64,000 bases of DNA, from the NCBI GenBank assembly GCA_037379345.1, contig CM074519.1, forward strand, positions 40,964,851 to 41,028,850, given 5' to 3'. Positions 1 to 64,000 of the stretch are shown in pieces. Numbering within the stretch: position 1 is the stretch's first letter; each line of letters starts with the position of its first letter. Origin of the DNA: Perna viridis. Taxonomy: Eukaryota. The notes beneath the pieces are model-generated. The model was not told where the DNA came from. It made no database searches and saw only the letters and a program-made list of their open reading frames with translations. The position numbers and the translations under genes were made by a program.

Positions 1-351
1 TACCAGAAAATAAAATGGCAGATCGTAAACAATGCTTCACAAGTCAATAAAATTGTGCATATTATGCCAAAATTCACTTGACATATTCAAGCTAAATTTC
101 TTAAAATGTAGGGAACATATTTTTAATGTATGATGTTAAGGGATGTGTTACTAAATAACAAGTTGGCTGGTTAACTTTCCTTGGAACTGGCCAATCAAAT
201 GACGGTCGCCAAATTGACAAGTATAAGCAAATGAGAACTCACCAAAATACATATCTACTTGTATTTGACAAATCTTCAGTTTTGAAGGAATGACTTTATC
301 ACATGTACGAGTATATACTTTTTGACAATAAAAATTACTCCTTTATGCTTG

Positions 352-816
352 TGTGGCAGGACGGCCTACCTGCGTTTTAGTAGTTTTGAGGTTAAAATCG
401 CCAGTTAATTGACTGGGCTAAAGGATTAATTCTTTCGCAGAATCGGTTTGTTGCTGGCTTGTCACTGAGCAGTCTAGGGTTTGATCCTTGGTGGCGGAGT
501 ATAATTTTGTGAGTCAAATCATGCTCTCCCGTGACATTTGGCGCCCAACTAAAAAACCCACAGGGTTTGGTTAGCTATAGAGGTAATGTTAGAGTCGTTC
601 GTGATACGAAGACTCTTAAGGTGGGGGAAATGTGGCAGGACAGCCTACCCGTGTTGTAGTGGGTAGTGAGGTTTAAATAGACAGTTAATTGACTTGGCTA
701 AAGGATTAATTCTTTAGCCGAATAGGTTTGTCGCTGGCTAGTCACCGAGTGGTCTAGGGTTCGATCCTCAGTGGCGGAGTATAATTTTGTGAGTCAAATC
801 ATGCTCTCCCGTTACA
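352..816 (+). mobile_element. Complete TRIM (miniature non-autonomous LTR retrotransposon) with tRNA-like sequence in its LTRs (Helenus-like), in UNC119 intron 1
   Basis: LTR1 352-536 and LTR2 631-816 both run TGTGGCAGG...CTCTCCCGT(G/T)ACA. PBS TGGCGCCCAAC at 539-549 is complementary to the 3' end of tRNA-Lys. PPT AAGGTGGGGGAAA at 618-630. 4-bp TSD CTTG at 348-351 and 817-820. No coding capacity. Confidence 0.92.
711..779 (+). promoter_or_regulatory. tRNA-derived Pol III internal promoter (A and B boxes) inside the TRIM 3' LTR
   Basis: A-box-like TAGCCGAATAGG at 715-726, B-box GGTTCGATCC at 758-767, and CTAGTCAC resembling a tRNA-Asp(GTC) anticodon loop. A degraded equivalent is present in LTR1. 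Confidence 0.7.
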
Positions 817-1206
817 CTTGCCTTGCACTAAACTTAAAGGCATATGCCTTCCTCATTTGAAGTAAATATATTCCAGGAACATCTAAATAAATGCAGAAGA
901 CATGACATACATGTATCTGTTGGATCTGGGACATTAATATGAAATACATGTATTAGGGTGACAATAGTGTGAATAGACCAGATAACAGATTGGTAACACT
1001 CTATTAAGAACATTTTTCTGAGGAGCTCAAGGTCTTGTCCTGATGCTAACATTCCAGTCATATGATTTGATATATAATGAAACAAGGAAGGGAGTTTTTA
1101 TGAAACAATAAATGAAAGAGGAAACAGTGACTCATGTCATGAATCAATATATAAACTTCCACAGAACGGACATGCTAAAAAGAATTTGTTCTAACATTAA
1201 ACTCAC

Positions 1207-1369
1207 TTTCTGTAATTTTTGTTAGTCTTAATACATCATCTGGACAAATATTGTCTTTTTTCAATAGCTCATCCTCTGAAATACATTCTAATTGGTGACC
1301 TTTGTCTTTATTTTTCGCTTGCCGAGACAGAAAACCACCTCCTTTCTTTTTGCCTGTAGTGGCGCTCAT
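1207..1369 (-). CDS. UNC119: UNC-119 homologue, first coding exon (gene continues beyond the window start)
   Basis: MSATTGKKKGGG...ISEDELLKKDNICPDDVLRLTKITE resembles the UNC119/UNC119B N-terminus (EQELL..DTI.PEHVLRLSRVTENYLC). The exon ends in a phase-1 donor A|GTGAGT (1206-1201) exactly where the 'N' of ITEN is expected. Confidence 0.88.
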
Positions 1370-2231
1370 GATTAAATAATCGAGTCAGATAAAAAGGTGG
1401 AAACAAGAAAATATATCTGCTATAGCATGATAAAGACGTAATACAGCAACAGGCCAACAGCTCAGTAAATAAAGTAAAATAGAAATCACAAGTGCAAGCG
1501 TCTATCTCCAATTATGCTGAATGGCGGCGATGGCAACAGGAATTATGGGAAAATTGTCATTTCCGATAATGCTAGAACCCGTCGAACTTCTCGAATGAGA
1601 AATAAAAAAATTTAAAAAATCTGTAATATTACATGTTAAAAGTAGGTGAACAATTAAGTAATAAATAAGTGATTGAATAAATAATAATAAACATGATAAT
1701 TGATAAATAGATCACTTAAAAATAGTGGGCTGAACTATTTTTTTAAATGGAGGCAAGATTATTTCACAACTGAGATCATACGAAATTAAAACATTCACAG
1801 CAATGATGCCATTTAAAACAAAAATGAATTTTCGTTTAAAGTTTGAATTTTATATATAGTCCTGTTCAGTGATGTTTTAAGCAGTTCAATCTAGAATTGA
1901 CTGTCATAAGTTGAAGATTAATTATTTCCATTTCACTGTATGCATGGTGTATCTGGACAAGAGTAAGAAATTTATTTATTTTCCAGGAGGTGTGGGCCAG
2001 AAATAATATTTTGAACTTTACAAGTCCAGAATTTTTATTTCCACCCCGAGAGTCAAATGGTCTTCCCCTTATGTATAGAATACTGTATCGTGAAATTATT
2101 CAGCGCAAAGTTAGCAACAACGTAAGAATTAAAATATTAAAATTCTTGACAGTTTATGTTCTAGATTTTGATCTTAGCGGAACCTTAAGAAATTTGAAAT
2201 TGCTCCGATTTTTTTTGTCAGACAGTAAAAA

Positions 2232-2380
2232 AGTTGCTCATTTACTTTTGTTACTTTGTATGTATGATTTTAGTTACTTTATGTTCTTTGTTGTGTATGT
2301 CTGTTTTCCATGTCTGGTCTTTGTACCTGGATTACATTCTTTTGATTACCGCTATAACCTTGGTTCCCTTGATTACTCTT
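2232..2380 (+). mobile_element. 3' terminal fragment of the Penelope-like (Naiad-type) family
   Basis: GTTGCTCATTTAC...GGTTCCCTTGATTACTCTT is nearly identical to the tail of the RT-bearing copy at 34972-35119. Confidence 0.85.
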
Positions 2381-2969
2381 CCTCCTGTTGCAACCCCTTT
2401 CCCCAAATTAAATAATAAATAAGTCTTCAAGAACAAATATTTATTAAGTAGTAAATCAAAATATCCATCAGGGCTTCCGCAGACACCGCCTTAAATTAGC
2501 CTTCCAATATCCTTCGTATTTGTTCCAAATTCTCTAATCGAATTTTTTTACATAAACCCAACTTTTCTGTACTGTCATGACCCTTAATGATAATTGTATT
2601 GTTTTATTAGATGTGCTATGTTTATTATTGTTTAACATTCATCTTAATGCGTGTTGATTGCTTTGCTTATAATTTTTAAATGTGTAATTGATTCTGTAGA
2701 GTTACAGGTGAATGTCCTAAATTCTCACCTGTAATTATTAATAGTTAAATACTGCCATGTTAAAAGCATGCTGACTTAATACTTGACTGATTCCAGTACT
2801 ATATAAGCTAGGGTTAATCATTGTAAGTCGATCAGTCTCTAGAAACACACAGAGAAGAGTGAACCTATGCCAGAACTACACGGTAATTATCACTTAATTA
2901 AATATGACAAGTGAAACCGTTTTAATTACTAATTAAGGGCTGAACCATTTACCACATACACCACAGAAC

Positions 2970-3180
2970 AATGGTAAACATCTAACCATGGTTTCGTGGT
3001 AAGCATTTCACCATAGTTCGTGGTAAACATTACACCATACTTGTGGTTAACATTTCACCATAGTTCGTGGTTGACATTTAACCATAGTTTTGTGGTTAAC
3101 ATTTCACCATCATTTGTGGTAACCATAAACCATTATCGTGGTAAACATTTAACCAACACCAGTGGCAAAATCATTCCATA
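2970..3180. repeat. ~24-bp tandem repeat, about 9 copies (TGGTAAACATTTCACCATAGTTCG)
   Basis: Direct reading. Each unit has a TGGT...ACCA inverted stem. Confidence 0.85.
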
Positions 3181-3828
3181 ACCACTATCTTTGGTCACAT
3201 TCCCCCACGACTTTTGGTTCACATTAAAACTACTAAGATGGCGACTTTACCCACAAACATGATAATACTGACCACAACCTAAGGTTAATTGAATCACTCT
3301 TTCATTATAGAATCACCATCAGTCAAGTCTAGTCAACATTAGAAGTCCATCTGTCATAAAATGTATCTGGACTGAATACAATCATTACAGTTATTGAAGA
3401 AAAACTTTTTTCTAGGAGAAGTGATGTGTTGGAAATTTCATTACCTTTCTATTTTTATTTTCATATTTTTTTTGTAATAAATCTTATAAATAAAAAAAAT
3501 ATCGAATAAAAATTTAAAGTTGATGATTTTTGATACACACCTCTTGCAACATTTCCCAAACTATTTATTACTCCGTACGCAAGTCACACTGCTGTTTTAT
3601 CGGAATAGGCTAGCGAGCTCCAGGGAGCGCTATATGAATTTAACAATTATTGTAAGACTTGACATGAATGTCATTTTCATTTAAATAATATACCGTTATT
3701 ATCATAATAATAATGATATCCTGTAAATATATCTTAAACAAATTGCATTTAAATATTACAACTTTTTAAATGTAGGTTGAACAAACATTACTTTGACACA
3801 TGTATGAAGTTTTTATGTTACTTTGGTT

Positions 3829-4008
3829 ATATCTTACTTCGTTAATTGATTGACACATTTACAGGTTAATTAAATATCTTACTTCGTTAATTGATAGACA
3901 CATTTACAGGTTAATTTTATATCTTACTTCGTTAATTGATAGACACATTTACAGGTTAATTTTATATCTTACTTCGTTAATTGATAGACACATTTACAGG
4001 TTAATTAA
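3829..4008. repeat. 45-bp tandem repeat, 4 near-identical copies
   Basis: ATATCTTACTTCGTTAATTGATAGACACATTTACAGGTTAATT(TT/AA) repeated four times. Confidence 0.95.
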
Positions 4009-4895
4009 ATAACATAAACCTGTCAAAGGATCCTTAATTATATGTTTATTTTGCTAGTAGGCGTTCGGGGAACACACCATTTGGACTAAAAGAGTCTATT
4101 TTTCTGCCACCGAGGCTTTATCGTCTCCAGCAAAGGACGAATGATTCTTTATTTTATATGAAGGTGGACTCAATAGTCCGAAAGCTGAACTACCTAGCAA
4201 GCCTGAATTGAAGAATGAAGACACTGCTCGCTTCACATAGAAATGCCTTTCAACAAGGAAGCACAACCCCAATTTTAAATAATGTAGTCGTTCATAACAA
4301 TCTACATTTCTAAAGTATCTGTTAAATGAAATTGACATTGTGAGTACTTGAGTGTAGATCTTACATCATACTAAAAGTACTTTGTCGGAATTTTTAATTC
4401 AGGAAGTGAATAATAAGTGTTCTCGTGCACACTTCAATCATAGATTGTATTAATTCATTTATAAACTCTTATATTTCACGAGTACCAGTGTTGCTATGTC
4501 TACATTAATAACATGATAAGCTCTTCACATACAGAGATGGACCTAGAAATATTTGCAGACTATCATTTACTATCATTTATTAATTTTTGCCTTAATTAAG
4601 CATGGGGTGATTTTCCAATATGAAAGAGGGAGTCAAACGCTCGAAGCCCTCCTCTGGATCCGCCATCGGTATGAAAATTCAAAACATATTTGAGCTGACA
4701 TTTTCATCCATGTGTGGTTGTTGTCTCTATGATATGCATTCCCGTTATGGTAAAAAAGAATAGGAAGAATAAGTACCTAAAATTTTGTTTTTCAATATTT
4801 AACAGCAGAGACAAAGGCGGCTACACCAAGTATGCTTAGGTGAACATAAATAAATGTAAACACGACAGCAACACTATGAAGTAGTTTAAAATGTT

Positions 4896-7800
4896 CCAAT
4901 GACAGCAACACCATCACCATGTAGTATTCTAAGGCGTACCAATAGCCGCAACACCACCACCATGTAGTATTCTAAGGCGTACCAATAACAGCAACTTCAA
5001 CACCATGTAGTATTCTAAGGCGTACCAATAGTATCCTGAGACGTACCAATTGCAGCAACACCAACCCCATGTTGGATTCTAGAATGTACCAATAGCAGCA
5101 ACACCAAAACTATGAAGTATACTAAGGTGTACCAATAGTAGCAACATCAACACCATATTGTATTCCTAGGCATACCAACGCCATGTAGTATTCGAATGCG
5201 TACCAATAGCAGCAACACCAACGCCATGTAGTATTCTAAGGCGTACCAATAGCAGCAACACCAACACCATGTAGTATTCTAAGGCGTACCAATTGCAATA
5301 ACATCAACACCATGTAGTATTCCTAGGCATACCAATTGCAGCAACACCAACACCATATAGTATTCTAAGGCGTACCTATTGCGGCAACCCAACCACGATA
5401 TGATATTCTAAGGCATTCCAATTGCAGCGGCTCCAACGTCATGTAGAATTCTAAGGCATACCAATAGCAGCGACACCAACAACATGTAGTATCCAAAGGC
5501 GTTACAATGGCAATAACACCAACACCATGTAGTATTCTAAGGTGTACCAATAGCAGCAACACCAAAAACATGTAGTATCCTAAGGCGTAACAATGGCAAT
5601 AACACCAACAACATGTAGTATTCTAAGACGTACCAATGGCAATAACATCAACACCATGTAGTATTCCTAGGCATACCAACTGCAGCAACACCAACGCCAT
5701 GTTGTATTCTAAGGCGTACCAATAGCACCAACTTCAACAGCATGTAGTATTCTAAGGCGTACCAATAGCAGCAACACCAACGCCATGTAGTATTCTAAGG
5801 CGTACCAATAGCAGCAACACCAACGCCATGTAGTATTCTAAGGCGTACCAATAGGAGCAACACCAACCCCATGTTGTATTCTAAGGCGTACCAATAGCAG
5901 CAACACCAACGCCTTGTGATGTATTCTAAGGCGTACCAATAGCACCAACTTCAACACCATGTAGTATTCTAAGGCGTACCAATAGCAGCAACACCAAAGC
6001 CATGTAGTATTCTAAGGCGTACCAATAGCAGCAACACCAATGCCATGTAGTATTCTAAGGCGTACAAATAGCAGCAAAACCAACACCATGTAGTATTTTA
6101 AGGCGTATCAATGGCAATAACATCAACACCATGTAGTATTCCTAGGCATACTAATTGCAGCAACACCAACGCCATGTTGTATTCTAAGGTGTACCAATAG
6201 CAGCAACACCAACAACATGTAGTATTCTAAGGCGTAACAATGGCAATAACATCAACACCATGTAGTATTCTAAGGTGTACCAATAGCAGCAACACCAACA
6301 ACATGTAGTATTCTAAGGCGTACCAATTGCAGCAACACCAACGCCATGTTGTATTCTAAGGCGTACCAAGAAAAGCAACACCAACACCATGTAGTATTCT
6401 AAGGCGTATCAATGGCAATAACATCAACACCATGTAGTATTCCTAGGCATACCAATTGCAGCAACACCAACGCCATGTTGTATTCTAAGGCGTACCAAAA
6501 GCAGCAACACCAACAACATGTAGTATTCTAAGGCGTACCAATTGCAATAACATCAACACCATGTAGTATTCCTAGGCATACCAATTGCAGCAACACCAAC
6601 ACCATATAGTATTCTAAGGCGTACCTATTGCAGCAACCCAACCACGATATGATATTCTAAGGCATTCCAATTGCAGCGGCTCCAACGTCATGTAGAATTC
6701 TAAGGCGTACCAATAGCAGCAACACCAACAACATGTAGTATCCATAGGCGTAACAATGGCAATAACACCAACACCATGTAGTATTCTAAGGTGTACCAAT
6801 AGCAGCAACACCAAAAACATGTAGTATCCTAAGGCGTAACAATGGCAATAACACCAACAACATGTAGTATTGTAAGGTGTACCAATAGCAGCAACACCAA
6901 ACCCATGTAGTATCCTAAGGCATAACAATGGCAATAACACCAACAACATGTAGTATTGTAAGGTGTACCAATAGCAGCAACACCAAAACCATGTAGTATT
7001 GTAAGGTGTACCAATAGCAGCAACACCAAAAACATGTAATATCCTAAGGCGTAACAATGGCAATAACACCAACAACATGTAGTATTCTAAGACGTACCAA
7101 TGGCAATAACATCAAAACCATGTAGTATTCCTAGGCATACCAATTGCAGCAACACCAACGCCATGTTGTATTCTAAGGTGTACCGATAGCACCAACTTCA
7201 ACACCATGTAGTATTCTAAGGCGTACCAATAGCAGCAACACCAACGCCATGTAGTATTCTAAGGCGTACCAATAGCAGCAACACCAACGCCATGTAGTAT
7301 TCTAAGGCGTACCAATAGCAGCAACACCAACGCCATGTAGTATTCTAAGGCGTACCAATAGCAGCAACACCAACCCCATGTTGTATTCTAAGGCGTACCA
7401 ATAGCAGCAACACCAACGCCTTGTGATGTATTCTAAGGCGTACCAATAGCACCAACTTCAACACCATGTAGTATTCTAAGGCGTACCAATAGCAGCAACA
7501 CCAAAGCCATGTAGTATTCTAAGGCGTACCAATAGCAGCAACACCAATGCCATGTAGTATTCTAAGGCGTACAAATAGCAGCAAAACCAACACCATGTAG
7601 TATTCTAAGGCGTATCAATGGCAATAACATCAACACCATGTAGTATTCCTAGGCATACTAATTGCAGCAACACCAACGCCATGTTGTATTCTAAGGTGTA
7701 CCAATAGCAGCAACACCAACAACATGTAGTATTCTAAGGCGTAACAATGGCAATAACATCAACACCATGTAGTATTCTAAGGTGTACCAATAGCAGCAAC

Positions 7801-10800
7801 ACCAACAACATGTAGTATTCTAAGGCGTACCAATTGCAGCAACACCAACGCCATGTTGTATTCTAAGGCGTACCAAGAAAAGCAACACCAACATCATGTA
7901 GTATTCTAAGGCGTATCAATGGCAATAACATCAACACCATGTAGTATTCCTAGGCATACCAATTGCAGCAACACCAACGCCATGTTGTATTCTAAGGCGT
8001 ACCTATGGCAATAACACCAACAACATGTAGTATTCTAAGACGTACCAATGGCAATAACATCAAAACCATGTAGTATTCCTAGGCATACCAATTGCAGCAA
8101 CACCAACGCCATGTTGTATTCTAAGGTGTACCGATAGCACCAACTTCAACACCATGTAGTATTCTAAGGCGTACCAATAGCAGCAACACCAACGCCATGT
8201 AGTATTCTAAGGCGTACCAATAGCAGCAACACCAACGCCATGTAGTATTCTAAGGCGTACCAATAGCAGCAACACCAATGCCATGTAGTATTCTAAGGCG
8301 TACCAATAGCAGCAACACCAACCCCATGTTGTATTCTAAGGCGTACCAATAGCAGCAACACCAACGCCTTGTGATGTATTCTAAGGCGTACCAATAGCAC
8401 CAACTTCAACACCATGTAGTATTCTAAGGCGTACCAATAGCAGCAACACCAAAGCCATGTAGTATTCTAAGGCGTACCAATAGCAGCAACACCAATGCCA
8501 TGTAGTATTCTAAGGCGTACAAATAGCAGCAAAACCAACACCATGTAGTATTCTAAGGCGTATCAATGGCAATAACATCAACACCATGTAGTATTCCTAG
8601 GCATACTAATTGCAGCAACACCAACGCCATGTTGTATTCTAAGGTGTACCAATAGCAGCAACACCAACAACATGTAGTATTCTAAGGCGTAACAATGGCA
8701 ATAACATCAACACCATGTAGTATTCTAAGGTGTTCCAATAGCAGCAACACCAACAACATGTAGTATTCTAAGGCGTACCAAGAAAAGCAACACCAACACC
8801 ATGTAGTATTCCTAGGCATACCAATTGCAGCAACACCAACGCCATGTTGTATTCTAAGGCGTACCAATAGCAGCAACACCAACAACATGTAGTATTCTAA
8901 GGCGTACCAATTGCAGCAACACCAACAACATGTAGTATTCTAAGGCGTACCAATTGCAGCAACACCAACGCCATGTTGTATTCTAAGGCGTACCAATAGC
9001 AGCAACACCAACAACATGTAGTATTCTAAGGCGTACCAATTGCAATAACATCAACACCATGTAGTATTCCTAGGCATACCAATTGCAGCAACACCAACAC
9101 CATATAATATTCTAAGGCGTATCTATTGCAGCAACCCAACCACGATATGATATTCTAAGGCATTCCAATTGCAGCGGCTCCAACGTCATGTAGAATTCTA
9201 AGGCGTACCAATAGCAGCAACACCAACAACATGTAGTATCCAAAGGCGTAACAATGGCAATAACACCAACACCATGTAGTATTCTAAGGTGTACCAATAG
9301 CAGCAACACCAAAAACATGTAGTATCCTAAGGCATAACAATGGCAATAACACCAACAACATGTAGTATTGTAAGGTGTACCAATAGCAGCAACACCAAAC
9401 CCATGTAGTATCCTAAGGCATAACAATGGCAATAACACCAACAACATGTAGTATTGTAAGGTGTACCAATAGCAGCAACACCAAAACCATGTAGTATTGT
9501 AAGGTGTACCAATAGCAGCAACACCAAAAACATGTAATATCCTAAGACGTACCAATGGCAATAACATCATAACCATGTAGTATTCCTAGGCATACCAATT
9601 GCAGCAACACCAACGCCATGTTGTATTCTAAGGTGTACCGATAGCACCAACTTCAACACCATGTAGTATTCTAAGGCGTACCAATAGCAGCAACACCAAC
9701 GCCATGTAGTATTCTAAGGCGTACCAATAGCAGCAACACCAACGCCATGTAGTTATCTAAGGCGTACCAATAGCAGCAACACCAACCACGATATGTAGTA
9801 TTCTAAGGCGTACCAATTGCAGCAACACCAACCAACGCCATGTAGTATTCTAAGGCGTACCAATAGCAGCAACACCAACGCCATGTAATATTCTAATGCG
9901 TACCAATAGCAGCAACACCAAAGCCATATAGTATTCTAAGGCGTACCAATAGCAGCAACACCAACGCCATGTAGTATTCTAAGGCGTACCAATAGCAGCA
10001 ACACCAACGCCATGTAGTATTCTAAGGCGTACCAATAGCAGCAACACCAACACCATGTAGTATTCTAAGGCGTACCAATAGCACCAACTTCAACACCATG
10101 TAGTATTCTAAGGCGTACCAATTGCAGCAACACCAACACCATGTAGTATTCTAAGGCGTACCAATAGCAGCAACTTCAACACCATGTGGTATTCTAAGGC
10201 GTACCAATAGCAGCAACTTCAACACCATGTAGTATTCTAAGGCGTACCAATAGTATCCTGAGACGTACCAATAACGCCATGTTGGATTCTAGAATGTACC
10301 AATAGCAGCAACACCAACACCATGTTGTATTCTAAGGCGTACCAATAGCAGCAACCCAAGTACGATATGGTATTCTAAGGCATTCCAATTGCAGCGGCTC
10401 CAACGTCATGTAGAGTTCTAAGGGGTACCAATAGCAGCAACACCAACAACATGTAGTATCCTAAGGCGTACCAATGGCAATAACACCAACAACATGTAGT
10501 ATTCTAAGGCGTACCAATGGCAATAACACCAACAGCATGTAGTATTCTAAGGCGTACCAATGGCAATAACACCAACAACATGTAGTATTCTAAGGCGTAC
10601 CAATGGCAATAACACCAACAACATGTAGTATTCTAAGGCGTAACAATGGCAATAACACCAACAACATGTAGTATTCTAAGGCGTAACAATAGCAGCAACT
10701 TCAACACCATGTAGTATTCTAAGGCGTACCAATGGCAATAACACCAACAACATGTAGTATTCTAAGGCGTACCAATGGCAATAACACCAACAACATGTAG

Positions 10801-10933
10801 TATTCTAAGGCGTAACAATGGCAATAACACCAACAACATGTAGTATTCTAAGGCGTAACAATAGCAGCAACTTCAACACCATGTAGTATTCTAAGGCGTA
10901 CCAATAGCATCAACACCAACGCCATGTAGTATT
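4896..10933. repeat. Satellite array, 43-bp monomer, ~140 copies, with higher-order repeats
   Basis: Consensus ATGTAGTATTCTAAGGCGTACCAATAGCAGCAACACCAAC(G/A)CC with period 43 (e.g. ATG at 7206 and 7249). Diagnostic variant blocks recur at ~5375, ~6624 and ~9122. Confidence 0.97.
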
Positions 10934-10936
10934 TGT

Positions 10937-11674
10937 TGTGAAATACGTTTTCACATATATTAATTATCCTGAAGTATTTTGGGAATTATAACAGTTTTGG
11001 GAAGACAAATGTGTACTTCGGGAGAATGGTTTAGCATTGTCTTACCATTTAAGTTATTAATTATTATCATTTTAACAGAAATCTGTCGCTGTTTTGACGT
11101 CTACATTTTCCACCAAAGTAGAGTTATCGTTCTTTAGGCGTACATTAATTTTTATACCAAGACTGGTTAGATACGGGTTTAACTTCCGTGTTTTGTGTTA
11201 ATTAGGTGTTTCTACTCAAAACAAAGTTGGTAAGTTCAAAATTCGACTGTCCCAGGGATCGGCTGTATCGTTCCCTTGACCTGTTTATTTGCCACGTTTG
11301 GACTTGTGGATATTTATACAGTCAACGATAAGCTTTATAGCTCTTTTTATACACATCTTCCTGTATTTCAAGTGTTTTTAGACGAGGAATATCGCAACGC
11401 TTTTACTTGGTGGTGCTGTTTTTGTTTAGCCCAACCCCGGCCTAAATTTGATATTTTATTATTATCACTAATAATTCTTTAGTGTTAGATTTATACTTTT
11501 GTCTGACATGCAGGTTCTTTGACTTGGGTAACGGAATTTGTATATTGTTTTTGGATTGTCAAAATTATATTCCTGCATAATAAACTCTTCATTTTTATAC
11601 GTGTTACATGCAGCTTCTACGCCTATCAGTTTCTGATTAATTCGTAGATTTCCGCTCGGTTTCCTAGTTTTACA
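10937..11674 (+). repeat. Gypsy 5' LTR (738 bp, TG...CA)
   Basis: Starts TGTGAAA and ends TTTTACA 4 nt before the PBS. The first ~270 bp match 18805-19055. Confidence 0.88.
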
Positions 11675-11678
11675 ATAT

Positions 11679-11696
11679 TGGTGGCAGCGGTGGGAT
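11679..11696 (+). promoter_or_regulatory. Primer binding site, tRNA-Leu
   Basis: TGGTGGCAGCGGTGGGAT is the 18-nt complement of the 3' end (ATCCCACCGCTGCCACCA) of metazoan tRNA-Leu(AAG/UAG). Confidence 0.9.
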
Positions 11697-11965
11697 ACCC
11701 AGTTCTCATCAGTTTGTGTAGCTATATTTGACTGACGATTTTTGTAAAATAGTAGTTGCTGCATGGTTTTTCATTGCTGAAGGACTGAATTGTTCGATGA
11801 AATATCTCTTAACTGGAACATGAATTCGTTTAGTTGTGAGTAAATTTGACTTTTTTGTATTCGGAAACTGAATAGTTTTAAATACGTTTGGTAGAGAATT
11901 CTACCATAGTTTTTTTTTAAAGAGAATTAGTTGTAGAAATTTAACAGTAAAATAGTTAAATAATT

Positions 11966-13678
11966 ATGGCGGATAGTCCTGTGGCTCATTCTAGTTCTCG
12001 TACTGGTGTTATTACTATATCTCAGTTTTCAAAAAAGGGGGAAAATATAGTATATGAGATATCAAACTTTAACTATATTTCTCAAGCTGAGATATCACAG
12101 TTGGTAAGTAGTCACAGTAGTGGATCACTTCATGAGAGATGCTTAAGTGAAGGTGCATTAAATATAACCAGTTCTGAGGTAAATACAGAGTCTAGTGATG
12201 TTAGACAAGAGAATATGAAGCTCAAACAGCAGTTATCAGATGTGAGTAATCAACTAGCACAGACAGAAGATAGTCTAGAACATGCTGAGAACGATGTAGC
12301 AGAGACAAAAAGAGAACTTTTTGACACTATGCAGAGTTAGTTGAAGGTTAAAAAAAATGTGTCAAATTATGAAAAGCTCTTGAATGATGCAAATGCGCAA
12401 AATTGGCATTTGAAACAAGACATTTAGAAGGTAAAAACTGAGAAAATCAGGTTGCGGTACGACATGAAAACAGATCTTGACCAGGTAAAGAATGAAAATG
12501 TCAAACTAGAATACGAGATGAAAAACAAAGATTCAGAGATACAACGTCTGACATTAGAGTTGAGAAATGTGTCAAGGGCAGGTAATTGGAGTTCCACTGA
12601 GAATAGTAACTCAGCATTACAGAGAAACGCTGGTGCACAGAGGGTAGATTATGGTCACGGAAATGAGTTTTATGATACTAGGGGTTACATTCAGACAGGT
12701 ATGGGTAACCATAGTAGCAGTATTAGCAGTTACGAAGCCTTCATCCTCACGGGATTCAGGTAGTGTTAGTCATTCAGAGGAACCCAAGTTCAGGCTGCCA
12801 TATTTTAATGGTAAAAGTGATTTCCAGAGTTTTTGGGCTATCTTTGAGACTGGAATAAAAAAGTTCAATTGGGACAATGACAAGCAATTAGAACATCTTA
12901 TGTGTAGCTTAAAAGATGAAGCTTTGGTATTTGTGACCAAATTGCCTGTACCTGTAAAAGGTAATATCAGAAACCTTTATACTGCACTGGACCAGAAATA
13001 TGGTGATTTTCTGTTACCTGAGCACTATCGGGAACAGTTAAATCAGATAAAAAAGAACAGTAAAGAAACCATGATTGAGTATGCAAACAGAGTAGAGGAG
13101 ATTGTGAATAAGGCATACCCAGAACTAAGTCCACCTCATTTAGTGACCACACTTACTATTGAGCACATTTTAAGAGGGTTGATAGATCAGAACCTATCAT
13201 ATGAGGTAAGAACAAAACAACCAAAGACGATTGATGAAACTTTGCAACTCATAACCTGGCATGAGTGTTGTAGAAATGGAAACAAACGCCAATTGAGTAT
13301 AAGCAAATAGAGGAAGATGACTGATGAAATTTGTAAGGTTGGTAATAGTAAGCAATTTGTCACAGAAGACAAATTCAAAGAGGTGAAGAATCAGATAAGC
13401 AATTTAACAGGTAAAATAAGTAAATTAGCTGCTACATTGCAACAAAATGTTGGTAACAGAGGTAATACAAAAGTCGTGAGGAAAAAAGGGCACGATATGC
13501 TGAAATTACTTGTTAAAATGCAATGAAAAGGGTCATACAAGCAGATTTTGTCGTCAAAACAAGGAGAAAAGAGGTAACTCAGGACAGAGTAATGATGATA
13601 AGAGAAATAGGATCGAAGAAAATTATGGTAAATGCAAAGGCAAGAATGTGAGTGCTGATGATAAGTCCTTAAACTAGT
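11966..13678 (+). pseudogene. gag: Gypsy gag, disrupted (coiled coil, capsid-like domain, CCHC knuckle)
   Basis: Coiled-coil ORF fragments, then KFRLPYFNGKSDFQSFWAIFE...LMCSLKDEAL capsid-like motif. A broken C-x2-CNEKGHTSRFC knuckle lies at ~13510-13552. Ends TTAAACTAG. Confidence 0.85.
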
Positions 13679-13828
13679 TGGGGCTAAGGCTGACGGCCAA
13701 GACTTGGCCCAGGTAACTATTGATGGAAATGAACCTCTGACACATGGCTTGGATAATTGTTCAAAGGTTGGTTTTCCACGTAGATACTCTCACTGTTCCT
13801 ACTGAGGAGGAAACATTCTAGTGTTGTA

Positions 13829-16800
13829 GTGAATGATAGTAGTAATTCAAAGCCTTCCGGGGTTTTGGAATTAGCTGATGAAAATCCTTGTAAATTTGTT
13901 GATTTTGATGGTGAACTGGGTGATGCAGATATTGTTATAGATAGAGTTAGAGAAATTACATTGAAGGTTCCTGTTGATGGTGCAGTGGTTAATGCTGTTG
14001 TCGATACAGGGGCAGAGGTGACTGTTATGAGCAAGTCTGCTTATTATCGAATTCCTGAGGTAAATCGTCCATGTCTTTATCAGGCTCGGAGAAACCTGGT
14101 TGTAGCAGAGGCTGGAAGGAAAATGAGTACTTCAGGTGTTGCTGATGTTTCAGTACAAATTTGTTCTTTACAATTTGATTAGTCATTTTTTGTTGCACCA
14201 ATAGGGGACGATATACTACTTGTTTGTGACGTTATTGATGACAAGGATATCACCATAAATACAAGGAGAGGTTTGCAGGTTGAAAGAGAATGGGTTAATT
14301 GTGATGTCACTCGTAGGGCTGATAAAGTTGCACGTGTACGTTTAAAGGAAACGGTGACTATTCCTCCTAACAGTGAAGTTATTCTACCAGGTCGTAGTGT
14401 TAACTCTGAAGTTATGGATACTAGATATTGTAGCATTGAGCCTCTATTTGAAGATGACATGAATTTGTTGGTTGCTAGATGTTTAGTAGACCCTTATCAG
14501 AAAACTGTACCAGTTCGCATTGTAAATCTTGAGAATACTCCTATCAAAATAAAGAAAAACTATTTGATTGGCGAGTTACATCCTGTAGTGCATTTTGAAA
14601 ATATTGATTCTGAGGTAAAGAATGAAACTTCAATGTATGATAATTCAATTGCTAATTCTATTAACCAACCGAATATATTTGATCCTTTTATTCCTGATGA
14701 TTGGAAGTGTAGTAAAATTTCTTCAGATTGTTTTGCTAATGAAAGAGATTTGGCCGAAGTTCCTAAAGTACCAGAACATTTTGTTGAGTCGTTTGATAAA
14801 AGTGCAGAGAAACTTGTTGATCAAAAACACAAGGTTAAGTTAGCTGAGGTTTTGTTGAATAATGCTAATGCCTTTGCTAAAACAAATTAGATCTTGGTTC
14901 TTGCTCAGTTATTTCACATAAAATTGATACCTCAGGGACAAGGCCTGTTAGACAGCCTTTAAGAAGGACACCTCGAGGTTTGGAAGGTGAGGAGGAAAAA
15001 TATTTGCAAGATCAAATTGCCAATGGAGTTGTTGTGCCATCTAAATCTAGTTGGGCCTCACCTATGTGCTTAGTTAGAAAAAAAGATATGTCAGTAAGGT
15101 GGTGTATAGATTATAGACGTCTTAATAATTGTACTATTAAAGATGCCTATCCCTTACCAAAAATTTTTATGTGCTTAGATTGTCTTGCTGATGCAAATGT
15201 TTTTTCTGTGATGGATTTACAGTCTGGCTATTGGCAACTTGAAGTGGCATCTGTAGATCGTCACAAAACGGCCTTTATTACAAAATATGGTCTGTTTGAA
15301 TACCCCAAAATGCCTTTTCGTCTTTGTAATGCCCCCTCAACCTTCCAAAGATATATGCAGTTAGTATTTAGAGGCATGCAATGGAAGACTCTTTTAATAT
15401 ATCTGGATGATATCATTTTATATAGTTCAAATCTTGATGAACATTTTGTCAAATTGATAGAAGTTCTGTCTCGCTTGAAAAATGCTGATTTGAAGCTTAA
15501 ACCATCCAAGTGTGAATTCATTAAAGATGAAGTTGTTTATTTGGGACACGTTGTTTGTAAAGAAGGTATTAAACCCAAACAAAAGATGATAGATTCTGTG
15601 AAAAATGGGAAAACACCTTGTTCAGTCAAGGAAGTTCAGAGATTTCTTGGGCTCTGTAACTATTACTGACAATTTGTATCAAAATTCAGTGAAGTCGCTT
15701 CTCCTCTTAGTTCACTGACAAAGAAAGATGTTCTATTTGAGTGGTCTAAAGCTTGTAATGAGTCCTTTCTGTTACTGAAAAAGGCATTATGTGAAGCTCC
15801 TATACTAGCATATCCTCTTTCTAAAGGGTTATTCATCTTAGCTACAGACGCTTCTAATGTAGGAATAGGCGCAGTCTTATCTCAAGTTCAAAATAACAAG
15901 GAAAAAGTAATTGCATTTGGCTCAAAGAAACTTGATAAGCCACAACAACGCTATCGCGTCATTAGACGTGAGCGTCTTGCTGTCATTACTTTCATTCACC
16001 AGTTTCGCCACTTTCTAATGGGGAGGAAATTTCTGTTACGAACAGATCATGGCTCTCTTTGTTGGCTATTTAGTTTTAAAAATCCACAAGGTCAATTAGC
16101 TAGGTGGATAGAGACTCTCTCACAATATAATGTGTAATATAAGATGCTGAAGAACCTCTTTGGAAACATCAAATCGAGGGAAAAGTTGATCCTCATTGCT
16201 CTTATTTTCAATCTCTAAATGATGAATGGTCAGATTTTAAAACTGATATTGATGACGTTGGAAATTTAGGTCATACCAGTGATATAATTCGAGTTGTAAC
16301 CAGGAGTCAAACATAAACTCGTCCTCAATGTAACTGGCTACAAGGTCATTCAGATGAGGAAGTTGAAATCTTTCAAAGGGAAGATGAAGTTTTGAAATAT
16401 GTCCATGAGTGGTTTGACAGTGGTCAGCCTAGCAGAGATGATGCTGCTGCATTTAGCCCCGCTGTTCGGAATTTATTGATTAAACTTTAATCATCTAGAG
16501 AAACAAAATGGTGTCATTTTCCAGAAGCGTTCTCTTTCAGACATTTCTGTACCTTCTTATCAGCTTTTGGTACCTAAAATATAAAGAAAGAGGTCATTAA
16601 AGATTGTCATGATGCTATGTGCGCGGCACATTTTGGAATTAGTAAAACTGTTTCAAAGACAAAAAGTCACTTTCATTGGTATAAAATGAGTGAAGATGTG
16701 AAATTACATATCAAAAGTTGTGATGTTTGCAACAGAGTTAAGTCATTTAATATAAAAACAAAGGCTGCCCTTCAAAAGTATTTAGTTGGTCATCCGATGG

Positions 16801-17659
16801 ATCGCATTGGGATTGATATCATTGGTCCTCTACCAAAAAGTCAAAGAAACAATAAATATATATTAGTGATCGGAGATCATTTTACTTGCTGGATGGAAGC
16901 GTACCTCCTTCCAAACCAACAAGGTGAAGTTGTTGCTGAGAAACTGGTCCATGAGTTCATATCTCGGTTTGGAACTTTTGAATTACATTCTGATAGAGGT
17001 ACTAATTTTTAGAGCAATCTTTTTGCTGAGATTTGCAAATTATTTGATATAAAGGAAACAAGAACTACATCTTATAGGCCTTGTTCTAATGGAATAATAG
17101 AAAAATTTAATGGGACCTTACAAAAAAGGATCCGTAGCTTTGTTGATAAGAATGTTCGTACCTGGGATTCTTATATTGGAATTCTTATGTCTGCTGATAG
17201 AAGCCTCCCACATCCAGCTACGGGGTTTTCTCCGAATATGCTTATGTTCGGTAGAGAGGTTTTGATGCCAAACCAGTTGATGTTTCCTCTGCCTAAGGGC
17301 CATTCAAATACTGATACTGATACTTACTGAGCTCATGTTACAGACAAATTGGAGGATGTCTACCATTTAGCTAGACAACACTTAAATTCGACTGCTGCGG
17401 TACAGAAATAGAATTATGATACTCCTCTTTCACAGACCCAATTTTCTAAGGGTTCCCTTGTCTATAAGTTCAACAGTTCTTCTAAGAAGCTGGAAGAAAA
17501 GTGGTCTGGTCCATATGTTGTTATTGATACTTTGGGTCCAGTTCTGTATAAGATTCAATTTAGACGGTTGATACTGTTCATCATGACAAATTGAAGTTGT
17601 TTCTATCAAACGATATTCCTTCTTGGGTCCAGGACGTCCGAAAGAAGATTTTATATTAG
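13829..17659 (+). pseudogene. pol: Gypsy pol, disrupted (protease, RT, RNase H, integrase)
   Basis: Protease AVVDTGAEVTV; RT WCIDYRRLN..DAYPLP and YLDDII; RNase H TDASNVGIGAVLSQ (~15844); integrase H..AAHFG..C..C, GIDIIGPLP and HSDRGTNF. Multiple internal stops. Confidence 0.93.
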
Positions 17660-17731
17660 CTGATTTAAGTCAGGGGTACCTGCTGTCAGTATTTGTTCAT
17701 TTAAAAATAATTAAACTTACTGTTAGAAGTA

Positions 17732-18484
17732 ATGTCTGATGTGTACGTCTGTAATTGGAATGATTGCCTCGTGGAATTGAATAAGAGAGATATGGTTCAT
17801 CATGTACTGGTAACTCATGTGGAGGAGGAAAGAGTCCCTTATTACTGTACCCTGTGCCATTATAGAACTACAACTTTGAGATTGTTGGAGAGAGATGTGT
17901 CAACATATAGGAAGCATAAAGATGCCATTGCAGATTTGACAGATAAAGAACAAGATTTTTTGAAAGTATTCCTTATTCCGTATTTTGTTGTTCTCGGTAC
18001 AGACCGTTCTGTTGACGCCATTCTAAAATCAGCATTGCCAGAAGAAGCTAAAAGCGACTCTGAGGGTGAGGCGAAAGACAGCTCAGAATTCGAATTTCAG
18101 ATCCGGAAATTTAGCACAGAGTTCTCTTTTTCAACCATCGAATGCCAGACTGATGGAACATTTCAAAACTACAAAGAATTAAAAGCTGAAATGAATATAC
18201 TAAAGGGTTCACATCAGGCAGAGCTAACTAGATTTGCTGATTTTATAGCCGGAAATGAAACTACACTCAAGCATAGATCAGATGAAGTTAAATTTCTGAA
18301 GGAAGAACTTGTGAAAAAGGATGTCAAAGTCCGCGTTCTTGAAAGGAATGTGAGACACAAGGACAATGAAATCGAAATTTTGAGACGGAAACTTAGATTT
18401 TATGAGAATCAAGACTATCAATTATATAAGAACAATAAAAAATTTGATTCCGAAAGAGATGAACCAGAAAAAAAAAGAAGATGA
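17732..18484 (+). CDS. Gypsy accessory ORF3: tandem C2H2-type zinc fingers plus C-terminal coiled coil (250 aa)
   Basis: CNWNDC-x11-H-x4-H, then VPYYCTLC-x12-D-x6-H (second finger has Asp at the expected His). Heptad-rich EVKFLKEELVKKDVKVRVLERNV...EIEILRRKL. Lies between integrase and PPT. Confidence 0.75.
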   Translation: MSDVYVCNWNDCLVELNKRDMVHHVLVTHVEEERVPYYCTLCHYRTTTLRLLERDVSTYRKHKDAIADLTDKEQDFLKVFLIPYFVVLGTDRSVDAILKSALPEEAKSDSEGEAKDSSEFEFQIRKFSTEFSFSTIECQTDGTFQNYKELKAEMNILKGSHQAELTRFADFIAGNETTLKHRSDEVKFLKEELVKKDVKVRVLERNVRHKDNEIEILRRKLRFYENQDYQLYKNNKKFDSERDEPEKKRR

Positions 18485-18769
18485 AAAGCGTTGTCCAGAA
18501 ACTGTTTTAAGTTTATTTATATTTCTTGTGGATATTTGTAAACAATGTGTGTTGATATTGTTACCACAGTATTTTATATTGTACTATTTTTATTTTGAGC
18601 AAAATTTTGTTCATATAATTTAAGTCGATTATTTAAAGGTAACTACATCTTCGTAGGTACTTTAAGGGGGTGAATGCCTCAGCACTTACTTGGATATTTC
18701 ATTTGTTCTAAAGAAAAAAGATTACAATAAATTTTCATTATCGTTTCTTCAAAGAAATTTTTCCTTTTG

Positions 18770-18803
18770 AATTTCGAGGACGAAATTATTTTTTTTGAGG
18801 GGG
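18770..18803 (+). promoter_or_regulatory. Pre-PPT hairpin and polypurine tract of the Gypsy element
   Basis: AATTTCGAGGACGAAATT hairpin (18770-18787), a T-run, then GAGGGGG (18797-18803) immediately before the 3' LTR. Confidence 0.85.
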
Positions 18804-18804
18804 T

Positions 18805-19055
18805 TGTGAAATACGTTTTCACATATATTAATTATCCTGAAGTATGTTGGAAAGACAAAAATATACTTAGGGATAATGGTTTAGCATTGTCTTACCATTT
18901 TAGTTATTAATTATTATCATTTTAACAGAAGTCTGTCGCTGTTTTGACGTCTACATTTTCCGCCAAAGTAGAGTTATCGTTCTTTTGGCGTACATTAATT
19001 TTTATACAAAGACTGGCTAGATACGAGTTTAAATTCCGTGTTTTGAGTAAATTAG
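18805..19055 (+). repeat. Gypsy 3' LTR, truncated after ~250 bp
   Basis: Aligns to 10937-~11205 with substitutions and an ~18-bp indel. Similarity stops abruptly at ~19055. Confidence 0.9.
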
Positions 19056-19959
19056 TCTTGTTATAGAATATTGTTGTATATAGTTATGTTTTATTCATTC
19101 TGCATATTTGTCAGTGGCGTCAGGGTTGTGAACGTCTTTTATTCCGCGAAATTAGCGTATTGCGGGAAAATTCTGAGTTTCGATGATATATACCTAAGAA
19201 TATATACTATCTGGCGTTCATTGTTGTTGCTACCGGCTATTCAAAAAGAAATATGTTTTCTTTATCAACTTTTTAAGGGGGAAATTTATGGCCTTCGTTC
19301 AAAATTTTATTAGAAAATGTCATATGTTTTCAGCCGAGACTACCAGTATTAGATATAATTACTTTATCGCTTTAACTTATGTTTTTTACAATACAGATGA
19401 CCTTAAGGTCATCACTATCAATAAAGTCAAGTATCCCAAATATAAATTGATAGGTTGATTATTCATGGGTCAAATTAAGACTATAAGATTTTAGTATACA
19501 TACTTGAAGTGAATGTTTTGTGTTTTAACTTTGAATAAGTGTACCACTGGTAGCAGTAGCATCGATTTCATGCTATTTTTTCTCAAAATTTCAGGTAGGC
19601 GTACGCGCGGTGCGTCCGTCCTTGGATCCGCGCCAGCTTTCTTATCTTCTTATTCAGCGCGTTTTTGGCCGAGAATCGAACCTACCGATCTCAAGCATGC
19701 AACAGTGGAGTATAACATTCTTACTAGTACGTGGGCTGAGATAAGTACCTGTGCACCCCCACTCATCAACCAAAATATAATTTTCAGTTACCCTTATACT
19801 TCCCATTTACGAATCTTTTTGTCGCCAAAAAATAAACTGAAGCATTTTTGTAATTTTTGGCTACTTTTTATACCTCGTTAATGCAAAAATCTAGTTATTT
19901 GATTCTACGAACTTCTTCCTTCTACGGAAAGAAGTAAACTGACATATGTATATATCATA

Positions 19960-21150
19960 TATATCGTATATTCTCATGGGTAGGGAGTGGCAATTTTCCG
20001 TCTATTTGGACTATGCAATGTTCAAATATTGTTTACTTGGGCTTGTTAGAAAGCTAAGACACTATATAGTTGTATTTGCATATACAAAAGCTTGTTTGTT
20101 TGAAATTTAGGTGAAATTTAAGAAAATATGAAATTCCGAAAATTCCTCTTTTTATGAAAAAACTCATTATTGTCACTTTAAAACTGAAAAATACGCGCCT
20201 AAAATGAGAACATATGTTGAATGCATCGATAATTAAAAGAATAGTACCCAACATGTCTATTGTATACCGTTTATATGCCAAAAAATACATTTTAGTTCAT
20301 TTTTTTCATGATTAGGGGTGGCAATTTTCCATCTCACTTGACTTGGTCAAGTTCGAATATTTATTACTTGGGCTCATTTTAAATCTAAGACATTATATCA
20401 ATGAACCGTATCACACAAAAGCTTGTCTAAACTGTATTCTGAAAAGAGACTATACCGGGTGATATAGTAGAAAATTCTAAACTTCTGAAAATTCCCATTT
20501 TTCCGATCTTATAGCAATGTCACCCCAAAAGGAAAATCTAAGCGCCTGAATTAATCAAATATGTTAGGTACATCATTATCTTAATTATGAATACCTCAAA
20601 TATGAGTTCTACAATGTCAGTATGCTGTGAATGAGAATAATGTTTGATTCTGAGACCAGTTTCCTAGGGGTAGGGGTAATATTTGTAACATATTTTGAAA
20701 ATTATTTTTTCAAAATTAGTATTTCGGGTTTATTTATGTAGAAAATTAAATTATCTATTGAATGATACCAAAGTTTAGACGTTTTAGTTGAGCAATAACT
20801 TTAACAATATAATTTTTGTGACTTTTGACAAACAAATCAAAAATCCCATTTTTCGCATTGTTTTGGTGATAAATTCTGATTACGAAAATCGACAAAATTC
20901 ACCAAAAGAACCCCAGAAGTATGAATTGTGATAATACTAAACAGAAAATGCCACATAAGCCATTTTTACAGAAGCATAATTTGACATTGGAAAATATGTC
21001 AATTTCAGCGATTTTTCGATGGGGTAGGAGTAAATGTTTTCATTTAACCTTAAAACCCAAAGAGTTACTGCAACTTTCGTGGTACCATTGTAAAGCTGAG
21101 ACATTGGGCTACATGATGAGTTCTTGAGTTTTTTAGTGTGTTTACATATG
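19960..21150 (+). repeat. Dispersed repeat built of ~340-bp diverged subunits, copy A (probable non-autonomous DNA element)
   Basis: GGGTAGGG(G/A)T(GGC)AAT motif recurs at ~19978, 20310, 20667 and 21021. 20130-20900 aligns with 37410-38095. Confidence 0.7.
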
Positions 21151-21375
21151 CTATCCCAGAAATGCTAAGACGCTCAAGCAATTAATTCACAAAAATCTTG
21201 GTTTTAGGACCCATTGGGGTACAAATATAGGCGTATACTGAAAAAAGAATCCGAGAATATTCTTTGGCGACAAATTAATTCGGTAATTGGTGGGTTCACG
21301 GTGGACTCTCCCAGCCCATGGATTATACTCTATCCATGTACTTATAAAATTATAAAGACCCAAACAACCCTCCCT

Positions 21376-21437
21376 AAAAAAAAAACGAAACAAAACAAAA
21401 AACAAAAAACAAAAAAACAAAAACAAAAACAAAAACC
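21376..21437. repeat. A-rich simple repeat (A4-6C)n
   Basis: Direct reading. Confidence 0.9.
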
Positions 21438-21654
21438 ACACCGACGCATTTTTCATCTATCTCGAATTTTACTTAAAAAAGAGTTATAGATACAAGCTGT
21501 GACATTTCTAGAAAGGTTTCCTGAATTCAGAACTAATATGTACTGCCCATTTGTTTAAGAAGAATTGATTTCACTTACTGATTTTTCAAAAGCACATGTT
21601 GCAGACTCAATCCTTTTTAAAATTACATTACAAATTAAGTCTGTTACAAGTAAC

Positions 21655-24000
21655 GAATCATACAACGACAATGGACCATATGTCACTAATTCTTCCACGA
21701 CGATGGACCTAATGTCACTAATTCTACTACGACGATGGACCAAATGTCACTAATCATACTCCAACGATGGACAATGTATAACTTACCCTAATACCACGAC
21801 GGACAATATGTCACATATCCTACAATGATGATAGACAATATGTCACCTATCCTACTACGACGATGGATCTTATGACAGCAAACCTACTATCATGACAGTG
21901 GGCAAAATATGTTACTTATCTTACTACGACGATGGACAATATGTCACTTATTCTACTATACGACAATGGACCATATGTCACTAATTCTACTATACGACGA
22001 TGGACTATATGTCACTAATTAAAATATGACGATGGATCATATGTCACTTAACCAACTTCAACGATTGACCAATATCGTTAATCTTATTAGGGCGATGGAT
22101 AATATGTCATAAATTCTTCTCCATCGATTGACTAAATGTCCTACCAGAACGATGGATCAAATGTCACTAATCCTACTACGACGATTGTCAAAACATTACT
22201 AATCCTACTAGGACAATGGACCAAATGTCCTTAATCCTACTAGGACGATGGACCATAAGTTATTAATGCTACTAGGACGATGGACCAAAAGGCACCAATC
22301 AAACTACAAGGAAGGACCATATGTCACCAATCCTACTACGACGATGGACCAAATTTCACTAATCCTTCTACGACGATTGACCAAATATGTCAGCAATCAT
22401 ACTATAACGGTGGACCATATGTTACTAATCACACTATGATTTGAACTACATGTATATGTCATTTATCCAAATATGACGATGGACCATATGTCACTTATCC
22501 TTCTACGACGATTGACAAAATGTCACTAATCCTACTAGGATGATGGACCATATGTCACTAATCTTCCACGACGATGGACCAAATGTCATAAATCCTACTA
22601 CGACGATGGAAAATATGTCACTCATCCTATTATGACGATGAACAATATGTCACCTATCCTACAATGGTGATCAACAATGTTTCAAATTAAGCCGGTTACT
22701 AGTAAATAATCATACACCGACAATGGACTACATGTCACTAATACTGCCACGACGATGGACCAAATGTCACTAAATCTATTGATCTACTACGGCACTTGAC
22801 AAAACATCACTAATCTTATTACGACGATGGACCAAAGGTACTTAATACTACCAGGACGATGGACCATAAGTCATTAATCCTACTATACGACGATGGACCA
22901 TATATAACTAATCATAATATAATGATGGACCATATACCACTTATCCTACTACAACGATGGACCAAATGTCACTTTTTCCATTACGACGATGGACAATATG
23001 TCACCTAGCTTTCGACGACGATTGACTTTATGTCAATAATCCTACTCTGGCGAACGCTCCTATTGTGCATTTAAACGAACGCTTCTATCGTGCGTTAAAA
23101 CGAACGCTCCTAGCGTGCGTTTCAACGAACGCAAAACGATGTGTAAACGCACGATAAACGATGCATGGACGCTAAAATGGGAAACGTGAACGTCTCATGG
23201 AGTGTACCACCAATCTTACTACGAAAATGAACCGAATCTCATCTCGCCTACTACGACGATTGAACATATGCAACCTATCCTACAATGTCGATGGAAAAAA
23301 TGTCTCATATCCTACAATTATGATGGGCTATATGTCACCTATCTTACTACGACGATTGACCAAATGTCACTAATCCTATTAGGACGATGGTCTCTATATC
23401 ACTAATCCTTCTCCGACGATGAACAATATGTCACCGATCCTACAAAGATGATGGATAATATGTCCCTATAATCCTACTTTGACGATGGACGATATGTCAC
23501 CTATTCTACTATGATGAAGGAATAATATTTCACCTATTCTGCTATGATGATGGACACTATGTCACCTATCCTTCTATGATAATGAACAATATGTCACCTA
23601 TCCTACTATGACGATGGACAATAATTTACTTATCCTATTACGACGATGTATAATATTTCACCTAGTCTACCATGACGATTGAACATATGCCACCTATCTT
23701 AGTATGTCGATGGGGAATAGGTCACCTATCCCCAAATGATAATGGCAATATGCCACCTATCCTACTACGACAATCCACCTTATGCCACTAATCTTACTTT
23801 GACGAATGATCATATGTCACTAGTCCTTCTATAATGATGGACCATATGTCACTAACCTTTCTGTAACGATGGACCATATGTCACTAATCCTAAGACGATG
23901 GACCTTGTGTCACTTATCCTACTACAACGATGGACCAAATGTCACTAGTCCTATAACAATGGACCATATGCCATTTAACCTACTACGACGAAGAACCATA
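21655..24000. repeat. Degenerate satellite array, 32-bp monomer, ~65-70 copies
   Basis: Consensus CCTACTACGACGATGGACCATATGTCACTAAT. Interrupted by an unrelated insert at ~23048-23207. Confidence 0.93.
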
Positions 24001-25579
24001 TTTACAGATTTAATTTTATATTTTGAAAGAGTAGACAAAATATTAGCTTCGAACAAAAGCAATTTATGTGTAATATCAGCTGAAATCGTGGTGTAACGGT
24101 ATGAATGTAAGGAGATTTAATATCCTCGTTTATTGACTTGCTTAAGTTATTTTAGATCTATTTCAACAGTAAGCCTCTCATAAAAGATTCATGATAGGGG
24201 CAAAAAATATAAATAGAAATGGTACGTGTGTTAGAAAATATACTTTTTGTGATCATAATCCCAAGGACCGGTCCAGGCGCGGATCCAAGGAAGCACGTGC
24301 CGGACGTTCGTCCCCTAAAATTGGGAAATCGTGAAATCGTAGTTTTTCACAAATCCCCTCCCCTCTTGTTTTTCCTCCCTTTCATTCTATTTACGTCCTA
24401 TAACCTGAAATCAGAAATCTAATATCAGTCAATATATTTATTTCGGGGAGGGGGGTGAACAGGCGTATTTCATATTCTCGTTAAAAAAATGCCTTGTAAT
24501 ATCTTCTACAAAAAAGTTCATGACAAATATCAGTACAATGCAGTAATATAATGTGTTTGTCCTGTATTATATTAGAAATGAGACATAATTTAAAGCATGG
24601 ATACGATACAGTATTAGGTTTTGTATTAAAATTTGAGACAAACTTTTATACATTTTTTTGATTGAAAAAAATTGTTACAAAAGTTGTCCTATCAGAGTTG
24701 AAAATGAAAAAAAGAAATTCTGTTAGAGTTCTTTCAGGTATTCGTCCTTTTGCATTACCCCTGTCATTACCCCTTATGCATATTGACTGGTCCTTTACCG
24801 ACTACCTCTTTTAGTGTATGAAAAAATAACCCCTGTTGTATTTGATATATATCAAACATCACCAACATCACCCCAGACCCCAACCATAAATGACTGCCTC
24901 CATAGGTAGACGGCTTGATAATTTTGAGCAAAGGTTATTTATACAGAATAAATATTTTGCAACCTATTTCTCGTTCAACCAAAATATCCATGATATTTTA
25001 AAATCGGATCTGTCAGTGTAAAACACGAATTCAGCAGCTTAGTTCATTCTCTTATGTTATCATTCACGGACAGTTTTTTCGCGTTTTTCTTAGATTTCGA
25101 TTGTAAAGGTGGTATTCTCTCATCATAAATTTTGATGTATAATATAGCACATATATATATTTGTTCTTGTAGATGCCACGATTATTGTCCTCATAAATAA
25201 TGTTTTCAAAATAGACATATTCAATCTAGTTTGGTATTTTGAACAATGAATATAACATCTAATACAATTTGTCAATAAGGGGATGAACCATTTGTACTCT
25301 AGTAACATTTGACTTTGTTGATAAAACACGGCTATATATCTCTGATGTCTGGACCAGAGGGATTATGCGGGACTTCCTATAACACAGGCTGTGTATTTTC
25401 ATTATCAGTTCAAACAATTATTTCTCAATTGAATACGTCATTTCCGTCCCTGTAGTTTATAAATAGTAGACCTATAGTCTCGAATCATATTGAATTTTTA
25501 TATTAGCCTATTATTTCATTTTATTGTCAATTAAAAGACTTTTAAACAAATTGGCACAAATACACATCATACATCAAAA

Positions 25580-27859
25580 TTACATCATTTCAAAATTTAT
25601 ACGAGAATTATTACAGTCCATGGAGTTGGTGTCTATGTTTTTGCTCGTATATACAACAGAAATATTAGAAACAGAAATGTTTAAGTCATTCTGTGATTCG
25701 TTCCCTTTCACAGTTTGCACAGTTTTCTGCAATAAAGATGATAAATCATCCTCAAAGCTTTTCAGACGATTGGAAAAATCAATTGACAAGCCAAGTCCAA
25801 AAAATGCCCGAATATACCTCTGTACAACGTCTCTTATTTTCAACATGTCGTAATTAATAACAATAATTTCATGATTAATATCCGTCCTATAATTATTCCA
25901 ACAATACTTCCATTCTTTCTGTATCCACATTTCAGAAGGCCCATCATAGTTTTCACTTAGAAATATAATATAATTAAGACACAAAGGTGTCACCTCAATG
26001 ATTTCCTCTTCTCGTGGCCTGCCTATTTCACTATCGCGAAACGGAAGGTATATTCTATATCCTTTACGGTCTAGATACGGAACAAGAAACGACAGCAACC
26101 AGTGGCGAAGACCATTATCCTCTTCATTGCAGGATATATATACTTCATAATCATATTGATGGGAGGATATTCGGACGGGCTTTATATGCTTAAAGAGTTT
26201 TCTTCCGAGAATGAATGTTTCATATCTAAACTTAAAGATAATAAAAGCGCAAACAAAAGTAATAATACATACTGTTCCTAAAGAGACTTTTATCCAAAGA
26301 ATGTACTCATCAACTTTCTTGCAGCCGAGTTCATCATCTGTCAGGTAAAGGATGTCAACGTATCCTTCAAATGTCTGGCAATATATCACAGTATTTACGA
26401 TACATTCCTGACGACTTTTGAGCCAGTCTTTCAACCAAAGGTCACCACAATGACACTTCATTCGAATATTACCCATGGTAATTCTACACGGATTGAGAAT
26501 CTGTAATGAGCGAGGAATCCCTGATATTTCATTTCCCGTGAAATTGACAAAGTAAGCAGATCGTAGGAGGGAAAACATTTCTTTTGGTAATTCTTGTATT
26601 TTATTCCTTGACAAGTCTAACTTGCTCACATAGACAAAATAGTTATTCGATCCAGGAATCAGGACACTCGAGAGGTTGGTAATTGCATTGTTTGATAAAT
26701 CCACATTGAGGTTTTTGTATAGTGGTAAAGCGGAGGGCAAACCTGTCCGACCTGTATTAGAACAGTTAATAATAGTCCTCCATCTATCTGGTTGATAGAA
26801 GCAACGACATCTTGGTGGGCATCTTTCCACCATTGATAAATTACAAATCAACCTTTGCAGGTTATTTGAATCTATCAGATCAAGGAGATATACATCTTTT
26901 AACTCCGCTGGCGAGTGACATCTAACTTTGAAATATTCTCGGTATATTTTTTGTGCGACTGCTACAGCTCTTAATGCAAATGGGTAAAATTTACAATCAC
27001 AAAACCAATCATTGTGTCTAAAGTCAAACCCATAAGACATTAGTTTTCCTAAATGAAAAATGTTTGAGAATCCAATATCGGCAAAATTCATAAATTGGGT
27101 AAATTTATTGTAAGAAAAATCAACCATGCCTCCTCGTCCAAAATCATCACTGCCCTTACAGTGCCAATGTAATTCGTTAACTATCCTTGAAATCTGGTTG
27201 TGAGAAAAGTCAACTTCGCAGAAGTTTTCCTGTTTTGACCATGCAATATTTGTAACGTCAGCTGTGGTGAGCAGGTTATGTGAAAAATTCACAAAAGAAA
27301 GACGGCCTTCCATGTTATATAGAAAGCCAGGTTCAATGTATCTCAGTCGATTGTAAGACAAATCTATTTTTTGTATATATTTCAATTCAATAAATGTTTC
27401 TTTCTTCAGATTGTAAATACTATTCCATTTCAGAATGAGTATAACCAAGTTTTTCAGACATTTAATTTTGTCTATATTACTGATATTGTTATAGGAAAAG
27501 TCTATCTCTACAACCTTTTGAAACTCACACAAATTAGTAGGAAGTTCTATCAGTTTGCCCTGCGAACCAGTATAATCCACACGATATTTAGTCCAAAAAG
27601 TTCCCCATTGCCCTTCCGAAAGCTCTGATGTACGGGTGTTTTTGTCGTAAGTAAGGTTTAATGATCTAGTATATTGGTATGATAACTCAGCATAACAAAC
27701 ACAGAATCCTATTTGCAGTCTTGACATAAAGTAACACAAGAGAGGGCATATGATGTCTGCCCTGTTCAAAATTGTCTGTAATCGTTGAGTTAGATCTGTT
27801 ACCGAATATGTCAAAGGGAGCACCGAGAGTGTACATACAAATATCAAATATCCCTTCAT
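25580..27859 (-). CDS. Toll-like receptor, intronless, short multiple-cysteine-cluster (protostome) type, 759 aa from the ATG at 27859
   Basis: Signal peptide MKGYLIFVCTLSVLPLTYS; LRRs (IDFSYNNIS, IDLSYNRL); internal LRRCT NDWFCDC and LRRNT CPPRCRC; further LRRs; LRRCT CHCGDLWLKDWL; TM VSLGTVCIITFVCAFII; TIR YEVYIS...RD..G...IIFLSENY...W..EW. Confidence 0.95.
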   Translation of the reverse strand: MKGYLIFVCTLSVLPLTYSVTDLTQRLQTILNRADIICPLLCYFMSRLQIGFCVCYAELSYQYTRSLNLTYDKNTRTSELSEGQWGTFWTKYRVDYTGSQGKLIELPTNLCEFQKVVEIDFSYNNISNIDKIKCLKNLVILILKWNSIYNLKKETFIELKYIQKIDLSYNRLRYIEPGFLYNMEGRLSFVNFSHNLLTTADVTNIAWSKQENFCEVDFSHNQISRIVNELHWHCKGSDDFGRGGMVDFSYNKFTQFMNFADIGFSNIFHLGKLMSYGFDFRHNDWFCDCKFYPFALRAVAVAQKIYREYFKVRCHSPAELKDVYLLDLIDSNNLQRLICNLSMVERCPPRCRCFYQPDRWRTIINCSNTGRTGLPSALPLYKNLNVDLSNNAITNLSSVLIPGSNNYFVYVSKLDLSRNKIQELPKEMFSLLRSAYFVNFTGNEISGIPRSLQILNPCRITMGNIRMKCHCGDLWLKDWLKSRQECIVNTVIYCQTFEGYVDILYLTDDELGCKKVDEYILWIKVSLGTVCIITFVCAFIIFKFRYETFILGRKLFKHIKPVRISSHQYDYEVYISCNEEDNGLRHWLLSFLVPYLDRKGYRIYLPFRDSEIGRPREEEIIEVTPLCLNYIIFLSENYDGPSEMWIQKEWKYCWNNYRTDINHEIIVINYDMLKIRDVVQRYIRAFFGLGLSIDFSNRLKSFEDDLSSLLQKTVQTVKGNESQNDLNISVSNISVVYTSKNIDTNSMDCNNSRINFEMM

Positions 27860-28269
27860 TCTGTCTATTGTTTTAATCGATATACTCAACCGAATTCGTT
27901 TGTTCCTTTCTTGAATAATCTAAGCTGTGAAAATATTTGTCACACAAATAGAATGCACAAAGTTCCCAACCGTTCCATAATTGACGTTCGCTTCTTTCAA
28001 TTTATTATTTTGTCTAACCGTATAATTGAATTAGATTCAACATACTAAATGACAAGTCTGTTTAATTAAATGATCTGATAGAAAGTCCATTGTAGAATAA
28101 GACTGTTACATAATAACTAAATGTTGTACACTTAAAGTTGAAGGTCACTACCGAAACTAATACGTTATGATATAACTAGTTCCGTTCTGTATCGTCTGAT
28201 TCATTATTGACAAAAGTAGATGCATACGAGTATGAGTTTAGAATGTATCTTTCTAAAATTCCACTTCCG

Positions 28270-28800
28270 GTAATAAGGGTGTAACCTTAAAAAGTAAGAC
28301 AATATTGTCATGATAAACACCCTACGTTGATAAGGCCCAAACACGTACCACATGGCTCCGAACAAAACATTGTCGCTATGAAAATATGTCGTTAAATATC
28401 ATTTCAGAGTTATTCATATATGCACCACATTAAAATTGTTATTTCACATTGCAAACCTTAAAATAGGATCTTAATCCATTTCGGTCAATAAAAACTTGTC
28501 AAGTGTATAATTCGTCAGACAGGAAGCAATTTTACCCATTGAAGCTGTGAACATTTGTGTATCTAAATATAAAGGGAGTGGCGATAGCCATTTGTTTATA
28601 AAGTAAAAAGAAACTGGAAGTGATCCTTAAAAATTCTCGACAATGTTACTATAACTAGTATTTACTTTTTAACAGTGTATGTTGAGCAACTTATCATTTT
28701 TGCTTTTGTCAACAATGAAATGATGTCTATATCCAACGCTTAAAAACAGGAGGTGTAGCTCGATCATGCTGTCCGTCCATTCCCAGTTTTTATTTATAGT
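28270..28800 (+). repeat. Local segmental duplication, partner at ~31085-31530
   Basis: Shared collinear blocks TAAGGCCC(A/T)AACACGTACCACATGGCTCCG, AAAGGGAGTG..GATAG..ATTTGTT and GTCC(G/A)TT(C/T)CCAGTTT. Confidence 0.75.
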
Positions 28801-28804
28801 TTTA

Positions 28805-29975
28805 TAGGGTCTGCAGTCCTACCACAACACTTGTTACTCCCTTAGTAGTATTAATTTAATGTGATTTACCGTCTATGCACTGGATTTATAAACAAAAATC
28901 CATACAAACAACGTTTCATAGCTGGATCTGCAAAATGTACCACCAAACCTCTTTCAAAACATTTAACTTCTATACTCACAACTGTCAAAGAGGGTCTGCA
29001 GTCCTACCACAACACTTGTTACTCCCGTAGTGGTATTAATTCAATGTGGATCCTGAAAAATTCGAAAGATCTTTTGGATACAATCAGTTCAAGACTATTA
29101 TCTGAATATAATAGCATTAAAACCTATGATTTTTCTACACTGTATACTTCTATTCCACATACTCAATTAAAATCCCGACTTAAAAACATTATACATCGTT
29201 GTTTTGCAAAAAGATTGTACACTTAGATACAAATATATAGTTCTTGGTAGAGATTCCTAATACTTTGTAAGAAATAATTCCAAATCATCTTTCAAATAAA
29301 CAGAGGAAGATGTTTACAAAATGCTGGAATTTTTAATCGACAACATATTTGTCCAGTGTGGTGGACGTGTTTTTTCAACGAACGGTCGGCATTCCAATGG
29401 GAACAAATTGTGCTCCTTCACTTGCTGACCTATACCTTCACTCTTATGAGGCTGACTTTATAGCTTATCTGATCAGAAAGAAATCTCAGTTTCCACTATA
29501 TAGATGACGTATTATCTTATTAACCAATCCTGATTTCGGGGATTTGATACATCACATCTACCCAAAAGAACTTGAGATAAAGGATACTGCAGACACTGTG
29601 AAGTCAGCCTCATATCTTGACCCACATTTAGAAATCGATGGTAAAGGAAAAATATTGACCAAACTTTACGACAAACGTAATGACTTTTCATTCAGAATTG
29701 TCAACTTTCCTTTCATCTGTGGCAACATCCCTTCAGCACCTGCGTATGGAGTGTTCATATCACAACTCATACGTTATGCCAGAGCTTGCCGAAACTACGC
29801 AGACTTTTTGTATCGCGCTAGAATTCTAACAAATAGGCATTTTGCTACAAGATTGAAGCCATCACTACAGGAGTAGTTTGGTCGTCATCATGAACTCGTG
29901 GATCGTTATGGTGTATCGATCTGAGCCAAGAAAACTGATTTATTCAATGTGTCATAGTTCCTCTTTCTCATTAGA
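28805..29975 (+). mobile_element. Penelope-like retroelement RT remnant (Naiad-type: RT at the C-terminus, no downstream GIY-YIG)
   Basis: PYKQRFIAGS, IKTYDFSTLYTSIPH, GIPMGTNCAP, YIDDV, LYDKRNDFSFRIVNFP..NIPSAPAYGVFISQLIRYARAC. Long motif A-B' spacer consistent with an insertion-in-fingers domain. Stops and frameshifts. 28805-28860 duplicates 28990-29050. Confidence 0.88.
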
Positions 29976-30374
29976 GAACAGAGATATCCTGATAACCAAA
30001 GTGTCATACTTAACAGGATTTTGACGTCAACGTTAATTGACCTAATGTTAAATTGACATATACCAGCAGCATATTTGTATGTACCTTCTATGAAACCTTT
30101 TCAATGTGGCTAAATTTTATTTGTATATTACTTATATTTTCACTTAAACTACACCAAAACCAACTTGTTTTTACGACACCTTCGGAACACCGGAAAACAG
30201 GATGTGATAATATTACATTTTTACCTTCCGACTAACTAATAGATTGTTATCTTTTTTTTTCGGCGACGACTTAATCAAGATGTATTAATATCCGATACTT
30301 TTTCAAAAGTTTGGAAATACAAATATATAAAAGACATTGAGGACAAAGAAAACATGCTCGTTATTGGTTTCTAC

Positions 30375-30647
30375 ATATAGCCTAGCTGGCCGAGTGATCT
30401 AGGGCGCTGGACTTTGTGCAGGCGGTGTTGCCATAGATGTCACAGCAGTACGAGTTCGAGTCCCGCGGAGGGAACGACCAAAAATTTGCATCGCAAATTT
30501 GACAGTTTTAACAAAGTCTAAAGGATTGTACAACGATACCGATAAAGATGTTAACACACTATAATAAAGTATATAATGGGCAAAATTTTCAGTCAACAAA
30601 TGACCTTCTTCAGTGCCTTAAATAAACTGAGTGTGTATATATATATA
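30375..30647. mobile_element. Short element with a tRNA-like Pol III head (+ strand) and a minimal hammerhead ribozyme (- strand), ending in (TA)n; probable PLE pseudo-LTR or derivative
   Basis: A-box TGGCCGAGTGA at 30387-30397 followed by TCTAGGGCGCTGG (tRNA-Leu/Ser-like). B-box GAGTTCGAGTCC at 30452-30463. Hammerhead core on the opposite strand. TA microsatellite at 30636-30647. Confidence 0.7.
30579..30617 (-). ncRNA. Minimal type-I hammerhead ribozyme motif
   Basis: Minus strand reads GGCA-CTGAAGA-A-GGTCA-TTTGT-TGACT-GAAA-AT-TT-TGCC. Stem I GGCA/TGCC, core CUGANGA and GAAA, stem II GGUCA/UGACU, 1-bp stem III within the palindrome AAAATTTT. Confidence 0.72.
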
Positions 30648-31984
30648 AAGCCAGTGGCTCTTGGAATGAAATAGAAGGCTTGGTTTGATACTGCATGCAT
30701 TACAAACTTTGACATGTAATATTCAGTATGTCCTAAATTAAAGTATTTCACTTGTCTTATATCGATGAAAAGATATTTTTAAGTTAGTAGGCATTCGTTA
30801 CTATGGTTACACATATTTATACACTTACAAGTACGTGAATTGAACGTAGAAACTCACTAAATCAAATGCCTAACCTTATTAAGATGTCGTACGACCATGA
30901 CACAATTCAACGTTTTCGCCGACAAAAATGTCACATACATGGTAACACGTTGGCACGTTGTAGAAATTGAAAAGTTTGCTTGTTTTTTGTATTCAAAATG
31001 TCATATCGTATACGTTACTTTTTATACCACTTTAATGAAGCGTAGCCGCAAACAAAAAATTATCTGATGTGTTTCACTGAATAATGGCGTTACCTTAAGA
31101 AGTAAGAAGATACTGATATGATACGTTAATAAGGCCCTAACACGTACCACATGGCTCCGAGCAAAACTATAAAAATCTATTGTAAAGTAATTATACATTT
31201 ATACACTTCAATTATTTTTTGTCATGTTTTTGACACTGGTCCAAAGTTTCATGTTGAATAGGTTAACATCAGGTGTTACCCCTTTTGGTTAATAAAAGCT
31301 GAAAACATTTTACCTGTGTACTTAAAAAGGGAGTGAAGATAGTTATTTGTTCAAAAGTAAATATTGTTGCAGATATATGCTGATATAACTACAGTTAGTA
31401 TTTGCTTTTTTAAGTACATGGTAAGACGGAATCTAAACAATATTCAAATGAACTGTAAACAATTTGTTCAATGTTGAAATGTTATTTAATTTATCCGCTG
31501 AAAAACAGTTCCGTTCGTCCGTTTCCAGTTTCTAACAACAATTCTTCTGAAACCGCTTAATGGAATTCGGTGTAACATGCACTATTCTTCATTATACGAT
31601 GCCATTTTGAAACTTTTTTTTCCGATTTCATTTGAAAAAAAAACTTTTGTGAAGTTTTATGTTTGCTTTCTTTGAAGGGGACCGGGATTATCACCAAAAT
31701 AGCATTGCTTTCATTTCTCTTGTTTAGACTGTATTATAAGCAACTTATTTTGTGACTTATTTTTTTCACAGGGTTTAATTTCTGATACAAACTTCAGGAC
31801 AGGGAAATATCATGAAACGGAAGTCATTACTTTTTGACCGACGTACGGTTTTCTTATTATTAGAAAATTATAATTGACTTGTACTTGACCACCACAAAGT
31901 GGTTTTCTAGAGAGTCAAAGTAGTTTTTTCTCAGTAATACATTTCATCTACACAAACACTGTTTGGTATAATCTAAGATACTGA

Positions 31985-32482
31985 TTTAATCCATGCTGAT
32001 TTGGTTGTGTCTTTTACTGGACATACCTATAGTGAAAGGATTAATTTGGTCTAATTTGATTAATACTGACTGTGGTTGAACAAATTTGATCAAAGTTGAT
32101 AGGCTTTGGTCGAATTCTATCTATGCCAGCAGGGTTCTGGTCGAATTAGATACATGCTGACAGGATTTGGTTGAATTTGATCCATGCTGACAGGATTTGG
32201 TTGAAATTGATCCATGCTGACAAGGTTTGGTTGAATTTGTTCAATGCTGACAGGGTTTGTTTGAATTTGATCCATACTGACAAAGTTAGGTTGAATTTGA
32301 TTCATGCTGACAGGGTTTGGTTGAATTAATTCATGCTGACAGGGTTTGTTTGAATTTGATCCATGCTGACAGGGTTAGGTTGAGTTAGTAATTTTGTTGA
32401 AAGTCTATTTGACATATGACTGAAATATGTAGCTGACAAAGGTAGGTTGAATTAGATCCATGTTGATAGGGTTTGGTTAAAT
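31985..32482. repeat. 30-bp minisatellite (GACAGGGTTTGGTTGAATTTGATCCATGCT), ~8 good copies plus degenerate flanking copies
   Basis: Direct reading; best conserved at 32140-32385. Confidence 0.9.
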
Positions 32483-32848
32483 GTATTCAATATACGAAAA
32501 CGTAGTATTTCAAGAAAAAATAACTTAAGTAATTTTGTTGAAAGTCTGTCTGATATATGACTGAAATATGTAGCTACATGTATTTGAATTTATTTTTGAC
32601 ATAAACATTTTATCTCGAAGGTGGAGACTTAAACTATTGCAAACATAGAACAACAATAAGTCTAAATTATTTTAATAATGCAATGGTTTTGACGCCGATA
32701 CAGTCTCATGAATACTTCGATCTTAATCACGGTTAATTGTGCATGACAAATTCTTATGACGTAATAAATAATTAAGCAATTTCTGCATGAACACGATAAA
32801 ACACGTTGTTTTGTTTTCAAACATTAAAATTAAACCTCTCTATAGACA

Positions 32849-33355
32849 GCCCCGTGCAGGTCCGGGTGTTAAAAGAATAGGCCTGCAGCAGCGCTAAGCT
32901 TGTCGTATAAGGCGACTAAATAGTGCTCAGACACCTAGCCGGGGGCTAGGCGCTTTGCCCACAGAGCAACTGGGATGTGTGCCCCAGGTGGTGGAATGGG
33001 GTACCCCTGGCGTGTTACATGCTGGGGTTGTCAGGCTATAATACGGAAACCCTGACCGCAAACCATAGTGGTGCACCGTGTTGGAAAAGATGCCACGTTC
33101 CTCGCACGTTAAAGAACCCTGCTGTGGTATTCGATAGGAGTAGGAACCTTTGCGCTCCGCCACAGGAGGCTAAATTCCCCTACCTTATCCATCCCCCCTT
33201 TTTCCAGTGGCAATCAAGATTTGTCGACCCTATTATCCTTGTGACCCATCCTTTTTTTTTCATTTCATGTTCATTTTATCATCCATTTCATGTTCATTGT
33301 CTGAATATAGCTGAAATATTGCTGCTCGGACGTTAAACCCCAACAAACAAACAAA
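32849..33355 (+). mobile_element. Apparently full-length SINE-like non-autonomous retroposon with no tRNA head (probably a LINE 5'UTR + 3' tail derivative)
   Basis: 11-bp TSD CTCTATAGACA (32838-32848 and 33356-33366). Tail ATAGCTGAAATATTGCTG...CGTTAAACCC(CAAA)n. Body motif GCACGTTAAAGAACCC. Second copy at 42772. Confidence 0.85.
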
Positions 33356-33519
33356 CTCTATAGACATCCCTTCTTTTGTAAAATACATTCATATTTCTTT
33401 GAAAATTAAAATACTTGCCAGAACTTCTGTTCTTTGTATTGACATTTGTACTCTCTATACATATTTTACACATAATGAAACAAAAGGGTAAACATAGGAA
33501 CTAGAAATCCAGCGGAAAT

Positions 33520-33810
33520 CAGAGAGTAATCAAGGGAACCAAGACACAAGCGTAGATAAAAAATAATGTAATCAAGGGACAAAGAACAGACATGGAAAAC
33601 AGACACACAAACAAAGAACGTGAAATAACCAAAATAATAAAGTAAGAAAAGTAAATCGGCAAATCTTACTTCACTAAAAACATGGGAAAATGGATTAGGT
33701 GAACCGGAATGGTAAGTGTCTCCTGTTTTCCTAAAGGAAAAAAGACGAAAGGGGAAAGAAAACTATTACACGTTGAAAAAATCAGCTTTCATGATGCAAA
33801 TGGATATACG
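33520..33810 (-). mobile_element. Degenerate Penelope-like 3' fragment
   Basis: AGAGTAATCAAGGGAACCAAG...GACATGGAAAACAGAC matches the family tail. Confidence 0.7.
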
Positions 33811-34494
33811 CGTATATATGTGTCTGGTATAAGGGTTCGGTTGATTTTGTATGATAGTTTTAATTAGTATCTTATTTGATTACTTGTATTAGATACTTAT
33901 CCAATTTTTACTTTTTTAAAAAAAGTTTACTTCTCTTTGTGTATAATATAATAAGGGAGGTGAATCGTTTACCTGTCACAAAAACATTGTTTGGTTAAAA
34001 TTTTGTTGTTTTATCAAAATCTGCGGAAAAAAGAAAAAAAAAAGAAAAAAAAAAGAATTGAAGAAGAAGTAACAACAACAACAACGATAGTAGTCATAAT
34101 AATAAAAATAAATTAGTATACGATGTCTAAAGTTCATTGAACCTGTTGCATATATTTCAATTTTACACAGGTAATCAGTGTTTAACAGCATTTATGCACA
34201 TGAATTTAATATGTATTGTTTATGTAAAATTATCTTCATGACTTTAATGTGAAGGCTTCATTTACTGAATCTTCAAGCGACCTCCGTCGAACGACTTTTT
34301 TGCCTACTTCAAGGTAAAAACTCCTGGTAGGAGGGTTAGTTTCTCCCTATATACGGTAAACGGGGTTTGAATTTTTATGGGTTCATTCTGCAGAAACTTT
34401 TGCTTAGATTTTGGTATATATTTTTACCTTTTAGGCGTATATTTGGTACTATTTTATCTAATAATATCAAACATATTTATGGGTGTTATTCCAC

Positions 34495-35119
34495 AGCTGA
34501 CTTTATAGCTGATTTGATCCGAAAGAAAGAATATCGTTTGGCGAGATCCTTTAATCTTAGTTTCCGCTATATAGATGATGTATTATCTTTAAATAATCCT
34601 AATTTCGGGGATTTGATACATTGCATCTACCCCAAAGAACTTGAGATAAAGGATACTACAGACACTGTAAGGTCAGCCCCATATCTTGACCTACACTTAG
34701 AAATCGGTGGTAACGGAAAACTATTGACCATACTTTAAGACAACAGTGATGACTTTTCATTCAGAATTGTCAACTTTCCTTTCATCTGTGGCATCATCCC
34801 TTCAGCACCTGGTATGGAGTGTTCATATAACAACTCATACGTCATACTCGTTTGTCTACCCCGGGCTTGACTTTTATGAGCAACTCGGTGGGTGTTTCTA
34901 GAAAAGCAGAGGACGCTTACCTTACTGACTGGTGCACCTGTTCCATGCTCCCTGTTTTTAGTGGAGTCCGAGTTGCTCATTTGCTTTTGTTACTTTGTAT
35001 GTATGATTTTAGTTACTTTACGTTCTTTGTTGTGTATGTCTGTTTTCCATATCTGGTCTTTGTCCCTGGATTACATTCTTTTGATTACCGCTATAACCTT
35101 GGTTCCCTTGATTACTCTT
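34495..35119 (+). mobile_element. Penelope-like 5'-truncated copy (RT C-terminus + 3' UTR, internally deleted)
   Basis: ADFIADL..SFNLSFRYIDDVLSLNNPNFGDLI..IYPKELEIKDTTDT..YLDLHLEI joined to the family 3' UTR and tail. Confidence 0.9.
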
Positions 35120-36554
35120 GGTAACCTGATAACTGCTATCGTAACAGAGCTTTATGTGCTATAAAATCAAGTTTAACCCCCCATTTTCATCTGAAATGAC
35201 TGTAAAAATTGCGATTGTTTAAAATCTTTGTTTGTTGCTTTGATATTTGTTTGTTTTATGACCTTTCCTTCTTTATCTATTTCGTTTAATTATTGCCTTG
35301 AGGTTTTTTTTTAACTTTTTAGTATTACATTTATTTTGTTAATTATAAATTCTTTGCTCCCGTCTTTACTGTTCGTTTTCTTTCGAAGATTGGAGAGAAT
35401 TAGATTAGTAAATTAACAGTGCAAGAGCTTAATTAGATTTGTCTTTCAAAAGCCATGGCTGGACAGTGCCTTGATAGCGTGATTGTCAGAAGTTTGCTAA
35501 ACATTACAGAGAAATTGTTCAAAATTCGACTCGTACATCATGTAAAAAACGCTTTCATAAAAATTTAATTTTTGAAGTCGTATGTACGAGAATTTTATTG
35601 ATAAAATAGTAATAATGTAGAAATTTTTGATTACCGCTATAACCTTGGGTCCCTTGATTACTCTTTCAAATGTTGTTTGTTCAGATGTGCTTCATAATAG
35701 ATTTGTCTTTGTTTTCCTTTTGCTACTCGAACACAAAACTGTAGACAAATAACGAATAAAACGTAAAAATGTACAAATAGCCCTAAGATTTTAATAGCTT
35801 GATAATTTTTGCTAATAAAGAACATGTTTTTTTGTAAAGTATTATGAATAATCTTTGTTCTAACTATAATCTTTCAAGACAGTAATTAAGAGAACCAAGG
35901 TTCTAGCGGTAATCAAAAGAATGTAATAAATAATATAAGCTGTTCTGTCAAACTTTATTTTAGGTTGCGTTATTTTATTGAATTAAAATTGGGAGGAGTT
36001 TAACGCTATAAAACTCACCACACACACACAGTTTTAATACATGTACCTGTACCAAAATTATTACGGTTGATTTCAAACTTTCGGTTTTTGCCTGTATTCG
36101 ATTTCTTACAAAGACTACTACTAAATACGTTTAAGAATGTTAGTTAAGTACATTTTATAAAATACCATTATTTAGATGTCATAAAATTGCTTTGGTCGCT
36201 GATGATTTGTTGCGTAATCAATACATTTCTTATAATTGAAATAGATTTGTTGCGTTTCTTATAATTGAAATAATGTTTTCCGAACATAGGAAACCGGAAA
36301 ATTTGAAAATATTTTTGGAAAATGGAAAATTTGACTTTGCTTATAGTAATTATGTTCTGTAAACTAAACATATTTAAATGACCTTGCACACGTTGTAACT
36401 GATCTGTTTAAGATCTTTCTCCTACTAAATCAATTAAATATTAGTTTGTACGAAAATAATTTTCCAATTACACAAACATTAAATTATTTAGCTAATTAAT
36501 ATGCACTTCAACGACCAATTATTTGTTCTTCGAACTTGCAATTTCCTACTTCAT

Positions 36555-36950
36555 TTACCTCGGACTGGACTTGAATTTTCATGAGTAATTAAGCGGGTGT
36601 TTCTAGAAAGCGGTGGATGCTAACCCTACCGGTGCACCTGGTCCTTGTTTCCAGTTTTAGAATCCGAGATGTTCATTTACATAGTTTCTTAATACGTATG
36701 TTTTTTTGTCATATTATGTTCTTTGTTGTGTGGCGTCTGGTTTCTCTGTCTGGTATTTGACACAGGATTGCATTCTTTTGTTTTCCGCTAGAATCTTGGT
36801 CCCCTTGATTACTCTTATTATTTTATCAAAACCCATTTACTATGAGCAACTCGGCGGGTGTTTCTGGAAAAGCAGAGGACGCTAATCCTACCGATGTATG
36901 TGATCCATGCTTCCAGTTTTAAGTGTTCCGAGTTGTTCATTTACTTTTAT
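36555..36950 (+). mobile_element. Two tandem degenerate Penelope-like 3' fragments
   Basis: GGGTGTTTCT(A/G)GAAA..CCTACCG motif at ~36595 and ~36856. The first copy ends CCCTTGATTACTCTT at ~36797. Confidence 0.8.
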
Positions 36951-36999
36951 ATTGTTTCATGAAATATGATATTTTGTAAATTTATAAATTGAAAAAAAG

Positions 37000-38095
37000 G
37001 GAACTTGAAAAAAAAAAATACCAAGTGTCATTGAAATTGCAGAAAATATGAAAATCCGAAAATTCCCCATTTTATGAAAAACTCAATATTGTCTTATTGC
37101 AACTGAAAATAAGTGCTGAAATGAGCAGGTATGTTGAATACGTCTATAATTAAAAATACTAGTAGAACCTAACTTGTTTTTTTTTACATGTGCTAAACAT
37201 TAATATTTGGGTTCATCATGAGGTATTCTTTTCATAGGTGGGGGTGGCAGTTTTCCACCTAATTTTACTAGGAAAAGTTCAAATATTTATTATTTGAACT
37301 CATTACAAAGCTAAGACAGTACATAATTATATTTGAATGCAAAAAACTCATTTGAAGTACTGTATTTGAAAAAAAAAATTGCCAATTATAGGTAAAAAGG
37401 AAGGAAAAATGAATGTCCGGAAATTCCCTTTTTTACGAAAAACTCATTATCACATTGAAATGAAAAATACCCTCCTGAAATGACAAGATATGTTGAATAC
37501 TTCGATAGTTAAAACAATAGTACCCAACATGTCAAATATTAACATTTTAGTTCATGTTGAGGAATTTTTCAAGGGTAGGGATGGCAATTTTTCACCTAAC
37601 TTGACTTTGAAAAGTTCAAATATTTATAGCTTGGGCTCATTTTGAAGCTACGACACTATGTTAGTGTAACATTTCACGCAAAAGCTTATTTCAACTACAG
37701 TATTATGAAAAAAATATAAGAAAATTATAAAATTCTGAAAATTCCCGTTATAGTAATTGACACCGAAAAAAAAATCTAAGCGTATTCCTTGATCAGATAT
37801 GTTAGGAACATCTTTATCTTAATTATGAATGCCTAAAATATGAGTTCTATAATGGCAGTATGCTGTGAATGAGAATTCATTTTGATACTGAGACCAGTTT
37901 TCTCGGGGTAGGGGTAATATTTTAAACATGTTTTGAAAATTCTTTCTTAAAAAATAGTTCTTCGTGGTTCATTTATGTCGAAAATAAAATTATCTATCGA
38001 ATGATACCAAATTTGAGATGTTTTACTTGAGTAATAACTTGAAAAGTCGAATTTATGTGATTTTGACCGAAAAATCGAAATCACATTTTTGTCAA
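37000..38095 (+). repeat. Dispersed repeat of ~340-bp subunits, copy B
   Basis: Subunit motif at ~37235, 37573 and 37905; aligns with copy A at 19960-20900. Confidence 0.7.
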
Positions 38096-38764
38096 AAAAC
38101 AAGATATTCTTACTTACTTATCATTATTACACCACGCGGCTTTTTCAAAGTTAAAATGGTTTTGAAAATAGCCACTCAAATTTTTGTTCGATGTTAAACC
38201 CAAAACGACATCAAACGCCAATTTGGTTTTCTAATTAAATGTTGTAAACTATACTAAGAATATCTTGTTGTTTGGCAGGTATTCCAGGATCGAACAAAAG
38301 GACAAAAACTACTGTAGGAGCTGAGGCAGGAACAACTGTAGTCGCTTTTGAGGACATTCCAACATCTGCAAATCGTTCAAGTAAATCTCGATGCAAGGAT
38401 AAAGGGTTATAAAAGACATAGCCTCACGTAGAACAGTCGGTGTTAAGCCTCAAACTAATGAACAAATATCCATATTAATTTTTTACAGTGTTTTCATTTA
38501 CGTTAAGAGAACTATTATCATATATTGGAAAATCGGATGTATATAATTGTCATCATATGAAGTTTGTCCTTTAACCCTCACAACTAGGACAACCTAATAT
38601 CAAAAACTTCAATTAAAAACAAATAAACTTATTAAGTTGGAAGTGAAAAATGTAATACACAAACAAATATTTGTGCTTTTTTGGACTTACTTTATGTTTA
38701 ACTGTTAACCAACATGTAAAGTAAGAAATATTTACTTCAGGGCAAAAAGTAGTCAGGGCGTATA

Positions 38765-39000
38765 AGAGTAATCAAGGGAACCAAGGGACAAATACCCGGC
38801 ATGGAAAACAAACATACACAACAAAGAACATAAAGTAACAAAAAAAAATGCATACAAAGTAACCAAAGCAAATAGAAACTCGGACTCCACTAAAATCTCG
38901 GAGCATAACCATGTGCACCGGTAGGATAAGCGTCCTCTGCTTTTTTAGAAACACTCGCCGAGTTGCTCATAAAATGTCAAGTCCGGGGTAGACGAAAGAA
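38765..39000 (-). mobile_element. Penelope-like 3' fragment
   Basis: AAGAGTAATCAAGGGAACCAAGG...GCCGAGTTGCTCAT...CCGGGGTAGACG. Confidence 0.85.
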
Positions 39001-39851
39001 GAAAGCAAATCTATATAGTGTTGTTTCAGATCCAAACAGAAAACCAAAGACCAGCCATATAAGCAGTGATCCATAATCTACACCCATTTGTTATAATACT
39101 ATAAATAGCCTTCTAATTCCTCCTTCGTCAGCCAATCAGAAATTACAGTGACAAAATAGCCAAAATTATAAACTAATAGCGAAAAAGTGCTTGGATATAC
39201 TCTTCGATGTAGTTATACTAAATATATATATACTAAAATTGTTGCGCCGTTTTTTTCGTAGTTCTGCTATAAATGTTATTTCATGCAGTTCTAAATTTAC
39301 GACCGTTCATCACATTGTACTGTATTTTTTCTTCGAAGAATGTATTCACGACAGTTTAATTCAAGTGTAACGAATTTTTACGCGAAAAAAGCGAAAATAA
39401 AAATGCCGTGATAATTTCACGGTTTTTCAGCAGCTTGATATGAAGGTATAAACATGACCCATATGAGATATGAATGCTTGGATTTATTATTACTTGAGAT
39501 TAATTTACAAAGTTACTAAATATCTTATTTCATGAAAAAAATATGAAATATTTTCAATACAAAGCAGTAATTTTCAAATGTTTTGATTGCTATTTTATAA
39601 CTGTAAATAGTAAATGAACGGACAGAATAAAGAAGAAACTTGCAAAATGAAACTAGTTACTATGCCTTTGACATTTTTCAGGCATTTCAAGTGTGTAGGT
39701 CATGTTTTTATCATTTTGCTTTTTTATTTCGAATCCATGTTTCGTTTTTTCCTTCTTTTTGCTTATATTCAGTTTTAATGTGAGATCTAATAAGCAGAAT
39801 GCCGACATTGTTGACAAAAATAAAAAGAAATATCTATAACAACAAAAATTA

Positions 39852-40507
39852 AAGAGTAACAAAGGTTATAGTGGTAATTAAAGAGTAATCAAGGGAACGA
39901 AGGTTATAGCGGTAATCAAAGAGTAATCAAGGGAACGAAGGTTATAGTGGTAAAAGAAAGAGTAATCAAGGGAACCAAGATTATAGCGGTAATCAAAGAG
40001 TAATCAAGGGAACGAAGGTTATAGTGGTAAAAGAAAGAGTAATCAAGGGACCCAAGATTATAGTGGTAATCAAAGAGTAATCAAGGGAACCAAGGTTATA
40101 GTGGTAATCAAAGAGTAATCAAGGGAACCAAGGTTATAGCGGTAATAGAGTAATCAAAGGAACAAAGGTTACAGCGGTAATCAAAAGAATGTAATCCAAG
40201 GACAAAGAACAGACATAGAAAACAGACGTACACAACAAAGAACACAAAGTAACAAAAGCAAAATGAGCAACTCGAACTCCACTAAAAACTGGGAGAATGG
40301 ACCAGGTGTACCGGTAGGGTAAGCGTCTTTTCTGCTTTTCTAGAAACACCCGCCGAGTTGCTCATAAAAACAAAATTCGGGGTAGACGAAAGAGGAAAGG
40401 AAAACTATGACACTTTGAACAAATCAGTTTTCATGGCGCAGATGGATACACGGTAACGATCCACGAGTTCACGATGACGACCATAAAACTCCTGTAGTGA
40501 AGCTTCA
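39852..40507 (-). mobile_element. Penelope-like 3' fragment whose terminal 38 nt are tandemly reiterated
   Basis: Element body at 40146-40507. Units of AAGAGTAATCAAGGGAACCAAGGTTATAG(C/T)GGTAATCA start at 39881, 39919, 39958, 39996, 40035, 40073 and 40111, with a shortened unit at 39852. Confidence 0.92.
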
Positions 40508-41019
40508 AAGTTTATGATAAAAAATGTAAAATTGAAGATTTCTTTTTAATAGAACAGCAAAAAGGTATTGCAAGTCGTGGAACATTTTACCACCTTTATT
40601 GACCTTAGTAGCCCGACGGGGTTTTGACAAAAAATCAGATACTGCTTTGAGCGATGGTTTGTCCTGCTCATTTTCTCTTGTGCGTCATTTTTGGTTCGTT
40701 TGTATAACTGTTTGTGATACATGTGTTTCCTCTTTTGTGTCCCCGATGTTCGACTGTCAAAAGTATTTCCTGCGTTCATACTTTTCGATATTACTTATAC
40801 TTTTCGAATATTCCACTACACTGAACTCAGAATAACAATCAGATCGTTTGTACTTAAATGAAAAGCTCATTTCTTTAAACGAAATATGACAAAATCCGTA
40901 ATATTTCATTAGTATACACATCAATAACTTCACGAAAAATAAATGGCAATGTCATTTTAAGCTAGTAACAATATTTTTTGTTCTCTTTAATTTCTGATTT
41001 AATTGTCAGAGCATAAATA

Positions 41020-42555
41020 AAATTTAAAACAGTTCCTAAGGAGACATTCGCCCGAAGTTACGTTTTCATCAAGCTTCTTGAAGCCGAGATTATCTTCAGT
41101 TACGTAAAGGATGTTAACATATCCTTTCTCTCTCCTACAATACACCACAGTATTTATGGTACAGTTATAACGTCTTGTGAGCCGGTCTTACAACAAAAGG
41201 TCAGTACATATACACTTTATACGGATATTACCCGTGTAAGCATGAATTCTACAAGGATTGAGAATCTGTAACGAAAGGGAATCTCCGATATTTCATCGCT
41301 TATGAAATTGACAGAATAAGCAAATCGTATGAGGGACAACATTTGTTTGAGTAATTTTCGAATTTTGTTTTTTAGTCAAACTTGCTAACATTAAAAAAAT
41401 AAATATTTGAGAGGTCGAAAATTTCATTGTTTGAGAAATCCATTTCAAGATTTGTGTATAATGGTAAAGCCGAAGGGACAGCCGTCCCGTATTAGCACAG
41501 CTAACAACAGCAAATACATCTTGGTGGGCATCTTTATACCATTGATAAATTACGAATCAGCCTTTGCAGATTAGTTGACTCTATCAGACCAAGGAAGCAC
41601 ACATCTTTTAACTCCATTGGCGAATGACATTTAACTCCATAGGCGATTTACATCTAACTCCTTGGCGAGTCACATACAACTTTGAAATATTCTCGGTATA
41701 TTTTTGTGCTATAGTTACAACTCTAATTGCAAATGCATATAGTTTTCGATCATTTTGTCTTAAGTCAAACCCATAAAATATTAGTTTTCCTAAATGGTAA
41801 ATATTTGTAAAGCCAATAAAAATGATGCACTTATTGTAAGAAAAATCAACCATACCTCGTCGTCCAAAACCATCACTGTTCTTGCAGTGCCATTGTAATT
41901 TATTAACTATTTTTGAAATGTTGTTGTGACAAAAGCCTACTTATGCAAAACTTTCCTTGTTTTTATCACATTATATTAGTGACATCTACTGTGGAGAGCA
42001 GGTTATGATAAAAATTCACAAAACAAAGACTGCCCTAGATTTTAAAAAGAAAGCCAAATTCAATATACCTTATTTGATTGTAAGACATGTCGATCATCTG
42101 TATATATTTCATGTCAATAAATGTTTCATTCTTCATATAGTAAATAAGATTTCATTTCAGAATGAATATCATTTAGTTTTTTTCAGAATTCAATTCAATA
42201 CCAATTGTGTTGAAGGAAAAGTCTATTAATAAACATGTTGAAAATTGCACGAATGATTTGCCCTACTAACCATTATAAGTGTCATGATAATTTGTCTAAT
42301 ACTGTATCCGCCGCTGTCCGTCTAAAAGCTCAAAAAATATATTACCACTCTCGTTATATTTTATGTTCGATGACCCGAAATATTGATATGTTAAGTCAGC
42401 ATAGCGTGCACATTGCATTCCTAAATTCGACAAGAAAGAACACCAAAAAAAAAGCAAATGACGTCTGCTCTGTTGAAACATTGTGTTAAATTCATTGATG
42501 AAAATGTCAAACGGAGCACTGGAAGTGTCAATGCAAAAATCAGAAGGCTATTCAT
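41020..42555 (-). pseudogene. TLR pseudogene, paralogue of 25580-27859 (ectodomain to start of TM; no TIR recognisable)
   Basis: Collinear nucleotide matches, e.g. ACATCTTGGTGGGCATCTTT (41517 vs 26808), GGATTGAGAATCTGTAA and AAGTCAAACCCATAA. ATG at 42555 gives MNSLLIFALTLPVL. Many stops and indels. Confidence 0.9.
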
Positions 42556-42771
42556 TATTGCATTCCATCAGATAACTGTTCTTCCTTCAACATTGAAGCT
42601 TTAGGATTGTCAATAAAATTATTTCTCCCTCAAGTAGAATACACAGAAGGAATATTAATGCTTCAATGACAATGGGTGTATAACTGCCTTTCTCAAATAC
42701 AATGCCAAAATACCGTTTGAAATATCCGTTTTCATCAATGTGTATATCAAACTATTCTTTCAATTCTATGA

Positions 42772-43183
42772 TCCCCGCACTTTGCCCACAGGGTAGCTGG
42801 GTTGTATGCCCCTGGTAGTGGAATGGGGTACCCCTGGCATGTTACATGCTGGGGTCGTCAGGCCATAGTTCAGAAAACCTGACCGCAAACCTGAGTGGTG
42901 CAACGTGTTGGAAAACTTGCCACGTTCCTCCCAAATTAAAGAACAATTCCATGGTATTCTAACGGAGTAGGAACCATTTGGTTCCGCCACAGGAGGCTAA
43001 ATTGCCCCTATTTTCAGTGGCAATCAAAATTTGTCGACCCAATTATCCCCGTGTGCAATCCCATTTTTCATTTCATCATCGTTTCATGTTCATTTTATCA
43101 TCCATTTCATGTTCATCGCCTGAATATACCTGACATATTGCTGCTGCTGCTCTGGCGTTAAACCCAATCAATCAATCAATCAA
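42772..43183 (+). mobile_element. 5'-truncated copy of the SINE-like retroposon
   Basis: Aligns with 32950-33355. (CAAT)n tail. 12-bp TSD TCAATTCTATGA (42760-42771 and 43184-43195). Confidence 0.88.
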
Positions 43184-43849
43184 TCAATTCTATGACAACA
43201 ACTCCATTGAATATTTATTCACTTACATATGATAATTATGTAATATACGAAAAAATCCAACCACATAAATAAAAGCTCATTAAAAAATGCAACGCTGTAT
43301 CTGATAATTCTCTGAAAGTTAAATACGAATGTACCGTTATTTAGATCCTATTGATATGGGGATAGATACAATAGAAAGCGACATTTAATGATGCAATGTC
43401 GAACTTGTTGAAGTGAAGAACATTTGCATGTCTACTCTATGAAGTACATAGTGTGTTACGAAGTTCATTTGTCTACAGGTGAATAATAAAAGGTAGTTTA
43501 TTTTTTATAATCTCAAGAAGTTGGCGATAAAACAGTTTGTTCGTATAACTGAGCATGTTTGTAAGCGAAACATAAATTATATGTGAAATATTATGTTTAT
43601 TTTTCTTTTTTTTCAATCAGCTCCGGAACGTTAATACACATATGTGTTTACTGCAATATTAGCATTAAAATCGATTAACAGCTTTAGGTGTATGTGGTCT
43701 GCCCTTCAGACGTAGTGCAATGGGATTATAAATGTATTACAAAGAAGATTGAGTAAATTGTTAATGAACATGAATGTTGTCATACTAATACTTTAATTTA
43801 ATAAGAAATGAAACATGATTTTTGGATTAAAAAGTGATATTTAATATCA

Positions 43850-44130
43850 ATGAGTAATTAAGGGAACAAAAATTCGAGCAGAAATCAAAAGAATATATTC
43901 TAAAAAATACTGGGAGCATTGATCAGATGTATCGGTACGGTAAACGTCGTCTGCTTTTCTATAAACACCTAACTAATTGCTCACGACCGGAACCGTTTAA
44001 AGAGGAACTATAATACAGAAAACAAATCAGTTCTCATGGTATACCATAGTGACCAGAAATTTCTGTATAGATTCTTTCAATCTTGTGACAACATTCTTCA
44101 GAAACTGTGAGCATGATACCAAAATCCGCA
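43850..44130 (-). mobile_element. Highly degenerate Penelope-like 3' fragment
   Basis: GAGTAATTAAGGGAACAA...CTGGGAGCAT...CTGCTTTTCTATAAACACC...TTCAATCTTGT resembles the family 3' end. Confidence 0.6.
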
Positions 44131-46205
44131 AAGTTAAAGCAAGCAATATTTGGTGTTTCTCACAAGAAAAACACCCTTTTTATAGATTTGACAAAAAGGG
44201 TCCTTAATAATAATAAGGATTATAATAATATAACATTATAACAATACAACATGCTCAATTAACCTTGCATCTTGACATACTTCTACCATACGTAACACGT
44301 ATTGCGACCAACTGCTGCATTATCATTAGCTGATGTCTGGTTTCTATTTGGTTCCACTAAAACAACATTTCTGTGTTGTATGTTCAAGGGGTACTCTGGT
44401 CTTACATGTTCATGAATGACTTTGAAACTAAGTTTGCCTAAAACAATTGTACTAATTTATAAAACAGACAAACAGGTTTTATGTAATTTGTTTTAATATA
44501 ATTTGATACAATAACAAAAATTGCCAGTTATTTGCTGTTTGTGTATTGTTTTTGAAATAGGCTGTTTTACTGCGTTTTTATTTCTTGCATTATCACCTAC
44601 CTATGTTTACAAATTAAATTTATTATTTTTTAAATTATATTTTTTAGGTTATTCTGGTTTCGCTTTGTCACACTGAAAGCGTTCACAAAAACAGGTAGAA
44701 TGTGTAGAATGAAGAACGGATCTGATAATATGTAACAAACATTTCAAATTTGGCACAAAAAATAAACCACCATGTAGATGTGCATATGGGCATTCATTTT
44801 TCAAACATTTAAGAAACGACCGCTGTCCAAACTATAAAAAAGTCGTCAAAAAAACAAAAAAAAAAAAAAAATCGTACAATGTTTATACTTAGTTAAAAAA
44901 ATAGGACACCACAAGGGCTTCAAATCGGCGCTATTGAAATTTAATAAATGGCCGCCAACACGAAACCGAAATAAAAAAGAAATTGACAACTTCAAAGGGC
45001 CGTAAAAACTGATTTTATATGCTCCTGTGATAATGCGGGGCATGGGGGAACATTCTGTAAAGCTGTGCGTAACAATTGTATCTAGTTGTATTTGATTTGC
45101 AAGCATAAGACTAATTGCATTACAATTAACCAAGAAAAATTGATTAAGATCTCAGTGTTTGTAATTAATTACCTTATATCTATGCATACAGAGTTGTTAG
45201 CTAGTTGGGCTGCTTCTGCTCATTTCGTTGTTGTGTCTAAGTTGTTCCTCGTACAATGCATATTGTTTATATTACCGACTTTTCTGATTTCTTTCTAAAT
45301 AGTTCACTGTAATGCAAGGTTACTTGTTTAGATGAAGGATAATGACAAAATTACTGAAACTGATTAATTTATGCAGTAGTCAACAGGAAAGTGTTTGTAA
45401 TACATGGCAATATAAGGGTAAAAACTAGAAATGGTCCTGATTAGGTACATGCATTTCAAAATGGACGGTGCGTTAAACCAGATTTTATAGCCTGCATAAT
45501 CCACTGAGATAACTTCTGTCATCAAATTCGAGGTGAAGGTCTAAAATGACGCGGAAGGAGATATTTTAGTAGTATCTTTTTAAATTATAGTTCTGGTTTA
45601 TAAACACTAGTAAAGGAAAGCGATTCGTTGGGTTATTAGTTAACAGTACAATGTTAATCAATCGATATGTAAAATAAAAAAATCTAGCCTCTATAACCTT
45701 TTTTTTGTCGTTCACAAGAATTCATAGGAACAGACGCTGCAGAGTAAACCTGTATTTCATGGTTTGTTTGTTTGTTTTTTTTCTTTACCAAAATAGCCTT
45801 TCCTTGTCTCCTTTTCGACATCAAGAACTTATCGCAGATTATAATGTAAGAACGAAGCAAATAATAACAGATGTGGTTTTTTTCACTACACTCAAAACAT
45901 TTGATTTTAAACCAAATTTGATTTTACTGTACAGAACAGAAACCTACAACGGCCGGAATTCTTAAGGTCACCATGGAAGCGGGGGCTTTGGCAATTCATA
46001 ATACCTGATTTAAAACCACTATTTCATTTTAAAATGTCTGTTCCAAGTCAGGAACCAAGTGGCTGTTTCCAATTCACGGTTTATTCTTGACTTTGCATTT
46101 TCAAGTATTTAATATGTCACTCCAATTTATGATTTTGAGTTTTGTTATTTTGTGTTTACTTTCACTTGAAAGTGATGACACTCAAAGTTGATATATAGAC
46201 TGAAC

Positions 46206-48588
46206 GGTGTCTTCCACCTATTCCCACTTTTTAAAAAACATTATTCCTCCTATTCGCACATACAAGTTTCTTTGATGTTTTGATTTGTTTTTATAGTAAT
46301 TAAGCCCTACATAAATGACACCTTCTGTTTACCTGTGTTTACCTTTATTTTGCAATTTTTGTGCATATTTTATATTTTTACATAAGTATGAAAGAGAATG
46401 AGATTTAAACAAATGGAACATAAATTTAAGATTTTATTATAATATGTGATATGATATTTAACAAAATATAAATATTATCAGAAACTGAAAAAAAACTAGA
46501 CCAGAATCTAGACATTTTGATGTAATTAAATTACAGCTTTCTAATTGATTAAATAATTATGAACTGGCAAAGCTGAGAAATATTAAATGTTTCATTGCAA
46601 GCTGATGTACTGATTTGACAGATATGTACTCAGCTGAGAACCCCAAGCTTCATGAACTCCAAGCCAATGTTTGACTATATATTGTTGTCCATTCCCAGTT
46701 TTTGTCATTAAATAGTTACAATGGCTAATGCAATACTACAAGTGAAGTTCGTTACAAACAGACTTGGCAACCAAAACCTAGTACACAATGGCTTAAAGTT
46801 TCAAGCAAAAGACAGAAGGGGTGAAAGGACTTACTGGAAATGTTCTACTGCAAATTGTCCTGCTACAATTAATACATTAAACAATATACCAACCAAAGTA
46901 TCAGCAAATCACAACCATGAGTCTGATAACGTGCAGTCGAAGGAAGATGTAGTCCTGCAGAGCATGAAAAAACGTTGCATAGATGAGCTCACTCCAGTTC
47001 CCACTATCTATGAAGAAGAATTAGTAAAACTCAGAACTGATGACTGGAATGACGACACACAAGAACTAGTGGAAAATATTCCTACTTTCCCATCTTGTAA
47101 ATCAGCCATGTACAACAAACGCAAGAAAACTTTACCAGTTTTACCAAAGACCGCTGATGACATCAACATAGATGGTATTTGGACACAGACCACAAAAGGA
47201 GACCTTTTCCTTTTAGTGGATGACAACACAGTTGGACACATGTTGATATTCAGTACACACAAGAATCTAACACACTTAGCACTTGCAGAAACTATATATG
47301 GTGACGGCACATTTCATACATGCCCTACTCAATTCTACCAACTGTACACATTCCACGCAATGGTTGACAACGCAATGTATCCGATAGTGTACAGCTTACT
47401 ACCAGCCAAGAGCGAACTTGTATATACCAGATTTCTTATTCTACTCAAAGATTTATGTCAACAACATCAACTGCAACTTCAACCTAATACTATCTTTCTG
47501 GACTATGAGGTCGCCATACGCAACGCAGCATACTCAATCTTTCCTGGCATCAACGCAAAGGGTTGTTTTTTTTTTCACTATACTCAGAGCATATGGCGAA
47601 AAGCTCAGGAAACAGGTCTACAAGTGCCTTACAAAGAAGACAACAACATCCACCAATTAGTACGTCGTGCAGCTGTGTTACCACTCATATCCACTGCTGA
47701 GGTCGAAGACGTATAGTTTAATGCCCTTACTGATATAGATGATGTTGAAAAAAACGCCAACTACGTTCCCTTCACTGACTATGTAACAACTTACTGGGTA
47801 GAGCAGAACAGACACTTATGGAACCACTACACAACAGAAGGTCCAAGGACAACCAATCACTTAGAAGGATGGCATAGTAAACTTAAGAAACATGTTCAAC
47901 ATCCACACCCAAACATATTCAGACTCATAAAACAACTGAAACATGAGGAAGCCATCCATGACTTGACTATGATTCAATACGCAGCTGGTGGTAAAAGAGC
48001 AGTACAAAAGAGAAAGTATGTAGACATTAACAACAGGTTAGCAGCACTCAAAACCAGACATCGTAACCAGGAAGTCACCACTGTCCAGTTTGGTGATGCA
48101 GCTTCATACCTTCTGCACCTTGACTAAATTGATGAACTGTTAAATTGTTATGTGAAAACAAAATTATTGTGTATGTTTAATATATATGATCTAGTGCTTA
48201 ATATCATAGAGACTGGTTGAATGAATGTGTTTAAACTGATATTGTAACTTTCTTATGTCTTATGACTTATGTATATCAAAAACTACTGATTCATTAATAT
48301 ACATTATGTATTCATATATATAACTGTTTATTTATATTTACTTAAATTAAAAAGTATAATATTCAAAATTTACTTGTTTCTTTTTTATTATATTTATGCA
48401 ACAAAATGGAAATTCACTGACAAAATATATCATTTACCTGTCATTAATTACAAAATCAATTAACACCTAATCAAACATTGTTTATACAGTATAATCCTTT
48501 ATCTACACTATTTTCCACCTATTCCCACATGAAAATTTACCTTTTTATTACCTATTTTTATAAAAAGTGGGAATAGGTGGAATGAAAC
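46206..48588 (+). mobile_element. Full-length Mutator-like (MULE) DNA transposon with TIRs and TSD
   Basis: TIR core TTCCACCTATTCCCACTTTTTA at ~46212 and its reverse complement at ~48561-48582. 8-bp TSD GACTGAAC (46198-46205 and 48589-48596). Internal transposase. Confidence 0.92.
46721..48127 (+). pseudogene. FLYWCH-MULE transposase with one premature stop (TAG 47714-47716)
   Basis: FLYWCH LVHNG.KF...TYWKC...CPA...HNH; DDE core YGDGTF..CP..FYQLYTFH, LDYE, GCFFFH. The same frame continues past the stop with WNHY...RTTNHLEGWHSKL to TAA at 48125-48127. Confidence 0.92.
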
Positions 48589-48724
48589 GACTGAACAAAT
48601 GCCTTTGTGCATGGTTGATGAAAATACAAGAGGCTTGACAAAGTAACTTATTCTGTAACAAATTATCAAGACAATACAGTCAATTAGTACAGCTATACAA
48701 ATGTCAATCAAATAACGACCCTTT

Positions 48725-49270
48725 AGAGTAATAGGGGAACCAAGATTCCAGAAGAAATCAGAAGAATGTAATCCAGGGCAAAGACCAGACACAGAAAACA
48801 GAAAGACAATAATGCATACATGGTAACAAAAGCAATTGAGCAACACGGACTCCACTAAAATCTGGGAGCATGGGCGAGGTGCACCGGCAGGGTAAGCGTC
48901 CTCTGTTTTTCTAGAAACACGATCCATGAGTTCATGATGACGACCATAAAACTTTTGTAGTGATGACTTCAATCTTGTAGCAACAAAATCCAGAAGCCTA
49001 ATGGTAAGAAGTCTTGCGAGATACAAAGAGTTTGCGTAGTTGCTGCAAGGATGTTGCCACAGATGAAAGGAAAGTTTACGATACGGAAGAAAATTCATAG
49101 CATTTCTCGTATAGTTTGGTCAATAAATTTCTTTTACCATCGAAATTTAGGTGTAGGTCAAGATATTAGGCTGATTTCACATTGTCCGTAGTATCCTTTA
49201 TATGTAGTTCTTTTATCTCTAGTTTTATTAAATAGATGCGATTTATCAAATCCTCGAAACAAGGATTGTT
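48725..49270 (-). mobile_element. Degenerate Penelope-like fragment (RT end + 3' UTR)
   Basis: ATRLKSSLQKFYGRHHEL joined to the family 3' UTR; KDTTD and YLDLHL remnants upstream. Confidence 0.8.
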
Positions 49271-51252
49271 TTTCTGACATGTGTCTATTTTCCATGCACA
49301 GTCTGTATCCTTGGAATATACTCTTGATTGGTTCTCGAATCTATTTTAACGTGATTACTTTTTTTCAAAATATTATTCACGATCAACCTATCATTTCTCT
49401 AGTTTTTTTTATGAATTTAGTGTACCTACCTTGACTTTCGATACAAGTATAACAGTCAATAGTAAAAAATCATTAGTTCATTTTAAAGATTTATGGAATT
49501 TTATTGCTTTAATAAAAACGATGTGCTCGCAAAATACAAGTGTTGTTATTGTCATTATAAAAATGTTTGATGATGATGATAATGATGATTTTGATGAAGA
49601 TGATCAAATATTGAAGATCAAAATGTATCACATCAATTATTATACATGTAAGTACCTGATTTTTTTACTTACCCATAAGATAAACTAACCTTCATGTGGT
49701 GCATGGTCTGATTCAAAAGAATGACACAAAACACGTTGAGATGTGTGAAATAATGCTTTAAAACATTCCCGGATGACTGCTATCTTATACTACAGTTTCT
49801 TGTAAACACCTTAACTGAACATTTTATTTGCAATTGATTGATTTATACAATACAGTTCGAAAACGGAGATTTTTTTAAATTACCATTTAGATTTTTACAA
49901 ACTATTGATTTGAAAATTAGCGTAACATTTTTTTAACCTTGGTTCCCTTGATTACTCTTTTAAATCATGTTCAGGTAACATTGTATTTTGCATTTGACGT
50001 CGTTTGAAATCTGTTCAAATAATAGTCTGTAAATGAATTTAAAAACAAATTAATATTTCTGTTCTATAACTTTAATCTTGATATTTAAGTGCAAAAATAA
50101 GGTTAAAGGTTAGTTGTTCTTATACAACAAATGTTCATAAAATTAGAATTGATATTTTAGTTCAAGTTTTGCTCCATTTAGGAACATTTTGATGATGAAA
50201 CCCGCATTAAATATCTTTAAAAAATATATTGAATTGGGACCCACCGCTCTGTACGCCGAATGACCTGTAAAAATAATATCAAACAGGCGTAGCCTTTAAT
50301 TTCAGCAAACACATGAATTCTGGTGATGTAAAAATTGAAATTTGAGGTCTTTGGTCACATCATTATTAAGGTTTTAAACAAAACTTCTTGTAAATACGAA
50401 CAGAAAATATTGTTTTTCCATTATATCAAGATAGGAGAGGTAAGAACCCCAAACACTGTCAAGCGAAAGACCTGAGAAACATTAGCAACAACAACAACAC
50501 AGACAAACAACGCCTGAAGTCACATGCAGTGAAATACATCACGCGGCATTTCACATTATAGTGCATAGAGCAAGTTATCGATCGTGAACCAATCAGACAA
50601 TTTATGCAAATCTGCAACTTTGGCATAAGAATCGAGGATGTGTGTCAAAATGATTACCATACAATTTGCAAACGATACAGACAACTCCAACTTTTATTTC
50701 ATTGAGTTGTTGGAATCCAAAAGGCAAAATGCTGCTTTTCATATTTGCTGATAAATTAATTTTCAAAATAAATGACGCATCAGTTCATATCCATTGCAAA
50801 TAGTAGCTATTTTCACATTTTCACTATCTTTGACTTATTTCTAAAAGTTTTGCTGGAACTAAAAAAAGGAATCCAATGGAAGTTTTGTTCACCATCTCAA
50901 ACTTGTTCCGTAACGATTAAACTGAAATACTTGACTTGTATCATCTATCTGTTCACGAACATTTCTCTGACTTGACATATAACGGGGGTGTAACAATGAC
51001 CACTGCACATGAAATAAGGCGTTTTTTTTTAATCACTTTTGATGTGGGTAATGTGTTAAACGCTATTGCAGATACTTATACAATATACGTGTACTTAAAC
51101 TTACAAAAGGTAATGTAAATATCATTATTATAGATATTAGCGCAGGATTTCTTTGTGGTAAACTATCGTACGTTGTGTGAAAGTTTGATATTCTTATTAT
51201 TGTGATACTACTATTCATAAATGTTTATAAACACTGTTATAAAAAAAATATT

Positions 51253-52437
51253 TTATTTCTGTACCTTTTGCTTTAAATTATGTTTATCATTAAGTCGTTT
51301 CCATGTAAAAATAACATCAGATGGGTCATCGTACCCATGGCTTGCTACCATACCACCTAACATACTCTTTCTTTTCTTTTTACCAGAATAAAAGCCCGGA
51401 AGACCTAATGGCGAGATATGAAGTTTTCTTGCGACTATCCCGAGATATGCGTCATCCATAAATATTTGTTTAATGTAAGGAAATGCTAACTGAAATTGTT
51501 TAGCAGTTGTCATAGAAACAATATACGCCCCGCCCATTATATAAGGTGGCCATCGATCGAACGGGTAATTTTCCCATGAAATATACCATTTTGATCCCTT
51601 ATCTCTGAAAGGTATTGCACGACTAGTTATTGTTCCACCATATACATCTACTTTAGTCCTTAAACGATCTGGCAATTTGCACAAATTCTTAACGTTTACA
51701 AAATAGTCATCATCAACAAAGAAAAGATAATCAACATGTCTGCAATATTTAACTGCCCAATTAAAGCCCATTACAGTTTTTATTGTATTGTTTCGGTAAG
51801 TGTCGATGAAATTTTCTTGAATTATATCGTGAAAGAGATTTAATTCCTCTAACATATCGCATTCTGTTTCATTTTTTGGTAATCCTAACATGAACACAAT
51901 GTTGACATTAGAAATATTCTGTAGGTTCCCCCACGTGTTCCTTATTGTTTCTCTCCTCTCTTTATTGCATATATCAGATTTCACTAATATGAGTATTGTC
52001 CAATTTTCTTGTTTTTGAAAACTACATTTACTTTGAGGTAATATTGTAAAATGAAACGGTTGCGGATTTATAGCTGATATGTTAATATTTTTCTTCATTC
52101 TGATGTCTCTTATCAGTTGACCCATGTCCACTTCTAACGGGTATGAAAATTCTCTTTTATATGACATGCCTCTAAAAACGAGTTTATCCTTTTGTTCAAT
52201 CACTGATTTACGTAGTTTTTCCTTGTAAAAAAGGCTTGCTGTTGTGTTCAGATCGCCATTAGGAAATATTTCAGAAAATGTAATTTTATCTGCTTTCTTG
52301 GCGTATTCACTGTACTGATCAGAAAACAATACAATCTCCAGAAACAACATGAAACAGAAACACTGAAGACAAATTGTTCCTATGTTTCTAATACTCCACC
52401 TCTTACACCATCTGAAACGCTGACGTGAACGTGTCAT
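51253..52437 (-). CDS. GT31 beta-1,3-glycosyltransferase, brainiac/B3GALT-like, type II membrane, single coding exon
   Basis: N-terminal TM; LILVKS, RRETIRNTWG, DIIQENFIDTYRNNTIKT, FVDDD (DxD), PFRDKGSKWY, YP...PPY..GGAY, DDAYLG. Likely 5'UTR acceptor TTTCAG at ~52486. Confidence 0.93.
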   Translation of the reverse strand: MTRSRQRFRWCKRWSIRNIGTICLQCFCFMLFLEIVLFSDQYSEYAKKADKITFSEIFPNGDLNTTASLFYKEKLRKSVIEQKDKLVFRGMSYKREFSYPLEVDMGQLIRDIRMKKNINISAINPQPFHFTILPQSKCSFQKQENWTILILVKSDICNKERRETIRNTWGNLQNISNVNIVFMLGLPKNETECDMLEELNLFHDIIQENFIDTYRNNTIKTVMGFNWAVKYCRHVDYLFFVDDDYFVNVKNLCKLPDRLRTKVDVYGGTITSRAIPFRDKGSKWYISWENYPFDRWPPYIMGGAYIVSMTTAKQFQLAFPYIKQIFMDDAYLGIVARKLHISPLGLPGFYSGKKKRKSMLGGMVASHGYDDPSDVIFTWKRLNDKHNLKQKVQK

Positions 52438-53224
52438 TGTTAATACTTAGTGTCATACCTCTAGACGTATAGATCATTAGTGCCGCTGAAACAAAGGTTT
52501 AAATGTAAATTAAAATCTATCCACAACTTCCTATTCCAAAAGAAAAATAAAGAACAACTTTAATGTATTATAAATACAATTTATAACATTTAAATCTGAT
52601 TATTTTTACCTGTGATTGTGATTGTTCATGTTGCATGGAAGATATCAGTTTTAAACCACTATATTTGAATTTATACCTTTAGGTACACAAGTGATATGTA
52701 TTGCCATTATATATCAAGCAGATACATTATGAATGTACTTAATAAAAAAAAACATTAAAATGTAATTGCAGCATAGTAACATAACAAATGTTAAAACATG
52801 TGTAACCATACTTGTTTATATAGTTGTGACTAAATGTAACAGTGAATGTCTTACCTTTGGGAGTTTTATCAAACCAATAACATTAAACCATTGAAGTGTA
52901 ACTGTGTGTGTGCACTTAATCTGGTATCCATTATCTAAAGTTTACTGACCTTTTTACTCAAGTAACAATTGAATGCGGATCATTCATGTTTTAAATACTT
53001 AGGAACACACACAAGTCTTAATGTATTTTAACGATAGTGTACGATGGGTAGGGATATTGTTAATATTGAAAGTTTGGATAATTTTCTGTAATATGACTAG
53101 CGTTCCAATAAATTAAGCATAATTGTTTATTGTTTATTTTAAACATCAGCATTAATGCTATATGATGGTTAATGAATTTTATATAGGCATGTGGTCGTTA
53201 TGGAATCTACAATGTGGTGGTATA

Positions 53225-53695
53225 GGGTAATCAAGGGAACCAAGGTTATAGCGGTAATCAAAAGAATGTAATCCAGGGACAAAGACCAGACATGGAAAAC
53301 AGACATGCACAACAAAGAACATAAAGTAACTAAAATCATACATACAAAGTAAGAAAAGCAAATGAGCAGCTCGGACTCCACTAAAAACTGGGAGCATGGA
53401 CCAGGTGCACCGGTAGGGTAAGCGTCCTCTGCTTTTCTAGAAACATCCGCCGAGTTGCTTATAAAAAGTTAAGTCCGGGGTAGACAAACGAGGAAAGGAA
53501 AACTATGACCCTACCAGTGCACCTTGACCATGCTTCAGGTTTTCAGTGGAGTCCGTGTTGCTCATTTACTGTTTTAATGAGAAGTATTATTTTTGTTATG
53601 TTATTCATTGTGTGTGTCTCTTTTCCTTTCTGATCGTTGTCCATGGATTACCTTCTTTTAATTTCCGTTAGAATCCTGATTACCTTGATATATCT
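53225..53695. mobile_element. Inverted pair of Penelope-like 3' fragments (minus 53225-53510, plus ~53511-53695)
   Basis: A well-conserved minus copy abuts a more degenerate plus copy (ACCCTACCAGTGCACC...GGAGTCCGTGTTGCTCAT). Confidence 0.8.
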
Positions 53696-55199
53696 TTTAC
53701 AATGAAATAATCGCTGGTTTGGCATGATTGCGCATCGGTTAATGGTTACGGCAATTAAAAAAAATGATCAATATTAAATTTATACAATATGTAAACGAAA
53801 CCCCTTTAATACCGAGTAAAATTTTGTTTAAATGAACTTCATTTGTTCTTTCCTTTTTTCATTGCATTTGATAAATGGATACGTTTGGTTTTAATAAAAA
53901 ATAAATATGTTCTATGCTTTTAAAAACTAATTTTTGTATGCAGCATTTCTCTCCATTTCTTAACTGATGTAAATTCATTTACCAAACGAAAACAAATTTA
54001 GTAAAAAGTTGAAGTAGAACGGTCAGTTAGAATGTTGGTTTTTAAAGGCAATTTCTGATGTTTTTGTTAATGATTTTGATGGATAAATTTTGAATATACA
54101 ACTATACAAAGCTAGAAGCAAATATTGGGTCATGCCTTATGTTGGCATACATTTATAAATGTTGCAAATCACATGCAATCTATTTCTTAGTTACGGAAAT
54201 TTATTTACACTATCATTAGCTTATTCTACTAACACAATTGAAAAAAGTACTTTAGTGTTAATTTCCGGTAAATCAATGGTACTGTTACGGAAACAAAGTT
54301 ATAAATCTATTGTATATTTTGACCTTTTAATTGTGTCAAAGATATATTTTCGATAAATGACTGGGAATTAACCTTTCTTGGAAGTATTCGTTTTTGCTTG
54401 AAACACTTTTTTACTATTTCATATCATTCGAGGACGCCGAACATACACATGCTCCATATCGATTCTTCAGGGGGTAAGTTATAGAGAGTATGAAATGTTA
54501 CCTATTACCTACATGTAGTTGTACAAAATGTTCGTTTTGTTTCGGTAATTTCTATTTAAATCATCGTTTTTATTAGTTCGTCTTAATCCCTATGATAATT
54601 GGATTCTGGTTTCTCGGTTGTTTTTTATCTTCTTATATCAAATACAAGACCAGAAAACTGAAATTTTATTTTTCTACTACAGAAAGTTATTGATAAATAC
54701 AGTTTATCTGTATTAAGGATATACCTACGATAGATATACAGTCATGATCACATTGTTTAAATATATTATTCTTCCCTGAAAAAAATCCAGTTATTTACTT
54801 TGTTTCTTTGCCTTTCAGTGAAATCAAATTACTCACCGTTAGACTGGCAGTAAAAAAAATAAACAGTGTCTTCGTGCAATTGCCAGGATAAAAAGCGATG
54901 CCATGCAAATATCGCGGGATTCTTTAATCTTGAACTTTGTAAAAAGAAATATTAAACGCTATCGGCATATTAGGCAATGAGTACCTTGGTGTAGAGTGAA
55001 TAAATATTTAATTTATTAAAGAGAGAGTACATATTAGAGCAAATGAAAACATAATTCAAGATTTAATAATGATACGGTAAAAATAACTCTTACGGATAAG
55101 TCTATTCAAATATTTTTTAGACTACAAGGATTCTGTTTAAACTTTTTATCTTTACTTTTTTCATTTCCGCAAAAACAAGGATGTGAAATCCAATTTGTG

Positions 55200-56200
55200 A
55201 AAAAGTTACGGCAAGCGCAACCAAACGTCAGCATCAAATCTTTACATTGATACAAAATTTAGTTTTTCACTAATTCATGGTAACAAAAACTAAAAAAATT
55301 ACTGGTACATTTGAAACAGAAATTTTGTTCATTTAAGTCTAAACCATCGCTACAAAACGGGCATATCAAACTATATGACAATATATACACCATATAAAGG
55401 AGCCGAATGAATGTCCCGGTCAAGGAGGGGCAGTTAACTATTGGAAACGAGATGTCGTTCCTTTTGAAGTACATTTAGGTTGCGAGTATACCTTGAGAAA
55501 TGGAAACCCCCAAATCCAGAAAAGAAAATTTCAAACTGTCTTTATTAGCTTTTTTTTTAGATAAATGCTCTAGGGTGAACAGTGAATTTGAAAAAGTCAG
55601 GATCATTCAGAAAAAAAATTCATCAAGGAAGCGATAAGCACTATGACATTTGTCTAGTAGATCAGGTTTGGAAGGATCTTTATGAAGTTTGCCCTTAAAC
55701 TGAGATTCATAACGATACAGGAATATATCTGTTATCAATCTCTGCCCATCGGAATTCCTACGACCTGCCGATAAATATTAACGCCAAAACAGATAAGAAT
55801 GTTGTCAAGAAGAAAAGACGACTGAATTAATCATAACCTCAGGGTCAAGCAAGTATAACATTGATATTTGTCTCCTTCGTCTGTTTTATTCAGGTAATGT
55901 GGAAATGTGGTGTAAAGTTTGGAGTAATCATTACTGTCCACACTTTCTATGGGTTTATCCAAATCATGTTGTTTATCCAAAACTGCCAGAGAGTTTTCCA
56001 CACTCCAAAAAAAGTTAACACCAGTATGTCCTTAAGCTTTATTACAATAATTTACAATTAGTTCCTTTATCTTAGTGAGTGTACTGGTTAAAAGGACAAA
56101 AATAATAACTGTAGTCCACTTAATGGACGCTGAGATGAAACGGAATTTGGAGGGATCATTGTGTAATTTATTTATTCAACACATGGCAGGAACTTAAGCC
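55200..56200 (-). mobile_element. Old Penelope-like RT remnant, second family
   Basis: DYSKLYTTFPH-like (~55900-55930), GIPMG-like (~55745-55760), YRFLDE-like and YFKRNDISFPIVNCP motifs in shifting frames. Confidence 0.65.
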
Positions 56201-56388
56201 TATCTGTGTCAGTAATGTGATGGTTCCCTATTAGACTCCCTGTTGAGTACATGGCTTGAAATGTAGAAAAATTCAATCATTCTTAGTCAACAAACAAAAA
56301 GTGATAAGACATTAAAAATTACAAAGGTTATATTGCAACGTCAAATAATTGAATATTTGATATTTTTGCGTACAAAACAAATTTAATG

Positions 56389-59300
56389 TCAAGTGCTGTC
56401 GCGCATGCTCCTTGAAGGTATTGATTTTATATCAGTATAGGTGTGCACTGATACGTGTCGTGGAGCGGGTGATTCATATTTCCCGTCAGACTTAACTATC
56501 ATTTTACTTTCGTCACTTGAACTTGTTGCCCTTTGTCGTTCTTCCATCTGGTTTGATTCAATCTTGAATGGTGTCATATAGCCTGATGAATCCTGCATTA
56601 TAATGTCTCTTGTATGTCGCTCGAAAGGGAGTATTGGGTTTTGTGAACTGCTCAAGTTCTGATGTGTGATTTGATGTTCGTCTCGTCCATGGAGAGAATC
56701 ACCTTGTATGCATTGAGCAATAGGCAGCATAGGAATACTGTGAACTTCATCGTAGTGAGTTGTCATTGTTGTTTTAATGAGGACTTCATTATTTCTTGGT
56801 TAGGTGTGCGCCTACAAAAATACACAAAAAGTAATGTTCTTCCTTCAAACATCTATTCTGTTAAACCTTTTTTATCTCAAGAATTTGAACAGATATCAGA
56901 TGTCTAAATTGACACGAAATCATAGTTATTGACTGATATTTTTTGCTTGTTTGTATAGTATGTTCTAAACATTCTGTCACCATTTAAAATTCTAGTGATT
57001 AAATCGAATACATTGAAGCTTGCAGTACAATGTTCATGCGTTTTTTTAATGTGAAATGATATTAGTCGTTAATCGGGTAAGATATGCAGATCACCCTCCT
57101 ATCATCATTTCATGTTTGATAAACCTCTAAATATCTTTAAGCACTGTACTCAGTTTGTACATTGACAAATATGTGTAAAATTCAGTGTTATTTATGATTC
57201 ATTTAAACCAATAAATTAAGGATTAACGAACATCTTGTTATTGATGATACAATATCTTCTTATTTCTAAAACTAACAATCTATGTTCAAACTACATGTAT
57301 ATTGAATTTAAGATACCATTTCTGCGTTTAATGATTGACTAAGTCAATGATTGTAAGTTCAGATTAATTTAAAATTTATATTTGTTTCCTTAATATTTGT
57401 TTAGAGTATTCCAAAAAGTCCAGCTACTATGTAGTTAGTTTTTAAATTCAAAACACATAACATTGGGAAACAACCTAACTGTTTTTGGAGATATAAAAAG
57501 TTTTGTTGTATCAATATTAAGTATCATTATTCTCACCACACTTGAATTAACCATACCGTGCCAAATATTTGAAAGAAACACAGACAGTTCGTCTACACGT
57601 AAAGATACCCAAAATGTCAGCATGATCATAAATTTGTTATTTATGGAATTATAAGCAAATAACACCGACCTGCCTTTATAAAGAGCACTAAGGTGGATAT
57701 ACCACATAGACATCCGATAATAACCAATGGCAGCAGTAAATGGAGTGATGGCTTTGGTTCTGGGCATTGTAGTTCTAGAAATTTATTTTAAATTGTTACT
57801 CTAGCAACCTATGACTTGCTTACTGTCCAATTACATACTTTGAACGACATATCGCTGTTTTGATATATTTCAAAATAAATTAATGAATCAGATATATTTT
57901 AGATATTACACCTTTTGGAATAATGACACATAGAATTTGTAGTCTTTATAAAGTAAGATGAAATATCTGCATTTCACTGAGCTCTATAGACAGAACTATT
58001 ACAGAAACTATTTACCAGATATATAATCATGATATTTCAGGTATTTTGTTATTTACCAGTTCGCATAATGTATTCCATAGTTTTTTCCCAAAAACAACCA
58101 ACAGTGTTTACTCCATAAAGCTGCACAAAGTAGATTGTATCAGGTACTAAATCTTTTATGTATGTGTGTGTGTTGAAGTAATACAACAAACTTCATTCCA
58201 TTGAGTTTCTTGGACTTCTATATATCTCAATGTGAAATTTTGTGGTGGTTGTCTTGTTGTTTCTCCTGGTTGCCATTTTATAAAGATTTTAGTTTCGTAT
58301 TCAATGATCTGTATGTTTGTTGGCATAGCAGGTAGAGCTGGTAAAAAAGATTATCTTTGCTAAGTAAGCAATCGGCGGGATGAAAATAATTAAAATTATT
58401 AGAAGCTCCAAGAGTATATAACAGTAAGTGGAGATATACTTCCAAATCACTAATTTGCTTTTGCAACTACAATAACTTACTATACTTAACTTTACTGACG
58501 CTTCTTTTTCCGAAGATGTTCAATATATTTGATAATATAGTTTTCATAAATGTGTTTTTTTTTTCAAAATGGACCAGTAATATGTCTTAGGTCTGTAATA
58601 ATTGCCAATGAAATACTACAGAGTTCCAAGGCAACTCCGAGTACTAATATAGTCTTTCAAGAGCCATTTAACTCTTCGAGGACATATCACTTGTTTATTT
58701 TGTAGACAACAAAATGCACATTTCTTAATACATTTAACCGTTTTTTTAAAAAGCTGTTGATATTCTTATCAGTCAACACTAACGTGGAAGTTTTGTAGCC
58801 AAACATTTTCTAAATACATGTAATCAGTTCAAAATTTAAATAACAATATGATTTTTAGTTTATTTCTGCATCATGTTAACAATTTTAGAATTTAAATTCA
58901 TATACTGAAACTGAAATCACTACACTTGTACTTGTTTTTGTTTACCTTATGATGTAACATTGTCTTTTTGTTAAAAAAGGAAAGATGGACAGATCCGAGA
59001 AGCCATAGTAACTCATGACAACCGGTTGAACCTATACTAGACTGGCAAGGAACATAATGCACATTATGTTGTTATATTAACCAGGCAAATTTATCTATAA
59101 TGTAATCAACTGATAAATGACATTTTGGTATCATCTAGACTTATAAGGAGGGCAAAAGACATCGACGTTTACACTTTGACCTACCAAGGCTATGTAAATG
59201 AATAACGGGAGAATATCACATGGGCATGTGTGTATAAAAATCCTAATATAATTTTGTTCATTTCATTCACAGCTTAACGAAATAAAAATATAAAAAATAA

Positions 59301-60410
59301 AAATAAGATCTATTTATGTATCTTTTAACAAATTATCGAAAATAGAGTAGAAAGGTTTTACTTTGAAAGGAAAGGGGAATTTATTCATTTCGACCCAAAA
59401 ATATTAGTTTATGTACCATCCCTAAAAACACTTCAAAATAAGAATATTTCGTGTTACATACAATTTGTTTTCACGCATGATCGTCAAGTCCCCAGTGTAA
59501 AGAAAACAGAAGACAATATTAGTCTTAATGTATTGTAATTTGTTAATTGTCTCTGATATTTTTGAAACGTCAACAAATTGTTGAATAATGTCACGTACCA
59601 TAAACACGAAGAGTAATATTCTCTGTCAAGACAAGTTTGTCATTGCCATTAAAGGCCTCACATCTATAAACAATATCATCTTCTGCGATTATTGGTTTTA
59701 ACAGAAGTTGTAAGTTATCAGTACGAGTCCATACAATTGTTTCGTTTTCTCTTGTCCACCGTAAAACTACAACATGGTCGCCTTTTGTAATACTACAGTT
59801 CAGAACTAATTCTTCATTTTCACTAAGAGTGATTGTACCATTTGTTTCCTTTCTTGCAATTACCATATTGGATAGATTTTCTGAAAGAAAAAAAAAACAA
59901 AAAACAAAAAAACAAAAAAACAAAAACAAAAAAAAAAAAAACAAAAAAGAAACCAAAAAAAAAAAAAACGCTAATATAACGACACCTTCCACCGTTAGCA
60001 AGTAAGAAATAAGAAGTTTTTTCCACAACAACAGCAACAAATAAAAATAGTTCGTTTGATGTTCAAGTAAATTATTATCAAAGTTATTTAAGGTAACTAA
60101 TTCTAACTAAAACATTACATATTACTTGCTTCTTAAGTTCACACGGAACACAAAAACGGTGGAACTGTTTTTCCGATGCCAATGGCAAGTATACATCCCA
60201 AAGGAAATTTCTGTTAAGTTGCTAATGCATAGTTCATATACTTAGATCTTGGATCAACTTTTAGGTAATAATTGCTATTTAATACTTGGTCTCAACTAGC
60301 AACAATGTCTGTATTTCAAATCCAACGTACGCGCTCTAAGTTATCGTTTACCGGACATGTCAAACATATTCTACTCCATTCATCTGCTTGGATCAAAACG
60401 CCGATAGAAA
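56389..60410 (-). pseudogene. Multi-exon Ig-Ig-FN3-TM receptor with a Tyr-motif cytoplasmic tail, pseudogenised
   Basis: Exons: V-type Ig ~60130-60410 (two TGA stops and a frameshift); Ig 59599-59880 (intact, phase 1-1); FN3 58057-58337 (+2 frameshift in an (AC)n run); TM ~57670-57773 (LLLPLVIIGCLCGISTLVLFI); tail 56389-56811 (in-frame TAA, then HYDEV, GYMTP, KYESP, HTYTDI). Confidence 0.8.
59599..59880 (-). CDS. Intact Ig-domain exon of the receptor pseudogene
   Basis: Acceptor TTTCAG|, then LVLNCSI...LRWTRENE...DDIVYRCEAFN...ITLRVY, donor G|GTACGT. Length 282 bp. Confidence 0.8.
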
Positions 60411-61669
60411 AGAGTAAATTAGTTCATCTATATCTACATTTTTAGTAAAAAAAATCGTAATAGATCATATTTGAATAAAGTTTGTATTCCAAACTTTTGG
60501 TCAGAAATTTTAGTTTTTCAATAGGATGCCGAAGAGCATAACTTTTAACAAATAAAACTTATTTTAAGTTATTTTACTGCATCTTCCTCTTAAAACCCTT
60601 CATCAGTGTGAATCAGGGTTTTTATTAAATCATTGTATACATTAATTCTAGTAAAAATATGTATGGATGAAACAAAACTGGAAACAGATAAAGAAAGAAC
60701 AAAATATATACATTTTAAGAATCAACATAATCCTTACTAGGATGAGCTTTCGTTAATATTGTGAAGGTCAAATAACAATTACAATTTATCTTTGTTACTA
60801 CAGAAGATAAAAGCAAACAATAAATATGAATCCATCAGTAACAGAACGATTGTAAAAAAATGAAATCTGAACTTCAGCGTTGAAGTACATGAATCTGCCG
60901 ATTTTTTCCCTCGGTGAATACAAATTAAATTTGCATAGATTAAGCCAAAATAACCAAAAACAAGCATTCTCTTTATTTCGGAAAAGGCAATGTAAAATAC
61001 TCTAAATCTGAAGATTATACTTACAGTCAATTGTCGTTTTCATATTTACCGAATGCAAGCAATTTTCTCTTTTTTTCAAAGAGACGTAACCCACAACACC
61101 CACCAACCTGGTTGGCGGTCTCAATGGGGAAGGGAAGGATAGTAAACATTTTTCTTTAAAACTTAAACTATTTGCACTTCAGTAGCAACATGGTTTCAAA
61201 TTAATTATTCAAAATTAACCAAGTACTTAACGCAACTACAACGAGTCAAATATTTGAATTTGAAGCCTACCGCTGTCCATTGCTCCGATCGGACAGTAAA
61301 CCAGTTTGCCGGGTTGGAAGGTTACTTCATTTTGCTCAAAATTGAAAAAAAAAGAAAAACGGAGTCAAAGTTTCGGGAATATGAAAAAGGTCTATTGTTT
61401 TAAGGTCTTCAAAGGTCTCCCAGGTCTCTAATTTAACAACGTTTCAGTTGTGAATAGATATGAACAGAATATTTTTGTACACATACAGTTAAAATTATAA
61501 TACATTGAAAAATCCTAGCGAATTACAAATTGTTATGCCTGTTATATTGTCAGACCAAAGTTACAAATGGTGACTTGCACTGAGTAATTATCATCACAGA
61601 TACACTATGTAGATGTGGTACTCATGTTTAAGATGTTTACCTCTTGCATTGCCCTTCCCATATAAATGA

Positions 61670-61930
61670 GAGAGTAATCAAGGGAACCAAGGTTATAGCG
61701 GTAATCAAAAGAATGTAATCCAGAGACAAAGACCAGACATGGAAAACAGACATACACAACAAGGAACATAAAGTAACTAAAATCATACATACAAAGTAAC
61801 AAAAGTAAATGAGCGACTCGGACTCCACTAAAAACTGGGAGCATGGGTCAGGCGCACCGATAGGGTAAGCGTCCTCTGCTTTTCTAGAAACACACGCCGA
61901 GTTGCTCATAAAAAGTCAAATCCGGGGTAG
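61670..61930 (-). mobile_element. Penelope-like 3' fragment
   Basis: Near-consensus family tail and 3' UTR. Confidence 0.9.
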
Positions 61931-63338
61931 TGAGAAAATTGTTTAATATTTTAAGATGGCTTTGTGGTACTTACCCACCTAACACAAAATTTTATTATGT
62001 GGAAGCCCTGAATTAACAAAATAACTACGGAGGGCAGACCAAAATTATCGAAACAGGAAGCCAAATTCAGCACCGAGAAGTTCTACTAAGCACATATTTT
62101 GGAACGAAGACTCACTGTTGAAGCGCTTGTGAAAATTAATGATTTACGATAGAAATGATTTAAATCAGATAAGTCGGACTACTGGTATTAACTAGAAGTA
62201 CCCTTGAAGACCTGTGTTCAAGCATTTGTGTCGTCGATCCAGTGTTTGATCAATGCTCATGTCAAATTCAGGTGTGCTATACATGTGGAAACTGTACAGG
62301 TCAGTAACATCTTATAAAACCATGCAGTGTCTTAAAAAAAAAACCTCTGTTTTTATTTTTTTATCTTTTTCTAGTTATGAACCATAAACAAATTCAATGT
62401 TTCCAACTTGCAAACAGTTTGAGTTTTAAAAACTCGCTTGAAGTGCTTGATAAATTACATTGATAAATCTTTCGAATCTGTTCAAAGTCTTGATTTTTCT
62501 ACACTACACACTACACTTCCACATAATCTCATAAAGCGAAAATTCACATACATGTATCTTCTATGTATCAAATGGTTAATCTGAATGTGACCATATATTT
62601 TGTCGAATTCTTTTAGATAGTTTTTAGTAAAATAATATGTTCTTAGATGTATGTGACCAATTTTACATTCTATTGATTCAGTAGCATATATTTAAACATG
62701 CAGTTCAACGTTCATGAGATGTTGTTAATGCGATGTGTTATTGTATTGGTCGTTGGTCGGTAACATGATCATTCGCGTAATATCGTTTTATGTTCAATGA
62801 ACATTTGAAAATCTTTGGCTATTGTATAAAGCTTGTACATTAACAAGCGATGTAGAAAACTTCCTGTCATATACAGTTTACTAAACTCAGGAGATTAAGA
62901 CTGAGATTAACGAACCTCTTATAACTGGTGTCACAACATTTTAGTATTTCTAAAACTAAACAGGAAAGTAACCATTTAAAGGCGTTTTATATTTTACCAT
63001 CACGACGTTTGAAGTTTTATTCATTTAAATTTTCCTGAAGATTTGCTTATTAATAAATCATTCGATAAGTCCAGCTATCATGCAGTTTTTATCAAATTAT
63101 TACACATTACATTGAAAAACGATTTTGGAAAAATATAAATTACGGGCATTTTGCTGTTTAAACTGTGTGTTTTTTGATGTATCCAAATTACATATCATAA
63201 TTTTCAACAGGCTCAAGTAACCAAAACATGCCAAATATTACAAAGTTTTAAAGAGACAACTAGTTTATACATAGATGTACCTTATATGTCAACATGATCA
63301 TTAAATTAGTATTTACTGAATTACACATAACACTAACC

Positions 63339-63475
63339 TGCCTCGACGGAGAGCACTAATGTGAAAATACAACCGACACACCCAATGATAATCAAGGGCA
63401 GCAGTAAATGTTTTGATGGCTTATGTTCTGGGGAATATGTTGGATTTATTTCTGGACAACTTGATGGCTTTGGTT
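63339..63475 (-). CDS. TM exon of a tandem paralogue of the Ig/FN3 receptor (upstream exons beyond the window end; functional status unknown)
   Basis: TCTAG|AA..EPKPSSCPEINPTYSPEHKPSKHLLLPLIIIGCVGCIFTLVLSVEA G|GTTAGT. Flanking introns 62690-63600 align with 57000-57900. Confidence 0.7.
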
Positions 63476-63603
63476 CTAGATATTTATTTTAAATTGTTAA
63501 CTCTAGATATTAATGAATTGCTTAATCTACAATTACATACTTTGCACACAATGTTGCTGTATCAATATATTTCTCAAATAAAACTATAAATCCGTTATAA
63601 GTA

Positions 63604-64000
63604 AGAGAGTAATAAAGGGAACCAAGGTTATAGCGGAAATCAAACGAATGTAATATAGGGACAAACACCAGACATGGAAAACAGACAACAAAGAATATAA
63701 AGTAACTAAAATCATACATACAAAGTAACAAAAGCAAATGAGCAACTCGGACACTAAAAACTGGGAGCATGGACATGGTGCAACGGTAGGGTAAGCGTCC
63801 TCTGTTTTTCTAGAAACACACGCCGAGTTGCTCATATAAAGTCAAGTCCGGGGTAGACAAACGAGGAAAGGAAAACTATGACCCGTTGAATAAATCAGTT
63901 TTCATGATGCAGATGGATACACCATAACGATCCACGAGTTCATGATGACGACCATAAAACTTCTGCAGTCATGACTTCAATCTTATAGCAACATAACCCT
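63604..64000 (-). mobile_element. Penelope-like copy, 3' end (continues beyond the window)
   Basis: Family tail and 3' UTR, followed by the RT C-terminus (GYVAIRLKS.LQKFYGRHHELVDRYGVSI). Confidence 0.92.

What the first reader, a model, noticed from the sequence alone, without database searches (positions are those of the whole stretch)
352..816. 465-bp TRIM carrying a tRNA-derived Pol III promoter in its LTRs
Seen: two ~185-bp TG..CA LTRs, a tRNA-Lys PBS, a PPT, a 4-bp TSD (CTTG), and A/B boxes with a tRNA-Asp-like stretch inside the LTR. Known: TRIMs with small-RNA-derived LTRs are rare. Cassandra carries 5S rRNA, and from memory the recently described Helenus group has tRNA-like LTRs and 4-bp TSDs in animals. 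Inference: this is a SINE/LTR hybrid transcribed by Pol III and mobilised in trans by a Gypsy element. Its autonomous partner is not the tRNA-Leu-primed Gypsy in this window.
Basis: partly seen in the sequence, partly recalled or inferred. Interest (0 to 1): 0.78.

Follow-up and report, generated by a model that had tools for sequence, protein, structure and literature searches.

The report
Old Helenus-type miniature LTR retrotransposon copy
This is a real but old and decayed copy of a small non-coding jumping element (a "Helenus" TRIM, with tRNA-derived promoter boxes in its repeats) of a lineage already published for mussels, so it is largely ordinary; the one useful addition is recombinant copies that point to its likely Gypsy helper.

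Summary
Window 352-816 is a 465-bp TRIM with these parts:
- LTRs of 185 and 186 bp, TG..CA ends, 87% alike.
- An 11-nt tRNA-Lys PBS, a PPT and a CTTG target-site duplication.

The genome holds about 510 LTR hits and about 109 internal-region hits. Of 30 fetched copies, 19 have perfect 4-bp duplications.

The element is homologous, block by block, to the published mytilid Helenus-1 families (Kojima 2024, PMC10886601). It is therefore a member of a known lineage, in a genome that is probably Perna viridis, a species not on that paper's list. No earlier scan note mentions Helenus.

Box A and box B sit at tRNA spacing and a T4 run follows them. No tRNA is detectable with Rfam or ARAGORN, and no cloverleaf forms. 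"tRNA-Asp-like" is not supported. Pol III transcription remains an inference: the RNA contigs show family copies only inside longer transcripts.

New here: a degraded Gypsy-order family with 1-kb LTRs and an 18-nt tRNA-Lys PBS shares the U5-end/PBS block with the TRIM. At least five chimeras join the two exactly there. One is a composite flanked by a GTAA duplication. This points to co-packaging, and so to the helper family. Interest is low to moderate.

The parts
348..351 (+). 5' copy of the 4-bp target-site duplication (CTTG)
   Evidence: Read. The same four bases lie at 817-820. 19 of 30 other copies have their own perfect 4-bp duplication.
352..536 (+). 5' LTR (185 bp, TG..CA)
   Evidence: Direct repeat with 631-816. 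87% identical to the 3' LTR.
416..439 (+). 5' LTR copy of a 24-nt near-palindrome (10-bp stem, TTAA loop) that overlaps the start of box A
   Evidence: 277 of 300 stem cells are paired across 30 copies. The same palindrome is seen by eye in the published Mytilus, Modiolus and Limnoperna sequences.
435..446 (+). Box A position in the 5' LTR, mutated in this copy (TCGCAGAATCGG)
   Evidence: Most copies carry TAGCCGAATCGG here.
478..488 (+). Box B position in the 5' LTR, mutated in this copy (GGTTTGATCC)
   Evidence: Most copies carry GGTTCGATCC.
505..508 (+). T4 run after the tRNA-like block in the 5' LTR (candidate Pol III terminator)
   Evidence: Present at this place in 27 of 30 copies.
537..630 (+). 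Internal region (94 bp, no coding capacity)
   Evidence: 85-95% identical in other copies.
539..549 (+). [quoted passage not shown]
   Evidence: Only match in the window. The same PBS is listed for the tRNA-Lys group of bivalve Helenus in Fig. S2 of PMC10886601. The 26-mer of Helenus-1_MyCo-I matches 538-563 with 1 mismatch.
618..630 (+). Polypurine tract AAGGTGGGGGAAA
   Evidence: Kept in 17 of 30 copies exactly. A 37-mer made of the Helenus-1_MyCo-I / _MyGa-I internal end followed by the Helenus-1_MoPh LTR start matches 611-647 with 3 mismatches.
631..816 (+). 3' LTR (186 bp, TG..CA)
696..719 (+). 3' LTR copy of the 24-nt near-palindrome GGCTAAAGGA-TTAA-TTCTTTAGCC
   Evidence: 285 of 300 stem cells are paired across 30 copies. 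Predicted hairpin.
715..726 (+). Box A (TAGCCGAATAGG; TRGCY...GG type)
   Evidence: Pattern match. Majority form. Aligns by eye with TAGCTCAGTCGG and TAGCTCATTCGG of published mytilid Helenus-1 LTRs.
758..768 (+). Box B (GGTTCGATCCT), 44 nt from the first T of box A to the G before TTC
785..788 (+). T4 run after the tRNA-like block in the 3' LTR (candidate Pol III terminator; inferred 3' end of R)
   Evidence: Present in 29 of 30 copies. No other shared T4 run exists in the element.
817..820 (+). 3' copy of the target-site duplication (CTTG)
1207..1538 (-). Context: first exon of a host gene. The TRIM lies antisense in the intron that starts at 1206.
   Evidence: RNA contigs from 4 studies cover 1207-1538 at 100% and then run on into other sequence. 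831-1206 is empty. GTGAGT donor on the minus strand at 1206-1201.

Best explanation
Window 352-816 is an old, CpG-decayed insertion of a non-autonomous LTR retrotransposon of the Helenus (TRIMp3) kind. It belongs to the lineage published as Helenus-1 in Mytilidae.

**Shown**
- It has TRIM anatomy and a 4-bp target duplication.
- It belongs to a dispersed family of several hundred LTRs with many solo LTRs and some tandem LTR-internal arrays.
- It is homologous to the published mussel Helenus-1 families.
- Box A, box B and a T4 run are retained at tRNA spacing, while the tRNA fold itself is lost.

**Inferred mechanism**
- Pol III starts about 8 nt upstream of box A, at about 428 in the 5' LTR.
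- It reads through the weak T4 run of the 5' LTR and stops at the T4 run of the 3' LTR (785-788).
- This gives an RNA with an R of about 80 nt, a U5 of about 28 nt and a U3 of about 76 nt.
- tRNA-Lys primes reverse transcription.
- The proteins come in trans from a Gypsy-order family that has 1-kb LTRs and an 18-nt tRNA-Lys PBS.
- That family's U5 end plus PBS is nearly identical to the TRIM's, and its RNA was at times copied together with TRIM RNA. This produced chimeras joined in that block.

This copy is itself dead: both boxes in its 5' LTR are mutated and its LTRs are 13% diverged. I give about 0.9 to the identity, about 0.6 to the named Gypsy family (or a close relative) as helper, and about 0.5 to Pol III as the polymerase that makes the template RNA.
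For: **Anatomy and family**
- Anatomy.
- Family size: 864 candidates. An LTR 30-mer gives 510 hits at <=3 mismatches, and the PPT/LTR junction 31-mer gives 109 hits.
- 19 of 30 copies have perfect 4-bp duplications. LTR pairs within copies are 86.6-97.3% identical, median 92.2%.

**Homology to published Helenus-1 families**
- Helenus-1_MoPh, _MyCo, _MyGa and _LimFor were read in the paper's DataS1.
- Their dimensions are 182-188 bp LTRs and 92-125 bp internal regions, against 185/94 here.
- Short published strings hit the window with 1-3 mismatches and 0.00 expected by chance.

**Promoter anatomy**
- Box A ... box B match.
- The majority motifs and the T4 run are at a fixed place.

**Helper**
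- The C12 element (L043/L044) has RVT_1, then RT_RNaseH_2, then rve.
- It has 1026-bp LTRs, TGTAAC..CCCGTTACA, and the PBS TGGCGCCCAACGTGGGGC.
- Its U5 31-mer has 123 hits in the genome.
- Four loci have a Gypsy-type LTR, then the TRIM internal region, then a TRIM LTR. One locus has the reciprocal order, a TRIM LTR followed by the Gypsy leader. All are joined inside the shared CTCCCGTTACA-T(n)-GGCGCCCAAC block.
- The L076 composite at 678-3285 has TRIM LTRs at both ends and about 1.3 kb of Gypsy leader/gag plus a 3'-terminal fragment (last ~110-145 nt) of the Gypsy LTR inside. It is flanked by GTAA on both sides.
Against: **Against Pol III transcription**
- No direct evidence of Pol III transcription exists.
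- The contigs of four RNA runs show family copies at 85-95% likeness, mostly embedded in longer contigs that run on into unrelated flanks. There are no start or end pile-ups.
- Contigs cannot show RNA ends in any case.
- The absence of extra T4 runs between the two terminators is not significant: 28% of shuffles have none.
- Conservation among copies is uniform at about 90% and does not single out the boxes.
- No tRNA is detectable by covariance model or ARAGORN. The tRNA origin therefore rests on homology to better-preserved published relatives, compared by eye plus short-pattern tests.

**Against the named helper**
- The only coding copy seen is broken into short frames.
- The next RT relatives are 64-70% identical at protein level.
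- Most chimeras are rearranged and lack duplications I could read.
- DNA-level recombination at the 24-nt block cannot be excluded for those.
Confidence: 0.85

Rival explanations
1. The element is an ordinary TRIM whose LTR merely carries a dead relic of a tRNA or SINE. The template RNA would be made by Pol II or by read-through from host genes, and the boxes would persist only by descent.
For: - The tRNA fold is gone.
- The boxes are no better conserved than the rest of the element among copies.
- RNA contigs show copies inside longer host-like transcripts.
- T4 depletion is not significant.
Against: - Box A, box B, their spacing and the downstream T run are kept across four mussel genera, while the anticodon region between them differs freely (by eye).
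- The only TATA-like string (TATAAT, 780-785) sits about 30 bp from the LTR end. That would leave an R of a few bases, too short for strand transfer.
- Read-through RNAs lack a defined R.
Confidence: 0.3
2. The chimeras between the TRIM and the 1-kb-LTR Gypsy family arose by ectopic DNA recombination or nested insertion. On this reading they say nothing about a helper relationship.
For: - Most chimeric loci are rearranged, carry extra insertions and lack readable duplications.
- The L045 flanks match at only 3 of 4 bases.
Against: - All junctions fall inside one 24-26-nt block shared by the two elements, and they occur in both orders. The spacer has 3 or 5 T's at different loci, so there were at least two independent events.
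- The L076 composite is bounded by TRIM LTRs with an exact GTAA duplication. It contains a 3'-terminal fragment (last ~110-145 nt) of the Gypsy LTR directly upstream of the PBS, as expected from template switching during minus-strand synthesis.
- Ectopic recombination at 24 nt is improbable.
Confidence: 0.25
3. The structure is not a retroelement at all. It would be a local 280-bp tandem duplication or a satellite unit.
For: - The two repeats are 280 bp apart.
- Arrays of 3-4 LTRs with 280-bp spacing exist elsewhere (L011, L029).
Against: - There are hundreds of dispersed copies on all 15 large contigs, each with its own 4-bp duplication.
- The element has a canonical PBS, a PPT and TG..CA ends.
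- A three-LTR array is itself flanked by a CAAC duplication.
Confidence: 0.01

Closest known systems
Helenus-1 families of Mytilidae (Helenus-1_MoPh, Helenus-1_LimFor, Helenus-1_MyCo, Helenus-1_MyGa; Kojima 2024, PMC10886601)
   Same: - Same layout and nearly the same dimensions: LTR 176-188 bp, internal 92-125 bp, 4-bp duplications.
- Same LTR start (TGTGACAGGACAGCCTA..) and same LTR end (..CATGCTCTCCGGTTACA).
- Same PBS plus the extension AAAAACCCAC, and same PPT block (GACTCTTGAGGTGGGGGAAG).
- Box A and box B at the same places, followed by a T run.
- The same palindrome over box A.
   Different: - The sequence has diverged. k-mers of 11-16 nt from this LTR are absent from the paper's DataS1.
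- Box A reads TAGCCGAATCGG instead of TAGCTCAGTCGG.
- The T-arm stem is eroded, to TAGGG/CTCGG.
- The probable host, Perna viridis, is not in the paper's species list.
Cassandra (plant TRIM with 5S rRNA-derived LTR sequence)
   Same: It is a TRIM whose LTRs carry an internal Pol III promoter and terminator from a small-RNA gene. The proposed RNA starts in the 5' LTR and ends in the 3' LTR.
   Different: It uses a 5S (type 1) promoter rather than a tRNA (type 2) promoter. It occurs in plants, makes 5-bp duplications, and has no sequence relation to this element.
tRNA-derived SINEs (SINE2)
   Same: They have box A and box B from a tRNA gene as an internal promoter, and they are non-autonomous.
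   Different: SINEs have no LTRs, PBS or PPT, and they use LINE machinery. A tRNA-headed element noted at 30375-30647 of this window shows no significant similarity to the LTR.
biv-TRIM (Satovic et al. 2019, PMC6934838)
   Same: It is a TRIM found in bivalves including Mytilus, with solo repeats and tandem arrays.
   Different: biv-TRIM has no canonical PBS and no reported tRNA-derived boxes. It is a different family.

Membership tests
TRIM (terminal-repeat retrotransposon in miniature) | Two short direct terminal repeats (about 100-350 bp) with TG..CA ends, total length under 1 kb, and no coding capacity | tested here: met
   LTRs of 185 and 186 bp, a 94-bp internal region, 465 bp in all.
TRIM (terminal-repeat retrotransposon in miniature) | A PBS directly after the 5' LTR and a PPT directly before the 3' LTR | tested here: met
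   TGGCGCCCAAC lies 2 nt after the LTR. AAGGTGGGGGAAA abuts the 3' LTR.
TRIM (terminal-repeat retrotransposon in miniature) | Dispersed copies, each with its own target-site duplication | tested here: met
   19 of 30 copies have perfect 4-bp duplications of differing sequence. There are 510 LTR and 109 junction hits.
Helenus / TRIMp3 (Kojima 2024) | A tRNA-derived sequence in the LTR with box A (TRGCY ... YGG) and box B (GGTTC) | tested here: met
   The majority box A is TAGCCGAATCGG and the majority box B is GGGTTCGATCC, at tRNA spacing. They align by eye with the boxes of published mytilid Helenus-1 LTRs.
Helenus / TRIMp3 (Kojima 2024) | The LTR segment is recognisable as a tRNA by tRNA-finding software | tested here: not met
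   No RF00005 hit at E<=10 in the window or in 20 loci. ARAGORN gives none at default or 90% thresholds. No cloverleaf forms. The paper itself reports that most Helenus tRNA-like parts are non-functional, so this is not a strict requirement.
Helenus / TRIMp3 (Kojima 2024) | Animal members make 4-bp target-site duplications | tested here: met
Helenus / TRIMp3 (Kojima 2024) | The PBS region is shared with an autonomous Gypsy element (animal members) | tested here: met
   The C12 Gypsy-order element shares CTCCCGTTACA-T(n)-GGCGCCCAAC and forms chimeras with the TRIM. Whether it is the functional helper is inferred.
Helenus / TRIMp3 (Kojima 2024) | Transcription by RNA polymerase III | not testable with these tools
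   Only contigs of RNA runs were available. They show no RNA ends. This has not been shown experimentally in the original paper either.
Mytilid Helenus-1 lineage | Sequence homology over LTR ends, tRNA-like block, PBS extension and PPT block to Helenus-1_MoPh, _MyCo, _MyGa and _LimFor | tested here: met
   Published strings match at 538-563 (1 mismatch), at 799-816 (1 mismatch) and 519-536 (2 mismatches), and at 611-647 (3 mismatches), with 0.00 expected by chance. The rest was compared by eye. No formal full-length alignment was made, because the published sequences could not be loaded by reference.
Cassandra | A 5S rRNA-derived sequence in the LTR | tested here: not met
   No 5S hit in the Rfam scans.

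The most novel reading that the evidence does not exclude
The chimeras joined inside the shared U5-end/PBS block include a 2.6-kb composite with TRIM LTRs, Gypsy leader/gag and a 3'-terminal fragment (last ~110-145 nt) of the Gypsy LTR inside, and an exact 4-bp duplication. They would be footprints of template switching between co-packaged RNAs. If so, this is the first direct sequence evidence tying an animal Helenus to a specific Gypsy helper family, where the published evidence is PBS similarity only. In addition, the 24-26-nt palindrome that overlaps box A is kept in four mussel genera with a compensating one-base change. It may be a functional element of the LTR, such as a start-site or strand-transfer signal.
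Probability: 0.45. Interest if true: 0.45.

Novelty: new member of a known kind. Interest (0 to 1): 0.27.

Why it matters
The finding mostly confirms a known kind. TRIMs with tRNA-derived Pol III boxes (Helenus) are already described in mussels, and this is one more species-level family, in a genome that is probably Perna viridis.

- **Annotation.** The LTRs should not be mistaken for tRNA genes or SINEs. The roughly 500 LTRs, many of them solo, are a source of Pol III-box-bearing sequence inside introns.
- **Helper lead.** The recombinant copies give a concrete, testable candidate helper family for an animal Helenus, and a way to study co-packaging from genome sequence alone. The published work has no such direct link for animals.

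Tried and rejected
1. **Rfam cmscan at E<=10** on the window and on 20 family loci gave no tRNA or other relevant hit.
2. **ARAGORN** on the window and on 30 copies gave nothing at default or 90% thresholds. At 80% the calls disagree in isotype and place.
3. **RNA folding** of 706-782 gave no cloverleaf, z = -1.0.
4. **Conservation profile** across 30 copies is uniform, with dips only at CpG sites. It does not single out the boxes.
5. **T4-run depletion** between the two terminators is not significant: 28% of shuffles have none.
6. **Exact k-mers** of this LTR in the paper's DataS1 gave no match; only the PBS matched.
7. **RNA evidence** (look-up of sequencing runs and read laying):
   - No run is on record as RNA.
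   - Four probable RNA runs show the neighbouring host exon, but not this copy.
   - Other family copies appear inside longer contigs.
   - No start or end signal is visible. This is no verdict on Pol III.
8. **First partner candidate**, C4:13346967 (L034/L037), has a tRNA-Lys PBS but no second LTR and no long frame within 11 kb. I dropped it.
9. **PPT-side negative-pattern search** for a partner gave one hit, which was a TRIM variant.
10. **The tRNA-headed element** at 30375-30647 shows no significant similarity to the LTR.
11. **L022:630-790** is a diverged partial LTR, not a SINE.
12. **Earlier scan notes** hold nothing on Helenus or on a tRNA-Lys Gypsy.
13. **Fetching allowance.** No further Gypsy or TRIM copies could be read.
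14. **Rules followed.** No consensus of the TRIM or of the Gypsy element was built. Only per-copy counts and short motifs were tabulated.
Full report
**1. The observation**

The sequence at 352-816 is as described.
- Two direct repeats, 352-536 (185 bp) and 631-816 (186 bp), begin with TG and end with CA.
- They share 162 of 186 aligned columns (87%) with one gap. Many of the 23 substitutions are at CpG sites.
- Between them lie 94 bp. This region starts, two bases after the LTR, with TGGCGCCCAAC (539-549) and ends with the purine run AAGGTGGGGGAAA (618-630).
[quoted passage not shown] It is listed as such for bivalve elements in Fig. S2 of PMC10886601.
- It occurs only once in the 64-kb window, even with one mismatch allowed.
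- CTTG flanks the element on both sides, at 348-351 and 817-820.
- A combined box A / box B pattern at tRNA spacing matches once in the window, at 715-767 in the 3' LTR. None is expected in 100 shuffles.
- In the 5' LTR both boxes are mutated: TCGCAG for TAGCCG, and GGTTTGA for GGTTCGA.

**2. It is a family, and it transposed**
- A search of the window's own genome (723,115,551 bases, 46 contigs, hits on 15 large ones) found 864 first-look candidates. All 44 scored matches are full length at 85-90% identity.
- A conserved LTR 30-mer has 510 hits at up to 3 mismatches. The PPT/3'-LTR junction 31-mer has 109. Backwards controls gave 0. There are therefore many solo LTRs.
- In 30 fetched copies the LTR-internal-LTR layout is kept.
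- 19 of the 30 have a perfect 4-bp duplication, each of different sequence. Two more do after a one-base boundary shift.
- Arrays with three or four LTRs at 280-bp spacing exist (L011, L029). The three-LTR array is itself flanked by CAAC.
- LTR pairs within copies are 86.6-97.3% identical, median 92.2%. The sampled copies are not recent, and the window copy (87%) is among the oldest.

**3. What it is**

Kojima (2024, PMC10886601) defined Helenus as TRIMs with a tRNA-derived sequence in the LTRs.
- He found 51 families in pteriomorph bivalves, with 4-bp duplications and PBSs for tRNA-Lys among others.
- The mytilid families named Helenus-1 have LTRs of 176-193 bp and internal parts of 92-125 bp. 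This element has 185 and 94.
- I read their sequences in the paper's DataS1. They match this element block by block:
  - the LTR start;
  - a palindrome followed by box A;
  - box B;
  - a T run;
  - the LTR end (..CATGCTCTCCGGTTACA);
  - the PBS with the extension AAAAACCCAC;
  - the end of the internal part (GACTCTTGAGGTGGGGGAAG).
- Short published strings tested against the window hit only this element, each with 0.00 expected by chance:
  - a 26-mer of Helenus-1_MyCo-I at 538-563 with 1 mismatch;
  - the LTR-end 18-mer at 799-816 (1 mismatch) and 519-536 (2 mismatches);
  - a 37-mer made of the MyCo/MyGa-type internal end followed by the MoPh LTR start, at 611-647 with 3 mismatches.
- The rest of the comparison is by eye, because the published sequences have no reference here and must not be typed in.
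- Exact k-mers of this LTR are not in DataS1. This is therefore a diverged family of the same lineage, not one of the listed families.
- The assembly size and the 15 large contigs fit the published Perna viridis assembly: 723.49 Mb and 15 chromosomes (PMC11358141). The mytilid homology fits too. An earlier scan note also calls this genome probably molluscan.
- The species name remains an inference. Perna is not in Kojima's list.

**4. The tRNA-like part**
- I threaded the LTR on a tRNA. The T of box A is taken as position 8 (715). G53 then falls at 759, a spacing of 44 against 45 in a standard tRNA.
- Among 60 LTRs the commonest forms are TAGCCGAATCGG for box A and GGGTTCGATCCTC for box B. These fit the TRGCY...YGG and GGTTC signatures given for Helenus.
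- The fold is gone:
  - there is no acceptor pairing, and the T stem is reduced to TAGGG/CTCGG;
  - Rfam gives no tRNA hit at E<=10 in the window or in 20 further loci;
  - ARAGORN gives nothing at default or 90% thresholds and only inconsistent calls at 80%;
  - the segment folds no better than shuffles, z = -1.0.
- The anticodon region differs freely between the published genera. An isotype such as Asp therefore cannot be assigned.
- What is retained across Mytilus, Modiolus, Limnoperna and this genome is the pair of boxes, their spacing and (in most) a T run after them. That is what one expects if the promoter is under constraint and the tRNA is not.

**5. How it most likely works**

The model of the paper, and of Cassandra before it, is the best available.

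*Inferred*
- Pol III starts just upstream of box A in the 5' LTR.
- It passes the first T4 run (505-508) in a fraction of rounds and stops at the T4 run of the 3' LTR (785-788).
- R would then be about 80 nt, U5 about 28 nt and U3 about 76 nt.

*Shown*
- The T4 run is at that place in 27 and 29 of 30 copies, and no other T4 run is shared.

*Not shown*
- That no further T4 run lies between the two terminators is not significant: 28% of shuffles have none.
- Copy-to-copy conservation is uniform.
- The RNA data do not help. Contigs of four probable RNA runs cover the neighbouring host exon (1207-1538) at 100% and leave the intron empty.
- They show other family copies at 85-95% likeness, mostly inside longer contigs that continue into unrelated flanks. 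They show no pile-ups of ends.

A Pol II start from the only TATA-like string (780-785) would leave almost no R. This argues against that rival but does not exclude it.

**6. The helper**

*The window's own Gypsy.* Its LTRs start at about 10939 and 18807. It has different LTR ends and no tRNA-Lys PBS.

*A candidate elsewhere.*
- I searched the genome for a tRNA-Lys PBS extended beyond the TRIM's 11 nt and found four sites.
- One, on contig 12 (L043/L044), is an LTR element of about 10 kb with these features:
  - LTRs of about 1026 bp (TGTAAC..CCCGTTACA; the 3' LTR is cut short);
  - the 18-nt PBS TGGCGCCCAACGTGGGGC;
  - a G-rich PPT;
  - short broken frames carrying RVT_1, then RT_RNaseH_2, then rve, which is the Gypsy order.
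- Its U5 end plus PBS reads CTCCCGTTACA, then T's, then GGCGCCCAAC. This is the same as the TRIM's except for two extra T's.
- Its LTR start (TGTAACGGAGG) resembles those of the mytilid Helenus-1 LTRs.
- Its U5 31-mer has 123 hits. 27 of 30 sampled are followed by unrelated flank, so they are solo or 3' LTRs. One is followed by the Gypsy leader and two by the TRIM internal region.

*Chimeras.*
- Four loci carry a Gypsy-type LTR, then the TRIM internal region, then a TRIM LTR: L045, L076, L077 and L078.
- L076 also carries the reverse order: a TRIM LTR, then the Gypsy PBS and leader.
- The crossovers lie inside the shared block. Both the 3-T and the 5-T spacer occur, so there were at least two events.
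- In L076 the two chimeric junctions belong to one 2.6-kb composite (678-3285), bounded by TRIM LTRs and by GTAA on both sides. Inside it, in order, are:
  - the Gypsy PBS, leader and about 1.3 kb of 5' internal sequence;
  - a 3'-terminal fragment (last ~110-145 nt) of the Gypsy LTR;
  - the PBS and the TRIM internal region.

*Reading of the chimeras (inferred).*
- This is the pattern expected from reverse transcriptase switching between a TRIM RNA and a Gypsy RNA at the PBS, with a jump at the 5' end of the Gypsy RNA.
- The loci with a complete Gypsy LTR fit an intermolecular plus-strand strong-stop transfer through the shared PBS.
- Both mechanisms need the two RNAs in one particle. The inference is that this Gypsy family, or a close relative, supplied the proteins.

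*Caveats.*
- The coding copy is broken.
- The next RT relatives are only 64-70% identical and mostly carry stops.
- Most chimeras are rearranged.
- I could not fetch more loci.

**7. Comparison and novelty**
- It works like, and by the tests above is a member of, Helenus/TRIMp3, specifically the mytilid Helenus-1 lineage.
- It is not Cassandra: there is no 5S sequence.
- It is not a SINE: it has LTRs, a PBS and a PPT.
- It is not biv-TRIM, which lacks a canonical PBS.
- It is a new species-level member of a known kind.
- Two points seem not to be in the paper: the chimeras that point to a helper, and a 24-26-nt palindrome overlapping box A.
  - In this family the palindrome has a 10-bp stem and is kept in 92-95% of stem cells.
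  - It is present by eye in the Mytilus, Modiolus and Limnoperna sequences, with a compensating one-base difference.
  - The paper contains no occurrence of 'hairpin' or 'palindrom'.

**8. Verdict**
- The family is old and this copy is dead.
- Interest is low to moderate.

Noticed in passing
window 696-719 and 416-439: A 24-nt near-palindrome (GGCTAAAGGA-TTAA-TTCTTTAGCC) has a 3' arm that includes the first five bases of box A. It is kept in 92-95% of stem cells in 60 LTRs. It is visible by eye in published Mytilus, Modiolus and Limnoperna Helenus-1 LTRs, with a compensating one-base difference (GAGCTA/TAGCTC against GGCTA/TAGCC). The Helenus paper does not mention it.
   Followed up: partly
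L076:678-3285 (G000:C1:58899177-58901784): A 2.6-kb composite element is bounded by TRIM LTRs and an exact GTAA duplication. Inside, in order, are the Gypsy PBS, leader and about 1.3 kb of 5' internal sequence, a 3'-terminal fragment (last ~110-145 nt) of the Gypsy LTR, the PBS and the TRIM internal region. It looks like a multi-switch reverse-transcription product.
   Followed up: partly
L045 (G000:C3:38646000-38655999, minus strand), about 2723-5106 of the reverse complement: This locus has, in order: a Gypsy-type LTR, the TRIM internal region, a TRIM LTR, a PBS, about 240 nt, a PPT, and a second Gypsy-type LTR that is only 68-70% like the first. The flanks are TCAG and CCAG, a 3 of 4 match. 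Its origin is unresolved.
   Followed up: partly
window 1207-1538 (minus strand): This is the first exon of a host gene, with an ATG at 1370 and a GTGAGT donor at 1206-1201. RNA contigs of four studies cover it at 100%. The TRIM lies antisense in its first intron, 391 bp from the donor. A further transcribed piece lies at about 1905-2000.
   Followed up: partly
L011 and L029: These are tandem LTR-internal-LTR arrays of the TRIM with 3 and 4 LTRs at 280-bp spacing. The 3-LTR array is flanked by a CAAC duplication.
   Followed up: partly
L031 (G000:C1:59019805-59022829): A TRIM LTR and PBS are followed directly by a long (TA)n microsatellite in place of the internal region.
   Followed up: no
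window 9000-10990 and 21600-23900: There are long arrays of a 43-bp tandem repeat just upstream of the window's Gypsy 5' LTR. Arrays of a 32-bp repeat lie downstream of that element.
   Followed up: no
window 10939-19060: This is a Gypsy-like element with LTRs about 87-92% alike that start with TGTGAAATACG. There is no tRNA-Lys PBS. I found no pol frame of 250 aa or more, so the copy is degraded.
   Followed up: partly
window 25580-27889 (minus strand): A 769-aa open frame carries LRR_8 and TIR domains, so it is Toll-like-receptor-like.
   Followed up: no
window 46721-47716 and 51253-52437: A 331-aa frame carries FLYWCH and MULE transposase domains. A 394-aa frame on the minus strand carries a galactosyltransferase domain.
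   Followed up: no

Follow-up and report, generated by a model that had tools for sequence, protein, structure and literature searches.

An LTR retrotransposon of the Ty3/Gypsy type in the mussel Perna viridis carries, between its integrase and its polypurine tract (PPT), a third open reading frame (ORF3) that is almost certainly a real, selected and element-borne accessory gene. ORF3 is a lineage-specific accessory gene, and neither an env gene nor a nested insertion nor a chance frame. Judging from its sequence, the encoded protein is expected to be a dimeric regulator in the nucleus that binds DNA by two zinc fingers and acts on transcription of the element, a reading to which a probability of about one half is given. 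Non-env ORF3s, as well as a spliced nuclear accessory protein (CERV), are already known; the zinc-finger family in mollusc Gypsy elements appears to be new. A sequence-only reading of the same DNA had suggested an element-encoded, uncharacterised accessory family of mollusc Gypsy elements, and both linkage and conservation support this suggestion.

The element was analysed within a window of 64,000 nucleotides (contig CM074519.1), and its features are collected in Table 1. It is a tRNA-Leu-primed element in which paired LTRs, a primer-binding site (PBS) and a PPT are all present, with PR-RT-RH-IN Pfam matches that follow the Gypsy order in broken frames. The 250-codon sense ORF noticed earlier between integrase and PPT is real, its ATG lying 72 nt downstream of the integrase stop (17657-17659) and its end 312 nt ahead of the PPT. 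The LTR pair differs at 17 of 253 aligned sites (6.7%), more than in four sister copies (1.4-3.1%), which places the window copy among the older ones. As to a target-site duplication, one of four sister copies gave a clean 4-bp match, the 3' LTR being truncated in the window. The first 14 loci matching the PBS pattern held no tRNA; tRNA genes were then located in two arrays, where tRNA-Leu genes (TAG and AAG) stand in tandem at G000:C6:6.66-6.80 Mb and C7:14.45-14.50 Mb. A tandem array of about 133 copies of a 43-bp unit (5174-10933) directly abuts the 5' LTR. Elsewhere, the window includes a Toll-like receptor ORF with LRR and TIR (25583-27919, minus strand), a FLYWCH-MULE transposase (46712-47713, plus strand) and a galactosyltransferase ORF (51256-52446, minus strand).

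Table 1. Features of the ORF3-bearing element, in window positions.
Feature	Position	Strand	Remark
5' LTR	10934..11677	+	internal deletion of ~145 bp at 11205 relative to sister copies
Splice-donor position in LTR (exon ends 11327)	11325..11333	+	degenerate in window copy
Primer-binding site, tRNA-Leu (TAG/AAG)	11679..11696	+	15-nt core also in genomic tRNA-Leu genes
gag region, broken	11967..13310	+	coiled-coil N-terminus, weak PNMA/capsid match
pol region PR-RT-RH-IN	13784..17659	+	interrupted by stops and frame shifts
Splice acceptor (pyrimidine tract and AG), 5 nt before ORF3 ATG	17713..17726	+	
ORF3 accessory gene, 250 aa	17732..18484	+	ATG at 17732, TGA ending 18484
Tandem zinc-finger domain and conserved P-Y..D extension (aa 5-95)	17744..18016	+	finger-2 His replaced by Asp here (17894-17896)
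ECQTD, predicted LC8 (dynein light chain) motif, immediately ahead of coiled coil	18140..18154	+	
Predicted coiled-coil helix, ~100 aa	18152..18457	+	
Basic tail	18458..18510	+	A-run frame shift; conserved terminal motif untranslated in window copy
Polypurine tract GAGGGGG	18797..18803	+	
3' LTR, truncated	18804..19173	+	~500 bp absent relative to sister copies

ORF3 has thirteen homologues, one near-identical and twelve at 44-48% identity; one homologue, named Mytilus coruscus, is fused to an integrase end. With a profile of the N-terminal 100 residues, 1318 representatives were retrieved at E<=0.001. Among the best 150 of these 1318, 117 match the profile in a single stretch of 60 positions or more and stand for domain-bearing protein clusters mutually below 50% identity, the other 33 being ordinary multi-finger proteins. 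The eight zinc ligands are retained in 89-100% of the 117 clusters, a figure inflated because the profile itself selected for ligands; P36 (98%), R/K45 (95%), P83 (93%) and D95 (88%) are conserved as well. A Pfam scan of 117 proteins, namely 115 of the profile-matched ones plus P0012 and P0015, gave integrase domains in six, host domains in two, weak finger hits in three and nothing in the rest, and one weak match to zf-C2H2_jaz was seen in this set. Animal names stood on 7 of the 26 proteins looked up, all of them molluscs (Mytilus, Mercenaria, Dreissena, Mya, Gigantopelta). Three clusters include records labelled as bacterial symbiont bins, which we infer to be host contamination. None of the 53 pattern hits in viral contigs was confirmed, and 1 of 452 was confirmed in metagenome contigs (L057, with no integrase seen on its 4.2 kb). 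A longer-protein search, in itself weak, gave nothing, and a look-up of atlas features gave only unnamed clusters without taxa.

Between families, ORF3 is under purifying selection, with saturated synonymous sites. Indeed, three pairs gave pS of 0.80-0.84 against pN of 0.35-0.50 (Fisher p 3e-16, 3e-4 and 4e-5) in local alignments, which favour conserved blocks, and these figures differ from the dN/dS of about 1 across the family that had been named beforehand as an argument against the gene.

The domain is also linked to pol. It is complete in 16 of the 20 stretches fetched around ORF3 hits in genome G000, and when these loci are checked against Gypsy integrase, as the earlier reading had proposed, 13 of them directly follow it, two follow RT or RT-RH and one has no pol upstream. 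The domain stands behind integrase in three families, and the RT of family B is ~47% identical to that of family A, the family of the window copy. Among 40 further Gypsy RT loci, picked for diversity among 146 RT matches, it was found in one at 20 bits and in another at 12 bits, both within the subclade of the window. In an RT tree of 45 rows, all from G000, the carriers form two subclades within one supported clade of 19 rows (96/92).

The copy in the window has itself decayed to a fossil: one zinc ligand is missing, the tail is out of frame and the splice donor no longer has its GT. Its fingers read C7-x4-C12..H24-x4-H29 and C39-x2-C42..D55-x6-H62, and a long helix is predicted over residues 141-242; this ligand pattern and this helix bear out the two tandem C2H2-like fingers and the long coiled coil described earlier. 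The Asp noticed at a His position of finger 2 is indeed present at residue 55, but it is private to the window copy, as His stands there in all seven other copies readable at that position. Likewise, the terminal PEKKRR exists but is not the ending of the family: it is the product of a frame shift in an A-run near 18470, and P0002 and most close homologues extend past that point to a conserved ...KSVV(Q/K)(K/R)LF tail. A search of its own genome with ORF3 gave 24 matches. When seven family-A copies were compared, leaving out the tandem duplicate L064, five had stops or frame shifts in ORF3. Pooled dN/dS within family A, from pairs that are not independent, is 0.61 for ORF3, 1.15 for RT, 0.62 for RH and 0.96 for IN, and single within-family pairs are not significant for ORF3 (p 0.41 and 0.057). 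Divergence within this family represents mostly neutral decay after insertion, and for this reason the argument that selection is visible in an ORF3 left open while gag and pol are broken fails for the window copy; it is also contradicted by the broken ORF3s of the other copies and by a window RT segment uninterrupted over 262 codons.

ORF3 is likely translated from a spliced, LTR-driven mRNA. The donor in the LTR is a canonical GTAAG in L058, L059 and L060 and is degenerate in the window copy, L062, L063 and L064; in L063, the GT is absent from both LTRs, and therefore a donor-less template was copied. An acceptor lies 0-9 nt before the ATG in 8/8 family-A copies read, 3/3 family-B copies (two further ones not being located), 2/2 family-C copies and a host-like gene discussed below, against a chance rate of 31 in 884 ATGs in four stretches. 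In run X8, a contig of depth 100.8 links 11326/7 with 17726/7, which are exactly the LTR donor and the ORF3 acceptor. This contig occurs in one of four runs, unreplicated, with 28 letters on its short side, and departs from ORF3 at 17799; the 17 small-share runs were taken as RNA by guess only. The LTR lies directly upstream of the ORF3 5' end in none of nine genomic copies, so the joint is not DNA of the assembly. A second joint, 12993-17786, was seen in 4/4 runs and was rejected as a splice, since its ends are not GT-AG and it matches the deleted genomic copy L005 (G000:C1:56.82 Mb), an internally deleted family-A copy that retains most of ORF3. A contig of run X1 passes through the LTR and exits at the donor (11327) into unrelated sequence, possibly by LTR-to-host chimeric splicing.

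The lack of a signal peptide and of a transmembrane (TM) segment, from which it had been concluded that ORF3 is not env, is confirmed: none of 83 family proteins of at least 200 residues has a 19-residue hydropathy peak above 1.9, and the structure model has no TM segment. A coiled coil scores above all shuffles in 52 of these 83 proteins. In AlphaFold2 models (pLDDT 85.9 for P0002; 88.4 for the L058 domain), a pair of beta-beta-alpha fingers is seen along with a beta extension, a linker that is disordered and a helix of 100 residues. Each finger thus has the two Cys, two His and fold of C2H2 fingers, the Asp of the window copy being the exception. The ORF3 protein has no Pfam family over cut-off, and the best PDB sequence matches of its fingers, a region of net charge +5, are DNA-binding C2H2 proteins (CTCF, E 7e-6). 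CTCF, MBP-1, BCL11A and the ZF1-2-CTD of ZIM-2/HIM-8 share with ORF3 beta-beta-alpha fingers, a PF/Y-x-C linker end and a basic surface, whereas ORF3 differs from classical C2H2 proteins by a longer linker, an H-x6-H second finger and a conserved P-Y..D extension. Foldseek searches with the domain fold gave no match at E<=0.001 in PDB and BFVD, and the best Z in VIA was 4.8, which is not a proof of a new fold. Canonical DNA-bound tandem arrays align with it at rmsd 4-5 A, all with Z below 5.

Motifs were counted in 78 tails, i.e. the 83 proteins minus five fused or host-like models; these tails form 42 clusters, including two large ones, and the counts are therefore not independent. An LC8-type motif is found in 34/78 tails (10 in shuffled and 9 in reversed sequences) and 13/42 clusters, KEN in 27/78 (4.8 and 2) and 11/42, CtBP-type PxDL[ST] in 9/78 (1.0 and 0) and 8/42, and phi-K-S-V-V, for which no explanation is offered, in 25/78 (1.2 and 0) and 4/42. 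All four occur at 5-47 times their rate in the 33 ordinary multi-finger control proteins. A terminal RxLF ends 15/78 tails, all in one cluster. KEN and RxL are presumably a KEN box and a cyclin-docking site, respectively. Patterns for D-box, RVxF, SILK, SIM, PxVxL, NES, PIP and LxCxE are not enriched in the tails. Q139-T140 is invariant in 14 close homologues, and the layout predicted for LC8 clients is present, with the xQT motif in a disordered stretch next to the coiled coil. The short subfamily of the window has the QT motif and lacks PxDLS, the family of the window lacks KEN, and CtBP-type motifs are confined to a clade of long forms to which family B belongs. PMC3078936 describes the LC8 consensus and where it usually lies, beside coiled coils, and PMC6627039 and PMC12992792 describe PLDLS as a CtBP motif.

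Coiled coil, missing TM segment and tail motifs support, at the level of sequence and models, the anatomy of a nuclear regulator that had been proposed. In the preferred reading, splicing from the LTR donor would bypass gag-pol to yield the ORF3 mRNA, and the basic tail would bring about nuclear import of the protein. The coiled coil would then dimerise it, held together at the QT motif by host LC8, the product of a single-exon gene at L093, while the fingers would bind DNA, with the LTR as the most plausible target. Long family members may in addition recruit CtBP via their PxDLS motifs, and KEN and RxL-type motifs may couple the level of the protein to the cell cycle.

A less probable alternative, though one that deserves weight, is a post-transcriptional regulator similar to Rev or CERV, in which the product of the spliced mRNA would bind unspliced genomic RNA by an RNA-type finger, oligomerise and license nuclear export. 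It is favoured by the gene structure, in which the full-length RNA contains an intron between the LTR donor and the ORF3 acceptor, and by the spacing of finger 2 together with the long helix, which recall TUT1, JAZ and spliceosome or pre-60S fingers. Indeed, the H-x6-H spacing is found in 105 of 113 matched proteins, and the closest local folds of finger 2 include RNA-associated fingers, namely TUT1 (Z 3.7, rmsd 2.9 A, 40 aa), 6qx9_A2 (Z 3.6) and JAZ (Z 3.2). With its wide His spacing and extended helix, this finger may be of the matrin/U1 type. A precedent exists in the CERV protein of Cer1 (PMC10309623). However, the fold scores are weak, NES-like patterns are not enriched (56 versus 62 in shuffled tails), and CtBP-type motifs with long P/S/T/Q-rich linkers suit transcription better. 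Moreover, the sister clade and most other Gypsy families do without the gene, though several have acceptor-preceded ORFs in its slot.

It is quite unlikely that ORF3 works as a decoy or anti-silencing factor rather than as a classical transcription factor, titrating or redirecting host silencing cofactors (LC8, CtBP) at element loci. The enrichment of LC8 and CtBP motifs in the tails points this way, as do reports that piRNA-guided co-transcriptional silencing cannot do without LC8 in Drosophila (PMC7861614) and that CtBP motifs rewire interactions of the piRNA pathway (PMC12992792). However, LC8 serves as a hub for dimerisation in general, and a single motif next to a coiled coil is therefore nothing unusual. 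An integration-targeting or particle-associated tether, guiding the integration complex to chromatin, is very improbable: DNA-binding-type fingers, basic tail, cell-cycle-type motifs and a site next to integrase would suit it, but ORF3 has its own ATG and acceptor, a stop separates it from integrase in all genomic copies read, and no shared target sequence is established. Finally, a captured host gene fragment or nested insertion travelling as a neutral passenger is the least credible reading and already largely refuted, since, although the domain also occurs in a single-locus gene with introns at G000:C7:11.97-11.98 Mb and two database models join it to host domains, ORF3 keeps the same position in families with 47% RT identity and saturated dS and has no repeats or termini of its own, and the tree position and C-terminal match of the host-like gene point to domestication from elements.

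This host-like gene is the one exception to the finding that the homologues are not host genes unlinked to elements, a possibility raised by the sequence-only reading. L072/L077 represent one multi-exon locus (G000:C7:11,972,770-11,980,684, minus strand) with the ORF3 finger domain, and no pol match lies within 50 kb of it. It has an orthologue in Mytilus californianus, LOC127729958, at 62% and 73% identity in two domains. In a midpoint-rooted tree without outgroup, its fingers are placed within the domains of elements (97/96), and its C-terminal domain finds a match in ORF3 of the Gypsy locus L111 (34%, E 4e-33); for these two reasons, domestication from elements appears the likelier direction.

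Accessory genes comparable to ORF3 have been described in other elements. In bdelloid rotifers, LTR retrotransposons carry non-env ORF3s (Rodriguez, Kenefick, Arkhipova 2017, PMC5408684) that are, like the mollusc ORF3, family-specific and located downstream of pol, the rotifer ones being typically expressed from a spliced message with varied cargo. This cargo differs, as it includes GDSL esterase, DEDDy exonuclease and TM or coiled-coil proteins, and the available text of PMC5408684 mentions neither zinc nor C2H2. CERV of the C. elegans element Cer1 is likewise a nuclear accessory protein of a Gypsy-type element, made from a spliced mRNA, with an NLS, a candidate zinc finger and oligomerisation (PMC10309623). 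Compared with ORF3 by description only, it differs in a C4-type loop with H, M and G domains instead of tandem C2H2 fingers and in a function that is experimentally shown. Adenovirus E1A and similar hubs resemble ORF3 as small nuclear regulators with a CtBP motif (PLDLS; PMC6627039), an NLS and disordered linkers. There is no homology between E1A and ORF3, and the CtBP motif is in only the nine family tails counted above. E1A is not known to bind DNA itself. The env genes of Errantivirus and metazoan Gypsy elements share the genomic slot and spliced expression (PMC13524379), whereas ORF3 differs by the absence of signal peptide, TM segment and F-protein match. No description of the ORF3 family was found in the literature searched, which did not extend to Repbase Reports, subscription journals and supplements, and a database annotation may exist. 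A zinc-finger ORF3 was not found in the available parts of PMC6238403, PMC8556966, PMC8220671, PMC13524379, PMC10294476, PMC12440569 and PMC5408684.

In the third subclade of the 19-row clade, the ORF3 slot is occupied by a different ORF, in which a Cys/His-rich finger region precedes a TatD-family DNase domain; the latter is over the Pfam cut-off in 3 of 4 loci tested (E 1e-38 to 5e-17). The TatD-bearing post-integrase ORFs are L098:4679-6190, L099:5532-6413 and L122:3985-4812, at G000 C15:7.60 Mb, C12:14.44 Mb and C13:30.62 Mb, and no description of TatD in Gypsy elements was found in the literature searched. A broader proposal, which we regard as speculative and rather unlikely as a whole, would make the Gypsy-encoded, sequence-specific zinc-finger regulator an E1A-like hub that uses LC8, CtBP, APC/C (KEN) and cyclin docking, times expression to the cell cycle and counters piRNA-type silencing at LTRs. 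The spliced slot behind integrase would then be a general cargo bay (zinc-finger regulator, zinc-finger-TatD nuclease, esterase-like, env) from which a host gene conserved in mussels also arose. The usual view of LTR retrotransposons in animals is that of gag-pol(-env), and a large, old and selected accessory family resembling transcription factors would show regulation in the style of complex retroviruses arising in a transposon lineage. The finger target, LC8, CtBP and KEN are testable handles on whether transposons of animals carry regulators or anti-silencing factors of their own, and the point is broadened by the TatD nuclease in the same slot of the sister clade and by the apparently domesticated host gene.

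Other post-integrase ORFs were observed in Gypsy loci. The one at L117:3508-4978 combines fingers with KEN and a BTB_2 domain, and the one at L116:4872-6558 has C2H2 fingers with several QT-type motifs. At L111:5463-6140, a Gypsy ORF3 of 226 aa (P0212) with a splice acceptor has no Pfam or PDB match and bears motifs that we take to be esterase-like (SGNH/GDSL). L109, L113, L123 and their neighbours form a Gypsy clade with env-like ORFs of 640-860 aa. The ORF of L113, in this other clade of the same genome, matches Baculo_F (F-type env), whereas the ORF3 family gave no viral fusion-protein Pfam match in the same scan.
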